A DNA stretch of 64,000 bases, from assembly GCA_000004985.1 (NCBI GenBank), contig GG738869.1; one strand, given 5' to 3'. Below the pieces are notes generated by a model. The model did not search any database. It worked only from the letters and a program-made list of their open reading frames with translations, and was not told the origin of the DNA. The translations under genes were made by a program, and so were the position numbers. Below, piece by piece: positions 1 to 64,000 of the stretch. This DNA comes from Naegleria gruberi (lineage: Eukaryota). How positions within the stretch are numbered: the first letter of the stretch is position 1; every line of letters starts with the position of its first letter.

Positions 1-1
1 A

Positions 2-808
2 GAGCAACAAAAGGTATCAAAAAAGAATGCAAAGAAAGCTGTTGATGATGCTACTCAAATGACAGTGGAGAAGGCTTCATTTGTTAATTTGGTTATTTCA
101 AGAATTCCATTCACTCAATCTCATAATTATTACTATCAGAATGATTTAGTTTACTCTAGGAGACCTGCTAATGTTATTACTCTCGCCAATCAAATGGTAA
201 TGGTCAATTTGCACTTGAAAGCTTACAAAGAATGCCATCCTATCAGAAAGAAGCAATTGAAATGTATCTATTCACTATTTAGAATTCCAAGAGTTGATTT
301 CAAAATGCATGAAGAAAATAAGGAAAGTTCTCAAAGCTCAACAATTTTGGAGGACGAAAGCAGATTTACCTATCATTTTGGTATTGAGGAGTTAAATCCA
401 AAATCTTTGCTCTTTACTGAGAAGAAGGAATTTTCAGAAATTTATGAAAATGTAAAATATGTATTGATGTGTGGAGATTACAATCTTAATCATGATTTTG
501 AGGAACACATGATTTCTGATTATGATCTAGAGGATGTATATGCCAAACTATATCCAGAAAAGATTGGATCAGTCGAATCTCTTACTTTCGACCATCAAAA
601 CAATCCAATTGTGAACTTGTTTTCAGAAGACTCTCGAGGAAGATGCAGATATGACAGAATGATTGTTCACAGCCATAATATTGCCAACTCAAATCTAATT
701 CTTGAGCCAACCACATGCCAAGTTGTGGAAAACAAAGCGTTTGAGGATAATATCTTTGCAAGTGATCATTTTGGATTAGTAACAGAGTTTTCCATTTCGA
801 AACAATAA
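2..808 (+). CDS. Endonuclease/exonuclease/phosphatase (EEP) family protein, TDP2-like; 5' partial
   Basis: ORF 59..808 ends with EEP C-terminal motifs (CRYDRMIV ... SDHFGLVTEF). The same frame stays open back to nt 2, so the N-terminus lies outside the window. Confidence 0.5.
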   Translation, partial: EQQKVSKKNAKKAVDDATQMTVEKASFVNLVISRIPFTQSHNYYYQNDLVYSRRPANVITLANQMVMVNLHLKAYKECHPIRKKQLKCIYSLFRIPRVDFKMHEENKESSQSSTILEDESRFTYHFGIEELNPKSLLFTEKKEFSEIYENVKYVLMCGDYNLNHDFEEHMISDYDLEDVYAKLYPEKIGSVESLTFDHQNNPIVNLFSEDSRGRCRYDRMIVHSHNIANSNLILEPTTCQVVENKAFEDNIFASDHFGLVTEFSISKQ

Positions 809-831
809 ATCAGCAAGGTATTTATTTACAA

Positions 832-2196
832 TTATTGGGTTGGTTCTCCAAAGAAAGTATCAGAAAGTTTGGTACGTTGGGCTTTTTCTTTCATATTCCA
901 AGTAAAGTCAGCAAATAAGGCATGTTGACCACCTCTCAAAATATTTCTAGAATCACCCTTGATTGTTTGATACATTTCATTTTCTTCAAAGCAATCAAAG
1001 TATCTATGGTCAATTTCACTCTCTAATTCTGGAACAAATGGAGGTTGAATATGTCTGATATTTTCCCAATTAATACCAGAAAAGAATGGATGGTTCTTAA
1101 TATCTTCTACACCATTAGTACCAATTCTATCTTCTGGATCACAGAGAAGTTTGAGAATGAGATCTTTTGCTTCATCTGACAAGACCACGTCGCTTGGGAA
1201 TTGAAGGTTTTCCTTCCACCTAATAATTCTGTGACATGTTTGAGCTGGAGGTTCATCATAAGAAAATGGTGGATAACCACACAACATTTCAAACATGATA
1301 ATACCAACAGACCACCAATCACATTCCAAACCATATCCCTTCTTTAACAAAACTTCTGGTGCAATATAACCAGTACTACCAACAGTAGAATATAACTTGA
1401 CACGACCTTTCTTTCTCCATTCATCTCTTTGTTTACCAGTTTCCACAATAGTAGAATTTAATTCACTGGCAGCTTCTTCTATTGATTTTCTTGCATCTTC
1501 AGATCCAGATTCCTCTTTATATGGTTTGGACAGGCCAAAATCACTCAATTTAATGTGACCCATTCCATCAAGTAAAATATTGTCCGGCTAATTTTTGAAT
1601 GAGAATCATTCCAAAATAATTCAACAACCTACCTTCAAGTCTCTATGTACATATCCTAAAGCATGAATTGATCCAACTGCCATCACTAATTCCGCAATAT
1701 AAAACCTTGTTTCTTCCTCAGTAAAATATTCCTTGTGAATTAACCAAGTCATCATATCACCACCTGGCAAAAATTCCATAACTAAATACAAGTATTCATC
1801 ATCTTGGAAAGAGCAATGCAATCCTACAATCCACTCGTTGAATTGACTGTTCTCGCCAGAATCGGCCATCAAATTTCTTTCAGTTCTTACGTGTTGGACC
1901 TGATTCTTTCTCATCATTTCAGTCTTTTTCAACATTTTCATAGCTGAAATTTTTCCTGTTTGTTTATCTTTAACAAGACGAACTTCACCAAAAGCACCTC
2001 TTCCGATAACAGCAATTTTATCAAAATCCTTTACAGATTTTGGTTTTGCCTTCTCGGACCAAGTTATTTTCTTTCTATTGGTGATCAATTTTTGTCCTTT
2101 ATACTTATCCTCAAGAAGTGACTTGGCAACAGCAACAGTATCTTGGGTTAATTGAGACAACTTTGGTTGTGTCGGATACGAAGTTGATGGATTCAT
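832..2196 (-). CDS. NDR/LATS-family AGC Ser/Thr kinase (Cbk1/Orb6/STK38-like), 2 exons: 1633..2196 and 832..1587
   Basis: The two ORFs are joined by a 45-nt GTAGGT...TAG intron (1588..1632) that restores HRDLK|PDNILLD across kinase subdomains VIb and VII. There is a long basic activation-segment insert and a C-terminal hydrophobic motif FADFTW. The ATG at 2196 was verified. Confidence 0.8.
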
Positions 2197-2827
2197 ATTT
2201 TCTCTCTATACAAATAAATATATATTCAAAATACAATTTCTTCTCTACAAGTCAATGAAATGATACTACTACAACTATAATATCCAATAATACTAATAAT
2301 ATAGCAATATAAAAATCTTCCTATACAACAATTACTACAATAATGATTCTCAAAAATGATGATCGCTCGCTCGGGTACAGCACGGTGATGGTTTTGGTAA
2401 TAAAAACTTGATGATGAGGAATTTACTCGCTTCGTGCGATTACAGCTTGAGCAATTTTTTTTTTTAGAAATTTTTTGTGTTCATTGGCCATGAGAGGTGT
2501 TTTCCGTTGGTAGCGGACATTTGGAACGGCTTTCTAGGAGAGGTTCAGAGTTTGTCAGAATTTTGTAAAGTATTAAGAGTTTCTGAAATGGATTGAAGGA
2601 TGAACAGAGCAATCTGTTTGTGGTTGATATTAATCATGTCTTGTTGGAATTTCAATTCGGTTGACTGAGAAGATTGATGGTGTTATTAAAAAGGAAGTCA
2701 AGTGGTCAACTGGTTTACTATTAGAAAATTGAGTAGATCTTTAAAAAATGGTTTATTGTTTGAAAATTGTGTTTTATTTGATACAATGAACCACCATTTC
2801 TGAAATAGTTCAAAACTTCCTTGGATC

Positions 2828-5092
2828 TTATTTTCTTTTCCAGCGGGATTCAGGTACTGGTTTTTTGGATGTTAATTCCTCTCTTACTGTCAATTTAAAC
2901 TTCTTGATAAATAATAAAATTGTTGGAATATTGTTGGATTGCAAAACTGAAAGTAAAATTTCGAATGGAGAATCTCCATTATCATTCTTCTTGTTGATCA
3001 CTTCAGGAATTCTAGAAAGAACAGAGAGAAATAATGGTACTGATTCTGAATTGCTACAAAACATGGCAATAATGTGGAAAATTGTGTTTCCTTCAAAGTG
3101 TTGAGTTTCAAATAATGAATAATCTTCCATTTCCATTTGCAATAAAAATACATTCAATAGAGAGGGTACCACTTTCAATACTTGTATAAACAGTGGTAGG
3201 GATGTTTCAAAAGTGCTGTTTGATCTTTGTATTGTAAAGGGATATTGCTGAGAAAGTATTTGATAAAGTTGTTTAGGATTTTCCACAAGCATTTCAATAA
3301 CCTTGCTCGTCATCAATTCATGAGAAGTGTTGTTTAACGATTCATTGAGTAAGAATGAATAAAAGTCATCATTTGATAGAGAATGAGAAATTCTTGTGAA
3401 TACTTCTACTGAAACATTGGAAAAGAATGGAATTTCTTTCAATTGATTAGTAAAATCCCAGCCATATGAAATTGCATCATCTACAAGAAATTTGCATGGA
3501 ACGGATATTCTGAATAATCTTCCTTTTTGATACTTGTTTGAAAGGTAAACTAAATATTGAAAGCTTGTTGAATCAAAATTTGGATATTCTAATATCTCAA
3601 TAGGAAAATTACATTTGACGAAGAGATAATCAAAGAAATCTTTTCTCCAACTCTTTTCAAAATTTGGTAAAGAAGCAACATTTGCAGTTTCCCATAACAA
3701 CATTCCAAAACATGTTAAATGCTCATCAATCATTTTGCGAGCTTGTGAGAAATCAGTGTAAATATTGAGCTCATAACTTGAATCAATAACTGGTTTTCTA
3801 TTTGGTGCATTATAAATATCAAACTTATTTACACTAAAAGATTCTAAGATTCTGTTAATGCTACTATCACCAAAAACAATCAAGTGTTCTATGCTCAATT
3901 TGGCTCTATTCTTTGCATTTGTAGATGAGGGATAGATGTTCTGCTGTTCACCATGGCATAAAATCACTGTTTTCAATTGCTTACAAACTTTGACTATTTG
4001 GTATATAATTTCAGGGCAAAACACAATCTTCTTGATAGTTGAATTTTCTCCCACAAAGGCTGACAAAAATTCATTACTAAATGTTGTACGTTCCATACTA
4101 AAACGTCTCATTGTTTTGGACTTACAAGCAGCCAACCAAATATTATTTGTGGAATAAGGTGTGCTAGAATTGCTACCAGAAAAGGTGGCATTCTCAATGG
4201 AAAAATCTTGCTCTTCTGTTGATGATGTTTGAGCTCCACTACCTGAACTTGTACCAAAACTAAAACCACCTGAAGAGGTAATACTACTCCCACCAAAACT
4301 AAAACCACCTGAGGAGGTATCGTCTCTACCAATACTACTCCTTCTAACTCTAACTGGTCTAGCCTGTGGCGAGGTTGCTCCACTAGTTTCATTAAGTGAA
4401 GGTTTCACATTCGAGGTATCTATCTTTGAAAAGTTATTTTCAAATGTAAATTCATCTGTGTTTGAAGATTCACTTGCAACATATTTCACATCTTGATATA
4501 AATATAATGAATCAGAACTTTTGCCAGATAAGGAATATTTGGTTTGCTCTCTTAGTAAGGTGTAGATATATTTGAGATCTGTTGTATCTGAAATCAATAG
4601 ACTTTCGATAGTCAAAAGTTTCTTCATCATTCTACCGTTGAAATGCTTTGAGATAATTCTCATCTTGTGGAAAGTAACAAAACTTGAATCTATTCTAAAT
4701 GAATTTGTTCTTTCGATAGGATGTGGAAATTTAATGGATGCTAAACGATCCTCATCTTTTCTGATCGATTTATATTTGGAAAAAGTTGGAATGAATTCAA
4801 TAATTTCATAACAAATATTCATATCTAATAGTTGTAATAATTTTACATCAATTTCTTCATTATGATCGATTTGTGGATTTTCTATGGCTTTCTCCTGATC
4901 AGTACGAATCCACTCTTTTACAGTAGAACAGCATGCTACATATTGATCATTGATCAATTGATCAACAAGACTTTTATCCGAAACAAACTTTGGGGTTAAA
5001 GAAAAATCGTCAGAAATCCTGTTCAACTTGGTGCTAACAACATCTGCAACACTTGCTCGAGTGTTTTGTACTGGATTGCGAATAATTCTCAT
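2828..5092 (-). CDS. Hypothetical protein with a central GFSFG/FG-repeat Ser/Gly-rich region and an ankyrin-like C-terminus
   Basis: A 768-codon ORF. The ORF-track start at 5134 is TTG, preceded by an in-frame TAA. The first ATG is at 5092 (MRIIRNP...). The GGFSFGGSS / GGFSFGTSSGSG repeats resemble nucleoporin FG repeats. Confidence 0.5.
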   Translation of the reverse strand: MRIIRNPVQNTRASVADVVSTKLNRISDDFSLTPKFVSDKSLVDQLINDQYVACCSTVKEWIRTDQEKAIENPQIDHNEEIDVKLLQLLDMNICYEIIEFIPTFSKYKSIRKDEDRLASIKFPHPIERTNSFRIDSSFVTFHKMRIISKHFNGRMMKKLLTIESLLISDTTDLKYIYTLLREQTKYSLSGKSSDSLYLYQDVKYVASESSNTDEFTFENNFSKIDTSNVKPSLNETSGATSPQARPVRVRRSSIGRDDTSSGGFSFGGSSITSSGGFSFGTSSGSGAQTSSTEEQDFSIENATFSGSNSSTPYSTNNIWLAACKSKTMRRFSMERTTFSNEFLSAFVGENSTIKKIVFCPEIIYQIVKVCKQLKTVILCHGEQQNIYPSSTNAKNRAKLSIEHLIVFGDSSINRILESFSVNKFDIYNAPNRKPVIDSSYELNIYTDFSQARKMIDEHLTCFGMLLWETANVASLPNFEKSWRKDFFDYLFVKCNFPIEILEYPNFDSTSFQYLVYLSNKYQKGRLFRISVPCKFLVDDAISYGWDFTNQLKEIPFFSNVSVEVFTRISHSLSNDDFYSFLLNESLNNTSHELMTSKVIEMLVENPKQLYQILSQQYPFTIQRSNSTFETSLPLFIQVLKVVPSLLNVFLLQMEMEDYSLFETQHFEGNTIFHIIAMFCSNSESVPLFLSVLSRIPEVINKKNDNGDSPFEILLSVLQSNNIPTILLFIKKFKLTVREELTSKKPVPESRWKRK

Positions 5093-5183
5093 TATGCTGC
5101 ACTTTTTTTGATGATTTTTTCTTGTTCGTACCAACTTCGTTTCAACAGTTTACAATGAAAAACCAATGTGTTTATTGAATGAA

Positions 5184-6410
5184 CTAGTCCACTTCTGGTA
5201 CTTCCTCTTTTTCTTCTTGTTTCTGTGTGTCTGATTCAGTATCTTCATATTGCTCTTCGTTATTTTCATCCTTGTTGGTTTCTTCCTTTTTACTTTCTGG
5301 CGTTTCATGCTTACTGATTTGGATACCAGCCATAAGCTTACTAATATCACTCATCATAGGCATTTGCATAGCTGTTTGAGGTGGGATGTTCATTTGTGGT
5401 GGAGGTGTACCACTAGGTATCGTTGGTTGTCTGAACATTGCAAATGGATTTCCTTGCATTCCTTGTAAGAATGGTGAAGCAAATCTTCCAACTTCTCCCA
5501 TCATTCTATTCATCATTCTTTCTTCCCAATGTTTCATTCTTTCATCAACACATTCATTAATATAATTCTTCAAATCTTCCTTGGATTTAAATTCATTCAA
5601 GAGTATTGGATTTTCTGGAATATCGTTCAATGTTTCCATTTTAGGAGGTAAAGTTGGTTTAGGCATTTCTTGTTCAACCTTCCTCTCGGAAGCCACATTA
5701 TCAATGGTTTTTGTGATTGGCATTATTTGACCTACTATCATACTCATTTGCTTAGCTGTTGGATTATTCATTCCATTCATTAAATTCATTAACATTCTAG
5801 GATCGCTCATTAGTGCACTCATAGCTCCAGAAAATTGTTTCGATTCAGTTTCTCCTCCCATTGCTATCGACTGATTTTGATTCAATAATTTTTCTCCCCT
5901 TCTTTTACCATGAAAAATTATAGCAGAGACACAAATTTTTGTCTGTTTAGCAATTCTATCAGGATAATCCAATGATAAGAATTTCAAAGTAAAATTTGAA
6001 TGTCTCTGAATCTTCCTCTCACTCTGATTACTATCCAAACATACACAATTATACTGATAGGCATTATCCTCTCCAATCTTTTCAGTAAATCTACAAGTTT
6101 GTCCATATTCCTTTTCCTTAGAAGTATACAATTCCACAGTCCTAGCAGTACTAAAAATATCAATACTCGTCCATTCAATCATATAATCAAATTCTATCGT
6201 CAATTCAAAATACTTTTCATCATCAACTTTTTCAAAAACAACAAAGCCTCTCTTTTCTTGATTTTTTTCATAATCTTCAATATCATCGGTATGAATTAAT
6301 TTTCCAAATAATTCTGTAGGCTCGGAAGAAAATTGCCAATTTGCCTTCACATTCGGAAGAGAAGGAGGAGGGCAGACTAACGGTTCACCATCATTTGCAT
6401 TTTCTGTCAT
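5184..6410 (-). CDS. Hypothetical protein with a globular N-terminal domain and a Met/Gln/Pro-rich C-terminus
   Basis: A 408-aa ORF. The ATG at 6410 was verified and is preceded by an A-run. The C-terminal region (GMQGNPFAMF, PPQMNIPPQTAMQMPMM) is low-complexity and STI1/ubiquilin-like in flavour. I do not recognise a family. Confidence 0.45.
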   Translation of the reverse strand: MTENANDGEPLVCPPPSLPNVKANWQFSSEPTELFGKLIHTDDIEDYEKNQEKRGFVVFEKVDDEKYFELTIEFDYMIEWTSIDIFSTARTVELYTSKEKEYGQTCRFTEKIGEDNAYQYNCVCLDSNQSERKIQRHSNFTLKFLSLDYPDRIAKQTKICVSAIIFHGKRRGEKLLNQNQSIAMGGETESKQFSGAMSALMSDPRMLMNLMNGMNNPTAKQMSMIVGQIMPITKTIDNVASERKVEQEMPKPTLPPKMETLNDIPENPILLNEFKSKEDLKNYINECVDERMKHWEERMMNRMMGEVGRFASPFLQGMQGNPFAMFRQPTIPSGTPPPQMNIPPQTAMQMPMMSDISKLMAGIQISKHETPESKKEETNKDENNEEQYEDTESDTQKQEEKEEVPEVD

Positions 6411-6687
6411 TTTTTTTTAATAATAATAATATATTAATATTAATTCGATATATTTAATTAAGATTATTAATGGATACTGGGAGGTACATGTAAATTATAA
6501 TTATTATTACATCTTATTCTTTTTTAATTCAAATATAATGAGGTTACATCGACCAAAATCTCACAAATTCAATCAACGAATTTCCATAATGTTCCAGCGA
6601 CATTTGAAGTCTTGATTACAATTTCCATTCCGTTTATTGTCATCTTCCAAATTGAAACTCCAACGTTCTGCAGCATACTACAAAAAA

Positions 6688-7060
6688 ATGGGTCAAGGAC
6701 AAGGTCTATCCGCCTCTGATTCTGATGTTCTATTCGAAGAATCTGAATCACAAGAACAACAATATCAGAAAGTAATCTCTGCACAAGAGATGGCAAAATA
6801 TGTACGTACAATGTGTTATGTTCTATATCTCTCTAATTATAATTTATATTACGATATAGCAAAAAGTGATCAAGTCAAAATTGTCGGAATTAACTTGTTT
6901 CGGTAGCATTCCACCACTTGTTTTGAATGATTTGCTTTCGAATCTATTCCTGAAAGACTCTATAAAAAAGTATTACCTCTCATCTACACCTGAAGGTACC
7001 ATTGAATATGTAGGTTTTATTGTCATCATTTCCAAATATTTATTAATGTATATTACATGA
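6688..7060 (+). CDS. Small hypothetical protein of about 105 aa, 2 exons (6688..6801 and 6860..7060), with a hydrophobic C-terminus
   Basis: aaaaaaATGG start context. A 58-nt GTACGT...TATAG intron joins ORF frames 6637 and 6866 in phase 0. The C-terminal VGFIVIISKYLLMYIT looks like a tail anchor. Confidence 0.3.
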
Positions 7061-7373
7061 AAATAACAAAATGATGATAATAATTGTGTGTTTTATTCCG
7101 ACTGATTATGATGATGCTCATTACGATGATTAAATGGAACTTGACTGGCGTACAATGATGTTCTTCAAAAATGACGTACGACACGCTATTTTGGATCATG
7201 ATTTGATGTGGAAATTTTTAATGCGGCTATTTGGAATCAAACTATTTGGCTATTATTCTAAACTACGTGAAATAATCAAATAGTTGGGAAGTTTGTTGAC
7301 AATTTACGAAACCAACGATAAAAATCAACACAATTTCTATCGTAATGTAAAATTGAATCAATATGTGACGGAA

Positions 7374-8304
7374 ATGAATGAAAGGCAAAAGATTCCACAC
7401 GATAAAATTTTAAAAGTGAGATTAGTTTTGATTCAGACACCCAAAGACTATTCTACTTTGAATTTATTTGATTTACTTTCACCAGTTTTGGATAATTTTT
7501 CAGGGCTCTCTCCATCCCAAGCTTTTAATTTAGCCAATAATGAGGAAAATTTTGAAAATCAACCAATTACAGATGTTCAATTAACACCTGCAATTGCTAT
7601 TGGACCATTTTTGTTATATTATAATTCATTAGGTAAGTTTCAGTTGAATTCAAACTAATAGTTTGTTATTAATAGGTCTTGTAATTCCTAAAAGAGTTGT
7701 TGGCGAAGCATCATTTATTCTTTCAGAAATTGATCCATTTGCTTGTATATATTTAAATGATGAAACTCTCCATCGGTTGTCAACCATAGTTTTTGATTGG
7801 AATATCACTGCGAGATACTCTGTACAAACCAATAATTCACAACATTTTGTTGATTCACTGGCTACTCTATTCAAAATTTCATTGGTTGATAATCCAACAC
7901 TTGCTGAATATTTAAAATCTGTGAGATCGAACGGAATTGGTGATTGCACAATACCTTTCTCTGAAGCATTTAGGGAACAGTTCAAAGTTAAGAAAACTGA
8001 AAAAACATTCACAGATAGAAATGAGCTTTTGACTTTTACTTCCAAATTGGCTCAACGTAAATTTTCCAAAGAATCATTTCCAAACGAATGGAAATTATTC
8101 CACAATTTTGAAAGAATGTTTTGGAGTGAAATGATCCAGAGAGAGAAATACTATTTACTTGCTCATAAAGCAAAGGAAATCAAACGGAGCAGTGTGGACA
8201 ATCCAACAAGACACTCCATCTCAACCTCGACCATTGAAGAGAATATCTTTGGAGATGGAACCAAACTTTTTGCAAAATTACCAACTGTTCATGATTGGTT
8301 TTAA
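7374..8304 (+). CDS. Hypothetical protein, 2 exons (7374..7632 and 7676..8304)
   Basis: ORFs 7284..7658 and 7663..8304 are joined by a 43-nt GTAAGT...AATAG intron (7633..7675) in phase 1, giving ...YYNSL-G-LVIPKR.... The ORF-track start at 7284 is TTG and sits right after an in-frame TAG. The first in-frame ATG is at 7374, so the true start is uncertain. Confidence 0.4.
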
Positions 8305-8478
8305 ATTATAATTTGCTTCATCATACATGTAATAAAAATTTAAGGATCTGTTTGTGATAATGAAATTCAATTCAATCGAGATCTTTAAAGATTCTCATAT
8401 TGAAAAACTTCAAGTTCATGACCTCTACCAAAATAAGAAAATTATTGTAAAATCAACAAGAAAACAAAATTAAAAAAA

Positions 8479-9072
8479 ATGTTCCTCTCTGATGATATTA
8501 TTATCAACATTTTTAAGCCACTCCTAGAATTCTGTCACTTTATTCAGCTCCGAGCTGTTAATTCTCATCTCTGTCGCTTAATTACCTCAAATTTAGAAGA
8601 AAATAATCAAATCATCAAGAAGGGAACACAACTGATCATTTTGAAAGGCAGTTTTAGAATTAGAGGTGATGTATTACTTCCCTTTACTGAAATTTTACGT
8701 AAACAGGAAATCAAATCTCAACACGTGATTGATGAATTCAACAGGAAGGATTATGGAAGATTATTTAAATTTTCTGATTTGGAATATGCTAGAACAAATA
8801 ATGCCTCTTTTAGAACTGAGTCTTTCCTACCACCAAACAATAGAAATTTAATTACTATCAAACATACTATCTCAGATCCTAATGATGATAGTGCTGTATG
8901 TTGTGCTAATTGTAAGATTGATTTGATTTTATCACCAACACAATCGAAAGCATGGAAAGAGGAAAATGGGTGTGTTGTTGGAATGGTTTCGAATGAATAT
9001 TTTGATTTGGTGTGGCATTATGATTTTCTTACTGGAATACGAGTTTATGTAAATATTTGTACAATCATGTAA
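8479..9072 (+). CDS. Hypothetical F-box-like protein
   Basis: A 197-aa ORF with a verified ATG after an A-run. The N-terminus (LSDDIIINIFKPLLEFCHFIQLRAVNSHLCRLI) resembles an F-box. Confidence 0.4.
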   Translation: MFLSDDIIINIFKPLLEFCHFIQLRAVNSHLCRLITSNLEENNQIIKKGTQLIILKGSFRIRGDVLLPFTEILRKQEIKSQHVIDEFNRKDYGRLFKFSDLEYARTNNASFRTESFLPPNNRNLITIKHTISDPNDDSAVCCANCKIDLILSPTQSKAWKEENGCVVGMVSNEYFDLVWHYDFLTGIRVYVNICTIM

Positions 9073-9348
9073 AATAGGATTGAGTTTTGTGATGAAATGA
9101 AGTTCAAGATGGATTTGATAATTCAGCCAAAATGAATTGAGTAACCGAATGAATAGAACTGTTTTTGTATGGCTTTCCTCAATTAACTTGTTTAATTAAT
9201 AGTTTTTCAAATAAATATGAACGTTTATGAAGAAAAGTCTTCTTTCGAATAAGAAACATACTGAAACAGAAAATGGTCGTGTAGTGTACAACATTGGCAA
9301 ATCGTTTGCAATAGCCAAAACAAGCAACATCCACTCATTCCCAGCCAA

Positions 9349-12300
9349 ATGCAAAACGTCAATATTTATTCATCACAAAGAAAATACATGAATCGGCAAC
9401 TTTCCAATAACCAGATCTCTTCAATGAGTCAAGACAAAACCAACAATACATCCACAACAACAGTAGGAGAACCAGCACTTCTGGATTCTTCTCCTCACCA
9501 TCAACAACAACAACTCGAAGAAGAATTAATTCCCTCTTCATCATCGTCAACAACAAGCACAACCCCTCCACTATTACTCTCCAATCATAATCATCAAAAC
9601 AACAAGAAAGAAGAACAATCACTTGTTGCTACCAACTATAACACTCCTATCAATTCATCAACTCCTCTCGAAAATTCTTCTCCTTCCTCCTCTCCAAGCA
9701 CGACAGACGCAACAAAATCTTCTTCATCACCAAGTAATTCTCCCGCCAAACCGAAATTCAATTCAAAGGAAAAAACACCACAAGAAATCTACAGTGAATT
9801 GGCACTTGGTATTGCAGGCTCGAATTTTGGTTATCATCAACAGCAGCAACAACAGCAGGTGGGAAATAATGTGAGGCACTCGATAAGTATTCAACAGACG
9901 ACGAATAGGAGAGGAATAGCCTTTGAGTTGGGACGTGATGATGATGATTGTTCGGAAGGATTTAATAAGAAGGATTTGATGGATAAGGCTGATAAGAGAA
10001 AGAGTATTTCGATTGTTAGTAGTTTGGATATTCAACAGGTAAATCCAATTAGTCTTCATAAGAAGAAGAAGAAAAATTCACCAAGTTCAAAACAACCATC
10101 ATCAAATCATCCTAAAGGAGGATTATTCATGTTTTTCAATAATCCAAGAAATTCAATTACTAAAAGATTCAGAGCAAGTGTATCGGGAAAGGAAATGGAT
10201 GATGATTTAACTAAAATTCAACAGGAAATTAATGATCATGAGAGAAGGAGAACTCTTGGTACTACTTCAGACGAGGAAGTTGACGAAGAAACCAAATCCT
10301 TCTATAACATTATTCGAAATGGTGTTAGAAGAGGTAGTTCGAAACAATTGGAAACTCCTGTGAATTCTGGAAGTTTTATGGTTTTGGATGCCTCTCCTAG
10401 GATTCAGTCCAGTGATGTAACAAGAACTGGACCAATTCAAAATGTGGCCATGTCTTTGTGGACTAAGGTTGACAGTACTATTGCATTTAGATTGATGGAT
10501 TACTGCTCCTTGTTTGAGGTGAGCTCCCTTTCTAGGTTGAATCAAGAATGGCTTTCTTTTGTGAAGGGCTATTTTAGTAACCATTGCGATCCAGAAAATT
10601 TGAGAACTTGCATGTTGCTACTCTACTTTAAGTTGCAAGGTATCTTCTCAAATTTGAGAGCAGAGGTTTCTGCTGAGGACAGACATTTGAAATCAGTGTA
10701 TAGCGTTCTATTAAGTCACAAACATCTTTTGGAGCAATCTTTGACTAATACTTCAAAGAATAGAATTAGTATTACAACATCACGAGAACTTGGACTGGGA
10801 GATTTATTTTTGAACACATACCTGAATAATCTATTCAATATTATTCCAAGAGTTGCATACTATACAGCTAGAAAGAATGAAAGGAAGGTCATTAATTTTA
10901 ACGAAATTCAATATTCCTTAACTGTAGAAATATTTTTAAGAGACGAAACAGTTGTAAATACTCTAGATACGTACGATATTGAAAGATATGTACAAAACTA
11001 TTCAGGATCATTCGCTACTCAGTTAATTGCCACCTCAATGGCCTATTTTTCTGTTTACTATCTTAAAATAGAAAACTATACTCCTGCCACAGAACCTTTT
11101 GAGCTTACTGAATATACTGAAGCAGGCACTCCAGAGGCAAGAAGAGTAACTATTTCTGGTAACACACCAACTCCAAATTCGAAAGCAGGATCGTTTTCCT
11201 CACTCAAAAATCTCAAACTTGAAAGTAATTTTGAAGACACTATTGAAATGTTCAGAAGTCCCCGTACTCCTGCTACACCATCATCCAAAAACAATAGCTT
11301 CATAATGGACAAGGGAGAGTTCTTAATTGCCAAAGGTTCAGGTACAACCAAAAAGAGAAGAGAAAGTTTGGCTAGTGAGACTGGATCGGTCTCCTCCTCA
11401 ATCTCTACTCCTAATATTAATTTTAATTTCATTGAAATTATTCCGAAAGATAGTTCAGAGTTGGGCTATTTATTCCTTCTAGAATTCTTCAAGATTCTTT
11501 CAAAGTATATTAGGAGATTAACATTCAGCCGCAAACCTCATGCATCTGAAAGATTTAGAATGGACTATTTCTCTACAATGTCTCTATCACCTAATTGTGA
11601 GACCTTCTCAGCATTTATGACTAATGAAGAGGATGAATTTAAGAAAAATTCTAAAAAATTCAAAAGTGTTTGCAATGCTATTGCAACCTCAGAGGCACTA
11701 ACATGCTTAGTTATGGGTGGAAAGGAATGGAATCAAGAGGATGTCAACATTCTCTTCAATTCCCTTAGTAGGGCCGGTGATGAAATTAAACGAGATAACT
11801 ACAAAATAGATTTGATTCTTCCATGTTTGCTGGAAATTAGTGAAAGATGCACCAAGCCAAAACTGAGACCATCCATCTTCCTTCCTCCACCAACCAGTGA
11901 GAGTCTTGTCAGCGAAATTAATATTGCAGAAATTCATGAAAGTGTCACATCTCCTAGAATTCAAACAGACAGCATACAACCTTCCTTTGTTGTTTCCTCA
12001 TCTGGAGACTCACAAATTTCAAATGATTTTGATGAAGGTATTGTAAGATGGCCAAAACATTTAAAGCGTGTGTATTTGACAGATATCAATGAAAACTTGA
12101 TATTCCATGAAAGATGGTTGAATGGAAGTCCAGAAATGACTTCACTACATTTTAATTTTTCACTTTCTTCTCCTATTAATTTTGATGCTATTTGCCTTTG
12201 CTCAAATCTCAGATATTTACACATTTCAGATTGTGTATTGGGAAATAATAAGAATACAGCTCTGAATTTAATTAATGCAATCAAGAAATTAGACAAACTA

Positions 12301-12654
12301 GAAAGCCTGTCTTTAGAAAGAGTGATTATGGAAAATAATGCTTGGATACAACTCTTTGATGATGTCTTGACAACTTCTCCTACTCTTAGCTCAATAAGAA
12401 TTGTTGATTCAATTAATCAAACAACAATAGTTTCTTCCTTTGTTCATGCCTCAAAAATTAGAATTGGTCAATTGGATAAAATTGAACTCAAATTGAAAGG
12501 CTTCGGTGAAAAAGACAAGCTACTGATCAACTCACTGATTGAACAATTAATGTTACACGGTAATGCCAAGACTGTTATTGCTGATTGTAAATTCCTAAAT
12601 CCAAATCAATCAGGTGAAAAAGACAAATCCAAGAAATCTTGCATAGTCATGTAA
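9349..12654 (+). CDS. Large hypothetical protein: low-complexity N-terminus (poly-Q/S/T/N), F-box-like segment, C-terminal leucine-rich repeats
   Basis: A 1101-aa uninterrupted ORF with a verified ATG. It has homopolymer tracts (QQQQQQQ, SSSSS), an F-box-like segment (AFRLMDYCSLFEVSSLSRLNQEWLSF) and C-terminal LRR-like periodicity. Confidence 0.55.
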   Translation: MQNVNIYSSQRKYMNRQLSNNQISSMSQDKTNNTSTTTVGEPALLDSSPHHQQQQLEEELIPSSSSSTTSTTPPLLLSNHNHQNNKKEEQSLVATNYNTPINSSTPLENSSPSSSPSTTDATKSSSSPSNSPAKPKFNSKEKTPQEIYSELALGIAGSNFGYHQQQQQQQVGNNVRHSISIQQTTNRRGIAFELGRDDDDCSEGFNKKDLMDKADKRKSISIVSSLDIQQVNPISLHKKKKKNSPSSKQPSSNHPKGGLFMFFNNPRNSITKRFRASVSGKEMDDDLTKIQQEINDHERRRTLGTTSDEEVDEETKSFYNIIRNGVRRGSSKQLETPVNSGSFMVLDASPRIQSSDVTRTGPIQNVAMSLWTKVDSTIAFRLMDYCSLFEVSSLSRLNQEWLSFVKGYFSNHCDPENLRTCMLLLYFKLQGIFSNLRAEVSAEDRHLKSVYSVLLSHKHLLEQSLTNTSKNRISITTSRELGLGDLFLNTYLNNLFNIIPRVAYYTARKNERKVINFNEIQYSLTVEIFLRDETVVNTLDTYDIERYVQNYSGSFATQLIATSMAYFSVYYLKIENYTPATEPFELTEYTEAGTPEARRVTISGNTPTPNSKAGSFSSLKNLKLESNFEDTIEMFRSPRTPATPSSKNNSFIMDKGEFLIAKGSGTTKKRRESLASETGSVSSSISTPNINFNFIEIIPKDSSELGYLFLLEFFKILSKYIRRLTFSRKPHASERFRMDYFSTMSLSPNCETFSAFMTNEEDEFKKNSKKFKSVCNAIATSEALTCLVMGGKEWNQEDVNILFNSLSRAGDEIKRDNYKIDLILPCLLEISERCTKPKLRPSIFLPPPTSESLVSEINIAEIHESVTSPRIQTDSIQPSFVVSSSGDSQISNDFDEGIVRWPKHLKRVYLTDINENLIFHERWLNGSPEMTSLHFNFSLSSPINFDAICLCSNLRYLHISDCVLGNNKNTALNLINAIKKLDKLESLSLERVIMENNAWIQLFDDVLTTSPTLSSIRIVDSINQTTIVSSFVHASKIRIGQLDKIELKLKGFGEKDKLLINSLIEQLMLHGNAKTVIADCKFLNPNQSGEKDKSKKSCIVM

Positions 12655-12662
12655 AACATTAA

Positions 12663-13307
12663 TCATTTCATATCAATTCTATTACGCTCTTTTAAATAGT
12701 GATTTTCTGACTTAATTTCTCCACATACTGCAAAACAAGTTGCAAGAATAGCTGTTGAAATTGATCCAATTTCTAACATTGCCAACAAAACTTCATTAGG
12801 CAATTGCTCAGTCATCAAAGTATGAGGAAGTGTTTGAACAAATTCCAGTAAGCTTCTGGAATGATGAATTTGGATTTTAGTCTCATCAAAGAGTAATACA
12901 CCAGCGATTGCAATATTAACCACAACATCCAAACCATTTAAAACACTTGCAATGAAAAAAAGCTTACTTGCTTTTTTGGATTTTTCTGATTTGGATCTTT
13001 GATAATCAGCAAGACAACCTTGTAATGCTAAAATACCGCCAATCAAAGGCACTGATAGAATAATTCCTCGAGCAAATCTACTTGGAATTATCATACCCAT
13101 TCTCCACAATATTCTCAATCCAATAATTTCATACATTGATTCTTTCATTCGATGAAGAGGTTGCTTCTTATTATTTTGTTGATCATTTGTAAAATTAATA
13201 TTGGAAACTGAGAATTTTCTTTCTTTCGGAATCGTCCAGATAGTTAGTGCTGGATTTTTCTTTGAGATTAACCTATTAATAGGTATTAGGCATTTGAGTT
13301 TAATCAT
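12663..13307 (-). CDS. Hypothetical multi-pass membrane protein
   Basis: A 214-aa ORF with a verified ATG. There are several hydrophobic helices with G-rich motifs (GIILSVPLIGGILALQG). The 5' end lies only about 47 nt from the stop of the next gene. Confidence 0.45.
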   Translation of the reverse strand: MIKLKCLIPINRLISKKNPALTIWTIPKERKFSVSNINFTNDQQNNKKQPLHRMKESMYEIIGLRILWRMGMIIPSRFARGIILSVPLIGGILALQGCLADYQRSKSEKSKKASKLFFIASVLNGLDVVVNIAIAGVLLFDETKIQIHHSRSLLEFVQTLPHTLMTEQLPNEVLLAMLEIGSISTAILATCFAVCGEIKSENHYLKERNRIDMK

Positions 13308-13354
13308 TTTTTTAATCCAATTAATACACGTTATTACAAATTTACAATTTAAGT

Positions 13355-15019
13355 TTATTTCTTAGCAGGAGCACCAGCAGCTTTTGAAAGAGGAATATCT
13401 TGAGCTGCAGATCTCAATTTTTCTACAGTAAAATCAGTTGTCATTAACTTCCCTGTGTACTTATCTTGAATACCACTCTCTAACAACTCATGCAATTTCT
13501 TTTTTCTTATTAATTCGACTTTCTTTCTCTCGAGTTCCATCTTTCTCTTGAGTAATTCGCCTTCCTCAAGATATTCTCTTCTTTGTTTGTCTTTTTCTTC
13601 TTTAGTGTTATCCATTTGTTGCATCAGCTGTTGTTGAGTCTGAACTCGTCTCTTTTTCTCCTCTTCAGCCTTAAGCTTTTCCAATTCTTCGAGCTTCTTT
13701 TGGTGATCCACAATCCTCGAAAAATCTTCTCTGTCCTCTCTTGCAAGTTCAGCAATCTTATTTTCCTTTTCCATCTTTTGCTTTTGTCTTGTGCCATGAA
13801 GTTCTTGATTCATTTTAACTCTCTTTTCCTCTTCTTGCATTTTCTTTTTTCTGAATTCTCTTTCCAGAGCTTCTTGTGCTCGTTTAGCTCTCAGAGTATC
13901 CATTTCAGAAAGCTTGTCTTGTGCCTTTTCTTGGAGAGCTCTTAGACGAGCAACTTCTCTTTCCTTTTCTGCTCTTAATCGTTCTTGTTGATCCGTTATT
14001 TCTTGTTCTCTTCTTTCCTTTTCTGCAAGGTAGTCAGCAATTTGTCTATCTTCTTCAAGCTCAGCAAGTTTTAATCTTCTCTTCAGAGATATTTGTTCTG
14101 CATTCGCAAGAGCAATTTCTTCCATAAGTAACTTTTCTTGCTTCTTCTTTTCCTCTGCCTCCTTAATATCTTCGGATTTCATCTTTTGCATGTGATACAA
14201 CATTGCATCTTGTTCTTGTCTCTTTAACTCGAGTTCTCTCAGTCTTTCCTTTTCTCTTTCCTTCATTTGTTCTTTAATTACAAGTGATCCATTTCTTCTG
14301 TCTTCTTGTCTCTTTTTTTCTCTTTGTTCATACATTTTAATGGCCTTTAACCTTTCAAGTTCCATCAATTCATCAAGTCGTCTATCTTCCTCTTGTTTCT
14401 CATAGATAATTCTTTGTTTTTCCTCCAATTGCTTGTCTCTAATTGTGACACATTGAGAATACAAGGCCATACTATTCATCCTCTTGACTTCATCAATATT
14501 TTCATCCATTTGAGTGATAGCTTTTTCAAGGAGTTGTAATTGTTTTTCTTCATTTTCTACGTCAAGATCAGATTTTTTCATGTCTCCCTTAGATTTCTTT
14601 TCTCTATCAAGCTGTCTTATACGTTCCTTTCTTTCCATAGCTTCCAATGTTTCTTCCCTTTTTTTTCTTTCAGCTTCCCTTTGTTTTTCAAGAGGAGTTG
14701 CTTTTTCTTTCAGGGTCATAAATTCGGAAGCTGAAATAACGACAGCATCTGGCTGCTTTTTGACAGTTTGTAATGTCCTTTTATCCATTTTCATTGAGTT
14801 ATTTTGTTGTTGTTTTTGTTGTGGTTGGCCCCTTGCTGATGACTTGTTCGTACCAAACAAGTTTTCATCCACAGTAGCCGTATCAGCAACTTTTCTATAG
14901 GTTGATCTTGCGTGAGATCCTGCACTAGATATCGAAGCATTAGATGATGGCTAATATAATAATATCAATTAAAATCAAATATCAGGTTAGAATACTTTGA
15001 GGGTAAGGCAACGTACCAT
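13355..15019 (-). CDS. CFAP45: Cilia- and flagella-associated protein 45 (CFAP45/CCDC19)-like coiled-coil protein, 2 exons: 15017..15019 (ATG only) and 13355..14950
   Basis: E/K/R-rich coiled coil with a CFAP45-like segment (EKEREVARLRALQEKAQD...LRAKRAQEA). The ORF-track start at 14872 is GTG and the frame continues upstream to a TAG. The sequence aaaaaaaATG|GTACGT...TATTAG (66-nt intron, 14951..15016, with a CTAAC branch) supplies an ATG-only first exon in frame. Confidence 0.7.
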
Positions 15020-15214
15020 TTTTTTTGTTGGTTAAAAAACGACAAACTTAACTACGAAAAATATTTGGCGGGAGAAATTGTTTGAATGCATCCACTGGCT
15101 TTTACAAGTATTGACAGCTGGAGCCAATCTTATCAAAGTTTATTATAAGAATAGATTATAACGAGAACATTAGAATAGGTGGATGAAATCAATAAAATTG
15201 CCTTATTAAATAAT

Positions 15215-16875
15215 TTATTGTTCCATTTCTTCATCCTCAGGATCTTCTGAAAGATTAGATGGTTTAAAGATTGAATAGCCGTCAAGACTTGTTGTAATAA
15301 GCACATTTTGGAATTTTGGATGCCAGTGCACTTCCTTAATGTCAACTTGACCCATGTGTTCGAATAACAATTGTGGTGGGATTTCATTTCCGATTTCTTT
15401 TTCAATTTCTTCTTGTTCGGCATCTCTTTCGAGTGAGAGATCCCAAATTGTCACCTTATCAGAATCAGAAGCAGCCAATAACGTTGATTCAATTGGATTC
15501 CATTCTATTGATGTAATAGAATTCTTGTGATAAATAAATTGGCCAACTGGTTTCATAGGACTGCTATCAGAACATTGTCTGACGTCCCAAATACGAATAA
15601 CACCATCATCGTCACCACTTGCAATAAAGTAACTTGTGAGAGGATTCCAAGAAATAACGTTAACATCTGCCTTTTCACTAGCTTCAAAACTGAGAGCATG
15701 CTTTCTATTCTTTTTTCTTGTATCCCAGAATTTAATAGTTCTATCGCATGAACATGATGCAAACACACTGTCTTCACTTGGTGAGAATTGAAGATCCTCA
15801 ACACTTCCTGTATGTCCAACAAATGGTTTATCATAAATTCTCTTCCAAGTATGAACTCCACTATTTGTTTGCATATCCATAACGTTAATTTCACCATTAC
15901 AATCACCAGTAGCAAGTCTACCTTCCACACACTTCGACCAGTCCATAGCAAAACCTTCAGTAGTATGGAAATCGAAAGTTTGAATTGCCTTCTTACTCTT
16001 TGTAATAGATTTTAAGGAACTGGCCATATTTTCTTGTCTTAAAACTTGTGACATTTGTGTCAAGTCATAAATGTGAACCTTAGAGTCCTCACACCAAAAA
16101 CCAACAATATTTCTATTTTGTGGCATTGCTCTTACTCTATTAACATTACCAGTGATTGGAATAGTTTGGTATTCAAGTGATGGTTCATCATCCAAATTTT
16201 CATTATCATCATCTTCATCTTCAACGTCACTTTCATCTGAATCGTAACGTGTTTTGTACATATCGTAAGCTTTAATCATGTAACAATTCTTTTGAGGAAC
16301 AGTTTCATCAGTTTGCACACCCACAACAAAATAACATGACAATGGATAATTCATAGTATCGAGTGGTTGTGAAACAATATCAAAACTCAAAGCAGGCCAT
16401 TCATTTCTGATTTTGTAATTAATTTCGTAGGCCTTATTTTGAAAAGTTAATTCGAATTCTCCATCATTGTAATTCTCTCCAGGACGATAAATATCGGCTT
16501 TGGAATTTATACCTTCTCTATACTTTTCGGCTTCTTCCTCCTCTTCAATATATTGTTTTTCACTGTTTTGTACTTTCAAATTTAATTCATCCATCTTTTG
16601 ACGAAGTTCGGTTTCATCTCCTTCAAATTCATATTCACCTTCATCTTCATCAACGTAGTCTTCCGAATTTTCATCGTATTCATCTTCATATGGATCGCCT
16701 CTACACAAAATTTAATCATCATCATCTATGAAACTAAAAAAACCTACGCTGCATATTCGGCTCTATCTTCATGGTCTGATTCTTCATCAGATGAGTCAAG
16801 ATGTCTGACCACTCTCGATTCATTCTTACTTCCAGAAAAAGTGGCTACTTTACTTCTCTTCTTTGCGCCTGGCAT
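15215..16875 (-). CDS. GRWD1: Glutamate-rich WD-repeat protein GRWD1/Rrb1, 2 exons: 16748..16875 and 15215..16700
   Basis: WD40 propeller with an acidic N-terminus, matching GRWD1. The ORF-track start at 16708 is TTG with an in-frame TAA upstream. An upstream exon (aaaaATGCCAGGCGCAAAG...GCAGC|GTAGGT) is joined by a 47-nt intron (16701..16747), phase 2, giving ...AEYAAGDPYEDEY.... Confidence 0.8.
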
Positions 16876-17004
16876 TTTTTATTGTCTTGTTGACTTCAAC
16901 AATTTTTTTCAAACTTTCATCAACAAGGCTTGTTGGAAAAGTGAAGTAAAATGTTGAACAAGAATAAAAATTTAAAAAAATTGAAAACACTTTAAATTCA
17001 AAAA

Positions 17005-18012
17005 ATGGTGACTACCAATAACAACAAGGAAACATCGGTCGCTTCAACAGAGAAGAAGCCAGTTGCTGTGACTACCAACAAGATTAGACAAAAGTTAAAG
17101 CAAATGAACAAACAAACAAAATCAACGGTTACAAATAGTGATAGTACCAATTCTAAATTCCACAACAAACAAAGAACTTTGATTTTATCTTCACGAGGTA
17201 TTCATGCTAAACATAGACATTTATTGAAGGATCTTCGTACCTTGTTACCTCACACTAAAACCGAAAGTAAATTCTCTAAAGAAGGAATAGATGAAGGAGA
17301 TTTGGTTAAAAAACTTCACAGACTTCAAAAGATTGACCACATTGCTGCTGCTTTGAAATGTCCAAATATTTTGTACTTTGAAGTTGATAAGGAATCAGCA
17401 GATACAGAATTGTTTTTATGGATGTCAAAGACTTCAACTGGACCTTCTATGAGATTTAAAGTTGAAAATATCAGTACTATGAATGAATTGAATCTTATCG
17501 GAAATTGTTTGAAATATTCAAGACCATTATTACATTTCGACAAAACATTTGACAATATTGAAGGCGAAGATAAGCTTACTCATCTCCCATTGATTAAGGA
17601 ATTATTAACACAAACTTTCTCTACACCACTTAATCATCCAAAATCAAAACCATTCTTTGATCACATGTTTGCTTTCTATTATTTGGATGGAAGAGTTTGG
17701 TTCAGAAATTATCAAATTGTTACAAAACAATCAAGCCAAGGAGTTGCATTGACTGGTTCCCAAAAACATGAATATTCTCTTGTTGAAATTGGACCTAGAT
17801 TTGTTCTCAAGTTGACTAAGATTCTCAATGGTTCTTTCGATGGTAGAGTTATTTTCAATAGTGATTCACACTTTGTTTCAAAGGCTGAAGTTCAAAGATT
17901 GGAAAGCATTAAACTTGACCTCGACAAGCAAAAAAAGACTGAAAAACACAGAAAGTACTTAGAATTGAGAAAGCCAGCTGATGCTGATGAAGTGAGTTCT
18001 GTTTTCAATTAA
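17005..18012 (+). CDS. Brix-domain ribosome biogenesis protein (Brx1/Ssf1/Ppan-like)
   Basis: 335-aa ORF with a verified ATG. Brix-domain motifs are present (LILSSRGIHAKHRHLLKDL..., FEVDKE...). There is a possible GTGAGT donor near the 3' end, so the C-terminus is uncertain. Confidence 0.75.
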   Translation: MVTTNNNKETSVASTEKKPVAVTTNKIRQKLKQMNKQTKSTVTNSDSTNSKFHNKQRTLILSSRGIHAKHRHLLKDLRTLLPHTKTESKFSKEGIDEGDLVKKLHRLQKIDHIAAALKCPNILYFEVDKESADTELFLWMSKTSTGPSMRFKVENISTMNELNLIGNCLKYSRPLLHFDKTFDNIEGEDKLTHLPLIKELLTQTFSTPLNHPKSKPFFDHMFAFYYLDGRVWFRNYQIVTKQSSQGVALTGSQKHEYSLVEIGPRFVLKLTKILNGSFDGRVIFNSDSHFVSKAEVQRLESIKLDLDKQKKTEKHRKYLELRKPADADEVSSVFN

Positions 18013-19629
18013 AAGTTTTTTCAAAAAACTGCTGTACTGATTTTTTTCAATATTCCCTAAAGCTCCTCACCTAAAGCAATAATAAGGACTTTGTGAGCGG
18101 ATTTTGAATGATATTGGAGCAAAATTTGTCGTGCCCAACTCAATTTTCCATCACTACAAGATATTAATCACCGCGTTTCATTTTGCTTTTTGTAATAAAA
18201 GTTGTAAAGTTATGACGTTGGATAGCTTTATAGAAAAAAATACCATCACCAACTGACAAACCAAAAATTATTACCTCCCAACAATAATTAGTAACATCAC
18301 ATCCTACCTCGTCTCTTAGGTTGAGTTCTTTTATAAGAAAGTTCTTTTCATGTAGAGGTGTTTTATAATTATTCCAAAATTGAAGTAATTGTTTTACTAC
18401 GAGGTAAACTCACAACAAATTCTCAAGGAGATGATGTTGTGTTTTGGGATGTAATGTTTCTTATTATGTCAGAAAACATCTAGTAAGGAATGATTTATTT
18501 AGAAGAAGAACAACAACAATATTTAGAAGATATAAAACCATCACTGTGGGCTGATGATTTTCAGCAATAATTTAGAGAGACCAAACAAAAAATGATTTAA
18601 TATTGCAACATACAAACACACCACTTCAGCACCAACAGCAAGTAATCGTCTATGGAAAACTTCATCAAAGAGGGTCTCCTTTTTTTCATCACTAAATTCT
18701 ATTGATGAAGCATCATGACTATATCCGAGGATTGTGAAACAACAACCAACAGCAGGCTTTTACGATGATTCCGCACATTTGAATGAAGTATTAGTTTAGA
18801 TCAACTGGTACTGAAAAGGAGAAAAAGTATGCTGCTTGTTTGGCTCCTACCTCATCACTTGCTGTTGCTTTTTGTTATTTACTCCTGAATGCGTTGCTAT
18901 CTTATATATGATTGTGATGTGTTTAATTAATAAGTTGGAGTGGGAGCAGCAACAGGGTAATAAATGTAAGTACCTACGATTTATTTGAAATTTTACCTTA
19001 ATTCCATTTCATAATTGACACCATGGAACATTTAAGGTGAAATCTTCACCAAAATAATAATTTGAAATAGTCAGTTTTGGAAAATGATGTCAGAGAATTT
19101 GATATTTATGAGTGTAATCTTTTCACATTTCAATTTGGTTGGTGCTATACATTCCATCATCAAGACTTAAGGTCCTGCCATTAATTAGAAACTGTGATGC
19201 AAGAAATAGTAACTGTTGTTGATGGAACTGTTTTAGAAGATTTAGCAAGTATTAATGTTGTCTACACAACAGCAACTGTTGCCATCTAAATCCTTACAAC
19301 TCTGAAGGTGAATTCATTTTGAAATATGATCCTCCAAGGGAAACTATGTTCATTCTCACTGATTAAAAGCTGATTTTACCGTTTGATTTGAGTGTAGACA
19401 TTTACAATAGATGATTCTCTTACACATACAGAGGTGAAAGAGATGCACTGATGATGTTCTTTCAACTCTTCAGTTTTGACTCAAGTCAAATTGTCTATTC
19501 AGTGGAAGGTATGGATGAGTTATCTATATAGTAGACACTTATAACTTTAGAATTAGAAAGCTATCAATTACCAATAAGACTATCATATTTATTACTTATC
19601 GGTGGACAAGAAGAAGGAAAACTTTGGAA

Positions 19630-20084
19630 ATGAATATTACTGATACTCTTGCTCAACCAACAGGACTTGCTTTTTTCAGAATTCTGAACATGCTTCAATT
19701 AACACCATTCCATATACATTGCCTACAAGTTTTACATCAAGATTGTCAATGATCTTACAATAATTGCAAGATCTAGTGCTCCACCAACTCCAGGTCTGAG
19801 TTAGCAGCTCCTGTTCCTACTCTCAATACAACTATTGCCCCAACAAGTATTGCAGTTGGTGAGGATGGAAAAGTAACACACCCTCAAAATGTTAACACCT
19901 GCTCCAACCTGAACAATTTTTGTCGTGGCTAATACTGGATAATATCGGTCCTATTGAGGATGATGGCTTGGCTATTAGTTCTTCATTTATTACTGTTTCC
20001 TCTGAGGAGATTATTCTTGCTGATTGTATGAACAATAGAATTAGAAAGATTTGTGGAGAGGGAGTCATTACTACCAGTGGCTAA
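19630..20084 (+). pseudogene. Decayed NHL-repeat gene fragment, paralogous to the receptor kinase at 30615
   Basis: Translation of 19941..20084 gives NIGPIEDDGLAISSSFITVSSEEIILADCMNNRIRKICGEGVITTSG*. This matches the NHL unit of the 31097-exon (IYFADSGNNRIRKIVNGTINTVAG). Upstream frames are broken by stops and no intact ORF remains. Confidence 0.35.
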
Positions 20085-21329
20085 TGCCTATGACTAAGAG
20101 AGATGTTTGAAAGTAATTGACCTAACCTTTCATTTTGCGTATTGTATGGAATGAAATGTCTCTAGTCAAAGAAGTGTTTTTGAGAATTGTGAATAGTGCT
20201 TCAGTGATCGTTTGGGCTCTTGTTGATGGTAAGGAAATGAGTAGAGATATCAAAAAGATTGCATATGATTTTGCCTTCTTTACTATTGATGTTTCACAAG
20301 TTTGCCAAGGAATTGTAGTCATTCAAGTTATGTTAATATTCGTAAAAAAATTGAGAAAATGACTCTTTGCCACCTTGCTGATTTTCGAAGTGGTTTCTCA
20401 GCACCAAACTTTCACATCATCATCTAAACATCAATTTAGTAGTAATATAGTAATTTTTATTGGAGTATTTTCTTCATTATTTTGGAATTTATCTTCATGA
20501 TGAAAAATCACAAGTTGATGAATCATCAGAACATTATTGTTGTTTTCCATCAATATAATAATTTTATTTGTGGAAATTAATATATAGTAATGAAATTACA
20601 CTAAAATCTTCATCACCGTTGGATTTAATGGAAAAGTTGGAAAACTATTAATGTGGCATTGTTGGAAATGGACAATAGTATGATATAAAACTTTGTTTGA
20701 TCACTTTTCATCAAGTATTGATAGAGATAGGTACATGTGAATTTTGAAAACTAACATGAACATTACTCCATGTGTACTTCAACCAACTTGAATACAATCT
20801 TATAGAACTACTAGTACTATTTAAATCACGAATAAACACCATATTCATCATCAAATATTCGTCATCTTGTCGATTACGGAATTTCATTCCACCAGTGTTG
20901 ATTCGGGCCCAACAACAAAATATTAACAATAAAACAATTACCAATACTATTGTTTACATGTTTTATGTTAAATGATCGTAACGATCATCAAGATCATCCT
21001 GTTTTTATTGCATTTCTCATGATAATCAGAAATGTCACAGAGAGTGCCACATATCCATTCTACTCTCAATAAATAATAGTTCCTTTTTACACATGTGCAA
21101 CTTTGCTTATAAACATGATGAATTCATATATTAAAGACTCCAAAGGCTAGTATAATCCTCAATGTGATGTCTAATAATACCATTACAACTTAAAGATAAT
21201 TATCTTATAATTTCATTGAATATGAATTGAATTTGTAAATTGACATAAAACAGTGGTTTATTGTAATTTGGTTTAAAAATAGCTTTCTAAAGCACCTTGT
21301 TGTATCTTGTTGTGACATTTACTAAAAAA

Positions 21330-22385
21330 ATGGCAAAAGCACCAGCACAAATTGTTATGGAGAACAAATTGCGGAAATCATTAACATTAAAACAATTCAT
21401 AGAATTATCCAAGTCTACAAGAAAAAGGAGATTAGATAATCTTCGTAAGAAATTCTTTAATTCAAATTTATTTAAATATTCTTGGAGTAAATGGCGAGAT
21501 GCTATTATCGGAACAAACAATTCAATCCAATATTTATTAAAACAAAGAAAAAACATAAAAAATAATTTATCAACATCTACAATTGATACAATAATTCAAC
21601 AATTAAAAGAGGAAAGGAACAAATCTACAAAAAAAGAATCCAAAAAAGATTTTGAAAAAAAAATTAATAATTTATTACAATCTAAAAATTTATTCAAAAT
21701 CAATGTTAATTTGATATTATGTAGTAATTTGGCTAATACTATTCAACTAATGTTTTTAAGAAATATACTTCCCGAAAATACCACTACTGAGGTAACCAAT
21801 ATATTGGATAAAATTAACCAAAGAAGATCAAAGGAAAATTATTATATAGGAAGTTGGGGAAAGAGTTCTTCTTTTCTATTTAAAACTAATGACACTATTT
21901 TTAATGAATTATCTTCTCAATTTATTAAAATTATTAATTTATTAAAAAATTATGTTTTGGAAATATTGAAATTTGGAAATAACAAGATGAGGAAATTCTT
22001 AGAAAAATACAATAGTAGTGATTTTTTATCAATTTATCCGACAGTGTGTTTTAATTTTTTGGATAAATCTGTAGATGAAAATAGAATTCTACATATTCAT
22101 CCGGATAAGGAAGACACTGGAACTAGTCTAATTTTTTACTTTGGAAAGTTTAAAGGTGGAGCAATCTCATTTCCTGAATTAAATTTTAAGCTTATGGTTC
22201 AATCAGCAGATGTTTTATTGTTTGATGGTAAGAATAATTTACATGCTGTTGAATCACTTCATGGTAAAGATGATGTTAGATATTCCGTTGTATTCTTTGC
22301 TCATAAAGCAGACTTGGGTAAAACTAGTTATCCCATGAATAGAGGAGAAGTTATGAAAGGTATTAAGAATAAAATCAATAATTAA
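21330..22385 (+). CDS. Tet/JBP-family 2OG-Fe(II) dioxygenase, Naegleria NgTet1-like 5-methylcytosine dioxygenase
   Basis: The ORF-track start at 21297 is TTG; the first ATG follows an A-run at 21330. The C-terminal half carries the catalytic signature HIHPDKED (HxD) ... LIFYFGKF ... VLLFDGKNNLHAVE (distal His) ... VRYSVVFFAHK (Arg). As I recall it, this aligns well with NgTet1 (HKD...SLFYFGNF...VLFFKGNEYKHVV...WRIGLVYFAHK). The gene is K/N/I-rich and Leu is mostly TTA. Confidence 0.7.
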   Translation: MAKAPAQIVMENKLRKSLTLKQFIELSKSTRKRRLDNLRKKFFNSNLFKYSWSKWRDAIIGTNNSIQYLLKQRKNIKNNLSTSTIDTIIQQLKEERNKSTKKESKKDFEKKINNLLQSKNLFKINVNLILCSNLANTIQLMFLRNILPENTTTEVTNILDKINQRRSKENYYIGSWGKSSSFLFKTNDTIFNELSSQFIKIINLLKNYVLEILKFGNNKMRKFLEKYNSSDFLSIYPTVCFNFLDKSVDENRILHIHPDKEDTGTSLIFYFGKFKGGAISFPELNFKLMVQSADVLLFDGKNNLHAVESLHGKDDVRYSVVFFAHKADLGKTSYPMNRGEVMKGIKNKINN

Positions 22386-24134
22386 ATTTTAAATAATTAT
22401 TTAAATAATTTTTATAAATAATTTAATTGTATTAAAAAAATGTCTCCACACTTTAACCTCGAATTTTATTCGAGAAGCACAACAGTAATAGATGAAAGCA
22501 CTCTCGGTGGGCTTGATTTGATAATAACACACTTATACATCCTCTTGTAGGAGTATAATTAGTGTTGTTGTTGTGAGTTGAGGACGTTATTTTAATTCCT
22601 TTTCCCTTCTTCCAAAGTTTCCTGTTCAAACTTTGTTGCTTCCGTAAATCATATTATCAACAGGAAAGATCATTTAACTGCGAGCATCGTTGTTGGATAC
22701 AAACTATGCATTGACAATTCTTTTAATTATCTTGAATGTTTGGTAATTGATGGCAATGTTCATATAATCAACTCTCACCAAAGAAGAATTCTAAAATATA
22801 TCTAATGATCAGGCTGTTGATTTTCAACAACATACAGGTATTCGGAGCTATTGTAAAATAATTGTTTTACTTTGATGATTCAAATGGTTTTCAACAACTA
22901 ACATAATTCTTATCCATCTTGCAAAAAAAGAGGATACCATGACAGCAATCAACTTATATCAATATTGAAAAATCATTAGGAAATTATTCAGAAGTAGCAT
23001 GCATTGTAATTGTTGCGTTCAAAACATTTCTCAACATTAAATTCTTTCTCCACAATCAAACCCTGCTCAGCAACAATCAGAAGAGGAGCCATCTTTTAAT
23101 CTAACTTGCCATCTATGTTGAAGGAATGTACATTTAGAAATCAGTGATGTTCACCCTGAATGTGATGGATCTTTTTCTGGCTACTTGTATTGGTTGCTCC
23201 AGTAATTGCACATATGGAGGCTCTTTTAATGTTTCCAATAACCAAACTATGCTGGTGATTCCACTCCCAACCAAAACCCTATCAAAAAGAATTCTTCTAT
23301 ACAACTAGTATGAGTCATAGAGCTGTTGTCTTTCGTCCACTTTTAATAATAATATATGGTATGCTTTTGTTCAGGCTGTAATGTTTCGAGTGCAATTCAA
23401 CACCAGTGTTTTCATTCCAACCATGATTGGATCATATCTCCAAAGAGGACACTGGGTATTATTACTATTTAAAGTTGGCTACTAATAGTGAAATCTACTT
23501 GTTCGATCCAATGTTGGATGCCAAGTTCACTAGTGCTGAGCTGGCTATTGATATTTCAGATATCCTTTTTGTTTGTTGTCACTACCACCCTATTATTCAA
23601 CTTCTAGGTTTACGTTTCAAGAATCATGGGTTTATTTGGTTTAAGATGTTATGTTTCAGTATTCACGTAAATATGATGCAAGGAGGACACTTATTGCTGC
23701 TGTGGTGGTAATAGTAGCATTACCTTAGGTGTTGTAGTGTATACTACTTCATCATCTATTAATACTTATTCTCCAATTACTCAAACAAAGACAATTTCAA
23801 TCAACATTCACTATGTCAGTGCTTAATTATTCCAAGTTGTACTAAAACAACATCACTAACAAGGTGCTAAACAACTATGCTTTCCATTTCAACGCAGAGG
23901 CATATGTCTTGCGTTTGGGGCAGAGATTTAGTGCTTGAATAGTGGTTAAACAACAATGGATGGGCATTTTGGCAACTGGTTTTCAGTAGCTTCACATTCA
24001 TGTTGTTTGACTTAACAAACACTTTGGCTGCAATCTATTCACTCTTTATCCATCATTTATTCATCATTTACACCAATACTGTATTGTTTACATTTTGTAT
24101 GCTAGCTGGTTATTATTATTAATCATTAAAAAAA

Positions 24135-26864
24135 ATGGGAGTAGCGACACTTTTTACCAAAGCTGACGTTTTAAATTCCCACAACATCAAAAAGCAAAAA
24201 GAAACCAAACGTCCTGCCTTTGAAGGTGATAATGATAGATCGATTGTGGCGGCAATTAAAAAAACAAAACAACAAGCATCCAACGACTTTGAGTATTACA
24301 AGACATACAAAGAAACAGATTTCACTAATGAACAGAATTTTAGTTCAATAATTTATCAGATAATGCTAGTTCTATTGCCCTATTTTGTTTTTAAAATAAC
24401 CTCAGGATTATTAGATTTTGAATCAATATTATTATACTTTCTAGTCTCCACAAAAAAAGGCAAAGATTTATTAGCACAAGCCAATCTATATAGTACTGAG
24501 GGTGTTTCTTGGTGTGAAGCAATAGTATTTAAAGCAATTTGTAATGCAGATATAAGTATAGGGAGTTATGGTAGATTTATTGGTTGTTTAGAAGAATCTA
24601 GTAAATCAGACACATCCAGAAATAAGAAAAAGGCAAGACATTTTTTACCATCACTCTCTACAATAACAAAATATTCAAGTAGTTTACATCAAGTATTAGA
24701 TATCAATCATGCTGCAGATAGCGAAGGACTTTATTGGAGAATATTTTGTTCATCCATAGAACTTAATGACAGGACATTCAGATATGCAACGCTTCAAAAT
24801 GCAGAATTGTTTTTATTCTCATTTATTCGCTACCATGAAATGATCATAGGAGAATATATCTTCTTTGTAAAGATAAGATGTACTGTTGATGGTTCACCTT
24901 TAGAGGGAGCCTGTACTGCGTATGATATTGTATTAATTCATCCCAAGATAGATCCATTTTGTGCTCGTAATTATATTTCTGTTATTATTGCCGAGCCTAA
25001 AGAGGAAATAGCGTTCAAATTAAACATCTGGGATTTCTCTCGCCAGTTAATGCGTATCACACAGTTGAAATACTCTGTACCTAATGAAGAAACAAGAATT
25101 ATTCCTGTAAAATTTATTACCAACCCTGATAAGGGCGCCTTTAACAAAATTATAGATGTGGAAAAGGTAACGCCAATTTGTGATCCTATTTTTAATTTGG
25201 TAAATCTTTATTGCCTATTATCAATGATTTTCAATACAGATAATTCCTTAATACTACCTCTAATTCCAACAATAAGAGGAGATTGTAATAATGATAGCAA
25301 CAAAGCAAAAGGACAAGCAAATCTAGCAAAGGTTATGGAAATTAAAAAGATTATGCCTGAAACGTTACCTTATTACCACAACATTCCAACAAAATCCCAA
25401 ATATTTACTGATTTTCAATTAGATGAAGATTCTATTTTTTTAATTGAAAAATTTATCATTAAGAAACCTCAAACAGATTATTTATGTTGTATGTTTTGTT
25501 ATTTAACTAAACAAACAAAAAGAATAGCATTGAAGTATCCTGATTTGTGTACATGGAAATGGTACAGATCAAACGAAAGCTCAAGTAATGCTTTAGGCTG
25601 GCCTTTTAAAAGTTTTTCATGGTGTCTTTCGCATGATATAAGAGCCTGTGGTCAGAATCTTATTGAAGAAGAGGTGGGACAAATTGAAGAAGATAGACAA
25701 TATTTTGCCAAATTATTCAGTTCTGAATCTCCAATTGCCTCTTTGAAATGTGGTTCTAAAAAGCTAATTAATGAACAACTAGATGCCAACCTTGTTTCTG
25801 AATTTGAGTTTTGTCAATGGAGTGTATTTGAATTAAAGGTGAAAGAAGAAAAAAAGAAAAACAAAACAGGAACAGAGCTACGAACTAGTTCAGTTAAACT
25901 AATCTATGATCAGATTTTGTTTAAACAAATAGACAAAATTATAATGACAATAGATGTTTGGTATCCTCATTGGCTCACATATCGAGAAAACAAACAATTA
26001 CAGGTTTGTCAATCCCTTAACAATAATCAATCATTTGAAGATTGTACAAATGAAGAACACTCCAAGCGAGGAACATACAAACCAAAAAACTATGAACATA
26101 TATGGAAAGCTCTTCAAAAAACATACATTACTCTTCGCCAACCAAAATCTAAATGGTTAGAATGGAAGAAAACTGGATATCAAGAGCCATTGCTAATATT
26201 TAAGAATTTAAATAAGGTTTGGATAAAAGATATTTTAGGAAGAATATCAGAATATTTACACATTCATCAACATGCAGATATTGTGTTCGATGAAGTAGAA
26301 GAATCATTCGTAACAACATCAAACATTGGATCTGAATCTAAAAATTCTTTAAGAAGGAAGCGTCATGTTTCATTTGGAGTTAATGGTGGTTTAAGACATC
26401 CTTGTGATGATTCTTTATATTATGACAGCAAAAGAATTCTTAATGAATTGAAGATCCTTGCTGAGACTCCTAATATTATTGCAAGACAAGATGAGATCAA
26501 AAGAAAACAAGTTTCCGAAAAAGAAAAACTCACACAACCAAAAAAGAAAAGAAAATCTGAAACTACTACACAACCCAATCCAATAAGCTCAACCAATTCC
26601 TCAATTAATTATATCAATCCTTCCCTATTACAACCTCTACTTCCAGATAATTTTAATTCAATTACATTACACAATCAACACTCCTTCTCACCTCCTATAT
26701 ATATTCATCCTCTTCAACTCCAACCTCCACTAACTAACAATTTAACATTTTCTCAATTCAATCCTTCTCAAAATTCCAATAACCAACCAACATCTCCTTA
26801 CCAACCATCATCTCCATTTTCATTCTTTTCATCCTCCAATCCATCACCAAACTCCTTTTTATAA
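24135..26864 (+). CDS. Large hypothetical protein (909 aa) next to the Tet-like gene, with a Ser/Asn/Pro/Gln-rich C-terminal tail
   Basis: Uninterrupted ORF with a verified ATG after an A-run. I see no recognisable domain, but there are Cys-rich patches (DYLCCMFCYL, CTWKWY). Codon usage is AT-skewed (Leu=TTA, Ile=ATA), like the Tet gene and unlike the housekeeping genes in the window. Confidence 0.5.
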   Translation: MGVATLFTKADVLNSHNIKKQKETKRPAFEGDNDRSIVAAIKKTKQQASNDFEYYKTYKETDFTNEQNFSSIIYQIMLVLLPYFVFKITSGLLDFESILLYFLVSTKKGKDLLAQANLYSTEGVSWCEAIVFKAICNADISIGSYGRFIGCLEESSKSDTSRNKKKARHFLPSLSTITKYSSSLHQVLDINHAADSEGLYWRIFCSSIELNDRTFRYATLQNAELFLFSFIRYHEMIIGEYIFFVKIRCTVDGSPLEGACTAYDIVLIHPKIDPFCARNYISVIIAEPKEEIAFKLNIWDFSRQLMRITQLKYSVPNEETRIIPVKFITNPDKGAFNKIIDVEKVTPICDPIFNLVNLYCLLSMIFNTDNSLILPLIPTIRGDCNNDSNKAKGQANLAKVMEIKKIMPETLPYYHNIPTKSQIFTDFQLDEDSIFLIEKFIIKKPQTDYLCCMFCYLTKQTKRIALKYPDLCTWKWYRSNESSSNALGWPFKSFSWCLSHDIRACGQNLIEEEVGQIEEDRQYFAKLFSSESPIASLKCGSKKLINEQLDANLVSEFEFCQWSVFELKVKEEKKKNKTGTELRTSSVKLIYDQILFKQIDKIIMTIDVWYPHWLTYRENKQLQVCQSLNNNQSFEDCTNEEHSKRGTYKPKNYEHIWKALQKTYITLRQPKSKWLEWKKTGYQEPLLIFKNLNKVWIKDILGRISEYLHIHQHADIVFDEVEESFVTTSNIGSESKNSLRRKRHVSFGVNGGLRHPCDDSLYYDSKRILNELKILAETPNIIARQDEIKRKQVSEKEKLTQPKKKRKSETTTQPNPISSTNSSINYINPSLLQPLLPDNFNSITLHNQHSFSPPIYIHPLQLQPPLTNNLTFSQFNPSQNSNNQPTSPYQPSSPFSFFSSSNPSPNSFL

Positions 26865-26897
26865 AATAAAAGGAATAATTTAAATTATAATAATTGT

Positions 26898-27659
26898 TTA
26901 ATATTTATTCCATTTAACAGATTCATCAAGCATAGAGCAGAAATAATCAAATTCAATTCTAATCATCTTCTCTTCAGGTTTGTAAATTAATTTAAATTGA
27001 TTAATTCCAAATTTCCATAAAATACCATCATGCTCCCATTTAAATGCATACCACTTATCACTAAACAAAGGAGGAAGGCTATAATTTCCAGCAAACAACC
27101 AATGATATGTTATCTTTGGAACTATTCTTCCTTCCCTTGCAATGCCACCCTCAATCAACATCTCTTCTTTTAAAATGCTATATGGTTTTGCCTTTTGTAT
27201 TTGATAATCAAAGAATAGCTTTGCTTCGTGATCATCTGTTACAGAAACATAATGTTGATGATGCCACTTGACATTATGGGTTGTATCTGGCTGAGCATTT
27301 CTAATAACTACCTCCTCAATAGTTCTCGGAAGTACCTTTAGGTATCTTGTTGCATAATATTCATCAGAATATTTTTCATCCATTATCTCACGCAGTGTTA
27401 TTGTTGGTAGGGAAGTATCAAAAAAGTATTCAAGTTGTTGTCTTTTCTCTAATGGTATGTTCACTTTCTTACTCTCTTCACTGCCTTCAAGAATGTTTGT
27501 TACTTGGCGTTTAGCTGTTTTCAAATCATCAACCTTCTCTACAACAAAACGTATTTTGTTTGTATTGTTATTCTTCTCCAACGATTTATTCATAGCTACC
27601 CTCTTACTTTTGCTCAACCTGTATACTTCAAACGTTACTTCTGTTTTGTTGGTGACCAT
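26898..27659 (-). CDS. Hypothetical protein (253 aa)
   Basis: Single ORF with a verified ATG. I recognise no family. The W/Y/F-rich C-terminal half looks like a beta-sandwich. Confidence 0.4.
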   Translation of the reverse strand: MVTNKTEVTFEVYRLSKSKRVAMNKSLEKNNNTNKIRFVVEKVDDLKTAKRQVTNILEGSEESKKVNIPLEKRQQLEYFFDTSLPTITLREIMDEKYSDEYYATRYLKVLPRTIEEVVIRNAQPDTTHNVKWHHQHYVSVTDDHEAKLFFDYQIQKAKPYSILKEEMLIEGGIAREGRIVPKITYHWLFAGNYSLPPLFSDKWYAFKWEHDGILWKFGINQFKLIYKPEEKMIRIEFDYFCSMLDESVKWNKY

Positions 27660-28045
27660 AGAAAATACTTGTTTGTTTTGTTTTGATTTTGTTGTTGCTC
27701 ATGTTGTTGTTGATATGTGGTGTTGTTGATGTTATTGTATTTTTTTTTACGTGAGTTTACAAATTGAAAAACAAGCAAGAATGAAACGCGGTGAAATTAC
27801 GATCAGGATTTGAAAAAATATCAAAAAAGACGTTACATAACAAACAAACCTCGTAACCGATCATCAACACTTGTACAACTTGACTCTTAACAAGTATTGT
27901 TGTTGTGGGAAGATTTTAATCTTCGTAACAAACTTCATCATCATCCGACTTTTTTAAAAACTCTCTTATCATCATCAACAAGAAGTGATTTTGTACTAGT
28001 ATTGTATTTTGGTAGTTTAATTATAATACAAGAAGATTAACCATC

Positions 28046-30412
28046 ATGGGAGGAGAAACTGAACCATCTAACGAAGCTCTAATATCACCAATTACACCTT
28101 TTTCAACCATTATTCCAAATACCTATTCTCAACAACAAGCTAATTTTGATTCAAGTACAATATCCGAAGAGAGGAATGATGGTGATAGTATCAATAGAGT
28201 TACCTCTCTTCCACCATTACCATCATTAGACTCTCCCAAGAAAAAACCTCTTCCATCCATTAACACTCTTTCTCCACCAAGAAAGACTTCAAAACCACTC
28301 CCACCAAGACCAACACAAACCTCTACGGAAATTAATAATTTAGTATTTTCTCATCCCTCTGCTATGAATACAACTTATTCTTCCGATAATTTTACCACCA
28401 ACAATCCATCCTATCCATCCACACCTCCAAAAGTTTTGTTCCGAGATTATACTGAGAATAATTTAGAGCCAGCTTCCAGTATTAATACATATAATTACGA
28501 GTTTGCAAATATAAACCCTGAACCAATATCACATATATTTACAAATGTAGATGGTAGTATGCACCGTAGTTCCTCCTTTGCGGGTACTTTGGTCAACAGA
28601 CGTTCAATTCCTTCGAATGTTGGTTTAAACTCTATACAGGAGGAAGCTATGATTCGTACTCAAAGTTATGACAAATTTAAATTGGACGAATTAAAGAAAC
28701 AAGGATCGACTGCTGCTGGCAATAATAACGGAAATAATAATAATAAGAGACATAAGAAAATATTTTATAATACTGAATTTTTGGAGAAATGCGGATTTAG
28801 TAATAATTCTATTGAACAGCAACAAATCAAACAACTGAAACAGGATGAACTTCAAGAGGAACAGATTCGTAGAATGCATTCTGAACAAGAACAAAAAATG
28901 AAGCAAATGGAATTAGAAGAGTTGGCTCTCGTCAACCGAACTTTACAACAAGAGTTCAGTTTTTCAGAATTTTTAACTTCTCAACCAAAATACTCATGGA
29001 GTGACTTTTTTGCCCATAACAAGAATGCATTTAGTTTAATCAGAGCTATGGCATCTCAATGGTCATGGGGAGAAATGACCTTGGGACTCGAATATTTTGC
29101 AAGAAGTAAGGGCAAGATGAAACGTGATTTTACTCAATTCAAATTAGAGTCAGATTTAGAGAGACTGCCAGCTTCAAACGTTGAGGTTTGGAGACATTAT
29201 GCACGTTTAACCTATCAAGTTTTTAGAGACTCGATAGAGGACATACCAAGGAACACCCGTTTGGAACTTCACAAAATTATTGCCTACGATAGAACTCAAC
29301 AAGCCATGAGACCTGGATATTTTCTGTGTGTGGACGACTATACAAAATCGGTTCTGGTTATTTTTAGAGGAACAAAATCATTTAGTGATATTCTGACTGA
29401 TTTGCACTGCTCCTCTATTCGTTACAAACATGGATATTGTCACAAAGGAATTTTGACAGCTGCTCAATATTTTGATTCGAACAAATTCATCAAGGAAGTG
29501 GTTAAAAGAACTCTTGAGCATCATCCAGGATACAAATTAAGGTTGCTGGGTCATAGCTTGGGTGGTGGTACTGCAGCTATATTGTCCACTATGTGGAAGA
29601 AAGACTTTCCTGATATTCACTGTTATGCATTTGCATGTCCACCAGTTTTATCACAAATTTTAGCTGACGAATGTGCTGACTATGTTACAAGTTTTGTAAA
29701 TGGTGATGATTTTGTAACAAGATTATCAATGACAGCTGTTCACGAATTGAGAAAGGAAGTACAGAACTATCCTTGGAAGGAGGAAATGATGAAAGATATT
29801 CAAAACTCAACACTTGGAAAGTTTGCAGCTGGAGTTAAAAATTATGCATCTGGTTTATTTAGTGGATTATTTGGAGGTAGTAAGAAGGCAGATGTAGTAG
29901 AGCCAATCATAGAAGTTAAAAAGGATGTAATCAAGACAGAACCTATCACCACAAACATTACAACAATAAGTACAGGAGAAGATGCCAAAAGAATTGAGTA
30001 CGATCAATCTAATTCATCGATGGAGGATCAAGATATTTCCAGTTCAAGTAATGCTGATGATGTGCAGAGTACAGATGAGCCTCTTTCCTCAATCTCACAA
30101 AGCACTAATGATGATGTTTTCCCTTCTTCAGGCTCAACTGTTAAAAGAAAAGTTTCCAAAAAACCAAAGAGGAACCCAGATTCTCCACTGATTATTAATG
30201 ATTATGAAAATCTTGTTGTGACTCTCTTCCCAGCTGGTTGTGTCTATCAAATTAGAAATATTGATGACACTGTGTACATAAAAAAGGCCAATAAGGAAGA
30301 CATTACTTCCATAATTTTGAGTGACAGCTACAAGGAAGATCACAGAATGATCAACTATTTATGTAATCTTGATGCTTACAATCCAATAACAACCGAGAGT
30401 AGTGTAATATAA
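28046..30412 (+). CDS. Class-3 (fungal-type) lipase domain protein, DAG-lipase-like, with a Ser/Pro-rich N-terminus
   Basis: 788-aa ORF with a verified ATG. It has the lipase_3 nucleophile elbow GHSLGGGTAAILS and the upstream YFLCVDDYTKSVLVIFRGT motif. The N-terminal 300 aa are low-complexity. Confidence 0.7.
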   Translation: MGGETEPSNEALISPITPFSTIIPNTYSQQQANFDSSTISEERNDGDSINRVTSLPPLPSLDSPKKKPLPSINTLSPPRKTSKPLPPRPTQTSTEINNLVFSHPSAMNTTYSSDNFTTNNPSYPSTPPKVLFRDYTENNLEPASSINTYNYEFANINPEPISHIFTNVDGSMHRSSSFAGTLVNRRSIPSNVGLNSIQEEAMIRTQSYDKFKLDELKKQGSTAAGNNNGNNNNKRHKKIFYNTEFLEKCGFSNNSIEQQQIKQLKQDELQEEQIRRMHSEQEQKMKQMELEELALVNRTLQQEFSFSEFLTSQPKYSWSDFFAHNKNAFSLIRAMASQWSWGEMTLGLEYFARSKGKMKRDFTQFKLESDLERLPASNVEVWRHYARLTYQVFRDSIEDIPRNTRLELHKIIAYDRTQQAMRPGYFLCVDDYTKSVLVIFRGTKSFSDILTDLHCSSIRYKHGYCHKGILTAAQYFDSNKFIKEVVKRTLEHHPGYKLRLLGHSLGGGTAAILSTMWKKDFPDIHCYAFACPPVLSQILADECADYVTSFVNGDDFVTRLSMTAVHELRKEVQNYPWKEEMMKDIQNSTLGKFAAGVKNYASGLFSGLFGGSKKADVVEPIIEVKKDVIKTEPITTNITTISTGEDAKRIEYDQSNSSMEDQDISSSSNADDVQSTDEPLSSISQSTNDDVFPSSGSTVKRKVSKKPKRNPDSPLIINDYENLVVTLFPAGCVYQIRNIDDTVYIKKANKEDITSIILSDSYKEDHRMINYLCNLDAYNPITTESSVI

Positions 30413-30614
30413 TGTAAATAAAATCTCGATTTTTGACCATTAAGGAATTTAATCATTTCACAACAAACAATTAGAAAGCACAATTTTCTTTTTTTGTATT
30501 GGAAAGGGAGCAAGCAATTAATTGAACTCAATTCGGAAATATTGAGCTATAATTTTAGAATGGATGTTGTATTGGTTGTGGTTGTATGGTTGCTAAAATA
30601 ATCAATCCTACAAA

Positions 30615-33600
30615 ATGTCACAACATCAAACAACACTACAACTACTCATTTCCCTGTTTTTATTTTTGATTGTTGTTCAATGCACAGCATCAACAATGGA
30701 ATACAATACTAGTCTATCATTTGGTATTGATACACTGGTTGGCTATGATCCGAATAATGGAAATAATCTTCCTTCAATATATGCCAATTTGAATCCCAAT
30801 AATTTGACATTTGGCACGAATACAAAGATAATGTTCATGTATGATGGTGTTAGGAATGCCATCATGAAACTTGATCTGAAAACAAATCTGATTTCGAAAT
30901 TAATTGATTTAGAATATAGAGCGCTCTCAATATTAGAAACTAGAAATGGAATTTTATTTACAGATGCTCAAGGAAGGAATATTAAAATGTTGGCCAATGA
31001 TTCAATTTCTATTGTGGCAGGAACATTAACAACAGGATATTCAGGTTTGTTGATCTTGGGATGATTTTATTTTAAACTAATATTTGATATTAAAAGGGGA
31101 TGGAATTGCAAACGAAACGAAACTAAACTCTCCAAAGGGATTAATTGAGGATGGTAATGGAAATATTTATTTCATCGATTACTATAATTATAGATTGAGG
31201 AAATTATCAGGTAATATGATTTCAACAATAGCTGGTGATGGAAAGAATGAAAATAATGGAGATGGAGGATCAGCTCTAAAGGCCAACTTGAAAAATCCTT
31301 CCAATCTGGCACTAATTGACCACAACTTATACATTTTATGTGATACAGCAATAAGGAGAATTGATTTAATCACAAGTAAGATTTACAGTTTCTCAGTTGA
31401 AAGTCCATTCAAATTTACTGGAATTTTCCAAGCCAATGGAACAATTTTTGTTCACTCTGCTACTGCAATTGGTAAAATTCAATCCAATCAGAAGATTTCT
31501 ATCATTTCCGGATCAGCATCTGTATCGGGTCCTTCTGTAAATAATATTCCAGCAATTGATGCCTTATTCAAACAAATAAGTTCAATTGGGGTACTTTCGT
31601 CTGAGTTAGGGGATGTTATTTATGTTTATGATTCTTCAAATAATGATATTAGGGTTATTAATGAGACTCGTTTTATTAATCTGTTGGCTGGTGTTAAATC
31701 TTTGAAAGCAAATGTGGATTTATCGGCTCCTTATTTTATTTCTAATGATCCAATTGGACTTGCTGAGCTGATTAATGGTGATTTAGCCTTTTCGCATTCA
31801 GGTGGAATTGCCAAATATTCCAATGGATTGATAACAAACATAGTCGAATCTTCTAGCCCAATATTAGGAATTGCTTTCTATGAGAAAGAGGATGAGCTCT
31901 ATTATGTGGATTCGAACTCAAAAATTAAAAAGCTCAAAGATGGAGAAACGATACACGTAGCAGGAGCATCGAATGGACAAAATGCAGACAACATTCCAGC
32001 ATCAAAAGCATTACTTTCCTCTCCGTATGGAATTTCAATAGATCAAAGCAATGGAGACATTTATTTCACTGAACAATCAGGAAATAGAATACGAAAGATT
32101 TCTCAAGGAATTTTAACAACAGTTTGTGGAAATGGTCAAGCAGGAGATTCTGGAGATAAAGGGGAGTCCATTAAGGCACTAGTGAATAATCCAAGTGGAA
32201 TTCAGTTTACACAAAATGGAGAGATTTATTTCGCTGATTCAGGTAATAATCGTATTCGAAAGATTGTGAACGGTACCATTAACACAGTTGCTGGGGCAAA
32301 TGTTTGTAATGCTAAGGAAGGATCAAAAATGGCCACTGAAACGGTGTTGAGAAATCCAACTTTCGTTTATGTCTATCCGAATGGTGATTTTCTCATAACA
32401 GAAACAAACTCTCATTTGGTGAGAAGAGTTTCAAAAGGATTTATTTACACTATTGCAGGTACTGGACTATCTGGAGAGGGACCTGATTCAGTTCTGGCTC
32501 TTCAATCAGCTTTAACAAGTCCCAAGTCAATCATTCATTCATTTTCAATGAAACGAGTTGTACTAGTTGATAAGACCAATAGAGTGAGAATCTTAACTCC
32601 TTATTGTGAAGAGGGATATGTATTAGATGTTTATGGAGCATTCTGCATTCCTTTCTGTTTTGGAATTCTTGCAAATGATACAAATACTTGCTCTGGAAAG
32701 GGAGAATGTTCTTCATTCAACAGATGTAATTGTGCAGCATCCTATGGAGGAGAACAGTGTAATATTTCTAAATGTTTTGGAGTATTGGCAACTGACTCAA
32801 AGACATGCAGTGGAAGAGGAAAATGTTTGGATGGAATTTGTGATTGTGGAGGTAAATTCATTGGAACTAATTGTGAAATTCCCATTTGCTATGGAAAAGC
32901 TTCAAACGAGAGTGAAGTTTGTGGCGCTCATGGAAAATGTTCTAATTGGAATACGTGCGAATGTTTGGATAAGTATTCAGGCAGTTCGTGTCAATATCCT
33001 ATTTGTTTCGGCATTGCTTCAACCAGCCCTACTGTTTGCAGTGGAAGAGGAGTATGTACAGGACCAGATTCTTGTAATTGTCAATCTGGATCTTCTGGTA
33101 CTATTTGTGAAGTATCGAGAGAAGAAATTGACAAACAGAATCGAGAGAGAATAATCATAATAATTAGCTCAGTTTCAGGCTCCTTATTCTTATTATTCTG
33201 CTGTATTATTTGGACAATATCGGTATTCATATTCACCAATAGAAAGCTCAACCAACGACACAATGCAGAGCTAGATATGGAAAAGAAACTTCTTGAATTT
33301 GAGTTCAATGATTCACAATCTTCAGTCAGGGAATCAGTCTACCTCTTTTCACAACACCAGAAACCATACTTGATACCAATAGAAGATATTACATTTGTTA
33401 AAAAGATTGGAATTGGAGGATTTTCAAATGTTTATTTGGGAAAGTGGAACCAGTCGTTTGTGGCTGTCAAATCTGTTGAAAATCAAGACGATAGAGCTGA
33501 TGATGTATTTGAAAAAGAAGCACAAACTTTGTGTGCCCTCAAACATCCAAATATTATCACTTTTTATGGAATTTCATTTTCAGAGAGCAGAAAATTGCTG

Positions 33601-34371
33601 ATTGTGGAATATTTTGAAAAGGGAAGTTTAGATAAGTACATTGAAGCACTCACTACAAGGAAGATTAATTGCTCTCTAGAGAAAAAGATCAATTACTTGT
33701 TGCATATTGCTAATGGAATGGCCTATCTTCACTCGTACAAACCTAATCCTATTGTTCACAGAGATTTGAAACCAGCCAATGTTTTAATGTCAGAGAATGG
33801 AATTCTCAAGATATGTGATTTTGGATTGAGTAGAAGTTTGAATTACGAAACCAAGTCAGCCATGACATCCAATATTGGAAGTTTCTATTATTTGTCTCCA
33901 GGTAAGTTGTTTTTGGGTAGTTTATAATAATTTGATCTAAATCTGAAAGAAATGTTAAATGGAAGCAATCAAAAGAAATATGCAACTGCTTTGGATGTGT
34001 TCAGTTTTTCAATCATTGCTTGGGAATTACTTTTTGAAGAGGGAAATCCATACGATTATTCCAACAGAACAAAAGTATTTTATACAATGAATGAGGAAAA
34101 ACAGCTTCGATATGAAAAACTCAGTCCATTTAATGTTCCAACTCTTGTTTCTCAAGGCCTGAGACCACCAATTCCATTCGATTCGTCCGAAAGTTGTAAA
34201 GATTGGTGTAGCTTATTCGCAACCTCTGAAAAAGAACATTATCTCATTATTTTACAATTAACTGATTTGATTAAGCGTTGTTGGGATGAAAGACCCGAAC
34301 AGAGACCTTCATTTATAGAGATTGTGAACATATTATCTCAATTCGAAACTTATTTCTCACATGATTTGTAA
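30615..34371 (+). CDS. Receptor-type protein kinase: signal peptide, NHL beta-propeller repeats, tenascin-type EGF repeats, TM helix, TKL-like kinase; 3 exons: 30615..31044, 31097..33901, 33950..34371
   Basis: Three ORFs are joined by two introns: 31045..31096 (GTTTGT...AAAAG, 52 nt, phase 1, restoring GYSG|DGIANETKLNSP) and 33902..33949 (GTAAGT...GAAAG, 48 nt, phase 1, restoring the kinase YYLSP|E|MLNG, i.e. the APE motif). The protein also has a signal peptide, EGF-like C-x-C repeats, a hydrophobic TM segment and the kinase HRDLKPANV...DFG motifs. Confidence 0.75.
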
Positions 34372-34670
34372 GATAATGGAAGAGTTTCGTTGGAAATAGA
34401 GTCAGGACTTGTATGTTGTGCTGGCCCTTTCACTGGAGTAATATCTCTAGTAGAAAGTTCCTAATAAAAATTGGTCTATTTAGTCTTTCTGTTGACAGTT
34501 GTGTTTTCTTCCCATCTCAAAAATTCTAAAAGAGGGCAGTTATCTTCTGTAAAAATTCAAGAATCATTAAGCTAGCGGATGTGGTTCGTTTGACATTTGG
34601 AATATTTAACCTAAATTTGACAGAATATTAAAAACAAGAAAATTCAATAAATAAATTCTAAAAAAGTTAT

Positions 34671-36719
34671 TTAATCAGATAAATCTTCAAAGCATCTGCC
34701 TTCCTTTCTCATCAAATCAATGTGTGAATCAGCAACTCTGTCATCAACACCCTCAATATTCTTAATGATATCCTTGATGACATTGTAAGCTCTTGTTCCA
34801 AAACCTGAAACACCTCCACACAAATATAAATTTCCTTTTGATCTACTGAGCATTTGATAAACCTTTTCCTTGTTTTCATAAATGGCATCAGCAATCATCT
34901 TTCTGTCAGTTCCAGAGTAAGCAAAATGAGATTCAGAAATGAGACCATCCTTAACAGCTTGTTCAATTTCCTTCTTGTAAATAACTTCTTCAGGTCCTCT
35001 AACACCATAGAACAAAATTGAAGGACCGAATTTGATGTTTGGATTTCTCATTTGTTGAACTCTTCTTTCATCAATAAATCCTCTGAATGGAGCAATACCT
35101 GTACCACCAGCAATACAAACGATTGGTGTTTCAGGATTTTCTGGAAGTCTGAATGAAGAAGTTCTGATAACAACAGGACATGCAATAGATGGTTTGCACT
35201 CTGACAAGTAGTTGGAACACAATCCAAAGAATGTCTTGGTATTATCAATTGGCTGTACAAGTGGACCGTAGGTAATTCTCAAAATTTTTCCTTCTCCTCT
35301 CTTCTTTCTTTCTTCATTTTCTAATCTAGATGAAGAAATTGAATAGTATCTTGGTTGATTCTTTGGTAAGATACCAATGAGATCTTGCCATGTCACCTTA
35401 ATGGATGGGAATTTCTCTAACATATCTACAATATTTAACATTTTGTTCTTGACTTCAGTCAAGTATTTTTCACTCTTCCAAGATTCCAATGTAGCTTTTT
35501 CTTCGGCATTGGTTGCCTTGTCTGCCAAGAAACCTAATAAAGAAGGAGAAACGACACCATTCAAATCAAAGAATTGAGACATGGCCTGATATAAAGTAAT
35601 TGGGCTATCTCTAGTGGCAATAAATGGTGGCAATTCAATACTACATGTTGGTGTTTCAAGAGTAAAGATAATTTCCTCCATAGGCAAATCCAATTTCAAG
35701 AAACTTTCCAATCTTTTAACAAGAGATGATGGATTGGTTGGGAAAATGCAAATATGGTCACCAGTCTCATAATCTATTGGAGTTCCTTCAATATCAAACT
35801 CAATCTCAAGACGTAATCTATTGGATTCTGGACATAAATTCTTTACGGATTGAATCTTCAATGGGAATGGGTTCTTTGGTGAAACTGGTGAGCTGGCATC
35901 ATAGGAACGAACAAATTGTCTTAACTTGTCTCTATATTTGGCTTTATCTAGAAGACGAAAAAAATGCTTGCCATTTGTTGTCACACCTTCTCCCATTTGA
36001 CTTGTTTCACTTTGAGATGGTACTTGGCATGAAGATGCAGTAGATGAATTGGATGTTTCATTTTCCTTTTGTTTCAAGAATTCAATAAATTCATTCTTCC
36101 AATTTTCAAAATCAGTTTCAATACCTTCTTCACCACCATCGTCTCCTTCACCTCTCTTGAATTGTAAATCACTTCCCAAATCCTTTAAACGTTGTTCCAT
36201 TCTTTTACCAACAGCTTGATATCTTTCAGGGAAGTTGGCAGAATTTCCCAAACCAAAAATTGCATAATTTGGTGCATTGTTTTTGAAATCCAAACTCTTA
36301 GTATTGTCACTCATAAAAAATTCATAAAATGGTTTAGCATTGTCAGTTGGTTGACCTTCACCGTAGTTTGACATGATAAATAATACAATATTATACAAAT
36401 CATTTTTTTGTAAGCCAAATGACAAGGCCCTTTCTGGTTCAATATCACTCAAATCAACAACTTTAACACTTGACAAGAATGATGGATTTTTCTCCATCAA
36501 TTCGCTCTTCAAACCTTCAGCAAACATTTGTGCAGTTCCCGTTTGTGACCCATAACAAATTAACAAGTTTGTCTTGGACATGTCGACAAGACTTGCATGG
36601 AACTGTCTCATACATGCTGCTTTAAAAACACTTGTATTGGTATTCATTCTATGTTGACCAGAGCATGCATTGCGAAGTAATACACTGCAAGCATTCATTT
36701 TCAGTTTATTCATCATCAT
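34671..36719 (-). CDS. Diflavin (FMN + FAD/NADPH) oxidoreductase of the cytochrome-P450-reductase/CysJ type, with a predicted N-terminal mitochondrial presequence
   Basis: The ORF-track start at 36725 is GTG right after a TAA; the first ATG is at 36719. The protein has a flavodoxin domain (LICYGSQTGTAQMFAEGL), an FAD-binding RYYSISSS motif and an NADPH-binding C-terminus (VCIAGGTGIAPFRGF ... LYLCGGVSG). The first ~48 residues are basic and S/T/N-rich with no acidic residues. Confidence 0.8.
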   Translation of the reverse strand: MMMNKLKMNACSVLLRNACSGQHRMNTNTSVFKAACMRQFHASLVDMSKTNLLICYGSQTGTAQMFAEGLKSELMEKNPSFLSSVKVVDLSDIEPERALSFGLQKNDLYNIVLFIMSNYGEGQPTDNAKPFYEFFMSDNTKSLDFKNNAPNYAIFGLGNSANFPERYQAVGKRMEQRLKDLGSDLQFKRGEGDDGGEEGIETDFENWKNEFIEFLKQKENETSNSSTASSCQVPSQSETSQMGEGVTTNGKHFFRLLDKAKYRDKLRQFVRSYDASSPVSPKNPFPLKIQSVKNLCPESNRLRLEIEFDIEGTPIDYETGDHICIFPTNPSSLVKRLESFLKLDLPMEEIIFTLETPTCSIELPPFIATRDSPITLYQAMSQFFDLNGVVSPSLLGFLADKATNAEEKATLESWKSEKYLTEVKNKMLNIVDMLEKFPSIKVTWQDLIGILPKNQPRYYSISSSRLENEERKKRGEGKILRITYGPLVQPIDNTKTFFGLCSNYLSECKPSIACPVVIRTSSFRLPENPETPIVCIAGGTGIAPFRGFIDERRVQQMRNPNIKFGPSILFYGVRGPEEVIYKKEIEQAVKDGLISESHFAYSGTDRKMIADAIYENKEKVYQMLSRSKGNLYLCGGVSGFGTRAYNVIKDIIKNIEGVDDRVADSHIDLMRKEGRCFEDLSD

Positions 36720-37359
36720 CTTCACTTAGTGGATGTAGTAACAGATGTGTGTGTGGATGTATTTTTTTTGAATCTTTAATTGTTCCTTCATCAATTATTG
36801 ATTCTTTTCATATAATATTATCATCGGGATGATGATTCATTCCTTTTGAGCAATTATGAGAATATTCAAATGCATGTATGTGTTTTATCTGAACGCACTA
36901 ATGGATTCTGAACTCTATTAATTTCTTTAATTGGCACTCGTAAAATCTTTAAATCTGTAGAGGGAGATGAAGAAAAAACAAGTCCCGTTACCCCTCATCT
37001 TCAATTTATTACCATCTCTTGTGTGAGTCATAGGCTGTCATCCGTTCAAGCAATTCTAATGAACAATGTTGTAGAAACAAGCAAAAATGAAGACCATTAA
37101 AGGAAACTAGTAATTTTTGGCGGGAGGTGTATGAAAGCTCTATTGGTACGCACAAATGGGTTTACCACCAATTCTGAACAAAAAAACATTGAAAAATAAT
37201 AAAACTCACAAATGGTGAATCTATTTCAATTAGACAATAAAGTAGCTGTCGTTAGCTGGATGTGTCGTAAGAGAATCTTTTGTTGGCTTTAAATATTCAC
37301 ATTTCTTCTTGTCACTTTGATCAACTAATAACAAAAAAACAACAACACACAACAACAAG
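36720..37359. promoter_or_regulatory. Shared, divergent 5' intergenic region between the diflavin reductase (-) and HCP (+)
   Basis: The two start codons face away from each other, 640 bp apart. The region has no credible ORF and is AT-rich with A-runs before both ATGs. Confidence 0.3.
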
Positions 37360-39297
37360 ATGATCAGACAATCTGCTTCTAAGCTTTTCTCTAGAGTTGC
37401 TTCCAAATCCATGCAAGTTAATGCTGGAAAGAATTTGGCTGCCTGTTCCATGATCAAGATGAATCATCAAACAACCACTCAAGCTAGAATGAATTTCTCA
37501 CAACAATACAATATGAATAGATCTGATAAGATGTTCTGTTTCCAATGTGAACAAACACAAAATGGTACTGGTTGCACAACTGTTGGTGTTTGCGGTAAGA
37601 CACCATCAGTTGCTGCATTGCAAGATTTAACCATTTATCAAACTCGTCAATTGTGTGCTTTGGCTACTTTGGCCAAGAGACAAGGATCTGTTGTTCCTTC
37701 ATTGATGGAAAAGGTTGATGACTTTGTTTTGAGAGCCATGTATAGTACTTTGACTAATGTCAATTTTGATGAACTCAGATTTGTCGAATTTTTGAAGGAA
37801 GGTTCTGAATTGACTCAACAAGTCAAGAAGGAAATGTTAGGTGGAAAGATTCCACAAGAATTCTCTGAATTGCTCACTGTCACTGAAACTGATGCTCAAT
37901 TCGATGCCATCTTGAGTCAAGCTACTTCTGCCACAGATGAAGCTACTGGAAAATTGATTGATATGGGTAAATCTGTTGGTGTTCAACCACATCACAAACA
38001 TTATGGAGCTGATACTAATGCTCTCCGTGAATTGCTCCAATATGGTCTCAAGGGTTTGTGTGCTTATACTAAGGAAGCTTCTCTCTTGGGTAAGAATGAT
38101 GCTGCTGTTGTCAATGAATTCATTAGAACTGCCATGTGTACTTTGGCTGGTGTTTCACCTGATGGTAAGGTTGACCCATACAATGCTAATGATATCATTG
38201 GTATGGCATTGAAGTGTGGTGAAGTCAACGTTAGAACTATGCAATTGATGGACGAAGGTGCTTTTGAACGTTTTGGTCAAATGGCTCCAAACAATGTTAG
38301 AACTACTCCACTCCCAGGTAAATCAATCTTGGTTTCTGGTCACGATATGGGTGATTTGTTGGCCATTTTGAAGCAAACTGAAGGAAAGGGTATCAATGTT
38401 TACACTCACGGTGAATTGTTGCCAGCTCATGGTTATCCTGAGCTCAGAAAGTTCAAACACTTAGTTGGTAACTATGGTGGTGCTTGGCAACAACAAAAGA
38501 TTGAATTCTCCAACTTTAAGGGTGCTATTGTCATGACTACTAACTGTATCATTGAACCAAGAAAGCAATATAAGGATAGAATCTTCACTACCTCAGTTGT
38601 TGGTTGGCCAGGTGTCACTCACATTAAGAATAGAGATTTCTCTGCTGTTATTGAAAAGGCTTTGGCTACAGAAGGTTTCCCAGAATCATTTGCCAATGAA
38701 AAGGTTGAACATGTCACAACTGGTTTCGGTCATCGTACAGTTTTGAGTCTTGCTGATGTTATTGTTAATGCTGTTAAGAGAGGTGATATTAAGAGATTCC
38801 ATCTTATTGGTGGTTGTGATGGTACTGAAGGTGAAAGATCATACTATAAGAATATTGCTACATCCCTTCCAAAGGATAACGTTATCCTCACTTTAGGTTG
38901 TGCCAAGTACAGATTCAACAAGATTGACTTTGGTACTATTACTACTCAAGATCCAAAGACTAATTCTGATGTTGCCTTGCCAAGATTGTTGGATGTTGGT
39001 CAATGTAACGATGCTTATGGAGCTGTAGTTATTGCTAGTGCTTTGGCTGAAGCTTTCGGTACTAAGGATCTCAACCAATTGCCACTCAACTTTGTTATTT
39101 CTTGGTTCGAACAAAAGGCTGTTGTTATTTTCTTGACAATGCTCCACCTTGGTTTGAAGAATGTCAGAATTGGTCCAAACTTGCCTGCCTTTATTCCTCC
39201 ATCCACTCTCCAATTCCTCGTTGAAACCTTCAAGTTACATCCAATCAATGCTAAGGATCCTGTTGCTGATATGGAAATGATGCAAAAGGGACTTTAA
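37360..39297 (+). CDS. hcp: Hybrid-cluster protein (prismane / hydroxylamine reductase, Hcp) with an N-terminal extension resembling a mitochondrial targeting peptide
   Basis: 645-aa intronless ORF with a verified ATG. It has the class-1/2 N-terminal Cys motif CFQCEQTQNGTGCTTVGVC (C-x2-C-x8-C-x5-C) and Hcp similarity throughout. About 55 residues precede the conserved MFCFQCEQ and they are basic and amphipathic (MIRQSASKLFSRVASKS...). Confidence 0.9.
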   Translation: MIRQSASKLFSRVASKSMQVNAGKNLAACSMIKMNHQTTTQARMNFSQQYNMNRSDKMFCFQCEQTQNGTGCTTVGVCGKTPSVAALQDLTIYQTRQLCALATLAKRQGSVVPSLMEKVDDFVLRAMYSTLTNVNFDELRFVEFLKEGSELTQQVKKEMLGGKIPQEFSELLTVTETDAQFDAILSQATSATDEATGKLIDMGKSVGVQPHHKHYGADTNALRELLQYGLKGLCAYTKEASLLGKNDAAVVNEFIRTAMCTLAGVSPDGKVDPYNANDIIGMALKCGEVNVRTMQLMDEGAFERFGQMAPNNVRTTPLPGKSILVSGHDMGDLLAILKQTEGKGINVYTHGELLPAHGYPELRKFKHLVGNYGGAWQQQKIEFSNFKGAIVMTTNCIIEPRKQYKDRIFTTSVVGWPGVTHIKNRDFSAVIEKALATEGFPESFANEKVEHVTTGFGHRTVLSLADVIVNAVKRGDIKRFHLIGGCDGTEGERSYYKNIATSLPKDNVILTLGCAKYRFNKIDFGTITTQDPKTNSDVALPRLLDVGQCNDAYGAVVIASALAEAFGTKDLNQLPLNFVISWFEQKAVVIFLTMLHLGLKNVRIGPNLPAFIPPSTLQFLVETFKLHPINAKDPVADMEMMQKGL

Positions 39298-39469
39298 ATT
39301 GCGCCTATTTCTCTATTTCTGTAAAATATAAAAATAAAACATTAAAAAAAATTAAAAATCACCAAGTTTATTCTTTTGCTCTTTAACTCATTTCTAAACT
39401 AAATCAGAGAATTATGTAGCAAAAACAATGAGGAATATTTGAATTTTTTTTTGCAAAGGTTAAAAGGTT

Positions 39470-39542
39470 ACAGCGAGCGGGGCTTGAACCCGCGACCTTA
39501 AGCGTGTTAGGCTTACGATCTAACCAACTGATCTATCGCTGC
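39470..39542 (-). tRNA. tRNA-Val (anticodon AAC)
   Basis: The minus-strand sequence GCAGCGATAGATCAGTTGGTTAGATCGTAAGCCTAACACGCTTAAGGTCGCGGGTTCAAGCCCCGCTCGCTGT folds as a cloverleaf: a 7-bp acceptor stem, D-arm GATC/GATC, anticodon stem TAAGC/GCTTA with loop CTAACAC, and T-arm GCGGG-TTCAAGC-CCCGC. TTTT follows the 3' end. Confidence 0.85.
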
Positions 39543-39712
39543 TTACATTCATTATGAAATGTTTCTTAATATCGATTTACTAAAATACTCAACAGGTCTA
39601 TGGAGGTGCTTTATTTCTAAATTGAAATTTAGTTGCTCAAACGCTGAACCTAAACTAAATGGTTGTTTGATTTTTGTAAGAGACATTAATATTGATATTG
39701 AAACTCTAAAAA

Positions 39713-42700
39713 ATGGCGAAACGATCGTTCACTGATTTGCTAATTGTTACCTTGACTTCCGATGATCATTTCGAAGATATCACCATACCAGAGCACGATT
39801 GTGATTTATTGGCATTAAAACATTTTCAAAAAGTTGCAGCAGAACGTATCGAAAGAAATGAACAAATTTATTCTCATGTTTCCCATCTAAAATCAAGAAA
39901 TCACTCAAATAATTATGAAAAAATTACTAAAAATCCATTTCCGGACAATGATTGTAAATTAGCTTTTTTCAAGGTTTTAAAGTATGATGGCTTGTTGTTG
40001 CAGTTTGCATCGAATGAATTGAGAAATGATCGTGATGTTGTTTTGAGAGCTGTTAAAGAAAATGCAGGTTCTATCGAGGTGGTGAGTGAGGAATTGAGAA
40101 GTGATAGGGAATTTGTGGAGAAGGTTGTTATGATTGCTAAAGATAGAACGAGTTTGTCCACAAAAAGTTTTTTCAAATTTCTTGACAAGTTTCATGATGA
40201 TGAGTTGATTGTTAGAAAGGTGGTGGAGAAACATGTAAATTCTCTCGAGTTTGTATCACCAAGATTGAGAAATGATAGGTAGGTTGTTTAAATATCATTA
40301 CCAAAAGCAAATTCATACACAGAGAGATTGTTTGGAATGCTGTTAAAAGAAATGGATCATCTCTTCAATTCGTTCCAGAACATTTGAAAGATAGAGAATT
40401 GGTTATGCTTGCTGTGAAAACTGATTCCCAGGCACTTCTATTTGCACCAATAGAGTTTTTGAAAGATAAAGAAATTATTTCAAGAGCTGCTAAATTATCA
40501 GGACTTGCTATTAAATATGCCCACACAGAACTTAAAAACGACAGAGAGTTTGCTTTAGAGATGGTAAAGTTGAGAGCACTTGGTTATAATTATCTTTCGG
40601 AAGATCTAAGAGGAGATCGGTAAGTTGTTTGTGAAACTGTTGCAACAGTAATGAACGGAAAATTAGGGAAATTGCATTGGCAGCTATGAAGTCAATGCCA
40701 ACTTGTCTAAGAATGGCACCTAATCACATCAAAGATGATTTTGAAATTGTTTCCATTGCGGTTACGAAAAATTTATCAGCTCTTGTGTTTTCCTCACAGA
40801 GATTCAAAGATGATACAGACTTTATCTATAACTGTGCTTCAACTGCAAGTCAAATTATTTATTTTCTGAATAATCATGAATCTCTATTAGTAACTAATCG
40901 AGATTTCTGTTTACGGCTCATAGAAAAGAGTTGTGGATATGATTGTTTTAGAAATGCTCGAGATTTTGTGAAATTGGATAAGGAACTATGTCTGAAATTC
41001 ATACAAATACATCCAGATTGTTTGGAAGATGTTAAATGTGAAGATATTCTAAATGACAAACAACTCTTAATGGATTTATTGCCACACAGTGAAAAAATTC
41101 TTCTTCAAATTCCAAATGAGCTTTGTAATGATAGAGAACTCATGATGTGGGCATCGAAAATTCATGACAATGCTCTAAAATTTGCCTCTGAAGAGCTTTG
41201 TGCTGATAGAGAGTTTGTAAATGAGGCATTGCTTTGTGATTTTGGTAATTTTGAGTATTTATCAGAGGAGTTGAGAAGTGATAGAGAGTTAGTGGAAAAT
41301 ATTGTAAAAATTGATGGTTTCAATGTTCAATTTGTACCAGAATTATTTAGAAACAATAGAGAACTAATCATTACTTCAATCAGAAATGCATTCTCAGATA
41401 TTTCTCCATACTTAGGATATCAGTTGAAGGAAGATAGAGATATTATTTTGGAATCTGTGAAAAGATCTGGCATTATAGAAAATCTTCTACACGAGTTTAG
41501 AGATGATAGAGAAATTGTAATGATGGGAATTCAACAATTTGGACCAGAATTTCGATATGCTTCCAAGTTTTTACGTAGCGATAGAGAATTGGCATTAATT
41601 GCCATTAGAAACTTGTGCACTTTAGAGCATATTCCCAAGGAAATATTAGATAGAAAACTTGCCTATGAAGCTTGTAAACGTTCGGCCTTTAATTTAAAAT
41701 TTGCCTCTGAGTATAGAGAGGATGAACTAATTGTTCTTTCTGCATTAAGCAATGAAAATGGGGGTTTATATACCAAATATGTCGGTGAGCGGTTGAAGAA
41801 TGACAGAGATTTTATATTGAAAGCTTCCAAACTTCAACCTAGTATTATTGCTCATATTTCGACTGAGCTTCTCCAAGATAGAGAAATAATCATAAATGCA
41901 CTTTCGCATGATGGAAATGTACTTGCTCATCTACCAGAGGAATTCAAGAGTTGTAGAGAATATGTGGAAATAGCTGCTAACTCAAACCCACATTCACTTA
42001 AATACGCATCAGAAGATTTGAAGCAGGATCCAGAGTTGTTATATAAGGCAATTGCAACAGGGATTGCCAACTCTTTAGTTTCTGAACAATTTTTGGAGGA
42101 TGCTGATGAGTCAACTATACAAAAATGTATTGAAAATGGAGTTTCACTTCGTAGTTTTCCTAAGTCTTTAACCAGTAATAGAAACTTAGTTATTAAGGCT
42201 GTAAATATTAATATGGAGAATCTTAGATATGCATCCAAGGATCTAATTAACAAGGAACTGATTATGGAAATTTCACCAAAAAATTTTGATATATTACTAC
42301 TTCCAATCAAATGGAGAAGTGACAAAGATATTGCTTTAAAGGCTTTGGAAATGAATGGAAAATCAATAATATATATTTCTGATGAGTTGAAAAATGAATT
42401 TAAGCACAACAAGGAAATCCTATTGAAAGCAATGAAAACAGATAGCATTCCATTCCTTTATGCGAGCGATGATTTACAAAACGATCGTGATTTTATTTTG
42501 GAATCTGTTTCAACAAATGGCTTGGTATTGAGATATGTTGCATCCCATTACAAAGAAGATAGGGAAGTAGTTTTAAAGGCAGTTAAAAATCATGGAAATT
42601 CAATTCGTTACGGAGCCAGACATTTCATGAATGATAGAGAAATCATGTGGAATGCAGTTCAAAACTTGGGAGCCAAAATTCTTCCGTGCAATCCATTAAT

Positions 42701-43019
42701 TTATGGCTCCTTTGAAATACGAAGTGACCGTGAGCTAGTTCTAGAAGCCGTTCGCCATGATTATCACTCCCTTGAATATGTTGTCATTGAATTATTAAGC
42801 GACGAAGAATTCATGACGAAATGCGTGGAAATTAATATTAATTCTCTAATTTATGCTCACTACCAATTAAGATACAATGTAGATTTTCTGAAACGATTGA
42901 ACAAGACAGATATGATCAGAGAAGACACTGATTTACACAACAAAATAGATATTGAAGGACTATTAGGATACAATCCAAAACTTAAAGATTTGAATATTAT
43001 TGATAGAGCTGAAATTTAA
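39713..43019 (+). CDS. DUF4116-repeat protein (about 1071 aa), 3 exons: 39713..40278, 40323..40619, 40667..43019
   Basis: It has more than 25 tandem repeats of the unit ...A(L/I)xYAS.ELR.DRE(F/I)VL.AV..NG.... Two introns (40279..40322, GTAGGT...CACAG, 44 nt; and 40620..40666, GTAAGT...AATTAG, 47 nt) both split the Arg codon of LR(N/G)D-R-EI in phase 2. Splicing restores continuous repeats across ORFs 39713, 40384 and 40677. Confidence 0.7.
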
Positions 43020-43134
43020 CACAAACTATCACGTGATACCAGCTGGTAATGAGTTTACTAACAATGTTCCCATTTTCCAAGTTGAGTTTGGAATGTTGTC
43101 TTAACAATGAAACAGAAAAATATGTAAAAATTAT

Positions 43135-45111
43135 TTACTCTCTACTCTGTATCATGTTATTTACAATACGTTTGTAATTTGCTCTTGATAGAGAGACCAA
43201 ATCATCCAAACCAAATGAATAACTTGAATTATTATCGAGACAATATTCCATCATGCTAATGAGTTCCAAAATCTGTTCTCTAAACATTGGTATACTCACA
43301 ACAGTATCCTTCTTTGTTGTTGCATGTAAGGAGAATCTGGAAACGAGTGTAGAACGACATATTATAGTAATAGGAATTGTGGTTGACTTGATGAGTTTGT
43401 TTAGCTCTTTTAACACTCTCTTACAATCCATTGATGTTGGAAATAAGAACATGGCCCAATATAACTGAAAGTGTATACTCTCCTTTAACAATCTAGATTT
43501 GGATGTCAGATCTTGAATTGCTTGTTTTGTAACTTGGTGATAATCTAATGTATTGTCTTTCAGTACATTCATCCATCCAATTAACAACTTAGTGGCAAAC
43601 AGAATTGGAGAATTCCCAAAATTGAGCATTAAGAAATTCAAATCATTTCGAGCCAAATGAAATTCTGCTTGTTGGGCTAGAAAGATTGATCTGTTTAGAT
43701 AGGCATTGAATCTATCTCTAGCATGAGTTGCATTTGTACATGCCATATCAAAATATTGTCTAGCCCTTACATAATTTCCATTCAGTTCCATAACAAAAGC
43801 AACATTGACCATTGCACTAATGTACCTAGAATCTATTCGAATGGCATTTAGAGAATTATCCTTAGACTGTTTCCTCAGATTTAGAATTTCAGTTGCTTGC
43901 TCCAAATTAGACCTTGCCTCAAGTTGACGAGAAAGAGCCAACTGTACAAGTGCCTTATTATTGAGAGCTCGTGTATCATTGGGATTTAAACTATCTAATA
44001 CATACTGAAATTTAGAAGCAGCCTCATGAAAGTTTTCTGAAAACAGTAAATAATAGCCATGAAATTTGTATGAAAAGCTGCGAACATCATCCCAAATTCC
44101 TTTGACGATTGATTGACACATACGAACCAAGGAGAATTCAACTTGGTTATATCGAATTTGACCAACCTTTGTAACTTGAGAAAATTTGTTTTCACTCTTT
44201 GCTAATTGTCCAACAAAGTCAACAAGGTCTGGATTCGGATTGTTGGTGGGGTTTGTTTCAGCTCGATCTTGGAACATGTAGAGCCGAATAATAATTTCTT
44301 CCATAGTTTCGTATTGAGGAATTCTAGTTTCTTGACTTTGAAAACAACTCCATAACAATGGTACAAGATTACTCTCCTCCAATCTGTGTCTAGCTTCTTC
44401 AGAATCATTTTCGTATAGAATTGCCGCAATTTCATCATTCTCCAAGGTTGAAAATGTTTGATTTAGATTTCCTGTAATTAATTGAAATAAAATTGACCCC
44501 AAGGCAAAGACATCATAGGTTTCACTACTTCCTTCACTTGGATAGTTGTTTCCACAACTGTTTGAAAACTCATCATCATCATCAAGAACATCTCCAACAT
44601 GTTGCATCTTTTCAAAATCTGCAAGGACTATTCTAATCACATCGTTTTCATAGCTTTCAACAAGAATATTCTTCAATGTTATATCTCTGTGCACAATGTT
44701 GTTATGATTCCTCAATTCGACAAGAGCACTCGCTAGTTGATAACCTATTTGATATATGATTGGAAATGGAAGTAATCTCATTTGTTTAGTTGTCTCATCA
44801 AACAACATTGAATACAGATCACACTTATAGAATGGCATTTCAATTACCAGTGCATTGTTTTCAAAGTAAGATCGGTAAATTTTCACAATGTTTGGATGGT
44901 CCACCTTTTCTATCATTTCTGCAATTTCCTTTTGTTTTTGTAAATGTTCATCAAGTTTCTCACATTTCATATTATTTTCTTCCCTCTCAATTCTATAAAC
45001 CTTATTTGTGGATATTTCACGAATGACGTGGATTAGAATAGGGGAACGACGACTAGTGTGCAGTAATTGATAGTTGACTTTGTCTTTTTTCCATTTTTCA
45101 GTAATAGACAT
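43135..45111 (-). CDS. Protein-kinase-like domain (probably a degenerate pseudokinase) fused to C-terminal TPR-like repeats
   Basis: 658-aa ORF with a verified ATG. The catalytic loop HRDITLKNILV is present, but there is no GxGxxG loop and DFG is DFE. The C-terminal half has TPR-like helical repeats. Confidence 0.5.
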   Translation of the reverse strand: MSITEKWKKDKVNYQLLHTSRRSPILIHVIREISTNKVYRIEREENNMKCEKLDEHLQKQKEIAEMIEKVDHPNIVKIYRSYFENNALVIEMPFYKCDLYSMLFDETTKQMRLLPFPIIYQIGYQLASALVELRNHNNIVHRDITLKNILVESYENDVIRIVLADFEKMQHVGDVLDDDDEFSNSCGNNYPSEGSSETYDVFALGSILFQLITGNLNQTFSTLENDEIAAILYENDSEEARHRLEESNLVPLLWSCFQSQETRIPQYETMEEIIIRLYMFQDRAETNPTNNPNPDLVDFVGQLAKSENKFSQVTKVGQIRYNQVEFSLVRMCQSIVKGIWDDVRSFSYKFHGYYLLFSENFHEAASKFQYVLDSLNPNDTRALNNKALVQLALSRQLEARSNLEQATEILNLRKQSKDNSLNAIRIDSRYISAMVNVAFVMELNGNYVRARQYFDMACTNATHARDRFNAYLNRSIFLAQQAEFHLARNDLNFLMLNFGNSPILFATKLLIGWMNVLKDNTLDYHQVTKQAIQDLTSKSRLLKESIHFQLYWAMFLFPTSMDCKRVLKELNKLIKSTTIPITIICRSTLVSRFSLHATTKKDTVVSIPMFREQILELISMMEYCLDNNSSYSFGLDDLVSLSRANYKRIVNNMIQSRE

Positions 45112-45236
45112 GATGATTTTTGTTTAGTGTGTAAGTTTTGCATGATGGTTGTTTACAAGGAAAAGACCAGATCAAAATCCAAAATGGAATTATTCCAAAA
45201 TAATAATTTTAAAATTTCATATCCAAGTTAACTCGT

Positions 45237-46739
45237 TTATAATACAATTTGTACAAATTCATTGATCAAGTGACTGTCATGCATTTTGTATCTTGTCATG
45301 GTATCATTTCCAATTCTTTCCAATTCAACTAAGCAATCATCTAAATCCTTCTTTGTGTGAGCACTAGAAATGCAGAATCTTACTCTGGCCAAAGCAGTTG
45401 GACAAGCAGGAGCACCAACAATAACAATGGCAATTCCTCTCTCGAGGCAAATTCTAGAAAATGCAATCAATTTTGTCAAGTGATAAATCATCATGACGAT
45501 AACAGGTGAATCTCTATCTGAAATAATTTCAAATCCAAGTTTTTTCAAAGAATCCCCAAAGTAATTGGTATTGAAACTCAATTGGTCTAATTTTTCCTTT
45601 CCAATACTTGTGTTATCTTCACCCATAATGCAAGTGAGAGCTGACAATGCCTGTTGGGCACAAGGAATTGATATTGAAGTACCATAAATCAATCCAAAGC
45701 AAGATTTTTTCAAATAATCAATGACCTCAGCATCTCCAGAAATGTATCCTCCCACAGAATTAAAACTCTTTGTAAAGGTTCCCATCAAGATGTCAATATC
45801 CTTTGGGTCAACATTTTGCTGTTCACAAACACCTCTTCCAGTTTTACCCAAAGCTCCACACGAATGAGCCTCATCCACATAGAGATGGAACTTGTATTGC
45901 TTCTTCAATTCAACTACTCTTTTCAAATTGACAATTTCACCTTCCATACTGTAAATTCCCTCAACAATGACAATAATCTTCTTCCATGGTTTTCTATTTC
46001 CTGGTCCTGGTTGACCATCAATAATGTTCTTTCTCAATAATTTCTCCAAATGATCCATATCATTGTGTCTGAAACGAAGAACTGTTGGAGTACCTTCTGA
46101 AGCTCTAGTTCCATTCACAATACTTGAATGGTTCAAAGAATCGGACAAGATGAGACAATCTCTAGTTGGAGCCAATAATGGAATAACTGTAGAATTGGTT
46201 GCAAATCCCATGGACACAACCATTGCACTTTCCTTTCCAATAAATCTAGCAACTCTCTTTTCCAATTCTCTATGAATTGGAGTATAACCATATTCAGAAT
46301 ATGCAGAACCAGAAGCAACACCATATTTATCAAAACTCTCCAAAACCTGATCAACTACATGTGAAGGACTTTCAGAAAATCCTAGATAATTATAACTAGC
46401 CATATTTAAACAACTTTTCAATTTACCATTCGTGTCAATATTTGCAACTCTTTCAGTGTTTGGATTTCTCATCATGACTTGAATATGTGAAGATGGTCTG
46501 CTTGCAATCGGTCTGTGGAAACAATCAGAACATTTCCCATAGATTCTTCTCACAAAGAAATCATCATCTACGAGGGGTTTCTTACTAGCTTCATCAGGAA
46601 ACCTTTCATAATTTGTTTTATCGATCGGACCAATGAAGAGAATATGAAACAAATCGCTGATCTTTCCCAATATAAATACAATTAGTAGATTTGTATGGGT
46701 TAGAAATAAAGTCAACGGGGAAGGATCACAATGCGTCAT
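45237..46739 (-). CDS. Serine palmitoyltransferase, LCB2-type subunit (class-II aminotransferase)
   Basis: It has the LCB2 hallmark FFVRRIYGKCSDCFHRPI, the PLP lysine region GTFTKSFNSVGGY and AOS-family similarity throughout. The ATG at 46739 was verified. Directly upstream (sense) is TTACTAACAG, a branch-site plus AG, so an extra 5' exon is possible. Confidence 0.8.
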   Translation of the reverse strand: MTHCDPSPLTLFLTHTNLLIVFILGKISDLFHILFIGPIDKTNYERFPDEASKKPLVDDDFFVRRIYGKCSDCFHRPIASRPSSHIQVMMRNPNTERVANIDTNGKLKSCLNMASYNYLGFSESPSHVVDQVLESFDKYGVASGSAYSEYGYTPIHRELEKRVARFIGKESAMVVSMGFATNSTVIPLLAPTRDCLILSDSLNHSSIVNGTRASEGTPTVLRFRHNDMDHLEKLLRKNIIDGQPGPGNRKPWKKIIVIVEGIYSMEGEIVNLKRVVELKKQYKFHLYVDEAHSCGALGKTGRGVCEQQNVDPKDIDILMGTFTKSFNSVGGYISGDAEVIDYLKKSCFGLIYGTSISIPCAQQALSALTCIMGEDNTSIGKEKLDQLSFNTNYFGDSLKKLGFEIISDRDSPVIVMMIYHLTKLIAFSRICLERGIAIVIVGAPACPTALARVRFCISSAHTKKDLDDCLVELERIGNDTMTRYKMHDSHLINEFVQIVL

Positions 46740-47170
46740 TGAAAAACTGTACTGTTAGTAATATATATTTGTTATTATTGTTAAAAACTGTTGAAGAATA
46801 TTTTGAGTGGTTGTTTTTGTGGCTGTTTTGTGTGTGGCTATGAGGAAATGCACGGTGAGTGTGTTGACCTTTTTTTTGAGTAATACTTGAATAAGATTCG
46901 ATGAGCGAATTGAAATATTTTTGAGAATCGAATCTTTCTCATTATCCTTCAAGAAGAAGAGGAGTTGCTGCTTGTCGCCGTTTGTTCGTTTATTGCTGTT
47001 GGTGTTTGGGCAATTGGAAGATAGAACGAACTTCGGGTGTACACCATGTCGTTGAATGGTTGTGTTTTCCTTTTAGATGGAATTTGATCATGCAATTTCC
47101 TGAACACTCCCTGACCAAAGGTAAGTTTTAGAAGAGTTGTTACGTTTGATTTTTTTGAAATGGATGTGAA

Positions 47171-47251
47171 GCAGGGGTTCCCGAGTGGTCAAAGGGGGTA
47201 GACTCAAGTTCTACTGCGCAAGCTTCGTGGGTTCAAATCCCACCTTCTGCA
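47171..47251 (+). tRNA. tRNA-Leu (anticodon CAA), intronless, with a long variable arm
   Basis: GCAGGGGTTCCCGAGTGGTCAAAGGGGGTAGACTCAAGTTCTACTGCGCAAGCTTCGTGGGTTCAAATCCCACCTTCTGCA folds as a cloverleaf: a 7-bp acceptor stem with 2 GU pairs, anticodon stem GTAGA/TCTAC with loop CTCAAGT, a long variable arm, and T-arm GTGGG-TTCAAAT-CCCAC. Immediately followed by GCTTTTTT. Confidence 0.8.
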
Positions 47252-47253
47252 GC

Positions 47254-47259
47254 TTTTTT
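47254..47259 (+). terminator. Pol III oligo-T terminator downstream of tRNA-Leu
   Basis: A T6 run starts 3 nt after the tRNA 3' end. Confidence 0.5.
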
Positions 47260-47438
47260 ACAAAATCAACTTATAAGATGTATAAACTTTTTTTATATCT
47301 GCATGTTGTATTTGATGTCTACCATCATATCTGAAAGAATCTATTTTTTATTTACTATTTTAGTTCGAAGAATAGCCTCAGATCAAAAACGTTGATATTT
47401 CACTTGAAAAAATCTCATCACTTTACAATTTTAAAAAA

Positions 47439-49445
47439 ATGTCTCAACAACCTTCAAGCTGCCTTTTATTGTCTCTACCCGACGAATGTCTATCACTGGT
47501 TTTTTCCAACCTCTCCATACAAGAACTATTCTTCCGAGCCAGATCTACCTGTAGAAATTTTCATGAAATTATTGTGGGTATCGCTTCACCATTTCAACAA
47601 AAGGAAAACAAGAATTGCTTGATAAGAAATCAAAAGTTGAAAATTTTGTGTTTAAATAATAATCCAATCAGATTAAAATCACTGTGGGAGTGTATTAGAA
47701 AGGGTTATTTTGAAGAATCAGTAACTAAATTCAGTATTACTGCTAGAAGAACTGAATTGTTGGAAACTTTGCTTGACAAGAATGATTTCTTTGTAAAATA
47801 CTTTTCAAATTTGGAATGTTTAAAATTTGGATCAAAGAATTTGTGCAGTGAACATATTTCTGAATTGTTTAATCCTGATAATTCCAAACATTTAAGAAAG
47901 TTAACAATATTGAAGTTGGCAAATAATAATTTGGATATCAAAACAGCAAGGAGCATAGCCAAGTGTGAAAACTTAACTAATTTGACATCACTAGATTTGA
48001 GCACTAATGTTATGGAAGGTGACTGTATAGAATTACTAACGAGTCCATATTTAGAAAAGTTAACAAATCTCAATTTGAGTGGTAATTATATTACAACAAT
48101 ATTATGGAAAGAAAAATTCAAATTCAAAAACTTGGAAAAGATATCAATTGAAAATCCATTTGAGTTCGTTTTCAATAATCAATCTGAAACATATTTATTT
48201 AGCAAGCTCACATATCTAGATGCTTCTGACTCAATTGAGGAGGAAAAAAGATTCTCTGCTATGAAAAAGTTTGATTCCATACCAACAATCACATATTTGA
48301 ATTTAAATTATGTAGAATTAACACAAGAATCCATACTATCCCTTATTGCAGATAGTAGATGCCTTTCCAAGTTGGAAAATTTAGAATTAATCGGTTGCTC
48401 ACTTACTGGAACTGGATTTGCAATCTTGACTAGAAGCAGATATTTATCAAATTTGAAAAATCTGGTTGCTGAAAGTAATGACATTGATTTTGAAGGTTTT
48501 GTACACTTTGGAACAGATTCGTTTACTTTGAAGAATCTAATTACTCTAGATTTAATTTCAAATGACTTTAGCGTGAAATCTTATGAATATTTATTAAGAG
48601 AACCCTCTTTAACAAAATTGGAGAAACTTTATTGTGATAATGTTGATGAGGTTGAGGCAAAATACATTGCAGAACACCAAGAAAATATTACAGGAATAAC
48701 TGATTTGGTATTTACTGGCTATTCTGAAATGGAAGATGACAGTATGAAATATTTGGCCATGTTAAAATTACTCAAACTCAAGAAATTGAAATGCACTGGC
48801 ACAGGAGGCACCTTTTCAGGATTGATTTACTTTTTAGAAAATTGCACTTGTGAAAATTTGGAAACATTAGAATTTGGTAGGGTAAAATTTACAAATATTG
48901 ACGAGCAAATGAAGGCCATCTCATCACTACTCTCCAATAAGCACTTCTCCAAGTTGGAAACCCTAACTTTGGATGGACTTGCTGATGAACCTTTGAGAAT
49001 GTTATTGGATAATATGGACGACGATAAGTTATTGAGCAAACTTTCAACTTTATCAATTTCAGAAATTAATGACGATGCATTCAGAGTTCTAACAAGTCAT
49101 CCAAATAGTTCCAAATTGAAAATGCTTGCTCTTATGGAAGGAGAGCTTTCAGATGAGTCAATTGAACATTTTGTTAATAGTCCACACTTTCATGAGCTTA
49201 ATTATTTGGATTTGATTGGAACTGAAATATCACGTGAATCGAGTAAGCGTATTGCTCACAGTACCAACATTCCAAATCTCGAATATTTATTTGGTTCTTT
49301 TATTTTGGCTGATTTCGAACAGGAAACTAATTTACCGAAACTTTCTCATCTCTATTTAACAGAAAATGGTTTGGAAACCCCAAAAGATGATGATGATGAT
49401 GGATTGTATGAAGCAACAGAAGTGGAAGATCAACTTTCAAATTAA
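47439..49445 (+). CDS. F-box / leucine-rich-repeat (RNI-like) protein
   Basis: 668-aa ORF with a verified ATG after an A-run. The N-terminal F-box is LSLPDECLSLVFSNLSIQELFFRARSTCRNF, followed by many L.L..N.I-type LRRs. Confidence 0.6.
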   Translation: MSQQPSSCLLLSLPDECLSLVFSNLSIQELFFRARSTCRNFHEIIVGIASPFQQKENKNCLIRNQKLKILCLNNNPIRLKSLWECIRKGYFEESVTKFSITARRTELLETLLDKNDFFVKYFSNLECLKFGSKNLCSEHISELFNPDNSKHLRKLTILKLANNNLDIKTARSIAKCENLTNLTSLDLSTNVMEGDCIELLTSPYLEKLTNLNLSGNYITTILWKEKFKFKNLEKISIENPFEFVFNNQSETYLFSKLTYLDASDSIEEEKRFSAMKKFDSIPTITYLNLNYVELTQESILSLIADSRCLSKLENLELIGCSLTGTGFAILTRSRYLSNLKNLVAESNDIDFEGFVHFGTDSFTLKNLITLDLISNDFSVKSYEYLLREPSLTKLEKLYCDNVDEVEAKYIAEHQENITGITDLVFTGYSEMEDDSMKYLAMLKLLKLKKLKCTGTGGTFSGLIYFLENCTCENLETLEFGRVKFTNIDEQMKAISSLLSNKHFSKLETLTLDGLADEPLRMLLDNMDDDKLLSKLSTLSISEINDDAFRVLTSHPNSSKLKMLALMEGELSDESIEHFVNSPHFHELNYLDLIGTEISRESSKRIAHSTNIPNLEYLFGSFILADFEQETNLPKLSHLYLTENGLETPKDDDDDGLYEATEVEDQLSN

Positions 49446-49516
49446 ATAAATTTCTGTTCGAATCAAAACTAATTCTAATTTGGTAATTCTCATAGTTTTA
49501 CAAAGTCGAAAAAAAA

Positions 49517-52035
49517 ATGTCCTACTTACTATCAGTGCTTCTGCCAGATGTCATCCTTTCAATCGTGCTCATTCTTTTCTTTATTGTCGTTTCTAGACAA
49601 TTGACACTCTTTAATAATTACAAACAAAGAATATTGAGAGAGAAGGTTAAAACTTCAAGAGAATACAATCGGAAGAAAATTATGGCAGATACAGAAGAGG
49701 GAAATGGTCAGGAGGAACGTAATTCGAATACAGACGAAACTCAGACAAATCAAGAAGAAGTCGGGACGAATTGCTTGTGGATCCACAAATTGTTTCTACC
49801 ATGTCTTATTGGGAGAAATCAATGAGAGAGGGTGTTGCGTCATCATTTGTGTTTTTCATGGAATTAATTAGAAATTTATATGTTTCAATAATTAGTTTAG
49901 TTTCGTATGGATATAGAAGAAGGAATTTATACAAAATTTATAGAAAGTTCGGAAGAGAAAAGGCTATTTACTTGAGTTTCCAGCTTCATTTATTGTGGAT
50001 TAGTCTATTATGCTCAATTATTGTCTGTGCTGTCTTGTTACCTTTACATTTGACAGGTAGAGAAATTGACAACTCGGAATATGCATATAATATCGTTGCT
50101 CTTACCTCTGCTCTCAGAGCAGCAACTTCACCAGTCAAGATGTTTGCTCACGTAGCCATTCTAATTGTGTTTATAATTATTACATTAGTTTTCATGGTTT
50201 CTTTCAATAGAAATAGGTTTAGTTCTTCACTTCTTTTGGTAGGTGAAGATTCTAATAGCACAGAACAGGATTCTACCCTTTCCAATGACGAAACTGTTAT
50301 CATTTCTCCATTTACAATAGTTTTAGATGGAATTCCAAAAGAATCATCTCAGAAAAGTGTCGAACAATTCATTGAAGAAAATTTTAATGGTGGATTGAGT
50401 GCGAATGATGAAAATAGTAAGATTGTAAAGATATTTCATGTGCCAAATCTTGTGGATCGGTTAAATCTCAAAGAATTGGAAGAACATTTGGAAAGAGAAT
50501 TGGAACATTTCATGCATTTAAAAGGAAAATCAAATTATGATGTTGCCAAACGTCACATAGTTCATGAAATGAGACCATTGTACTCGGATGATTTGAGATT
50601 CAAATTGTGTGGATGTACTACATATAGTACCAATTTGAAAACTATGACTACTGATGAGGCAGTAGAATATTTAAGATTGGAATATTCAGATTGTAAAAGA
50701 ATGGTGGAACAATGGGATGGAGAATATACTTCAATGTTTCTTACAGATGAAAGACAATCACAAGATGAGGAATATTTATCTCAAATCAAACAAGTGAAAT
50801 CATCTGGAAAGTGCTTTATAGTTTTTAAAAAGGTTGAACATGTTGATGAAGCAATTGAAAAGAATCGAATAATGTTCAATGATTCTTCAGTTTCCTTGAT
50901 GAAACTATTAATTGAACCGCAAGATATCAATTGGCACTTTATTGGCGGTACCTCCAAATACTTTTCCTTGAGAAACTTTTGCATGATTAGTTTAATATTC
51001 TTTGTATTGTTGGTATTTTCTGGACCACCATCCATTTTACAATCACTTCAAGCATTGGGATCTCCTATTCTTAAAGCTGTCAAACTTGGTGACTTGTCTG
51101 ATTTACTATTTCACTACTGTCCTTCTCTGTTGATTTTCATTTTCAGCAAATTGTTTCCAATATTTTTCAAAAAGATTACTCAAACAGAGAAGCACCTTTC
51201 CAAATCATTTTACAGTAGGATATTATTAGTGAGATTGTTTACATTTTCCATTTTGAATATTCTCATTTTACCAGGATTGTGGATTATCTCAGCTTTCCTC
51301 TTTTTAGTTTTCGCAAATGATGGCAAACATTTGGATATCATGTTCTTGCCAAAAACAATTGAAACAATGATTTCTACATTGCTACAATTCATGGTTATGG
51401 AGAATGTTTACGAATTGGTCAGATTTGGCAAAACACTTTATTATATTTGGAAGACAACATTTAATTGTTACAGAAAAGCAAGAACTCCCACTCAAATTTT
51501 AAAACTAATTAAGGAAACTAAGGAATTCGATATGGAAGAGAATGTTTCAAACATGTTGGGTATATTATGTATGTCGATGGTCTATTCATTCTGTTGTCCA
51601 CTTGTAATGCCATTGGCATTCCTTTGCATCTTTATCAAGCACTGGTTTGATAGATGTGTTATTGAAGAGGAATTCACTCATCACTCCAATATCAATGAGA
51701 AGGATGACAAACTCGATTTTACCAGTAGTTTGAGATTATCCAAGCTATTGATCGTTCTTGTTCTTACAACATTGAGCATTGTTGGAATGATTGTAATTTT
51801 AGGATTTTCTTACTTGTTTTTTACTAGTCTAATGTATATTATACATTTGGGAGTTTGTGGAGCTTGCTTAGCTATTCTTCTATTAATTACCTTGGCGTTG
51901 ATTTTCAAACAAAACTCAAGTGTCAGATCAAATAAGAAAGATATTGCAGAACAGCAAGAACGAATGCTTGATCCAAATTCATTCTCACAACAAGTTCAAG
52001 ATATTCTCAATGTGGAAAATATTCTCAAGTTTTGA
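49517..52035 (+). CDS. OSCA/TMEM63/CSC1-family mechanosensitive cation channel (RSN1_7TM); the 5' exon structure is unresolved
   Basis: The main ORF 49771..52035 has the OSCA-type TM core (GREKAIYLSFQLHLLWISLL...PLHLTG, LVRLFTFSILNILILPGLWI). The upstream ORF 49517..49825 (verified ATG, TM0 helix LSVLLPDVILSIVLILFFIVV) is in another frame. The junction needs either a 26-nt GTAATT...TCAG intron (49719..49744) or a frameshift. Confidence 0.6.
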
Positions 52036-52082
52036 TTTTTGTTTGACAATCAACACTCAATTCTGTAACTCTTAAGGCAATC

Positions 52083-53189
52083 TCAATAAAAAATGGAAAT
52101 ATCAGAAAATGTTAAATTATTCAATTGACCTTTCAGATGTGTAAAGAATATTATTTCTTCTGAAGATTTAGTTTCAAAAAATGTTCTTTGATAAATAAAT
52201 CCATGAAAACGTCCAAAAACAATTGTTTCCTTTTCATTCTCAATTGCTATTTGAAGGGGTTCCTCTTTAAGCAGATGAAAATGTGTGGCAGATCTTACGG
52301 CAGTTGACATACTGGAGCAGCAGACATCACTGAATGATCCCTCAATTTTAATAGGTTGAAATTCTTTGACTATTCTTGGCGAAACTAATCCAGTACATTG
52401 CTTTGAATTGTTTAGTCCTGCACAATAAATTTTACCATCCTCTAATAGTAAAGCTAGATGAGAAAATCCACCAACCATCTTTTTAATTCCACAATTGATT
52501 GATAATTTCAATTCATTCAACTCTCCACTAACATTGCCAAATCCAATTCCATTCTTTCTAATAAATAGACGATTGTTTTCCAATAAGATGAATTGTGCAT
52601 TATTGGTGGAACAACATGCAAATTGTTTCACTCTATATTCCGGAAATGGAAAATGAATATTTTCAACCATTTCCTCTTTTTCATAAATAGTTCCATCAAT
52701 TGTCTGAACTAACCAACAAGTTGACATGATTCCACTTCCAACACAATTAAGTAATGAAGTGTGTGAGATGAAGAATTTGTGCATTTTCAATGTTTGAGTA
52801 TCAAATTCAAACAAAGATCCATCCATCATTTCGAATAAAATAAATCTTGAATTATTCGAAACAACTCTCTTCATAGATTGCCCTCTTTTTGAATTGCTCA
52901 ACTCAGACAGCAATGAACTAAACTTTTTTTTCTCTCCTTGAAATACGAAATATTCACTCTCACTCCCTTCGAACAGAAACATTGAATAGGAACCATCACT
53001 ATTCCCACCACAACAAATATACGAAACATGTATTGTTGCATTTTCTTGAATCTCGGAGGGTGAAAAATTATTTTCTTCAGCTTTAGGAAAATTTGAAGGT
53101 TTAATTTCCATCTTGTGCCAACGAGCAGGAAAATCCAAACCTAAATTCTTAAATTTGGTGTGAAAGATTTCACCATAAACTTTGAGCAT
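52083..53189 (-). CDS. RCC1-like repeat (beta-propeller) protein
   Basis: The ORF-track start at 53252 is GTG five codons after a TAG; the first ATG, after an A-run, is at 53189. The protein has RCC1-type repeat signatures (DGKIYCAGLNNSKQCTG, NRLFIRKNGIGFGN). Confidence 0.45.
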   Translation of the reverse strand: MLKVYGEIFHTKFKNLGLDFPARWHKMEIKPSNFPKAEENNFSPSEIQENATIHVSYICCGGNSDGSYSMFLFEGSESEYFVFQGEKKKFSSLLSELSNSKRGQSMKRVVSNNSRFILFEMMDGSLFEFDTQTLKMHKFFISHTSLLNCVGSGIMSTCWLVQTIDGTIYEKEEMVENIHFPFPEYRVKQFACCSTNNAQFILLENNRLFIRKNGIGFGNVSGELNELKLSINCGIKKMVGGFSHLALLLEDGKIYCAGLNNSKQCTGLVSPRIVKEFQPIKIEGSFSDVCCSSMSTAVRSATHFHLLKEEPLQIAIENEKETIVFGRFHGFIYQRTFFETKSSEEIIFFTHLKGQLNNLTFSDISIFY

Positions 53190-53495
53190 TTTTTTTGTAA
53201 ACTTTTTCTGAGAGAAACGATAGACTTTGAGAATGTGGAAAATTTTCTCCACTTTTATTGGATACTATTGCAAACTCTCAAATTACAGTAACTCCTCCAA
53301 ATGAATAATTTACTTTCCAATAATTATAGATTATTAGAATTGATAACAAGATGGAATTATAGAACTATAGCAGGTGAAACAAATTTCAAATCAACACATC
53401 CTTTGCCTCCCAACTACTGATTTTCAATATTGTAAATAAACTTTTAGAAACTTTTCTCAAATTAAATAATTTTAGTTTTTAGTAAACAAAAAAAA

Positions 53496-54431
53496 ATGTC
53501 TCGAGTTGTTGTGGAACTTGTTGATTTAAATGTCGTTGAAAATTCATCATCAGATCATATTATTTATTTAATTAATTTATTGAAGAGATCATTTACAAAA
53601 AAACAACATCAATTTTCGTTGAATTTTAACATGATTGGTCAATTTGATCAACTTTCTCCACAAGATCCTGTCTTTGATATTGCCATTTCCAAAAAGTATG
53701 ACACTATACTCATTCCACAGAAGGTTGGTATATCAATTTATAATAGACCAAGTAGTAGGGAAACTTTCCATCTCGAGCAATTATTCAAAGTAGAGAAACC
53801 CAATACTGAGCTTCGTTGTATGAAATTGGTTGATGAGCAAGGAGAGGAATTTATCTATGCAACAGATTACTCAAACGCTGTTGTTAAATTTAGTGTTTCG
53901 GATATTATGATACGAAAAGTTTTTTCAATTATTTGGCAATCTGAACCATTTTCTAATTTGTGGGGATTGGATGTTTTGAATGGAAAAGTTTATGCAGTTG
54001 ACAATATGACATCAGTTAAAATTTTGGATTGCAAAAGTGGTGCAACTATTTCAGAAAATGCTCCAAACGTAGCAGAAGGATACGGTATTCATTTCTTGTC
54101 AGAGAAACAAGCAGTTATAAGCAACTCAAAGAAAGTGGAAATATTCGAAAGGGACAAATTTGGTAATTGGAATTCCATCAAACAAACTCAATTTCCAATG
54201 GAAGCTGCCTATGCAATTTTCTGTGAAGAATCATCCGGATTAATCTATGTTTGTGAGGATTCTCAATTACATGGATTGAATATTCATGTGGTAAGACAGA
54301 ATGATTTGACATTGGTGAAATCATTTCCAATTCCTTCCTTGCATTTTGGTGTTATGGTGGACGATAAAAGTGGATTGCTATATGTGTGCCATTATGAAAG
54401 TTCGAAAATGAAGGTTAATGTTTATGAATAA
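53496..54431 (+). CDS. Hypothetical beta-propeller-like protein (311 aa)
   Basis: Verified ATG after an A-run. The protein shows repetitive beta-strand periodicity (KVYAVDN..., LIYVCED..., LLYVCHYE), similar in style to the gene at 61038. Confidence 0.4.
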   Translation: MSRVVVELVDLNVVENSSSDHIIYLINLLKRSFTKKQHQFSLNFNMIGQFDQLSPQDPVFDIAISKKYDTILIPQKVGISIYNRPSSRETFHLEQLFKVEKPNTELRCMKLVDEQGEEFIYATDYSNAVVKFSVSDIMIRKVFSIIWQSEPFSNLWGLDVLNGKVYAVDNMTSVKILDCKSGATISENAPNVAEGYGIHFLSEKQAVISNSKKVEIFERDKFGNWNSIKQTQFPMEAAYAIFCEESSGLIYVCEDSQLHGLNIHVVRQNDLTLVKSFPIPSLHFGVMVDDKSGLLYVCHYESSKMKVNVYE

Positions 54432-55046
54432 TTATTGAAATAAGTGGATTTTAATTGACATTCAAATATTTGAAATATGAATAATCACGTTTTAGATAAA
54501 AAAACAGTCAAGAGCTAGTTCTTCACTTTCTGATAAGCAAAAATCGTGACTAGTTACATTTCCGTAATGGTAGGTCCATATTTCACTGGAATACTTGTGA
54601 ATTTTATTCTTAACTTTACGAATACCGGTCAAATTGCTGAGTGGAACAGAAAATCCTTGATTGGTCTTAATGATCTAAGGAATAACGCATTGTCCAACTT
54701 TGCACTTCCTTTATCCCTCACCAGTTGAGACTCTGTATGCATTTGATATATCTAAATTCAATCATGAATGAAGAGAGGAAGAAATATCAATGATGGTTAA
54801 ATCAAGGTTGCCATCAGCACTAGGAAATTTACCAACTTGTGAAATTTCACATTTCTCTTAATGTAGGGATCTCGGCACTCCTCTAACTTTGCGCTTTTTT
54901 AAATTGTTGTCGCGATATTTCCATATAAGAAAAGAATGATAATTTCAGCCTTATTACAATTTGAATCTAGTACACGTTGCAGTACAACACTTCATTAAAT
55001 TAGAATCAATACCATTCACATTTAATTTAATAATTAAAATAAATAA

Positions 55047-56533
55047 TTATTGAGATTGTTTTACAGCTCTTACAGTTTGAGCTAATCTTTTCATCTCACT
55101 TAATTGATTAGAACATGATTTGATAATACTATTCTGTCTATCAAAAATTCCTCTCAAAGTCATATCACGAGCTGGTGGCAATGGTTGTGAATATTCGGTA
55201 ACAATTGTTGGTTGAGGCTCAAATGTATTGAAATGTTGAGAAAAGTAGGATGGTTCAGTGGTGATGGTTGGTTTATCATCCAATTCAATATCATTTGATT
55301 GTGGAATTGATTGTGACTCAAATGAAATTAAATCAACATTTGATTGGGCTTCACTTGGAGCTTGTGAAATGGCATCATCATTATCAATGACATCAAATTC
55401 TTCATCTTCAAAATTTACATCACCTTCCAATTTTCTCTTACTCAACATTAATTCATATTCACCCAAAAGTTTACTGTAAATTCCACCAATAACCATGGAA
55501 GGCAAAGCAACAATCACAATACCAGACAAGATGGTCATGATAGCAATAATTCTTCCCAAAACTAAGAGTTTGGTTCTTAATAAATGTTAAATTAATGAAT
55601 TAACATACCTGTAACTGGAGCCATGTCACCATAACCAACTGTAGCAATGGTAACAACGCTGTACCACATACAAATTAAAATATTTGAAAATGGTGAAGGT
55701 GTACCATCTGGTCTTAACCATTGTCCAGATTTGAGATCATATTTTCCACGTTCAGCATAATAAACAAGAGTACTACAAATAAGAGCACCCATAAATATTA
55801 AAACAGAGATTGATAAGAGCATATCCATAGATCTTCTCAATGAAACAATAAGCAATTGAAATTTAGCAGAATATCTTGTCAATTTGATAAGTTTTAAAAG
55901 TTTTAAAACTCTGAAAATTGTCAAAACTTGAAGATTGACATTTAACCAAGTACTGGCATCTGCCATATAAATTATTAAATCAAAGTAAAATGGAACGAAA
56001 CTAGCAATATCAATTAAATTGGCAGGAGCTTTAACAAAATGTCTAAAATCACCCCAAGTATTTACATAAGCAGCCATTCTTGCAAAATATTCAAGCATGA
56101 AACAAACTGATAAAAATCCAGTAATAAGCAGCCACATGATTTCGAATGGGAAAAAGAATGGAAAAGATCTCAAAATTAAACATAGGGTTTGAATAACAGT
56201 CATGAGTGACGTTATCACTGTAATGATCATGGCTACATATGATGATCTAGGATGTTCCAATAATAAATATAATTTTTGTTTCCATGTTCTTTCCTTATTA
56301 CTTTGTGGAATACTCTTGATAATATTAATAGTTCTTCTACTTCGGAATAGTCTTGAATTTTCAATTACTTCCAATGTTTTCTTTTTTTCCTTTTCCTCTA
56401 ACTTGAGTTTTGCTTTGATTTCTTTTAAAGTGGTTGGTGGTTGTTGTTCGATAGCTTCCTTTTCATGCTGTGATGATGAGGAAGGCGATGCGGGTGTTGC
56501 TGTTGTTGTAGGTGTTGGCGTTGTTGTACTCAT
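55047..56533 (-). CDS. Voltage-gated K+ channel (Kv/Shaker-like 6TM), 2 exons: 55609..56533 and 55047..55561
   Basis: It has the selectivity filter TVGYGD and an S4 helix with basic residues at every third position (FRVLKLLKLIKLTRYSAKF). A 47-nt GTATGT...TCTTAG intron (55562..55608) lies directly after the pore, phase 1, restoring GDMAPVTG|V|LGRIIAIMTILSGIVIVALP (S6). The ATG at 56533 was verified. Confidence 0.75.
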
Positions 56534-56783
56534 TTTTTTAATATTTTAATCATTTGTAAAAATTATTAGATAATAAATATTAATTTGTTTTCATAAACAT
56601 TTCTGTTACTGCTTCCAAATCGAGATTATCCATGGAAATAGATGGAAGAAAGTCTTTGAGTGACCAATTCTTGCAGATCCAATAAACATGTCCTTCTTCA
56701 AACGATGGTGAAATCTTTAGGTTAAAAAAGATGACAATAATTTATGAATTAATTTTTTTTTATATTTTAAAAAGGAGAATAGC

Positions 56784-57487
56784 TTATTTCTTGGACTTCT
56801 TTTGTTGGATTCTCTTCAAGTAGAAAGCCAATTCAGCACCTTCCAAGACAATACCGTCAGCACGACCAACTTGACCTGGTCTAGATCTAATTCTAGCCAA
56901 CAATCTACCAGTGGACAATTGTTCCTTGAGGAGAGGATCAACTTCTGGAGCCTTCTTTCTATTTTCCAAAACCTTAGCCTTGGTCTTTTCGTCCATCTTT
57001 TCCAAGAGGTCTTCCTTCTTCTTACCCAAGGAGATACCGTAGGTCTTTTCGTAGAATTGCTTGAATGGAGAAGCATCAACCAAAACAACAGCACCCTTGA
57101 CGATAGCCTTAGTTCTGACCAATTCGTTGTTAGTGGCGTTGTAAACAACGTCCATGATTCTGGTTGGAGTAGACATAGCTTCAGAACCCCAAGCGAAGTT
57201 ACCGCTGTTCAATCTGAGGGCTCTAACCTTGTAGTTACCACCTCTAACTCTGACCATGGAGATCTTAGTCTTACCCATCTTGGTGTTAGCAGCAGCTCTA
57301 CCCAATTCGAACTTTCTCTTCTTTCTGTGGATCTTTCTCTTACCACCGGTAACACGCTTCTTATGGAGATCGCTCTTGGTAATACCTGGTTATTGATAAA
57401 TAGTAATGCGATGTTAAAATTGTTTATATGTTGTTGCCAGCAACAGTTGTTATTAATATTAGTAGCGAACCTCATCTACGTACCCAT
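56784..57487 (-). CDS. RPS8: 40S ribosomal protein S8 (eS8), 2 exons: 57484..57487 (ATGG) and 56784..57385
   Basis: The ORF-track start at 57305 is TTG. The frame continues upstream as ITKSDLHKKRVTGGKRKIHRKKRKFELGRAAA. The sequence aaATGG|GTACGTAG...TACTAAT...AACCAG (98-nt intron, 57386..57483) supplies M-G, giving the canonical eS8 N-terminus MGI(T/S).... Confidence 0.85.
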
Positions 57488-57764
57488 TTTGACTTTGATG
57501 TATTTTTTTTCAACAAATTTTTGGTTAACTAGCAAAGAAGTTTTTTACAACCAAAACCTTCAATAAAAATTTCTCAGCTGTTCGAAAAAAGACAAGTCTG
57601 CTTCAACAAAACACTTCCCAACACCATCAGTGCATGTCTTTGAGCAAACTATCAACAGATCACATGCATCAATATTGTACTACTGGATTGACATAGTATT
57701 CACCTTCGTCTATGCAATGAAAGTATCTTCTCTTTAAAAAAGTCTTTAAATTACAACAAAAAAT

Positions 57765-58458
57765 ATGAGCAGCACCATCTTCTCCGAATCATCACCATAT
57801 TTTAAATCACTCTTCCATTCATTTAAATTCCCATTTGCACCAATTAATGGTGTTTTTATCGGAAAGAGAAAGGATGATAAAACTGTGGAAATTACCGATT
57901 GTGTTCCTCTCTGTCACTCTACTTCATCAATATGTACCACTCCTTTGGTGGAAATGGCTCTTATTCAAATTGATAGAATTATTGGAGATGATTTAACAAT
58001 TGTTGGATATTATTTTGGTACTGATTATGCTGAATTGTCATCAGATTTTACCGTACCATCAATTCATACTTCAATCTTTACTAAAATTTCTGAAAATTTC
58101 CCTGGAGCTTTACTTTGGATGGTATGTGTGTTTTATAATTTTCAAAATTCAAATTATTGGATTTAATATTATTATGTCTTTTGGATTTGACAATTTACAT
58201 CAATGACATTATAATGATGACAAATAGCTTGAAGATAAGAAACTCAATCAACTTTCTAAATCTATGGTATTCAAGACTTATCAATTAAAATCAAGCAAAT
58301 TAGTACCATGTGATTGTGATATTAAGGGTTTACAAGAATCAGATTTCCAAACACTTGCTGATCACTTAGAAAAGTCAACCTTTGATTCTCTTGTCGATTT
58401 TGAAATACACACAGACAATCCTTCACTTGACTATTTCAATAAATCCTTAAAATTGTAA
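57765..58458 (+). CDS. ER membrane protein complex subunit 8/9 (EMC8/9, UPF0172) homologue, 2 exons: 57765..58121 and 58228..58458
   Basis: A 106-nt GTATGT...CAAATAG intron (58122..58227) in phase 0 joins ORFs 57765 and 58264. Conserved EMC8-like segments are present (CVPLCHSTSS..., TFDSLVDFEIHTDNPSLDYFN). ATG verified. Confidence 0.6.
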
Positions 58459-58587
58459 ATTTATATTAAAATAATACCAATTTAATACTTTTTATTGACA
58501 AAGACCAAATAATGTGGTGAGAGAAAATGTGATGTGATAAAATTCGCAAAGTTGTGTTGATAAATATTACTAAATCAATTAAAGAAA

Positions 58588-58992
58588 TTAATGTTTTCTA
58601 ATATATCTAACTCCGCAATATTTGCAACGTTCAGGGGTAGTGTGGTTAATTCTAATGTATTCTGTTGGGTGACCCATTCCGTTTGAGTGGAATCCATTAC
58701 AAACAGCTGTTTCACCATCAATTTCGATTGGTGGAAGAGAGTCCAAATCCAAACCTTCAATAGATTCAGCAAAGTGTTCATCAATCATTTTCCAATGTTG
58801 TTCAGAAGCAGCATCTAATTTATAAGATTCTTCTTCAGCAGTATTGTGAATATATGCAGAGTTACCATGACCACCACTTCTGCTCACGGAAGATGAAGAA
58901 AATGAGCGAATCAATGGTACAGAAGGAAATAAGTTATTGTTGTTTTTGACGATGGAAGATACAATACGGGAGGTTCTTTGAAGAGAAAACAT
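58588..58992 (-). CDS. NDUFS6: NADH dehydrogenase [ubiquinone] Fe-S protein 6 (NDUFS6, complex I 13-kDa zinc subunit)
   Basis: It has the zf-CHCC signature IEIDGETAVCNG...GHPTEYIRINHTTPERCKYCGVRYI. The ORF-track start at 59046 is TTG; the first ATG (aaaaaATGTTTTC) is at 58992 and begins a presequence-like N-terminus MFSLQRTSRIVSS.... Confidence 0.7.
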   Translation of the reverse strand: MFSLQRTSRIVSSIVKNNNNLFPSVPLIRSFSSSSVSRSGGHGNSAYIHNTAEEESYKLDAASEQHWKMIDEHFAESIEGLDLDSLPPIEIDGETAVCNGFHSNGMGHPTEYIRINHTTPERCKYCGVRYIRKH

Positions 58993-59446
58993 TTTTTTGT
59001 TTTTTAATATTTTTAAAAAATTTAAAATGATGGTTTTCTTGGCCAAAGCTTGCTTTCGATAAATATTGAAAACTCAGCAAAGATTGAATGATGACAATAA
59101 GCAAAGATATTATTCAAACTTAACGAATAGAATGAAGTTTTATTTAAGAAGTAGTATTATTTTTGAAATGGCGAAAATCCAATCCGCTTCGGATGAGTTC
59201 TATGTCATTTCGTGCCATTTCGTTCCATTAATATGATGAAATCTTAATACACAAAAACTGTAAAGAGAATAGTGGATAACTATCCAATAAACAAATCGCT
59301 ACTTTTTAAAACCCAATCACTATAATTGTAAATGACAAGGATCCCTCCAACGTTCTATTAGCTTGGAATAAATTTTGCATACGTCCTCTTCTTTCTATCA
59401 ATTTGCTTTGTAGAAACAAAATTCTAAATTTATAACAGTCAAAAAA

Positions 59447-60152
59447 ATGCAATCATCTCTCCGTGCCTTTAAGTCCCTCTCGAGAAGCAGAAGCTCCTCC
59501 ACCCTCTCATCATCCAGTAAGTTTAAAGTTTTATGGAGCGGATTTTAATCCTTGTATATTGTTTTGTTTTGTATAATTTTCTCTCCACTCTAAAATTTAA
59601 TCATGAATTTTCTCTTTAGTAAAACACAATAGAAATGCCAGTATTTTGGACCAGTCCATTAACCAAGTACGAAATAGACAAAAACTTCTCATCATTGAAC
59701 ATCCGAACCAAGAAAGAGTATTTTTCATTCCTACTTGCAGTAACGGAAATACAATTTCAATGAATTTGCTCATGTCTGATATCCAAGAGTCATTGCTGGA
59801 TCATGATCTTTTCAGACATCCTCATACCACTAGTGGTGGATTTTCAGAAAAGGTTCACCTCATGTATCCAAAAGAACATCACAAACGTGTTGTTAATATC
59901 CTTTCTCAAAGATCATTCAAAGATGAATCTAAGGACCCACTTGACGCCTTGTATCATCAAGCAGACTCCAATGTTAACCCAGTAACAAAAAACAAACAAC
60001 TCATCAAGATGGAATACATAATACCACGTAAAGAAGTGTCTCCAAAGAAATCAACTCAATCAAAATCATCCTCCCTCAAGTCAAGCTCTCCATCTAAAGT
60101 TTCATTGAATAGACAAACTACAAGTGAACCTTCAGGTGAAGAAAATCAATAA
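59447..60152 (+). CDS. Hypothetical protein with a predicted mitochondrial presequence, 2 exons: about 59447..59516 and 59620..60152 (coordinates +/-1)
   Basis: ORF 59646..60152 begins at TTG. The upstream exon aaaaaaATGCAATCATCTCTCCGTGCC...TCATCCA|GTAAGT is joined by a 103-nt intron ending in a pyrimidine tract TTTTCTCTTTAG, in phase 1. This gives MQSSLRAFKSLSRSRSSSTLSSS-I-KHNRNASILDQSIN.... No family recognised. Confidence 0.4.
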
Positions 60153-60345
60153 TTTCTAACTTTTGACACATTGTGTCTGTATCTTGTAAATTTTCAATTA
60201 TGTGTGGGTTTGTACAGTTTGCTCACATGAACAATCCGCGGTATCTTGTACAAAAATTGAACGTTAAGTTAAATAAAGTTTTTATTCTCTTCCAATATTA
60301 CAAATGTTACAACCCTAAATAATATTATTCAAAGGGCAATTCTAT

Positions 60346-60915
60346 TTACTTTTTGAAAACAACCTTTCCATCGACAATCTTCCATTCCATTTCCTTCAAA
60401 TAGTCTACTTCAGTAACTTGATCGAAACTCAACTTCTTTCTAAGAGGAGTATCCAACCAGAATGGCGACAAGGTTTCTCTAACAGAATTCCATTGAGAGA
60501 AAACTGCCTTCATATCAACTGGAGTAGCACTAGTATCAGCCAACAATGGTGAAGCAGATGTATCTTTAGCGTGATTGAACTATAAAAATCCAAACAATAA
60601 TAATAACAACAATAAATTCAACAATGTTCCAATTCATCCATAATAAATAAACAAGAATAAATTATATCAATATCATATTATCACAAAGTTCCGCAAACAA
60701 GTTTTAATTATCATCACACCATCATAAATCCATCATCAAAAAATTTTAATCATCACACAATTTCCAAATATTTAAATATTTTACTACTTATCCAATATAC
60801 GTACCAAGTAAGCAATACCAAAAACTGGAACGAAAATCAACACTAACTTGTTTACCTTGGCAAGGATTTGATTGGCAGTAAAAGGACCGAGAGAGGCAGA
60901 AGGGCGGATTGGCAT
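60346..60915 (-). CDS. Small hypothetical protein of about 97 aa, 2 exons: about 60856..60915 and 60346..60579
   Basis: The track ORF 60346..60546 starts at TTG. The frame opens at an acceptor TTTTATAG|TTCAATCAC. The upstream exon aaaaaaaATGCCAATCCGCCC...GCCAAG|GTAAAC (20 codons, phase 0) is joined by an intron of about 276 nt. Confidence 0.3.
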
Positions 60916-61037
60916 TTTTTTTAAACTTGAAGTTTTATTTTTTTAAATGCATTCGGCTTATTCAAAATCTGAGAGAATTGAGGCGAATCGATTGTTATTG
61001 GAATTGAAACAGTTTGATTGGGAAATTGTTTGGAAAT

Positions 61038-62228
61038 TTATTTAAAAACAAGAACAGTTTCATAGGAAATATCTGGAATTCTATTGGTAAGAAGTAATTG
61101 TCCAGTAGTTGAGTTGATTGTGAGGTCCATGTATGTTCCTTGGAATTTGTGTTGATTTTTGGCCTTTCCAAGATTTGGAATAGTGTTACCATTAAACATT
61201 GTTTCTGATCCATCTGGATGTACAATAACAATTGCATTACTTTCACAAGTGTTCATATTTCTATAACCTGCATAGATACAATTACTATTCTTGTCAAACT
61301 TCAATGATTCAATAGCACCAAGCTTTGGCAATTGTTGAGTACCAACAACTTTTCCATTTGGCTTCAAGATGGTCAACTCACTTGTGTATGAATTGGAAAG
61401 GCAAATATTACCATCCTTATTCAAACAGATGCAACTAACTTTCTGAGCTACACAATAGCCACTCATATCTTGACCAACATTGGCAAGAACTTTACCATTT
61501 GAACTATCAACTACACATACAGAAGGTTGTTGAATTCCAGAATAGAGAGAATCTCTTGCACAGTAAATTTTACCATTCTCATCAATGGTGCAATCTTTCA
61601 TATCTGAATCCAATGTTACTGCCCATTTTCTTTGTCTTCCATCGATGGATATCTTGTGAAGCTTGGTTTTCTGAAGAACAATAATACCATCACCTTTTGG
61701 ATCGACTTCCAAAGCATCGATTGCAAAGTCCAATTCTTTCAATTCGAAATTGTAAAGGAAATCCAAGGTTGTGGCATTGAACACAAAAATTCTAATAATG
61801 TGTCTATTCTCAGCTACAAAGATGAGGTTATTTTGTCTGTCGTAGGCAATTTTCTGTGGTTGTTGCATGGTAAGATTGAAATCTTCACGATCACCCAAAC
61901 ATTCAACAAAATCAAAATCTCCAGAGAAGTCAATTGGGTCTTTTGAGAGATGTTCAGTAGTTTTAACAAACTTTCTCTTGGTCATGGTTGAAGAGCTACT
62001 TGAGGTTGAAGTGCTTGATTGACTGGTCTCGTAGTCATCTTTATAAGATGGTTTTTCATCTCTTCCACGATTGTTACTTCTGACATTTGGAAGCAAATTC
62101 TTGATACGGCTTGCAGAACGAAGAATATTCTCAACATTGTTTAGAATTGAAGACATTTTGTTTTTTAGTGTTTTGATTATCATAGTTTGACCATTTTCTC
62201 TTTTTAAAATGTTTGATCTTAATGTCAT
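61038..62228 (-). CDS. NHL/TolB-like beta-propeller repeat protein
   Basis: 396-aa ORF with a verified ATG at 62228. An alternative A-run ATG at 62156 (MSSILNN) may be the real start. There is an S/T-rich linker followed by six repetitive blades (IYCARDS..., ICLSNSY..., IYAGYRN...). Confidence 0.5.
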   Translation of the reverse strand: MTLRSNILKRENGQTMIIKTLKNKMSSILNNVENILRSASRIKNLLPNVRSNNRGRDEKPSYKDDYETSQSSTSTSSSSSTMTKRKFVKTTEHLSKDPIDFSGDFDFVECLGDREDFNLTMQQPQKIAYDRQNNLIFVAENRHIIRIFVFNATTLDFLYNFELKELDFAIDALEVDPKGDGIIVLQKTKLHKISIDGRQRKWAVTLDSDMKDCTIDENGKIYCARDSLYSGIQQPSVCVVDSSNGKVLANVGQDMSGYCVAQKVSCICLNKDGNICLSNSYTSELTILKPNGKVVGTQQLPKLGAIESLKFDKNSNCIYAGYRNMNTCESNAIVIVHPDGSETMFNGNTIPNLGKAKNQHKFQGTYMDLTINSTTGQLLLTNRIPDISYETVLVFK

Positions 62229-62419
62229 CCATCAAGATAATTAAGAAATTCAAGGAACAGTTAGGAACTGAGTCATACATTAATAAATCTATTAGATCTG
62301 TATCAACCCCCTGGTCAAGAAACAATAGATCAACATGAAACGTTCAAAAGGAGTTAATCAAAGTTCTTTTGCTTTCATTCATTTGTCATTATTTGGATTT
62401 TCTTTATCAAGTTGTTTAT

Positions 62420-63835
62420 TTACACAAATGAAATATCAGAAAACTTGTTGTTCAAGCTGGAATACAACTTGTTGATGAATTTTTCATCTTTTCTCTTCAA
62501 ATTATTAGAAATGAAAGGTTGGGAGTTATTGGAAACAATTCTTTGCATGCACGATTGTACTTCTTCTTCATTGGTCGTATTACACACGTGATAATCAAAC
62601 TTGGAGTCTTTACAATATTGTTGGAATAGGTTTTCATACTCGTTAATGGTTGAATTGAGTACACTTCTTTCCAAATTAAGATTGGACATGGATTTCAATT
62701 CTTCTTTCATAGAATCACAAACTTGTCTTTGATAACGAGCTTCTACTGAGAGTTTTTCTTGGAGAATATCTGGTTTTGAAAAGATTACAACCTTTCTGCT
62801 ATTCTTCAATTGTTTCTTGGTCAATAATTCTTTAAAGGTCTTTAAGCTTTCGTCCATTCTATTGGTTTTGGAATCTTCTATGGATTGCTGATTGAATTCA
62901 GAGAGGGAAACAAAGAGTAACAAGACATTGGTTCCTTCCAAATCGAGTGAATTCCATCTTCTTCTTTCCATCTTCTTTCCTCCAGCTGTAACCAAATTCA
63001 ATTCATGACTAGTGGAAAATCTTCTAATGGTTTCTCTTTGTGTCGAATTCGTGCTATTATATAATTGATATTTACATTTTTGAAGGCAGAGTTTACCATT
63101 CTTGAATACTTGATTCATATTTTCTGTGAAATGCTTTGCATCCTTATTCTTTTCATAGTAAGATTTCAGGCAAGTTGACCAAATTCTTTCAAAATCTGTG
63201 ATAATTATTTGAATTTCATCATCTTTCGGGGAGCTAACATCTTCTGTTGATTCCTCCCCACCAAAGAGAATCTTATTTGTCATCTCTGAACATTCTGGCC
63301 ATCTCTCATGTCCATCTTGTCTGTAACTCTTTGCTATCTGACTCATATGTCTACACAAACACTCAAAGTGTTCAGAAGTCGACACAGCCTTTGAATTGCT
63401 CTGATATTGCTCTGTCAATGTATTTACAAACGTACTCTTTCCACTATCTGAACCCCCCAAACACAACACATTCATTCTCTTGTTATTCATCTGCTGTTCA
63501 GTAATAGCACTGGCAGCAGCAGTAGTAGCATCAACACTCTCAATATTTACACAGTTCAAATTATCTTCATCATAACCATCACGTTCCTTTTTCTTGTTAA
63601 CATCGGATTCAACATTCACTTCATTAAGAATGCAACAATCACAATCAGAATCCTTATCTTCTTTAGCGGTGATTGCTGTTGAGAGGGACTGAGAAACACA
63701 CTCTATTAAACTCATTTGTTTTGTTTTATATATTGAATTGTATCTCGAGTTCCTAAAGTATTTAAATGAATTGCAGAATTGGTCTCTTGCTTTTTTGTTG
63801 TCCACCTTATTTGGAATTTTTAAAAAGATGCGCAT
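62420..63835 (-). CDS. Divergent heterotrimeric G-protein alpha-subunit-like protein
   Basis: G1 is LCLGGSDSGKST. The G3 region is LVTAGGKKMERRRW, where canonical DVGGQRSERKKW is expected. The G4 region is VVIFSKPDIL, where NKKD is expected. G5 is VCNTTN. The ATG at 63835 was verified. There is a 115-aa N-terminal extension with no MGxxxS acylation motif. Confidence 0.7.
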   Translation of the reverse strand: MRIFLKIPNKVDNKKARDQFCNSFKYFRNSRYNSIYKTKQMSLIECVSQSLSTAITAKEDKDSDCDCCILNEVNVESDVNKKKERDGYDEDNLNCVNIESVDATTAAASAITEQQMNNKRMNVLCLGGSDSGKSTFVNTLTEQYQSNSKAVSTSEHFECLCRHMSQIAKSYRQDGHERWPECSEMTNKILFGGEESTEDVSSPKDDEIQIIITDFERIWSTCLKSYYEKNKDAKHFTENMNQVFKNGKLCLQKCKYQLYNSTNSTQRETIRRFSTSHELNLVTAGGKKMERRRWNSLDLEGTNVLLLFVSLSEFNQQSIEDSKTNRMDESLKTFKELLTKKQLKNSRKVVIFSKPDILQEKLSVEARYQRQVCDSMKEELKSMSNLNLERSVLNSTINEYENLFQQYCKDSKFDYHVCNTTNEEEVQSCMQRIVSNNSQPFISNNLKRKDEKFINKLYSSLNNKFSDISFV

Positions 63836-64000
63836 TGAATAAGTTGATTAGAGAGGAGATGATTGAATATATTCTCGTAGAGGAATGGAGAATGACCTAT
63901 TGTGTAAAAAACTATTCATGAAAGTCAATATCTCTTGGCATAAAAATTAGTTCAATAGTTGAGATTGAAGCATGTTTTGAAGATCGAACAAAAATGGAGC

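Follow-up and report, generated by a model that had tools for sequence, protein, structure and literature searches.

A TIR-bounded 9.6-kb mobile element of Naegleria gruberi with a Tet/JBP gene and a candidate DDE-type transposase

In Naegleria gruberi NEG-M, the Brix and lipase genes are separated by a segment that is poor in open reading frames (ORFs) and holds a Tet-like gene next to a 909-aa protein, which raises the question of whether this segment is mobile, where it begins and ends, and what could move it. We analyzed it within a 64,000-nucleotide stretch of contig GG738869.1 (the window). The initial annotation had placed an island at 18013-27000, and had suggested that it might be mobile or epigenetic and that the 909-aa protein might be a companion transposase or a chromatin partner. 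The island is real, but the true unit is a 9,625-bp (9.6-kb) mobile element at 18169-27793, and the earlier limits had omitted a 253-aa ORF and the right end. Mobility was borne out by terminal inverted repeats (TIRs), an empty site, and further copies, while the transposase is still a candidate, recognized from its residues. In our opinion, with a probability of roughly 80%, the segment is a single cut-and-paste-type DNA transposon equipped with a transposase candidate, a 253-aa partner, and a Tet gene. Its features are as follows.

18161..18168, no strand: left insertion-site flank, ...ATATTAAT
18169..27793, no strand: whole mobile element, present in this genome and missing at the same locus of the other N. 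gruberi-like genome
18169..18196, plus strand: left TIR, 5'-CACCGCGTTTCATT, 14 nt perfect, imperfect onward to about 28 nt
18197..21329, no strand: ORF-poor left part, coding signal not detectable, two NHL-like motif fragments
21204..21250, plus strand: terminus-like internal sequence, TTTCATT..AATTTGTAAA..ACATAAAA, about 80 nt upstream of Tet
21330..22385, plus strand: Tet/JBP 2OG-Fe(II) dioxygenase, 351 aa (NAEGRDRAFT_79850, XP_002676954)
22386..24134, no strand: ORF-poor spacer between the Tet gene and the 909-aa ORF
24135..26864, plus strand: candidate transposase, 909 aa, ORF intact (NAEGRDRAFT_67858, XP_002676955, D2VG55)
26898..27659, minus strand: accessory ORF, 253 aa, unannotated in NEG-M, with homologues that adjoin transposase homologues
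27763..27793, minus strand: right TIR, reverse complement starting CACCGCGTTTCATTCTTGCTTG
27794..27801, no strand: right insertion-site flank, AAATTACG...

In or beside the locus, three gene models of N. gruberi are wrong or missing.

The TIRs that the initial annotation had proposed to look for are present. The 14-mer CACCGCGTTTCATT lies inverted at both ends of the element, at 18169 (plus strand) and 27780-27793 (minus strand), and these are its only two exact matches in the whole 64 kb (chance expectation with up to 2 mismatches allowed, 0.17). When the arms are aligned, about 27 of 31 columns are the same, with three 1-nt indels; because these indels split the repeat, a generic inverted-repeat scan of 16-29 kb returned AT-rich chance pairs alone and missed the true TIR. 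The termini read 5'-CACCGCGTTTCATT...AATGAAACGCGGTG-3' and are of the CA..TG type (CACCGCG...CGCGGTG). In the JGI metagenomes, the terminus gave three unrelated chance matches, on contigs with a GC content of 36 to 50%.

The ends of the element coincide with the junction of an empty site. In contig L009, which comes from a different N. gruberi-like sample, window bases 18168 and 27794 are adjacent, an arrangement that answers the earlier call for a comparison of synteny with another strain: its positions 6-3034 correspond to window 15150-18168 at 99.0% identity and 3035-5747 to window 27794-30502 at 98.6% identity, the junction is exact, and the Brix-lipase spacing is 400 bp. Since the empty site (...CAAGATATTAAT joined to AAATTACGATCAGG...) is the exact concatenation of both window flanks, the N. 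gruberi insertion has no target-site duplication (TSD); comparison of the filled site with L009 gives 0 bp, and the TSD searched for at the suggestion of the initial annotation is lacking. The further copies whose existence it had left to be checked do occur. Contigs L007 and L008, from the same sample as L009, are 99.2 to 99.3% identical to the window as far as 27793, past which their flanks differ from the window and from one another, the same right terminus being found with three different flanks (window, L007, and L008). Another contig of this sample, L001, carries an internally deleted copy, which lacks 24031-25941, 26021-26148, and 26486-26620 and keeps 23862-24030 at 87%.

We observe TIRs, an exact presence/absence polymorphism, the terminus at other sites, a deleted derivative, and, as described below, a related element in Willaertia magna. 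Like a class II DNA transposon, the element has TIRs and shows presence/absence together with occurrence at multiple sites; it departs from that class in that no TSD flanks the insertion. It is very improbable that the region is instead gene-poor host DNA with weakly expressed genes that was deleted in the other strain. Such a history would suit the single full-length copy seen (n = 1) and the self-BLAST of the region, which gave no repeats within the 64-kb window, and the codon skew, taken by itself, might be due to low expression, but the end points of the supposed deletion match a 14-nt inverted repeat to the base, and inverted repeats do not mediate deletions. Moreover, the same end lies on two other flanks, a diverged deleted copy is present, and a homologous TIR-bounded unit occurs twice in W. 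magna.

The composition of the element is distinct, as had been claimed, with a GC content of 0.313 versus 0.336 elsewhere in the window, the lowest of all 9.6-kb intervals. The odd codon usage was likewise reproduced: within the window, GC3 is lowest (0.19) and TTA/Leu highest (0.56) in the Tet gene, TTG/Leu is lowest (0.12) in the 909-aa ORF, and ATA/Ile is 0.35 to 0.39 in the 909-aa and 253-aa ORFs. These extremes of codon use and GC in all three element genes fit a foreign or poorly expressed origin. The two stretches reported as devoid of credible ORFs, 18013-21329 (3,317 bp) and 22386-24134 (1,749 bp), are indeed the largest and the third-largest in the window without an ORF of at least 100 aa. 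The coding-like texture attributed to them was not supported: stop codons are as dense in each of the six frames as expected at random, the codon score is positive in no frame, and the longest open runs (80 and 94 codons) correspond to the median of shuffled sequence. Decayed gene fragments could not be demonstrated, and what had been called a clear NHL-repeat remnant consists of two short D..N.RIRK motifs on the plus strand (19522-19584 and 20007-20081), whose best score against the neighboring NHL/EGF/kinase gene is 26.2 bits, compared with up to 23.9 in shuffles, a marginal similarity in sequence. Pfam matched nothing in the six-frame translations of the first ORF-poor stretch, 17-29 kb gave no Rfam or tRNA hits, the small ORFs of the left part had no exact-sequence match in the collection searched and led to no left-end contigs of other copies, and no segment of 18197-21329 is conserved in the relatives. 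The ORF-poor stretches look non-coding, or like thoroughly decayed cargo of the element, and not like host intergenic DNA.

The related W. magna element, of 8 kb (contig L013, 9004-17037), has an 11-nt TIR, CACGGGGTGGT, and ends CACGGGGTGG...CCACCCCGTG, which are also of the CA..TG type. It contains homologues of the 253-aa ORF and of the transposase as well as a Tet-like gene, located at 15884-16957 and 80 nt from a terminus. A second W. magna copy, on another contig, is 98.6 to 99.2% identical, truncated, and provided with a different left flank; for the W. magna element, TT/TT is the most that can be seen as a TSD.

The left 3.1 kb of the N. gruberi element contain no genes and have no W. 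magna counterpart. At their inner edge, the sequence at 21204-21250, in left-end orientation and about as far from Tet as the W. magna Tet gene is from its terminus, is possibly a degenerate older left end, judging from its resemblance to the termini; the exact 10-mer AATTTGTAAA occurs in the window at 21230 (plus strand) and 27756 (minus strand) alone. It is possible to hypothesize on these grounds a composite, in which an ancestral 6.6-kb element (about 21204-27793, with Tet, transposase, and ORF253) acquired its outer left end from an adjoining 3-kb fragment of another copy or from captured DNA and then moved as a whole. We regard this origin as conceivable but rather unlikely, as the similarity of 21204-21250 amounts to about 30 of 50 positions and does not include the CACCGCG tip, the motif might serve as a binding site in the subterminal region, and none of the copies found has the inner boundary.

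In the single transposon that we favor, the candidate enzyme is the 909-aa protein, which, as stated in the initial annotation, has no domain that can be named. No member of its family matched Pfam at E values up to 10, a PDB profile search with the family gave nothing significant, word-indexed protein searches with the protein and with the family alignment gave nothing, and Foldseek with a first, low-confidence model returned noise alone. Its homologues are confined to N. lovaniensis, N. fowleri, W. magna, and two metagenome contigs. The 90% cluster of the protein has as its representative a bacterial fragment of 54 aa, which is unrelated. Nevertheless, the protein presents D252, D331, C452-x2-C455, C497-x2-H500, H709-x3-H713, and E734, with the C(2)C and H(3)H pairs placed between D331 and E734. 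The D, D, C(2)C, C(2)H, H(3-4)H, and E motifs are kept in nearly all family members that cover them (C(2)C in 4 of 4, H(3-4)H in 5 of 6, the loss being in P0005), and the N. fowleri homologue lacks the E motif. Around D252/D331, low-confidence models predict a beta-beta-beta-alpha-beta-alpha succession, and in the structural ranking of an independent full-length model, also of low confidence, RAG1L came 4th, Transib 6th, and RAG1 28th (best matches, 6b40, 4wwx, and 6pqn). This arrangement of residues makes the protein a candidate DDE-type transposase of the CACTA/Mirage/Chapaev/Transib/RAG1 (CMCT) kind, and from it we infer the superfamily membership of the element.

The families named earlier for the protein (KDZ, MULE, hAT, and PIF) were dropped, given that Pfam, again up to an E value of 10, supported none of them. 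As regards KDZ, there was no Pfam match to the KDZ transposase or CxC domains and no TSD; the KDZ elements Zisupton and Dileera have an 8-bp TSD.

A quite improbable alternative is that the segment is mobile but that the 909-aa protein is domesticated or unrelated cargo, the movement being due to an enzyme in trans or to a process without a staggered cut. This would account for the missing TSD, and the protein has no Pfam or PDB sequence match and only low-confidence models. In addition, the homologue in N. lovaniensis, as could be expected of a domesticated gene, carries a fusion to two Zn2Cys6 DNA-binding clusters and is not accompanied by clear TIRs. The Zn2Cys6 motif is absent from the N. 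gruberi element. Near the homologues of N. lovaniensis and of N. fowleri, neither convincing TIRs nor a linked Tet gene were found, the TIR search around the former yielding a weak 9-nt candidate alone (CACAAAACT, L002 9823 and 13982). Between copies of the element, the transposase gene shows 6 non-synonymous versus 4 synonymous differences, with no clear purifying selection.

The 253-aa ORF, with its start 134 nt inward of the right end, is convergent with the transposase gene, and its homologues adjoin those of the transposase both in N. lovaniensis (L002 10001-10729) and in W. magna (L013 9165-9959). L007 and L008 encode a 100% identical product, their DNA showing 2 synonymous differences, and a PDB profile search with the protein gave nothing significant.

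The Tet gene lies inside the TIR-bounded unit and is missing from the empty site. Its identification in the initial annotation was confirmed: the 351-aa ORF, for which the existing annotation of NAEGRDRAFT_79850 gives 211 aa only, aligns with the NgTet1 structures 4lt5/5cg8 over 222 residues (E 3e-21), is 100% identical to protein P0008, and scores 23.6 bits with Pfam Tet_JBP, under the gathering cut-off of 34.9. The HxD motif (H258-P-D260), the second His (H305), and the 2OG-binding Arg (R317) are all present, and by these residues the enzyme is predicted to be catalytically intact.

On the reading of a single transposon, the 909-aa protein would bind the CAC termini and catalyze excision and integration through D252, D331, and E734, with C(2)C making up a RAG1-like zinc site together with H(3)H; integration would take place without target-site duplication. 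TET+ DNA transposons of fungi were reportedly described by Iyer et al. in 2014, and escape from silencing is the role proposed for them. By analogy, we infer that the Tet enzyme of the element may oxidize 5-methylcytosine on or around the element and so allow it to escape methylation-based silencing. Somewhat short of even odds, we tentatively suggest that these elements form a new RAG1/Transib-like group within or beside CMCT, restricted to Heterolobosea, with recent activity in both N. gruberi and W. magna, devoid of TSDs, and carrying Tet and the partner gene since before the Naegleria/Willaertia split, with at least one NgTet paralogue being cargo that erases 5mC marks. If so, part of the Naegleria Tet family would be recast as mobile-element cargo, and the RAG1/Transib-like fold would reach a deep-branching protist lineage. 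The occurrence of the same strategy in Heterolobosea, next to a transposase that looks unrelated, would make the capture of a demethylase by DNA transposons a recurrent counter-defence across eukaryotes, and a DDE-type, CAC-ended element without TSD raises the question of its integration chemistry.

The CMCT clade, which comprises EnSpm/CACTA, Mirage, Chapaev, Transib, Plavaka, ESTA, Lanisha, and RAG1, is defined by 5'-CA..TG-3' termini and by a transposase in which C(2)C and H(3-4)H stand after the second D and before the E, with TSDs of 2 to 5 bp; 0-bp TSDs are noted among Harbinger relatives (Kojima 2025, PMC12730594). The N. gruberi element shares the C(2)C/H(3-4)H placement and the CA..TG termini and differs in having no TSD of 2 to 5 bp. 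Like the Spy elements (PHIS), which are reported to insert without target-site duplication, it is a DDE-type TIR transposon without TSD, but the transposase motif set and the termini differ, and there is no evidence of kinship.

With Transib and RAG1-RAG2 (ProtoRAG, BbRAGL), the element has in common the CAC ends and a Cys/His arrangement like that of the RAG1 zinc site, and the best structural matches listed above, which come from low-confidence models, belong to these systems. The spacing between the last His and Glu is 20 residues in RAG1 and about 21 in the 909-aa protein, and RAG1L and RAG2L of ProtoRAG are convergent, like the transposase and partner genes here. Different from these systems, the element has no 5-bp TSD, the insert that separates C(2)C from the second D is much longer (about 120 aa), and the 253-aa partner has no demonstrated relation to RAG2.

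As in the fungal TET+ EnSpm, ESTA, and Plavaka elements, a TET/JBP gene stands beside a transposase in a TIR-bounded unit, with CAC...GTG termini and an extra accessory ORF. The differences concern the host, a heterolobosean amoeba, the NgTet type of the Tet gene, the 909-aa protein, which is without detectable sequence similarity to the Pfam models of EnSpm, Plavaka, and RAG1, and the TSD (0 versus 2 to 5 bp); Tet/JBP-carrying transposons have so far been documented in fungi only (Kojima 2025, PMC12730594).

Finally, NgTet1 (4lt5 and 5cg8) is a paralogue from the same genome that shares the HxD motif, His, and Arg with the Tet of the element. The Naegleria Tet family serves as a structural model for Tet enzymology. 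In contrast to NgTet1, the 79850 paralogue sits within a transposon, its AT-rich codon use is extreme, its N-terminal 110 aa are rich in Lys and Asn, and its C-terminal tail is common to the Tet of the W. magna element.

The decisive contigs come from one public sample (ENA ERZ929261 / ERR1078381), which contains a N. gruberi-like genome with about 99% identity to the window sequence. In its contig L009 (5,747 nt), the WD40, Brix and lipase genes are contiguous, with bases 6 to 3034 aligning with window 15150-18168 and bases 3035 to 5747 with window 27794-30502. Since this alignment joins 18168 to 27794, the 9,625 bp of 18169-27793 are absent at the locus in that genome. Both ends of this segment carry, in inverted orientation, the 14-mer CACCGCGTTTCATT, whose only two exact matches in the 64 kb these are (0.17 matches expected at up to two mismatches), and the terminal inverted repeat (TIR) extends imperfectly beyond it, to about 30 nt. 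Furthermore, the contigs L007 and L008 of this sample follow the window at 99.2-99.3% identity as far as base 27793, beyond which their flanks differ both from each other and from that of the window. A more diverged copy (L001, 85-96%), from which 24031-25941, 26021-26148 and 26486-26620 are missing, is an internally deleted derivative. Taken together, the empty site, the inverted ends, the other insertion sites and the deleted copy typify a TIR DNA transposon whose movement took place within the species. The data comprised a single full copy, the other N. gruberi-like copies being known from their right ends only. Thus, the mobile island proposed in the initial annotation is borne out by its termini, by its further copies and by the comparison of synteny: it is a TIR-bounded, polymorphic, multi-site unit, prone to internal deletion, which carries a Tet gene with intact catalytic residues. 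The right subterminal region contains a 28-nt tandem repeat (2.3 copies, 27678-27738), within which L007 and L008 have a 6-nt insertion at 27701.

The empty site in L009 reads ...CAAGATATTAAT|AAATTACGATCAGG..., an exact fusion of the left flank to the right flank, and the junction is unambiguous because neither terminal base of the element matches the flank base beside it. Comparison of the window flanks with this site revealed no target-site duplication (TSD), which the initial annotation had named as a check. A possible but less simple reading is that excision left a footprint here, the 3-bp duplication (AAT/AAA) being imperfect. As for the history of the inserted transposon, a terminus-like sequence at 21204-21250, inside it, suggests that an older 6.6-kb element may have gained the left 3 kb later.

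Genes of the N. gruberi element
21330-22385, + strand: Tet-like ORF, 351 aa, phmmer match to NgTet1 structures
24135-26864, + strand: 909-aa ORF, D2VG55, transposase candidate
26898-27659, - strand: ORF253, 253 aa, absent from the NEG-M annotation

The Tet-like ORF is 100% identical to NAEGRDRAFT_79850 (XP_002676954), located on a 747,259-bp scaffold; the NCBI model spans 211 aa only, while the ORF is open and intact over 351 codons. It matches the NgTet1 structures 4lt5 and 5cg8 (E 3e-21) and preserves HxD, His and Arg, and its Pfam match scores under the gathering score; judged from the sequence, the Tet assignment made initially is solid. The 909-aa ORF corresponds to NAEGRDRAFT_67858 (XP_002676955, "predicted protein") and is followed by the lipase gene NAEGRDRAFT_58119. 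The protein encoded by ORF253 is called, in identical form, in two other assemblies.

The composition of the island is distinct, as first described: its GC content (0.313 versus 0.336) is the lowest among 9.6-kb windows, and all three genes lie at extremes of the codon-usage distribution of the window (GC3 0.19 and TTA/Leu 0.56 in Tet; TTG/Leu 0.12 in the 909-aa ORF; ATA/Ile 0.35-0.39 in the 909-aa ORF and ORF253). The two ORF-poor stretches are also real, 18013-21329 being the largest and 22386-24134 the third-largest ORF-free stretch of the window at a threshold of 100 codons; the second-largest (6411-8478, 2,068 bp) lies away from the element. However, the "coding-like texture" ascribed to them was not borne out: in each of the six frames, stop codons are as frequent as the base composition predicts, the codon log-likelihood trained on the window genes is negative everywhere, and the longest open stretches equal the shuffle median. 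Likewise, the supposedly clear NHL-repeat remnant was reduced to two short D-x-x-N-x-RIRK motifs (19522-19584 and 20007-20081), which resemble the NHL repeats of the neighbouring gene 31216-33927 at 26.2 bits, compared to up to 23.9 in shuffled controls, and which retrieved nothing from Pfam. No RNA families or tRNAs were found in these stretches; the 3.1-kb and 1.7-kb ORF-poor parts belong to the element and hold no detectable genes. The motif fragments have their best match, a weak one, in the NHL, EGF and kinase receptor-like gene at 31216-34371, which a short intron or a break in the frame apparently interrupts between 33927 and 33952.

The 909-aa protein has no domain that can be named, as initially stated: Pfam gave no match at a threshold as loose as E 10, and no PDB sequence matched either. 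When 1.84 billion representatives were searched exhaustively with HMMER, seven relatives emerged, namely, N. lovaniensis C9374_012882, N. fowleri FDP41_009065, three Willaertia magna genes and two contigs of one JGI metagenome. Within this sampling, the family occurs in vahlkampfiid amoebae only. In the 90%-identity cluster of the protein, the representative is an unrelated bacterial fragment of 54 aa called "phage integrase" (P0010), which hid the protein from two database searches. The family alignments display a fixed series of motifs.

Motifs of the family and residues in the 909-aa protein
VDG(S/R)P: D252
(N/S)PD: D331
C-x2-C: C452, C455
YP-L--W-W-R
C-x2-H: C497, H500
H-x3-4-H: H709, H713
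SE: E734

Elements of the clade of EnSpm/CACTA, Mirage, Chapaev, Transib, Plavaka, ESTA, Lanisha and RAG1 (CMCT) are characterized by C(2)C and H(3-4)H between the second D and E, and in most of them the termini are 5'-CA..TG-3' and the TSDs 2-5 bp long (PMC12730594); the N. gruberi element presents these motifs and the terminus, but differs in the lack of a TSD. Two AlphaFold2 models were poor (pLDDT 41.7 and 44.9), and both predict a beta-beta-beta-alpha-beta-alpha unit around D252 and D331. With the separately computed full-length model, of low confidence, RAG1L again ranked 4th and Transib 6th among helical-bundle noise; a Foldseek search with the first model gave nothing. These indications are concordant but not conclusive for a RAG1/Transib-like DDE transposase in the companion role suggested initially. 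It is possible to hypothesize that the 909-aa protein would perform cut-and-paste transposition via D252, D331 and E734, while Tet would oxidise 5mC, countering methylation-based silencing, a role argued for fungal TET+ elements (PMC12730594).

In the N. gruberi-like copies, the transposase fragment shows six non-synonymous and four synonymous changes with respect to the window, and ORF253 (two copies) zero and two, respectively. The N. fowleri-type homologue contains an in-frame stop (L003 1063-1065, P0016), excised as an intron in the NCBI model FDP41_009065, and, since the protein stops short of the E motif, probably represents a decayed copy.

Two W. magna contigs (L013 and L014) have in common a segment of 5.2-5.4 kb (98.6-99.2% identity), which in both begins sharply at CACGGGGTGGTCTTCGC behind different flanks. 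The sole inverted copy of its first ten bases, CCACCCCGTG, at L013 17028-17037, delimits a unit of 8,034 bp whose TIR is perfect over 11 nt. Inside it are the ORF253 homologue (9165-9959), a transposase homologue in which every motif is present, two unknown ORFs and a Tet-like gene of 357 aa. The latter, with HxD/H/R intact, ends 80 nt from the right terminus and scores 57.7 bits against the window Tet and 25.2 bits against NgTet1. In L014, the copy breaks off ahead of the Tet gene, and at the L013 flanks nothing beyond TT is duplicated. Thus, the association of transposase, ORF253 and Tet inside CAC...GTG ends is not peculiar to one locus. The W. magna copies also differ by a 157-nt indel in an unknown ORF region of the element (L014 12409-12565 versus L013 13625). 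Just past the element, L013 18543-21763 carries two SprT-like protease genes, one with Chromo and HMG-box domains, and may be another mobile or chromatin-related unit.

ORF253, without matches in Pfam and PDB searches, starts 134 nt inside one terminus in N. gruberi and 161 nt in W. magna. In N. lovaniensis, its homologue (L002 10001-10729) is followed, 50 nt on, by a 994-aa ORF (10781-13765). In W. magna and N. lovaniensis, the ORF253 and transposase homologues are in tandem on one strand, whereas in the window (24135-27659) they are convergent, with 33 nt separating the stop codons, which means that one lineage has undergone an internal inversion. The NCBI model C9374_012882 (1,159 aa, PYSW02000061.1, L002 10001-13765) merges the 242-aa ORF253 homologue with the 994-aa protein, which has two Zn2Cys6 clusters and a transposase-like region. 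A weak 9-nt inverted pair, CACAAAACT, occurs at L002 9823 and 13982, and no Tet lies within 10 kb.

In the literature searched, TET+ transposons are reported from fungi only, and neither a TET+ element nor Transib-like transposons are linked to Naegleria, although three Iyer/Aravind papers possibly contain an earlier mention. The N. gruberi transposase candidate is too diverged for every current family model. The N. gruberi element follows the same strategy as the fungal TET+ transposons and probably shares their transposase clade, but in a new host lineage.

Follow-up and report, generated by a model that had tools for sequence, protein, structure and literature searches.

Three open reading frames (ORFs) of Naegleria gruberi are parts of one intron-split gene, whose predicted product is a receptor kinase of the cell surface, its sensor being an NHL propeller of bacterial appearance. 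Removal of two GT-AG introns gives a spliced coding sequence of 3657 nt and a product of 1218 aa, and it is highly probable that this three-exon, two-intron gene specifies a type I single-pass receptor-like protein kinase belonging to a Naegleria-wide family with swapped ectodomains. Its architecture is an uncharacterised variation on a known type and leaves current understanding in place. The features of the gene and of an upstream remnant are listed below, with positions in the window, the whole 64,000-nt stretch of DNA that was analysed.

30615-31044, + strand: exon 1, with the start codon, signal peptide, NHL blades 1-2 and the beginning of blade 3 (from ORF and sequence, and hydropathy)
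30615-30692, + strand: signal peptide, aa 1-26 (hydrophobic segment aa 5-29)
30777-32607, + strand: NHL repeat array, aa 55-647, 12 blades, with intron 1 inside
31045-31096, + strand: intron 1, 52 nt, GTTTGT...AAAAG, phase 1, splitting the Gly codon in TGYS/G/DGIANE
31097-33901, + strand: exon 2, with the remaining NHL array, Cys linker, EGF1-4, transmembrane (TM) helix, juxtamembrane segment and kinase N-lobe to activation loop
32602-33108, + strand: Cys linker (YCEEGYVLDVYGAFCIPF), then four six-Cys EGF-like modules (Pfam, Cys pattern)
33151-33234, + strand: single predicted TM helix, aa 829-856, followed by basic NRKLNQRH and then the conserved juxtamembrane motif ELDMEKKLLEFE
33382-33900, + strand: reference model XP_002676957.1 / EFC44213.1, "predicted protein, partial", 173 aa, equal to residues 906-1078
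33388-34344, + strand: protein kinase domain, aa 908-1210, with intron 2 inside (Pfam, catalytic residues)
33902-33949, + strand: intron 2, 48 nt, GTAAGT...GAAAG, phase 1, interrupting the Glu codon of the APE (SPE) motif
33950-34371, + strand: exon 3, with the kinase C-lobe and its family-specific insert of ~35-40 aa; stop codon at 34369-34371
19519-20081, + strand: decayed NHL-repeat remnant; its blade-like units, about four in number, occupy all three + frames and are broken by stops and frameshifts

The initial annotation had joined the three ORFs through introns of 52 and 48 nt into a 1218-aa product, and its coordinates are borne out. A search for GT-AG introns of 35-120 nt, with a restricted list of donor hexamers and restoration of the reading frame, returns exactly one solution per junction; unspliced read-through at either junction meets a stop codon (intron 2 contains an in-frame TAA), and alignments to homologues cross both junctions without gaps. 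The gene model, with its two short spliceosomal introns, is founded on homology and splice-site logic. The intron 1 junction is bridged by the homologues P0249, P0130 and P0128, and the intron itself is absent from loci L001 and L002, in both of which the ORF is continuous from NHL to kinase. Intron 2 does interrupt the kinase at the APE motif, as had been proposed, the Glu codon of S-P-E being split (YYLSP/E/ML). An intron at this site is also present in N. lovaniensis and metagenomic relatives; in L001, L002 and the N. lovaniensis locus L004 it lies 1 nt off and in phase 0, and the proteins P0123 and P0127 are contiguous over the site. A conserved intron displaced by one nucleotide offers a small, tidy case for studies of intron sliding. 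The exact 1218-aa product was not found in a collection of 15 billion proteins, and XP_002676957.1, the only reference model recovered here, ends at the intron-2 donor; the 1218-aa model should replace it, and other family members may be truncated likewise. The model of P0421 ends "...KLRMKFKKQELN", and short introns seem to have cut such genes short in the reference annotation on more than one occasion (at this locus and probably at P0421), so that the Naegleria family would be under-counted.

The order of signal peptide, NHL repeats, EGF-like modules, TM helix and TKL kinase read in the initial annotation is upheld by profile searches, homologue alignment and structure prediction. Pfam searches with the spliced product support the kinase, NHL and EGF assignments, EGF_TEN alone remaining under its cutoff (52.9 bits against 65). 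For the NHL part, the scores are 43.1 bits against a cutoff of 20 (NHL, PF01436) and 68.9 against 27.1 (TEN_NHL, PF25021). The 12 NHL units align mutually, and a blade HMM re-detects 12 of 12, a circular count given that the HMM was built from them. Structure prediction and comparison give the region a six-bladed propeller fold with four-stranded blades, and the blade count together with superpositions of single propellers points to two six-bladed beta-propellers. The AF2 pLDDT is <50 over blade 1 and the EGF stalk, with values <40 in the latter, and both parts were left out of use. Behind the array, the Cys linker is conserved in P0249, P0130 and P0128 and leads into EGF-like modules, each 34-35 aa long and with six Cys (aa 664-698, 703-736, 741-775 and 780-814), for which EGF_2 (37.1 bits, cutoff 22.1) and EGF_Teneurin (28.5 bits, cutoff 24.3) exceed their cutoffs. 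These modules had been described as tenascin-like, a label that conveys a generic six-Cys EGF resemblance only. Ten N-glycosylation sequons lie ahead of the TM helix. The NHL array matches acidobacterial and verrucomicrobial NHL proteins at ~30% over ~520 aa and is equally similar to a Naegleria paralogue, which is why it may have been recruited from bacteria.

The TM helix coincides with the sole strong internal hydrophobic segment (Kyte-Doolittle peak 2.61 at aa 827-859; a weaker hydropathy peak at aa 650-670 falls within the Cys linker and EGF1), and the juxtamembrane motif behind it is conserved family-wide. With a signal peptide, an ectodomain, one TM helix and a kinase, the protein has the composition of a type I single-pass receptor kinase, a prediction from sequence by hydropathy only, and this topology would place the NHL and EGF parts outside the cell and the kinase in the cytoplasm. 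The kinase domain matches the Pfam families Pkinase and PK_Tyr_Ser-Thr with E-values of 1e-51 to 1e-53 (Pkinase 1.7e-51) and carries the full motif set of an active kinase: the G-loop (915-922, with GIGGFS at 915-920), the VAIK Lys (K935), the alpha-C Glu (E951), HRD and the catalytic Asn within HRDLKPAN (1031-1038), DFG (1051-1053) and the APE equivalent SPE (1077-1079), followed by CWxxxPxxRPSF (1189-1200). By these motifs it is predicted to be catalytically competent.

The best PDB matches of the kinase are TAK1 (E 7e-38), ZAK/MLT, CTR1, MLK1/4, TNNI3K and DLK, with tyrosine kinases interleaved at similar E-values, and its named database matches are MAP3K7, EDR1/CTR1, VIK and pyk3-like proteins. 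These closest relatives, the HRDLKxxN loop and CWxxxPxxRPxF mark it as a probable TKL-type kinase (MLK/TAK1/Raf-like), an assignment by best hits. Tyrosine kinases are recognised by an HRDLAARN or HRDLRAAN catalytic loop and a PxxWxAPE P+1 loop; an animal-type receptor tyrosine kinase was rejected because the HRDLKPAN loop and the GSFYYLSPE P+1 region are of Ser/Thr type. Membership of the plant RLK/Pelle (IRAK) family was likewise rejected, since no IRAK or plant RLK occurs among the 60 best solved structures. By best-hit evidence, plant RLKs (WAK2-like, LRR-RLK) appear at E-values of 1e-23 to 1e-27, after MAP3K7 and Raf-like kinases.

A kinase with a C-lobe insert, a TM helix, the juxtamembrane motif E-L-(D/E)-x-K-L-L and best matches within Naegleria make the gene a member of an unnamed family. 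Some 30 Naegleria receptor-like kinases share the TM-juxtamembrane-kinase module, their ectodomains being mostly of the Chlamydia-PMP/beta-helix kind, and the NHL/EGF members, this gene included, form one clade in a neighbour-joining kinase tree without bootstrap. The TM helix, the juxtamembrane motif (ELD/ELExKLL), the TKL kinase and the C-lobe insert are held in common with N. lovaniensis XP_044551476.1 (C9374_001816, 1239 aa; P0249) and N. gruberi XP_002673827.1 (NAEGRDRAFT_80827). The former adds to these an NHL array, the Cys linker and EGF; it can be aligned over nearly the full length, with ~50% identity in the kinase region, and differs in having one EGF module instead of four and an APE intron in phase 0 instead of phase 1. 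Although it is the closest full-length relative, its ectodomain identity to this protein is only ~26-29%, and its gene neighbours gave no match to this window, for which reasons no orthologue is identified. In the window, the receptor gene is flanked by genes for a DAG lipase (28046-30412) and a P450 reductase (34671-36725). Both proteins, like other relatives in the family, are annotated merely as hypothetical proteins, and a survey of the literature on Naegleria NHL proteins, receptor kinases and the kinome found no account of the family. A database search with the full-length protein was overwhelmed by multi-repeat NHL proteins of bacteria (summing over the repeats inflates their E-values) and carried no family information; a profile search with one blade, the EGF modules, the TM helix and the kinase N-lobe was similarly overwhelmed and still recovered P0401, P0421 and P0246. 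A word-index search missed P0246, a partial model of 100% identity, so its "no hit" results were not taken as absence.

From these parts a mode of action can be proposed. The tandem six-bladed NHL propellers would form the presumed ligand-binding platform outside the cell, carried on a stalk made of the conserved Cys linker and the four EGF-like modules; past the TM helix would follow the juxtamembrane motif and the TKL kinase with its Ser/Thr-type catalytic and P+1 loops. Binding of an extracellular ligand to the propeller face might change the oligomeric state or orientation of the receptor, and the changed state could then lead to trans-autophosphorylation of the Ser/Thr-rich activation loop and to downstream signalling. 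Across the Naegleria-wide family, one TM-juxtamembrane-kinase module is kept and the ectodomains are swapped, NHL/EGF in this clade and PMP-repeat/beta-helix in the majority of the rest. The signalling mechanism, ligand, expression and function of the receptor are what we infer in this scheme.

Other explanations of the locus can be weighed against this receptor gene. That the three ORFs are separate, unspliced genes or fragments would agree with a sole recovered reference model that is partial and stops at the intron-2 donor, but ORF 2 starts partway through an NHL blade and lacks an ATG close to its 5' end, ORF 3 would begin in the middle of the kinase C-lobe, and splicing gives back unbroken NHL and kinase alignments to homologues; with an APE-site intron in three other loci and a single unbroken ORF in the corresponding region of L003, this explanation is barely credible. 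It is also very unlikely that the gene lost its activity recently or goes unexpressed and is, as a pseudogene in waiting, scantily annotated for that reason. The reference annotation is indeed poor here, and a dead NHL gene 11 kb upstream indicates that the family does lose members; however, the spliced frame is open over 3.66 kb with all catalytic residues, 24 of 24 EGF cysteines and both splice-site pairs intact, whereas the true remnant at 19.5-20.1 kb is full of stops and frameshifts. Finally, the locus might specify a membrane protein whose NHL part acts as an enzyme (lactonase or lyase type) or in adhesion instead of sensing a ligand, and whose kinase only regulates it. This is improbable, as the closest structures to the NHL part are non-enzymatic (SOQ1, NHLRC2, teneurin, TRIM71 and the PknD sensor), its Pfam matches to SGL and Vgb_lyase are far under their cutoffs, and the pairing of the kinase module with unrelated ectodomains across the family is a pattern of sensor swapping.

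The upstream remnant had been described as a decayed paralogue fragment bearing the NNRIRKI motif. The motif is present ("MNNRIRKI" at 20028-20051) and belongs to a real, frameshifted NHL remnant; its paralogy to this receptor is not supported, as no EGF, TM or kinase remains and no DNA-level similarity to the receptor gene were found in 18.0-21.3 kb. A decayed copy of this receptor was rejected on these grounds, and the sequence is called an NHL-gene remnant instead of a proven paralogue. A chance match to the short NNRIRKI motif, with no gene remnant behind it, is rather unlikely. It could draw on the separate pieces, which are singly under the Pfam NHL cutoff (12.4 and 12.5 bits), on tblastn E-values of only 0.009-0.27, on the missing DNA similarity to the receptor gene and on the dependence of the Pfam NHL score of 24.7 bits on a translation stitched by eye. 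Against it, a blade HMM built from the receptor gene scores two stretches highest outside that gene in the 64-kb window, 17.4 bits for 19896-20081 and 12.5 bits for 19519-19749; they share a strand, lie no more than 560 nt apart and surpass the top score of 20 window shuffles used as control (10.8). Reading across the three frames recovers four units, spaced ~47-63 codons, with the blade elements IY(I/V)xD, RIRK and TI(A)G, and the remnant sits in an ORF-poor gap (18013-21296, 3.3 kb, no ORF of at least 150 aa) that includes the lowest GC of the window (27.5%). The genes at 17005-18012 and 21297-22385 flank this gap. Read in this way, the remnant is a putative dead NHL-repeat gene fragment, a genuine decayed NHL array, and is in keeping with observations near homologues elsewhere, where NHL genes have been duplicated and lost locally.

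Receptor kinases are commonly discussed as animal (RTKs, TGF-beta receptors) and plant (RLK/Pelle) inventions, with scattered protist cases, and NHL-ectodomain receptor kinases form, to our knowledge, no recognised animal or plant class. The statement that NHL/EGF receptor kinases are unusual outside animals and plants was imprecise: bacterial PknD supplies the functional precedent, and the true relatives form a family specific to Naegleria. PknD of Mycobacterium tuberculosis is a receptor kinase of Ser/Thr type whose extracellular sensor is an NHL beta-propeller (PDB 1RWI). In PknD the kinase is N-terminal and cytoplasmic and the propeller C-terminal, a polarity opposite to that of this gene, and PknD has one propeller, no EGF stalk and a bacterial Hanks-type instead of a TKL kinase; the likeness does not imply a common origin of the whole architecture. 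Teneurins, like this protein, carry an NHL propeller together with EGF modules in a single ectodomain, and the best-scoring Pfam families are theirs (TEN_NHL, EGF_Teneurin), as are the top matches of Foldseek and of the PDB sequence search (9ifo, E 5e-45). In teneurins the topology is type II, the EGF modules come ahead of NHL, a YD-repeat shell and a toxin-like C-terminus are present and a kinase is lacking, whereas this protein, predicted to be type I, begins with a signal peptide, proceeds from NHL to EGF to TM helix and ends in a kinase. Teneurin membership was rejected, since Pfam finds neither YD/RHS repeats nor the teneurin intracellular domain and the domain order differs.

Among plant proteins, WAK and CRINKLY4/ACR4 are receptor Ser/Thr kinases with a single membrane pass. 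EGF modules occur in WAK ectodomains, and WAK2-like proteins align to 69-78% of an EGF-to-kinase query with 24-25% identity; in ACR4 a propeller-like repeat domain precedes a Cys-rich domain. Plant RLKs fall within the RLK/Pelle (IRAK) family, whereas the kinase here is nearest to the MLK/TAK1/CTR1 type, and they have no NHL array, from which it follows that the architectures arose independently. LRP5/6 and LDLR have YWTD (LDL-receptor class B) repeats instead of NHL repeats and no kinase, and their EGF modules are interleaved behind each propeller, unlike the single stalk found here. Entamoeba transmembrane kinases and Dictyostelium TKL kinases represent lineage-specific TKL-like expansions in amoeboid protists, and many of the Entamoeba proteins are single-pass receptors with Cys-rich ectodomains; we know of no NHL propeller ectodomain in either group. 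Both genera are Amoebozoa, whereas Naegleria belongs to Discoba.

The locus presents a distinct heterolobosean architecture of double NHL propeller, EGF stalk, TM helix and TKL kinase and, together with the genus-wide swapping of ectodomains, a clean, testable case of convergent receptor-kinase evolution in Discoba. It is conceivable, though on balance doubtful, that Naegleria has an independent modular receptor-kinase system, in which a TM-juxtamembrane-TKL module is combined with interchangeable bacterial-looking ectodomains and which has been shaped by tandem duplication and decay, with a possible bacterial source of the NHL repeats. In this clade the interchangeable ectodomain would then consist of tandem NHL propellers mounted on an EGF stalk, in most other members of Chlamydia-PMP-type beta-helices, and the NHL receptors would sense extracellular cues, for example bacterial prey or cell-surface glycans. 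The family is present in N. fowleri too, a pathogen in which kinase-active receptors at the cell surface might attract interest as targets.

Three plus-strand ORFs (30615-31064, 31084-33927 and 33952-34371) underlie the receptor gene, for which the following exon-intron structure is proposed:

30615-31044, + strand: exon 1
31045-31096, + strand: intron 1 (52 nt, GTTTGT...AAAAG, phase 1)
31097-33901, + strand: exon 2
33902-33949, + strand: intron 2 (48 nt, GTAAGT...GAAAG, phase 1)
33950-34371, + strand: exon 3, with the stop codon at 34369-34371

Splicing yields a CDS of 3657 nt and a product of 1218 aa, while unspliced read-through brings every exon to a stop within a few codons; the length of intron 2 is divisible by three, yet an in-frame TAA lies inside it. 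When GT-AG introns of 35-120 nt that restore the frame were sought with a restricted list of donor hexamers, exactly one solution emerged per junction. Other parts of the window gave candidates of a similar kind, 43-47 nt long, in the same scan, so introns like these in size and sequence appear to be normal for the N. gruberi genome. Junction 1 restores a typical NHL inter-blade segment, VAGTLTTGYS/G/DGIANETKLNSPKGL, which aligns gap-free with N. lovaniensis P0249 and the metagenomic proteins P0130 and P0128, and junction 2 restores GSFYYLSP/E/MLNGSN, gap-free against P0249 and two further database proteins, P0123 and P0127. The initial annotation had joined the three ORFs through introns of these lengths, the second splitting the kinase at the APE motif (YYLSP/E/ML); judged by the reading frames and bridging homologues, that observation is correct and its interpretation as one predicted receptor essentially right. 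An exact-sequence look-up did not find the 1218-aa product in the protein collection.

The reference annotation covers little of this gene. The ORF directly upstream (28046-30412) is residue-for-residue identical to a diacylglycerol lipase of N. gruberi, XP_002676956.1 (NAEGRDRAFT_58119), which is encoded on a 747-kb scaffold, and the GC content of the window, 31-36%, fits N. gruberi nuclear DNA. An exhaustive representative search recovered a 173-aa protein with 100% identity, XP_002676957.1/EFC44213.1, entitled 'predicted protein, partial [Naegleria gruberi]', which corresponds to receptor residues 906-1078 (33382-33900), ends one base short of the intron 2 donor and spans the kinase from the N-lobe to the activation loop only. 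It is the sole reference model recovered for the receptor gene. Since its accession comes right after that of the lipase (EFC44212.1), the intervening NHL/EGF part presumably has no separate model, and about 85% of the gene appears to be without annotation. With the three-exon assembly, the one model recovered becomes roughly seven times longer, and the main practical value of the locus lies in this corrected gene model.

The NHL, EGF and kinase assignments made from the sequence were borne out by Pfam profile searches, in which TEN_NHL, NHL, EGF_2 and EGF_Teneurin scored over their curated cutoffs, EGF_TEN fell under its own, and Pkinase/PK_Tyr_Ser-Thr matched aa 908-1205 with E values of 1e-51 to 1e-53. 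By eye and alignment, aa 55-647 comprise 12 blade units of 40-59 aa each. For the ectodomain, AlphaFold2 modelling from an alignment of 46 sequences predicts 11 four-stranded blades in succession with a pLDDT of 70-98 per 10 residues outside two loop dips. The model is unreliable for blade 1 and the EGF stalk (pLDDT <50). After the last blade lies a Cys linker, YCEEGYVLDVYGAFCIPF, kept in P0249, P0130 and P0128, which is followed by four EGF modules of six Cys each (aa 664-814). The signal peptide and TM helix of the initial annotation coincide with the two strong hydropathy segments, aa 5-29 and aa 827-859, respectively; together with the basic residues C-terminal and the ten N-glycosylation sequons N-terminal to the putative helix, these predict a type I topology. 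The kinase domain carries a full set of catalytic motifs, of which HRDLKPAN and GSFYYLSPE are Ser/Thr-type and not tyrosine-kinase-type, and its nearest solved structures (TAK1, ZAK/MLT, CTR1, MLK1/4, TNNI3K and DLK) support its designation as 'TKL-type'. About 35-40 extra aa between subdomains IX and XI are common to the Naegleria family.

This architecture would make the protein a single-pass receptor kinase gated by a ligand, its expression, substrates, ligand and orientation in the membrane all being presumed. The closest functional precedent is bacterial PknD, an NHL propeller sensor plus Ser/Thr kinase, although its polarity is reversed and its kinase subfamily unrelated. For the ectodomain, the closest structural precedents are teneurin, which combines NHL and EGF, and LRP5/6, with tandem propellers and EGF; plant WAK and ACR4 receptors and Entamoeba transmembrane kinases are the closest conceptual ones. 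When tested for membership, the receptor fell outside the teneurins, the animal RTKs and the plant RLK/Pelle kinases.

A representative search in which every protein was scored gave about 30 single-stretch family matches, most of 1000-1500 aa with a C-terminal kinase. Apart from one ENA sequence and the partial model of this locus, the 20 that were looked up are full or partial proteins from N. gruberi, N. lovaniensis or N. fowleri; all are annotated as hypothetical or merely as 'protein kinase domain-containing'. In their ectodomains, 15/30 have Chlamydia polymorphic-membrane-protein (PMP) repeats and 3/30 match Beta_helix; one is EGF-only (P0273) and one NHL plus EGF (P0249, XP_044551476.1). 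Most members of the Naegleria family (P0278, P0343, P0290 and 12 others in the family alignment A3) thereby bear either PMP repeats, a bacterial-type adhesin repeat that was unexpected on a receptor kinase of a eukaryote, or beta-helices. Other NHL-EGF-TM-kinase sequences (P0126, P0128, P0130, P0401 and the partial P0124 and P0123) all come from metagenome assemblies. In a neighbour-joining tree of the kinase core, calculated with no support values, the NHL/EGF members and P0273 form one clade within the PMP-type majority.

P0249 aligns with the receptor almost from end to end, the kinase regions being about 50% identical and the ectodomains 26-29%; its gene neighbours, compared with the window, gave no match, so orthology is not established. 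A second N. gruberi ectodomain paralogue, encoded outside the window, is the 'predicted protein' P0421 (589 aa), in which an NHL array, four EGF modules and a TM helix follow a signal peptide. It is collinear with the receptor ectodomain at 32% identity, and its model ends in '...KLRMKFKKQELN', much like the juxtamembrane motif of the family; P0421 may be a further receptor kinase with a model cut short ahead of a downstream exon. Arrays of Acidobacteria, Verrucomicrobia and Bacteroidetes proteins (P0001-P0120) share about 30% identity with the receptor's NHL array across about 520 aa, a level equal to that of the Naegleria paralogue P0249; this could reflect a bacterial origin or simply consensus-like repeats. 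Literature searches on Naegleria and NHL, kinome, TKL, receptor-like kinase or polymorphic membrane protein turned up no account of the family. The receptor is an uncharacterised variant, in architecture and specific to its lineage, of a familiar protein type.

Candidate introns at the APE site were also located in homologous genomic loci of the metagenome ERZ27315067 and of N. lovaniensis, to be compared with 33901/33950 in the window:

L001 (metagenome), 5945-5986: 41 nt
L002 (metagenome), 3891-3932: 41 nt
L004 (N. lovaniensis), about 9410-9475: 66 nt

In these three the intron sits immediately ahead of the GAA codon of the APE glutamate, after the complete preceding codon (phase 0), whereas in N. 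gruberi the G of the Glu codon precedes it (phase 1), the same site displaced by one nucleotide, which could be intron sliding. P0124 and P0401 also end abruptly at this point. The predicted APE-motif intron is conserved across the NHL/EGF subfamily, with the exception of locus L003, which has none at this site. Intron 1 is absent in L001 and L002.

About 11 kb upstream of the receptor gene, a 3.3-kb stretch (18013-21296) flanked by ORFs at 17005-18012 and 21297-22385 lacks any ORF of at least 150 aa; the longest within 18500-21296 is 77 aa, and the ORF-poor stretch has the lowest GC of the window (27.5% at 20-22 kb). Its only explained content is the following remnant:

19519-20081, + strand: serial blade-like pieces, VIYIVDTYNFRIRKL.. 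(19519 onward), LIGGQEEGK / ..TDTLAQPTGLAFF, HSIYIAYKFYIKIVNDLTIIA, TIAPTSIAVGEDGKV and SSEEIILADCMNNRIRKICGEGVITTSG (to 20081), broken up by stops and frameshifts

A blade HMM scored 17.4 and 12.5 bits on this fragment, the top two matches in the window outside the receptor gene and both above the maximum of 20 shuffles (10.8 bits). Single pieces fall under the Pfam NHL cutoff of 20; a hand-stitched translation, the stitching being the analyst's choice, reaches 24.7 bits. No EGF, TM or kinase remnant was found around the fragment, nor any nucleotide-level similarity to the receptor gene. It is thus an old, decayed NHL-repeat gene fragment, but its earlier description as a decayed paralogue of the receptor exceeds this evidence. 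In L001 the last ORF of the kinase gene is followed, about 140 nt downstream, by a second NHL gene (6550-7410), and in L004 an NHL plus EGF gene (11619-13571) lies 1.7 kb downstream of the NHL-kinase gene; such clustering suggests that NHL-ectodomain genes duplicate locally and would fit a history of local gain and loss.

An unrelated second kinase gene at 832-2196 (- strand) consists of two ORFs and a 45-nt intron, GTAGGT..TTAG (1632-1588), which cuts the catalytic loop at HRDLK/PDN. A third kinase-like ORF of 658 aa (43135-45111, - strand) gave weak tblastn matches to the receptor kinase domain at 22-28% identity. Further candidate GT-AG introns of 43-47 nt, at 7633-7675, 40620-40666 and 55608-55562, link neighbouring same-strand ORFs.

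Follow-up and report, generated by a model that had tools for sequence, protein, structure and literature searches.

Hybrid-cluster protein (Hcp), an iron-sulfur protein with nitric oxide or hydroxylamine reductase activity, is common among protists and algae. To our knowledge, the electron donor of a eukaryotic Hcp has never been identified, and this blocks a biochemical account of the role of the enzyme. No donor is reported in the literature, in which a ferredoxin is proposed for Chlamydomonas. The locus described here raises the question whether the donor is encoded beside the Hcp gene itself. The window, a stretch of 64,000 nt from Naegleria gruberi NEG-M, contains a complete Hcp of the class-I type and an FMN/FAD/NAD(P)H reductase with the fold of NADPH-cytochrome P450 reductase (CPR). 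With a probability of about 0.7, the two are considered to form a mitochondrial two-component reductase system, in which the diflavin reductase is the electron donor of Hcp.

Gene layout, Hcp and compartment

The two genes lie head to head with 640 bp between their starts. The coordinates and opposite strands given in an earlier note on this DNA were reproduced, and the features are as follows.

37360..39297, + strand: Hcp gene, 645 aa, intronless; matches N. gruberi XP_002676958.1, whose model begins at M58
37360..37530, + strand: N-terminal extension of Hcp, residues 1-57, with 8 Lys/Arg and the first acidic residue at position 56; candidate mitochondrial presequence
37537..37593, + strand: N-terminal cysteine motif of Hcp, C60-x2-C63-x8-C72-x5-C78, read from the sequence; class-I spacing
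36720..37359, no strand: divergent spacer from start codon to start codon, exactly 640 bp; presumed bidirectional promoter region
34671..36719, - strand: diflavin reductase gene, 682 aa, intronless; matches N. gruberi XP_002677035.1, whose model begins at M48
36579..36719, - strand: N-terminal extension of the reductase, residues 1-47, basic, with the first acidic residue at position 46 and no hydrophobic anchor
34674..34688, - strand: C-terminal 'EDLSD' signature of the reductase clade, standing where canonical CPR has '(x)DVWS'

Each ORF aligns to its homologues over the full length and without interruption, in agreement with the intronless structure noted earlier. The host-like codon usage also described there was recovered as an RSCU correlation with four neighbouring genes (Hcp 0.72, reductase 0.89). 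The reductase start is the first ATG, its ORF opening just 6 nt upstream. The divergent layout was confirmed, but the co-regulation that the earlier note had read from it is left unsupported, because no promoter motif common to the loci was found; comparison of the divergent spacers yielded no conserved motif other than A/CA-rich runs. At other Hcp-reductase loci the spacers measure 423-937 bp.

The Hcp is complete: its alignment with solved Hcps runs from one end to the other, residue 58 falling on residue 1 of the bacterial structures, and every hybrid-cluster ligand motif is present; SGHD, HGELLPAHGYP, TTNCI, GGCDG, GCAKYRF, GQCNDAY and SWFEQKA are all matched in the alignment with E. coli Hcp (7DE4, 469 bits). 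Pfam Prismane (PF03063) spans residues 58-628; against NF003658, the hydroxylamine reductase equivalog of NCBIfam, the score is 680 bits (cutoff 367). In class-I Hcps the [4Fe-4S] motif is Cys-x2-Cys-x7-8-Cys-x5-Cys, whereas class II has x11/x6 spacing. The spacing in Naegleria is unlike the class-II spacing of E. coli in the alignment, and the protein is assigned to class I by the established Hcp classification. The cysteine motif is probably the site of the [4Fe-4S] cubane and the point of electron entry, and Naegleria Hcp is a putative NO or hydroxylamine reductase.

The public gene models leave out the N-terminal extensions of both proteins, and bacterial homologues are without them. The public models begin at an internal Met, and therefore both proteins were predicted to be non-mitochondrial. 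The window has 26 ORFs of 200 aa or longer, and only in Hcp and the reductase does the first acidic residue come after position 30. The reductase extension closes with an R-x-F motif about 10 residues ahead of the flavodoxin domain, and residues 1-44 are disordered in the AlphaFold2 model. Throughout the orthologues and distant homologues the extensions of both proteins are preserved in character, not in sequence. [quoted passage not shown] They are enriched in parallel across the gradient and co-fractionate with mitochondria, and the reductase is placed in the mitochondrial, not the microsomal, cluster (PMC8134430). The Hcp sequence in that supplement is identical to the one in the window. 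These data support the mitochondrial-type presequences suggested by the earlier note ahead of both cores. It is proposed that both proteins reach the mitochondrial matrix through cleavable presequences, the co-fractionation speaking for mitochondria and not for a sub-compartment. The HCP of Acanthamoeba castellanii is likewise mitochondrial, by microscopy and proteomics, and is induced by hypoxia/anoxia (PMC13632651), which supports the compartment and the probable physiological setting of Naegleria Hcp. The Acanthamoeba study identified no electron donor (PMC13632651), and no reductase partner is reported in the text on the IP-MS of HCP-HA.

The reductase and its clade

The reductase is composed of the Pfam domains Flavodoxin_1 (54-207), FAD_binding_1 (278-468) and NAD_binding_1 (536-637). 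Its AlphaFold2 model (pLDDT 82.8) has the full CPR fold, with Foldseek TM values of 0.78/0.87 to rat and human CPR, and the FAD motif RYYSISSS and the catalytic Cys/Asp are retained. Domain order, fold and FMN and FAD motifs are common to CPR/POR and the Naegleria protein, at an identity to CPRs of 25-30%. Unlike CPR/POR, the Naegleria reductase is mitochondrial and anchorless and lacks both the FAD-stacking Trp and the residues that bind the 2'-phosphate of NADPH. The stacking Trp (rat W677) is Ser in the window reductase; the position holds Ala or Ser in 29/29 members of its clade, as against Trp in 22/22 CPRs. The 2'-phosphate triad R597/K602/Y604 of CPR is replaced. Further differences of the clade from CPR are D632 to Gly, GPGTG to AGG[C/T]G, and an invariant E-D-x-x-D at the C-terminus, where the clade ends in '...EDL[A/S]D'. 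The missing triad and the missing Trp suggest NADH or dual specificity, and the coenzyme may be NADH, or both NADH and NADPH, rather than NADPH. In simple NJ distance trees the EDLAD clade is set apart with 93/100 bootstrap support and the W-type CPRs with 86/100. Judged from these residues and trees, the clade is a distinct group of diflavin reductases whose FAD site is unusual. Some of its members are labelled 'sulfite reductase alpha subunit-like flavoprotein' by JGI.

By sequence and by fold, the best PDB and database matches of the reductase are CPRs (PDB search: CPR E=5e-64, MTRR 1.5e-27). The best NCBIfam match is CysJ, yet its 213 bits are far under the cutoff of 668. The earlier description as a CPR/CysJ-type, NOS-like reductase holds for CPR, the nearest similarity, but not for CysJ and NOS. 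With CPRs as best matches and an internal-Met start in the public gene model, the protein might be taken for the canonical ER NADPH-cytochrome P450 reductase or an NDOR1/Tah18 orthologue, whose extension is not a targeting signal. This is scarcely credible. Within the first 90 residues, the 19-residue Kyte-Doolittle mean peaks at 0.61, compared with 2.03 in a true CPR (P0028), so that no hydrophobic anchor is present; Trp677, R597, K602 and Y604 are all replaced, the clade branches separately from the W-type CPRs, and detection was in the mitochondrial cluster. NDOR1 is absent from the best 60 PDB matches, and the tree contained no NDOR1 sequence. Canonical microsomal CPR and NDOR1/Tah18 were rejected on these grounds; the earlier note had named both as identities that would speak against its proposal. 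Bacterial Hcr was rejected as well, the reductase having a flavodoxin domain and being without an Fe-S Cys cluster; Hcr is a functional analogue only.

Conservation of the gene pair and rival explanations

A divergent Hcp-reductase pair is present at 9/11 testable loci of the reductase clade (the window, L001, L003, L005 from N. lovaniensis, L006, L007, L008/L009, L090 and L092). Four of these loci are of the Naegleria type and five are contigs of deeply diverged eukaryotes, in which the reductases are 26-29% and the Hcps 40-46% identical to those of the window. The linked reductases are spread over three subclades of the 93/100 clade. A divergent Hcp neighbour was found at 0/41 control loci, these being loci of ordinary diflavin reductases with more than 3 kb of upstream sequence (Fisher p=1.5e-8). 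With lineages collapsed the counts are 4/6 and 0/41 (p=8e-5). There are two exceptions: Willaertia magna has both genes on separate contigs, and the contig of the clade member P0256 has no Hcp within 5 kb upstream of the reductase. The adjacency, for which the earlier note had only this one locus, is hence found well beyond this genome. No fusion of Hcp and reductase was detected among the long homologues; in Cyanophora, an HCP gene model fused to a 'sulfite reductase' gene has been reported.

It could be argued that the two genes are neighbours by chance, through inherited synteny, and that their position is functionally meaningless. The Naegleria species are collinear across the whole region, so that conservation within the genus proves little, and the loci share no promoter motif. 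Such an origin is nevertheless very improbable, as the same divergent arrangement is met at the low identities given above and in none of the controls. Within the collinear Naegleria block, insertions in the window have separated other neighbour pairs, but not Hcp and the reductase.

Two further explanations accept that the proteins share a compartment and assign the electrons differently. The reductase could be a general mitochondrial NAD(P)H-dependent donor to P450, cytochrome b5, haem oxygenase or Fe-S assembly, with Hcp at most one client and the adjacency reflecting shared hypoxia-type regulation. CPR-type reductases are known to be promiscuous, a CYP4F-like P450 on the same N. gruberi mitochondrial proteome list is a possible other acceptor, GiOR-1 provides the precedent of a mitosomal diflavin reductase without an assigned acceptor, and in Willaertia and one other genome the reductase lies apart from Hcp. 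However, the pair is retained in four or more deeply diverged lineages and was seen at none of the loci of ordinary diflavin reductases, a pattern not easily accounted for unless the two are specifically tied in function, and the conserved signature of the clade differs from that of P450-serving CPRs; a general donor is unlikely. Alternatively, a mitochondrial ferredoxin could be the true donor of Hcp, the reductase serving another pathway that shares its regulation or chromatin domain. Such a link was proposed for Chlamydomonas HCP4, and in Acanthamoeba mitochondrial PFOR, ferredoxin and HydA are co-induced with HCP. Still, none of the loci examined links Hcp to a ferredoxin, whereas the clade reductase is the constant conserved neighbour at Hcp-linked loci, and the ferredoxin explanation is considered distinctly improbable.

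Proposed electron transfer and significance

Genomic context and shared compartment lead us to infer direct electron transfer from the reductase to Hcp. Presequences would direct both proteins into the mitochondrial matrix and would then be cleaved. A hydride from NAD(P)H would be passed to the FAD of the reductase and split into single electrons via FMN. The FMN domain would reduce the N-terminal [4Fe-4S] cluster of Hcp, from which electrons would proceed to the hybrid [4Fe-2S-2O] cluster, where NO would be reduced to N2O or hydroxylamine to NH3. The setting is probably hypoxia or nitrosative stress.

The proposed pair resembles E. coli hcp-hcr in that a gene for a pyridine-nucleotide-dependent flavoprotein lies beside Hcp and its product would supply the N-terminal Fe-S cluster; the catalytic core of Hcp is also the same. 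In contrast to Hcr, an FNR-like FAD protein with [2Fe-2S] and no FMN domain, the Naegleria partner has the three domains of a CPR-type diflavin reductase. The Naegleria genes are nuclear and divergently transcribed, not arranged in an operon, and the proteins differ from the E. coli class-II system by class-I cysteine spacing and by candidate presequences on both partners. We know of no class-I Hcp with an Hcr. CysJ/SiR-FP likewise is a diflavin reductase that serves a single partner, an Fe-S/sirohaem protein, but the Naegleria reductase is far closer to CPR, has no hemoprotein partner and has another C-terminus. GiOR-1 of Giardia is, similarly, a soluble FMN+FAD+NAD(P)H reductase of a mitochondrion-derived organelle with no P450 partner; it differs in being described as Tah18-like and NADPH-preferring (PMC3044749).

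With the reductase, a specific candidate donor of Hcp is in hand, in the same compartment and genomically coupled, and the question becomes directly testable with two recombinant proteins. The FAD site of the clade, without stacking Trp and 2'-phosphate triad, is relevant to flavoenzyme mechanism, and the pair is a rare case of two genes kept together across very distant eukaryotes. A wider and more tentative reading, held at somewhat less than even odds, is that the divergent genes for Hcp and the Trp-less reductase form an ancient eukaryotic module, which either descends from an early mitochondriate ancestor or was passed between eukaryotes as a cassette, and which encodes an NADH-driven mitochondrial NO/hydroxylamine reductase that acts under hypoxia. 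If so, the clade would add to the diflavin reductases CPR, NOS, MSR, NDOR1 and SiR-FP a class not recognised before, whose dedicated client is an Fe-S protein, and the pair would be among the very few gene adjacencies that eukaryotic supergroups have in common. The pathogens Naegleria fowleri and Acanthamoeba face host NO. Since the animal sequences that the searches retrieved included neither Hcp nor a Trp-less clade reductase, the module could have a part in virulence or serve as a drug target.

The gene pair and its products

The window is eukaryotic, with a G+C content of about 33%, and the identity of its Hcp to XP_002676958.1 in a published NEG-M table places it in N. gruberi NEG-M. When the open reading frames (ORFs) were re-read, the genes for the hybrid-cluster protein (Hcp) and the diflavin reductase had exactly the positions stated in the earlier note, with start codons on opposite strands and 640 bp between them. 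Both genes are intronless and show host-like codon usage, as also described there.

Features of the pair and its surroundings in the window
30615-34371, NHL-repeat/EGF-repeat receptor-type protein kinase, in three consecutive ORFs (30615-31064, 31084-33927, 33952-34371)
34671-36719, minus strand, reductase, 682 aa, with Flavodoxin_1, FAD_binding_1 and NAD_binding_1 domains
36579-36719, N-terminal extension of the reductase, missing from the public model XP_002677035.1, which begins at an internal Met (MSKTNLLICYG...)
37360-39297, plus strand, Hcp, 645 aa, Pfam Prismane domain at residues 58-628
37360-37530, N-terminal extension of Hcp, missing from the public model XP_002676958.1, which begins at an internal Met (MFCFQCEQT...)
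39713-40282 and 40677-43019, two DUF4116 repeat proteins, the 780-aa one with 13 repeats
55050-57389, ion-channel/RPS8e genes

Hcp scores 680 bits against the NCBIfam equivalog for hydroxylamine reductase (cutoff 367) and aligns end to end with the solved Hcps of E. coli, Desulfovibrio and a methanogen, its residue 58 corresponding to their residue 1. The set of hybrid-cluster ligand motifs is complete in this alignment, and the N-terminal cysteines have class-I spacing (C-x2-C-x8-C-x5-C). Cofactor and cluster motifs are intact in the pair.

The closest solved relatives of the reductase are NADPH-cytochrome P450 reductases (CPRs; E about 1e-63), and the matches in a named-homologue search were almost all insect and fungal CPRs. 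The AlphaFold2 model (pLDDT 82.8, pTM 0.77) superimposes on a closed-form CPR with TM-scores of 0.78/0.87; W677 variants occur among the PDB structures matching the model. The earlier note had named the canonical CPR as an alternative identity. This identity was rejected in every test applied: the protein has no membrane anchor, has lost the FAD-stacking Trp and falls in a separate clade, while still belonging to the diflavin reductase superfamily. Aligned with CPR of rat and plant, the protein ends in 'GRCFEDLSD' where these have 'GRYSLDVWS', with the catalytic Asp retained and the FAD-stacking Trp replaced by Ser.

Searching 1.84 billion representative proteins with a profile gave many more sequences that combine a presequence-like N-terminus with a C-terminal ED[LVI][SA]D. 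Reductases ending in '...EDL[A/S]D' are here called the EDLAD clade; one member is contributed by the rhizarian Lapot gusevi, and others carry the JGI label 'sulfite reductase alpha subunit-like flavoprotein'. Residues were compared between 29 clade sequences and 22 CPRs with the C-terminal Trp (W-type). The Trp position is occupied by Ala or Ser in 29/29 and by Trp in 22/22, respectively. R597, K602 and Y604 (rat numbering), known from CPR structures to bind the NADPH 2'-phosphate, show little or no variation in the 22 CPRs and are unconserved across the clade. Relative to CPR, D632 is changed to Gly and GPGTG to AGG[C/T]G in the clade, and there is no variation among its sequences at E678, D679 or the C-terminal Asp. 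All trees were simple neighbor-joining trees; in the bootstrap analysis the clade, together with its derived member P0247, was set apart from every other sequence in 93/100 replicates, and the W-type CPRs were separated in 86/100. As the stacking Trp and the 2'-phosphate site are both lost, the sequences suggest NADH or dual coenzyme specificity for the clade, a reading that leans on the CPR mutant literature.

P0246, P0248 and P0257 represent a small group of CPR-like reductases that are soluble and carry presequences. The group ends in '...DVF' or '...DKFG', with Phe for Trp, and branches between the EDLAD clade and the canonical CPRs. In the reductase orthologue at the Naegleria-type locus L003 (also in N. 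lovaniensis, locus L005) one short GTAAGT...AG intron (L003:6835-6895) lies just 3' of 'GTGIAPMRA', so that the automatic call P0002 is cut short at 556 aa; this intron is missing from the N. gruberi gene.

N-terminal extensions and mitochondrial compartment

Each of the two ORFs opens only a few codons 5' of its first ATG. Hcp has its first acidic residue at position 56, the reductase at position 46; the window contains 26 ORFs of 200 aa or more, and only in these two does the first acidic residue lie beyond position 30. The basic, acid-free extensions proposed earlier are real. Their character is kept in the orthologues on L001 (a further Naegleria-type locus), L003, N. lovaniensis and Willaertia magna: the sequence is unconserved, but the extensions are basic, rich in Ser/Thr/Ala, acid-free and without a hydrophobic anchor. 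In Willaertia magna the basic reductase extension occupies L002:9830-10000, with the true ORF start at L002:9830; the annotated model P0003 is truncated, its start falling inside the flavodoxin domain. An R-x-F motif similar to an R-3 processing site is common to the three Naegleria-type reductases compared; it precedes the flavodoxin domain by about 10 residues. The AlphaFold2 model of the reductase is disordered over residues 1-44. In GC-richer distant homologues the extensions are like textbook presequences, e.g., 'MFSRIATRALSRSFAARAASSTTRRVLLRS...' in the Hcp of L006.

Both proteins were detected in the fractionation study of N. gruberi by Horvathova et al. 2021, in which 946 of 4198 detected proteins were classed as putatively mitochondrial by co-fractionation with 376 markers (PMC8134430). 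The shared mitochondrial compartment suggested in the earlier note is borne out there: Hcp (XP_002676958.1, identical to the window protein in the NEG-M table; 59 unique peptides, 79% coverage) and the reductase (XP_002677035.1; 41 unique peptides, 55% coverage) stand in consecutive rows of Supplementary Data 2, Sheet 1, and are enriched in parallel over three fractions (PMC8134430). TargetP called both public models 'other' (O89 and O74, respectively; PMC8134430), because these models start at the internal Met; the upstream extensions in the window resolve this discrepancy with the proteome. Log2 LFQ in the densest gradient fraction is 33.7 for Hcp against 29.3 for the reductase (PMC8134430). 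By this rough measure Hcp is in about 20-fold excess, as one would expect if a catalytic reductase served a plentiful client protein. Another entry in the putatively mitochondrial list of Sheet 1 is a CYP4F-like P450 with an N-terminal hydrophobic segment (XP_002674863.1; PMC8134430), possibly a contaminant, possibly a further electron acceptor of the reductase.

An independent study has shown HCP of Acanthamoeba to be mitochondrial and anoxia-induced; its text names no partner (PMC13632651). Hcps were also found in Echinamoeba, Salpingoeca punica, Pigoraptor, Gefionella, Netrium, Coleochaete and Closterium (P0125-P0127, P0137, P0152, P0169, P0170, P0187, P0203, P0232), with presequence-like extensions in every sequence read (all but that of Gefionella). 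Judged from these extensions in the other six genera, putatively organelle-targeted Hcp is spread over most eukaryotic supergroups.

Conservation of the divergent pair

The adjacency of the two genes extends well outside Naegleria: the pair is divergent in other Naegleria-type and in distant loci. It is unlinked in Willaertia and in P0256. Spacers of 593-615 bp separate the divergent genes in L001 (ENA metagenome contig), L003 (Logan assembly) and L005 (N. lovaniensis). Willaertia has both genes, on separate contigs; on the P0256 contig no Hcp was found within 5 kb upstream of the reductase. The collinear block of Naegleria runs WD40, Brix, lipase, reductase, Hcp, ion channel, RPS8e. Insertions have broken it up in the window at the junctions Brix/lipase, lipase/reductase (the receptor kinase, whose three ORFs imply short introns or frameshifts; the site is relative to other Naegleria species) and Hcp/ion channel, where the DUF4116 genes belong to an insert of about 16 kb ahead of the ion-channel/RPS8e genes that directly follow Hcp in L001, L003 and L005. 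Unlike these neighbouring pairs, the reductase/Hcp junction is free of insertion.

Every distant clade member on a contig of several kb was taken, that size being the sole criterion.

Distant loci with the divergent pair (reductase/locus, Hcp, spacer)
P0387/L006, Hcp runs past the contig end, 670 bp
P0290/L007, Hcp, 586 bp
P0242/L008 and L009, intron-containing Hcp, 494 bp from the extended start of Hcp
P0334/L090, two-exon Hcp, 937 bp
P0391/L092, Hcp N-terminus '...AMLCRQCEQT' runs past the contig end, 423 bp

The distant paired reductases are 26-29% and their Hcps 40-46% identical to the window proteins, and the reductases fall in three different subclades. These contigs are probably eukaryotic, judging from introns, presequences and neighbouring genes. 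A search for a prokaryotic origin of the pair, a narrow contig scan with FMN-domain patterns only, yielded no relative. Metagenomes were scanned for more clade loci with the over-general pattern PR[YF]YSI[AS]SS, and 79 of 80 loci carried ordinary diflavin reductases of the DVW type, which served as the control; the single clade locus, L024, is 5'-truncated. The flanks of the 79 control loci contain no Hcp; in 41 of these loci the upstream sequence exceeds 3 kb. The pair is thus present in 9 of 11 testable clade loci (P0249/L091 left out) vs 0/41 controls (Fisher p=1.5e-8) or, collapsed to lineages, in 4/6 vs 0/41 (p=8e-5): the genomic coupling is conserved and specific to the clade.

A FAD_binding_4/FAD-oxidase_C gene adjoins the pair at L006:5468-6688, L007:6218-7489 and L090:2247-3590, immediately beside Hcp in L007 and L090. 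The three genes are orthologous (54-63% identical) and D-lactate or 2-hydroxyacid dehydrogenase-like, and may add a third component to the module in this lineage; the window has no counterpart.

Comparison of the 640-bp spacer with those of L001, L003 and L005 yielded no conserved promoter motif, just A/CA-rich low-complexity k-mers and one weak 8-mer. Six 8-mers are shared vs 0.29 expected, mostly of the low-complexity kind. The weak one, ATGGTGAA, is common to the window, L001 and L005 spacers; in the window it lies within 37205-37225, about 150 bp before the start codon of Hcp. No Hcp-reductase fusion was found among the long homologues; P0300 and P0319 proved to be P450-CPR fusions, and the others flavodoxin repeats.

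A putative mitochondrial two-component reductase

The evidence best supports the view that diflavin reductase and Hcp form a two-component reductase in the mitochondrion. Electrons would pass from NAD(P)H to FAD and FMN within the reductase, from FMN to the [4Fe-4S] cluster of Hcp, and from there to the hybrid cluster for reduction of the substrate, by analogy with bacterial Hcp presumably NO or hydroxylamine. We infer this physical electron transfer together with its coenzyme, substrate and inducing conditions. A link between Hcp and a diflavin reductase was not found in the literature searched; the one electron donor so far proposed for any eukaryotic Hcp is ferredoxin, in Chlamydomonas.

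In function, the proposed Naegleria system resembles bacterial Hcp-Hcr. Hcr, an FNR-like flavoprotein with a [2Fe-2S] cluster, lacks an FMN domain, and the Naegleria system is therefore not a member of Hcp-Hcr. What is new is a putative Hcp system with another class of reductase, located in the mitochondrion, whose divergent pair of nuclear genes has been kept in very distant eukaryotes.

Follow-up and report, generated by a model that had tools for sequence, protein, structure and literature searches.

An intact, divergent Gα-like protein of Naegleria gruberi with substituted catalytic residues and retained nucleotide-binding residues

Introduction

In Gα proteins, Gln204 and Arg178 form the catalytic pair (equivalent positions are given here as those of Gαi1, and residues of the protein under study in the numbering of its 431 amino acids). 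Substitution of the P-loop glycine, as in G42V, produces a GTPase-deficient Gαi1, and changes of the G183S type make Gα proteins insensitive to RGS proteins. Among other GTPases, the Rho family has TKxD at G4, and Rnd1-3 and RhoH carry substitutions at the equivalents of Gly12 and Gln61, keep their nucleotide, are constitutively GTP-bound and are regulated by expression or modification. For the Gα family itself, a recent review states that substitution of the G3 glutamine results in a GTPase-dead, constitutively active protein, and gives (N/T)KxD as the accepted G4 consensus (PMC8584482). The XLG proteins, in which these motifs are degenerate, are described in the same review as binding very little GTPγS and functioning independently of GTP, XLG2 being essentially nucleotide-free (PMC8584482).

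Deviant Gα motifs are already on record in Naegleria: the review counts 44 Gα proteins in N. gruberi, some of them with deviant catalytic motifs (PMC8584482, citing Anantharaman et al. 2011), so the general phenomenon is known. In N. fowleri, Gα1 has a natural substitution of the P-loop glycine (triplet TAQ, with Ala at the Gly position), hydrolyses GTP slowly and has lost sensitivity to the GAP action of RGS proteins, and when this triplet was put into Gα2, hydrolysis was impaired and RGS GAP action was abolished, according to the account of Bosch et al. (2022, PMC9283941). The N. fowleri Gα proteins assayed in that account responded to nucleotide or AMF (PMC9283941).

Here, we analyse NAEGRDRAFT_49275, an annotated, uncharacterised example of such deviant Gα proteins in N. 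gruberi, whose identifiers are not mentioned in the searchable literature.

Results

The window, that is, the whole stretch of 64,000 nucleotides that was analysed, is AT-rich (about 33% GC) and contains on its minus strand an uninterrupted mechanical open reading frame of 471 codons (62420..63835). A protein search identified its product as the 431-aa N. gruberi 'predicted protein' P0001, with 100% identity (NAEGRDRAFT_49275; XP_002677043.1, UniProt D2VG73), encoded on a scaffold of 747,259 bp. The start of the public gene model is an internal Met (MSLIECV) at 63715, and tblastn mapped the protein to 63715..62423 without gaps, so the gene is free of introns. The complete single-exon coding sequence, 431 codons plus a stop codon at 62420..62422, thus spans 62420..63715 on the minus strand, as supported by the 100% identity, tblastn and Pfam. 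As the public model begins at 63715, the 40 in-frame codons upstream (63716..63835, minus strand) are probably a non-coding 5' leader.

No second Gα locus was detected by tblastn within the window, and both a tandem duplication and a nearby partner in signalling were rejected, since the locus is the only one of its kind here and its scanned neighbours are unrelated. The neighbours scanned include NHL-repeat, ion-transport, F-box/LRR, kinase-TPR and DUF4116 repeat proteins and an OSCA-like channel, with no obvious link to G-protein signalling. In the contig index, no contig carrying the exact 431-aa or 471-aa form was found.

The assignment to the Gα family, made earlier in a sequence-only reading of this DNA, was borne out. 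NAEGRDRAFT_49275 matched the Pfam Gα profile PF00503 with 145.3 bits (E=3e-42; gathering cut-off 48.8 bits) over nearly the whole profile (positions 9-330 of 333), and its significant sequence matches in the PDB were exclusively Gα proteins, the best of them being Gα1 of Entamoeba histolytica (4fid). An AlphaFold2 model built from a 96-sequence alignment reached a pTM of 0.76 and showed a disordered segment (residues 1-59), an alpha-N helix (62-77), a Ras-like domain and an all-helical domain at about residues 106-218 (63062..63400, minus strand). This latter insert of about 110 residues, also proposed in that reading, lies between G1 and switch I and is predicted to form helices at 113-133, 144-151, 165-188, 191-203 and 211-218. 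Among the Foldseek matches listed from the PDB, 50 of 50 were Gα structures, with target-normalised TM values of about 0.7. As modelled, the protein keeps the two-domain Gα fold. It shares with canonical Gα proteins the Ras-like domain with a helical insert, the P-loop GKST, the Lys and Asp of G4, the switch II helix ER[KR][KR]W and the motifs LSE[YF][DN]Q and NRM-ES, and the motif strings quoted in the sequence-only reading were all present where it had placed them, as judged by alignment to Gαi1 and 4fid.

The nucleotide-binding motifs were then compared position by position in these alignments. The G1 motif or P-loop (G87-GSDSGKS-T95; 63431..63457, minus strand) reads GGSDSGKST in place of G-x-G-E-S-G-K-S-T, so that Lys93 and the Mg-binding Ser94 are kept, whereas the second Gly (G42 of Gαi1, equivalent to G12 of Ras), which is 95% conserved in canonical Gα proteins, is Ser89. 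In switch I (residues 219-226, YNSTNSTQ; 63038..63061, minus strand), located by a phmmer alignment to 4fid and by MAFFT columns, the canonical R-x-x-T-T-G is replaced in such a way that, in the gap-free register, Arg178 becomes Ser221, the Mg ligand Thr181 becomes Ser224 with its hydroxyl kept, and the RGS-contacting Gly183 becomes Gln226. The register of switch I is uncertain by two residues between the two alignments; in neither of them was an Arg found at, or within three residues of, the arginine-finger position.

In switch II (G3, T243-AGGKKMERRR-W254; 62954..62989, minus strand), LVTAGGKKMERRRW was aligned opposite DVGGQRSERKKW in the alignments to Gαi1 and 4fid, which agrees with the proposal that neither the catalytic Gln nor the Mg-associated Asp of switch II is preserved. 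The substitutions that convert DVGGQ into TAGGK are D200T, V201A and Q204K (the first and last being Thr243 and Lys247), while both glycines, including the γ-phosphate-sensing Gly203 (Gly246), and Trp211 (Trp254) are kept. Further along alpha2, the segment WNSLDLEG stands for the canonical WIHCFEG and several residues that contact Gβ are changed. The codon of Thr243 is ACA, which differs from the GAY of Asp at all three bases, so a single-base sequencing error is not the origin of this substitution; sequencing errors in general were rejected, as multiple base substitutions would be required and TAGGK recurs independently in two environmental sequences.

At G4 (S313-K-P-D316; 62768..62779, minus strand), IFSKPDIL was aligned opposite LFLNKKDLF, placing SKPD at the NKxD position as had been read before, with an N269S substitution and with Lys314 and Asp316 kept. 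In the G5 region (H376-VCNTT-N382; 62570..62590, minus strand; canonical H-FTCAT-D), YHVCNTTNE was aligned opposite THFTCATDT, so that this motif is a variant (HVCNTT vs. HFTCAT). The rest of the sequence was searched for another DVGGQ or NKxD, which would have contradicted these assignments, and none was found.

The N269S change had led to the suggestion of an altered nucleotide specificity, with a nucleotide other than GTP being preferred, and Asn269 is indeed 100% conserved in 63 canonical Gα proteins. Nevertheless, the residue that specifies guanine, Asp316, and the base-stacking Lys314 are both intact and among the best conserved in the clade to which the protein belongs (see below), the first position of G4 varies there between T, V and S with T/VKPD in the other members, and the G4 consensus accepted for the family admits (N/T)KxD (PMC8584482). 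Therefore, this part of the earlier proposal was left unsupported, and a change of base preference is highly improbable.

When the positions at least 85% conserved in the same 63 canonical Gα proteins were considered, 24 out of 41 were kept in NAEGRDRAFT_49275, the losses including G42, R178, D200, Q204 and N269; D200, like N269, is 100% conserved in that set. Two of these losses, R178 to Ser at the arginine finger and G42 to Ser in the P-loop, had gone unnoticed in the sequence-only reading, and with them the three classic GTPase-killing positions (P-loop Gly, Arg finger and Gln) are all substituted. As judged by sequence, every residue for fast hydrolysis is replaced (Ser89, Ser221 and Lys247) and the Asp that binds Mg through water is Thr243, whereas the residues that hold the guanine nucleotide are kept (Lys93, Ser94, Ser224, Gly246, Lys314 and Asp316). 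The deficiency in GTP hydrolysis predicted at first from switch II is thus made more probable by the two further losses. The same reading had put forward a constitutively GTP-locked protein, a state that D200T might counteract by weakening the binding of Mg-GTP. PseudoGTPases are defined by a GTPase fold that lacks one or more catalytic residues and by impaired hydrolysis and/or binding; the first of these features was seen here in the sequence.

This pattern bears on the possibility that the protein is a nucleotide-free pseudo-GTPase scaffold comparable to XLG2, in which the loss of Asp200 and the other changes would abolish the affinity for Mg-GTP and the function would be exerted through protein-protein contacts. 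By analogy, D200T, in which a near-universal Asp of the Walker B type is lost, could lower the affinity for Mg-GTP enough for a nucleotide-free state, the XLG proteins bind little GTPγS and work without GTP in the review's description (PMC8584482), and the changes at the alpha2 contacts for Gβ would also fit. On the other hand, the direct ligands of phosphate, Mg and base (GKS, the switch I Ser, Gly246, Lys314 and Asp316) are not only kept but conserved across the clade, a retention that would be hard to explain if binding were dispensable, and we consider such a scaffold credible but unlikely.

To place the protein among its relatives, 1.84 billion representative proteins were scanned with HMMER, revealing 1899 Gα relatives, none of them more than 34% identical to NAEGRDRAFT_49275 apart from itself. 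A word-indexed search and a scan of JGI metagenome DNA also yielded nothing above 34% identity, and no close orthologue (at least 35% identity) was found in about 15 billion proteins. A clade of 20 sequences that includes NAEGRDRAFT_49275 was separated from the canonical Gα proteins with a neighbour-joining bootstrap of 88%. It is defined by [T/V/S]KPD at G4, [YF]H[IV][IVC]N at G5, an alpha5 shorter than usual and, behind it, a conserved extension of the C-terminus with the consensus FISPCL...LxD[IV]x[IFL], a signature that NAEGRDRAFT_49275 matches with SKPD, YHVCN, FISNN and FSDISF. All the named members are from Heterolobosea, eight from N. gruberi, two from N. lovaniensis and one from Willaertia magna, and the remaining ones are from environmental assemblies; no N. 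fowleri protein was present among the close relatives looked up. Neither this TKPD/YHIVN/FISPCL clade nor the TAGGK variant is described in the searchable literature; the survey of 2011 lies outside that search, and an earlier priority is possible.

Within the clade, the residue at position 204 varies almost freely (K, R, S, T, V, M, D and Y, with Gln in a single member), and in most members Arg178 has given way to another residue (S, K, H or Y). Conserved are G203, the Lys and Asp of G4 and a Ser or Thr at positions 47 and 181, and the residues corresponding to K314, D316 and H376 are nearly invariant. This pattern suggests that nucleotide binding and γ-phosphate sensing have been selected, and that catalysis has been relaxed.

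The same comparisons bear on whether NAEGRDRAFT_49275 is a non-functional relic, i.e. a decaying or unexpressed paralogue within the 44-member family, as could be argued from its motifs being the most degenerate of its clade and from the above-mentioned lack of an orthologue at least 35% identical in about 15 billion proteins. As far as the reading frame is concerned, the doubt that the gene might be a pseudogene was answered by an intact frame: 431 codons run uninterrupted in 33%-GC DNA, in which stops are estimated at about 7% per random codon, and they do so although the protein has diverged by about 70% from all its relatives (the nearest being at most 34% identical). In addition, the core is confidently foldable in the AlphaFold2 model and the functional residues have been retained selectively. 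A relic is therefore very improbable.

The two ends of the protein depart from those of canonical Gα proteins. The N-terminal extension noticed from the start, residues 1-59 (63539..63715, minus strand), is acidic, contains the Cys cluster DSDCDCC and is predicted to be disordered (pLDDT <50), making up about 60 disordered residues that precede a short alpha-N helix of about 16 residues (62-77; 63485..63532, minus strand; pLDDT 75-83), where canonical Gα proteins have a long helix to which Gβ binds. No Pfam domain was detected in residues 1-69, and no myristoylation motif MGxxxS is present in the protein, which starts with MSLIECV, so the extension does lack the lipidation motif, as had been claimed. 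Many other members of the clade start with MGxKxS, and in one of the environmental sequences, P0012, an internal MGGKLS that fits the myristoylation consensus is the probable start.

At the C-terminus (62423..62569, minus strand), a 12-residue alpha5 is predicted at 383-394, about half as long as in canonical Gα proteins, which end with this helix as their receptor-coupling part. The remaining 37 residues (395-431) form a tail modelled with low AlphaFold2 confidence; the assignment also relies on the clade consensus. The paralogue P0002 likewise has a short alpha5 and a tail. The clade motifs FIS(N), in the form FISNN, and FSDISF are located in this extension, and among the 20 sequences of the clade none gave a Pfam match to a known domain in this region.

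The combination of D200T, V201A and Q204K was found only in NAEGRDRAFT_49275 and in the environmental proteins P0012 and P0080. These two share GNTSSGKT and a Lys at the arginine-finger position and are 54-56% identical to each other, so that TAGGK has been maintained between them across real divergence. They are not the reciprocal best matches of NAEGRDRAFT_49275, and the three TAGGK proteins were grouped together with a neighbour-joining support of 5%. No further TAGGK protein was detected in a metagenome scan with P0012 or in a profile search with the three sequences.

That P0012 and P0080, which are not the closest relatives, both carry the complete T-A-x-x-K change hints at a coherent configuration, as would be expected if the catalytic site had been rewired, with the charge of Lys247 replacing the arginine finger and Thr243 taking part in a modified metal site that supports a non-canonical hydrolysis. 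The Lys that P0012 and P0080 keep at the arginine-finger position would be compatible with such an arrangement. However, position 204 is highly variable in the clade, which looks like relaxed constraint, the Gly-to-Ser change of the P-loop would itself be expected to hinder catalysis and we know of no Gα with Lys-rewired catalysis. Thus, a rewired active site appears very improbable.

Discussion

The data above are best accounted for if NAEGRDRAFT_49275 is an intact, divergent Gα-like protein that binds GTP with very slow or absent hydrolysis, acting as a persistent 'on' switch or as a scaffold, a reading that we consider probable from its sequence. The bound GTP would be hydrolysed extremely slowly, if at all, and the protein would not be a substrate for RGS GAPs, as suggested by a few residues, because Gln stands at the position of Gly183 and the Gly of the P-loop has been substituted. 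Participation in a classical GPCR/Gβγ cycle also seems unlikely, given the short alpha5 with its extra tail, the changed alpha2 contacts and the missing N-terminal lipid motif, although here the indications come from few residues and from a C-terminal model of low confidence. The lack of hydrolysis, the insensitivity to RGS and the uncoupling from receptors would together leave a long-lived 'on' switch or a scaffold, by analogy with XLG or with Rnd/RhoH, whose output may be set by expression, by nucleotide loading or by modification.

Compared to canonical Gα proteins, NAEGRDRAFT_49275 differs in G42S, in the absence of an Arg finger, in TAGGK, SKPD and VCNT (for TCAT), in an alpha5 of about half length with a tail of about 37 residues, in the missing MG lipidation motif, and in a disordered N-terminus of 60 residues. 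The proteins of N. fowleri belong to the same genus and share the conserved switch II Trp, and Gα1 shares with NAEGRDRAFT_49275 a natural substitution of the P-loop Gly, as reported in the study of that species (PMC9283941). Those Gα proteins that were assayed there responded to nucleotide or AMF (PMC9283941), whereas NAEGRDRAFT_49275 additionally lacks the Arg finger, the catalytic Gln and Asp200.

As for the plant XLG1-3 proteins, they are similarly derived from Gα, have degenerate nucleotide motifs and an N-terminal extension, and signal without a normal GTPase cycle. In contrast to NAEGRDRAFT_49275, they are specific to plants, lack whole G motifs and begin with a long Cys-rich domain that carries NLS/NES; the extension of the N. 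gruberi protein is short, disordered and free of detected domains, its nucleotide-binding residues are kept and its origin is independent, in the clade described above, where every named member is a heterolobosean. With Rnd1-3 and RhoH, the protein shares substitutions at the equivalents of both Gly12 and Gln61, although these belong to another GTPase family and NAEGRDRAFT_49275 has also lost the Arg finger that Gα carries in cis.

A broader interpretation, which we regard as speculative and rather unlikely, is that the TKPD/YHIVN/FISPCL clade as a whole constitutes a distinct family derived from Gα and working outside the GPCR-Gβγ-RGS cycle, so far found only in heteroloboseans and marked by a truncated alpha5 with a new C-terminal module, by an Arg finger that is mostly gone and by free variation at the Gln position. 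In such a family, TAGGK would be a recurrent, selected redesign of the metal/γ-phosphate site and not a product of decay. If this were true, TAGGK could give, for example, an Mg-independent or permanently GTP-bound switch.

To our knowledge, Naegleria has the largest known Gα repertoire, and in its sister species N. fowleri, a lethal pathogen, the pathways of G proteins are being explored as drug targets. The practical value of the present finding is modest. Nevertheless, NAEGRDRAFT_49275 is a natural experiment in which three oncogenic GTPase-killing positions and a Walker-B-like Asp have been substituted while the binding residues survive, and sorting true switches from paralogues that are dead in hydrolysis or uncoupled from receptors helps to interpret the expansion of Gα proteins in Naegleria.

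Genes surrounding NAEGRDRAFT_49275

Downstream of the G-alpha gene NAEGRDRAFT_49275, and starting 190 bp from it, lies an ORF of 396 aa on the minus strand (window 61038..62228) with a match to NHL repeats, whose further matches were weak and beta-propeller-like; this ORF had no evident connection to the neighbouring G-alpha gene. Further away, the region 43135..56533 contains several signalling or membrane genes, encoding a kinase+TPR protein (43135..45111, minus strand), an F-box+LRR protein (47439..49445, plus), an RSN1_7TM/OSCA-like channel (49771..52035, plus), an RCC1-repeat protein (52083..53252, minus) and an Ion_trans channel fragment (55592..56533, minus). The region also includes a gene for a class I/II aminotransferase (45237..46739, minus). 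A 780-aa ORF on the plus strand (40677..43019) carries 13 tandem repeats of the functionally uncharacterised domain DUF4116 (E=1e-132).

Relatives of the G-alpha protein

A further member of the TKPD clade of G-alpha-like proteins, P0059 (NAEGRDRAFT_67917, 559 aa), with a long Asn-rich insert in its helical domain, is encoded outside the window on the same 747,259 bp N. gruberi scaffold as NAEGRDRAFT_49275.

The TAGGK switch II was found in two environmental G-alpha-like proteins, P0012 (ENA ERZ929261; locus L001, 338..1564) and P0080 (ENA ERZ4903137; locus L002), which also have in common a GNTSSGKT P-loop and a Lys at the position of the Arg finger. Because an internal MGGKLS in P0012 matches the myristoylation consensus, the true start of this protein is probably downstream of the called one, which would be placed too far upstream.

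Separately, the search of representative proteins returned a G-alpha match, P0013 (556 aa), in which the segment from switch I to switch II is present three times in tandem (RSRARTTGI...MFDVGGQKSERKKW); the triplication may have been introduced by the assembly, or it may be a genuine internal feature of the protein.

A conserved C-terminal extension in the TKPD clade

Past a shortened alpha5 helix, a C-terminal extension is conserved throughout the clade, including the relatives P0002, P0008 and P0011, and in NAEGRDRAFT_49275 it is encoded at 62423..62533 (minus strand). Across the clade its layout consists of FISPCL, about 20 residues and, close to the end, L..L.D[IV].[IFL], and it had no Pfam match. 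In the predicted model of the paralogue P0002, the FISPC segment was placed confidently (pLDDT 82-85), whereas the remaining extension was not. Inspection by eye suggests a possible likeness between the terminal motif and the first strand of a BTB domain.
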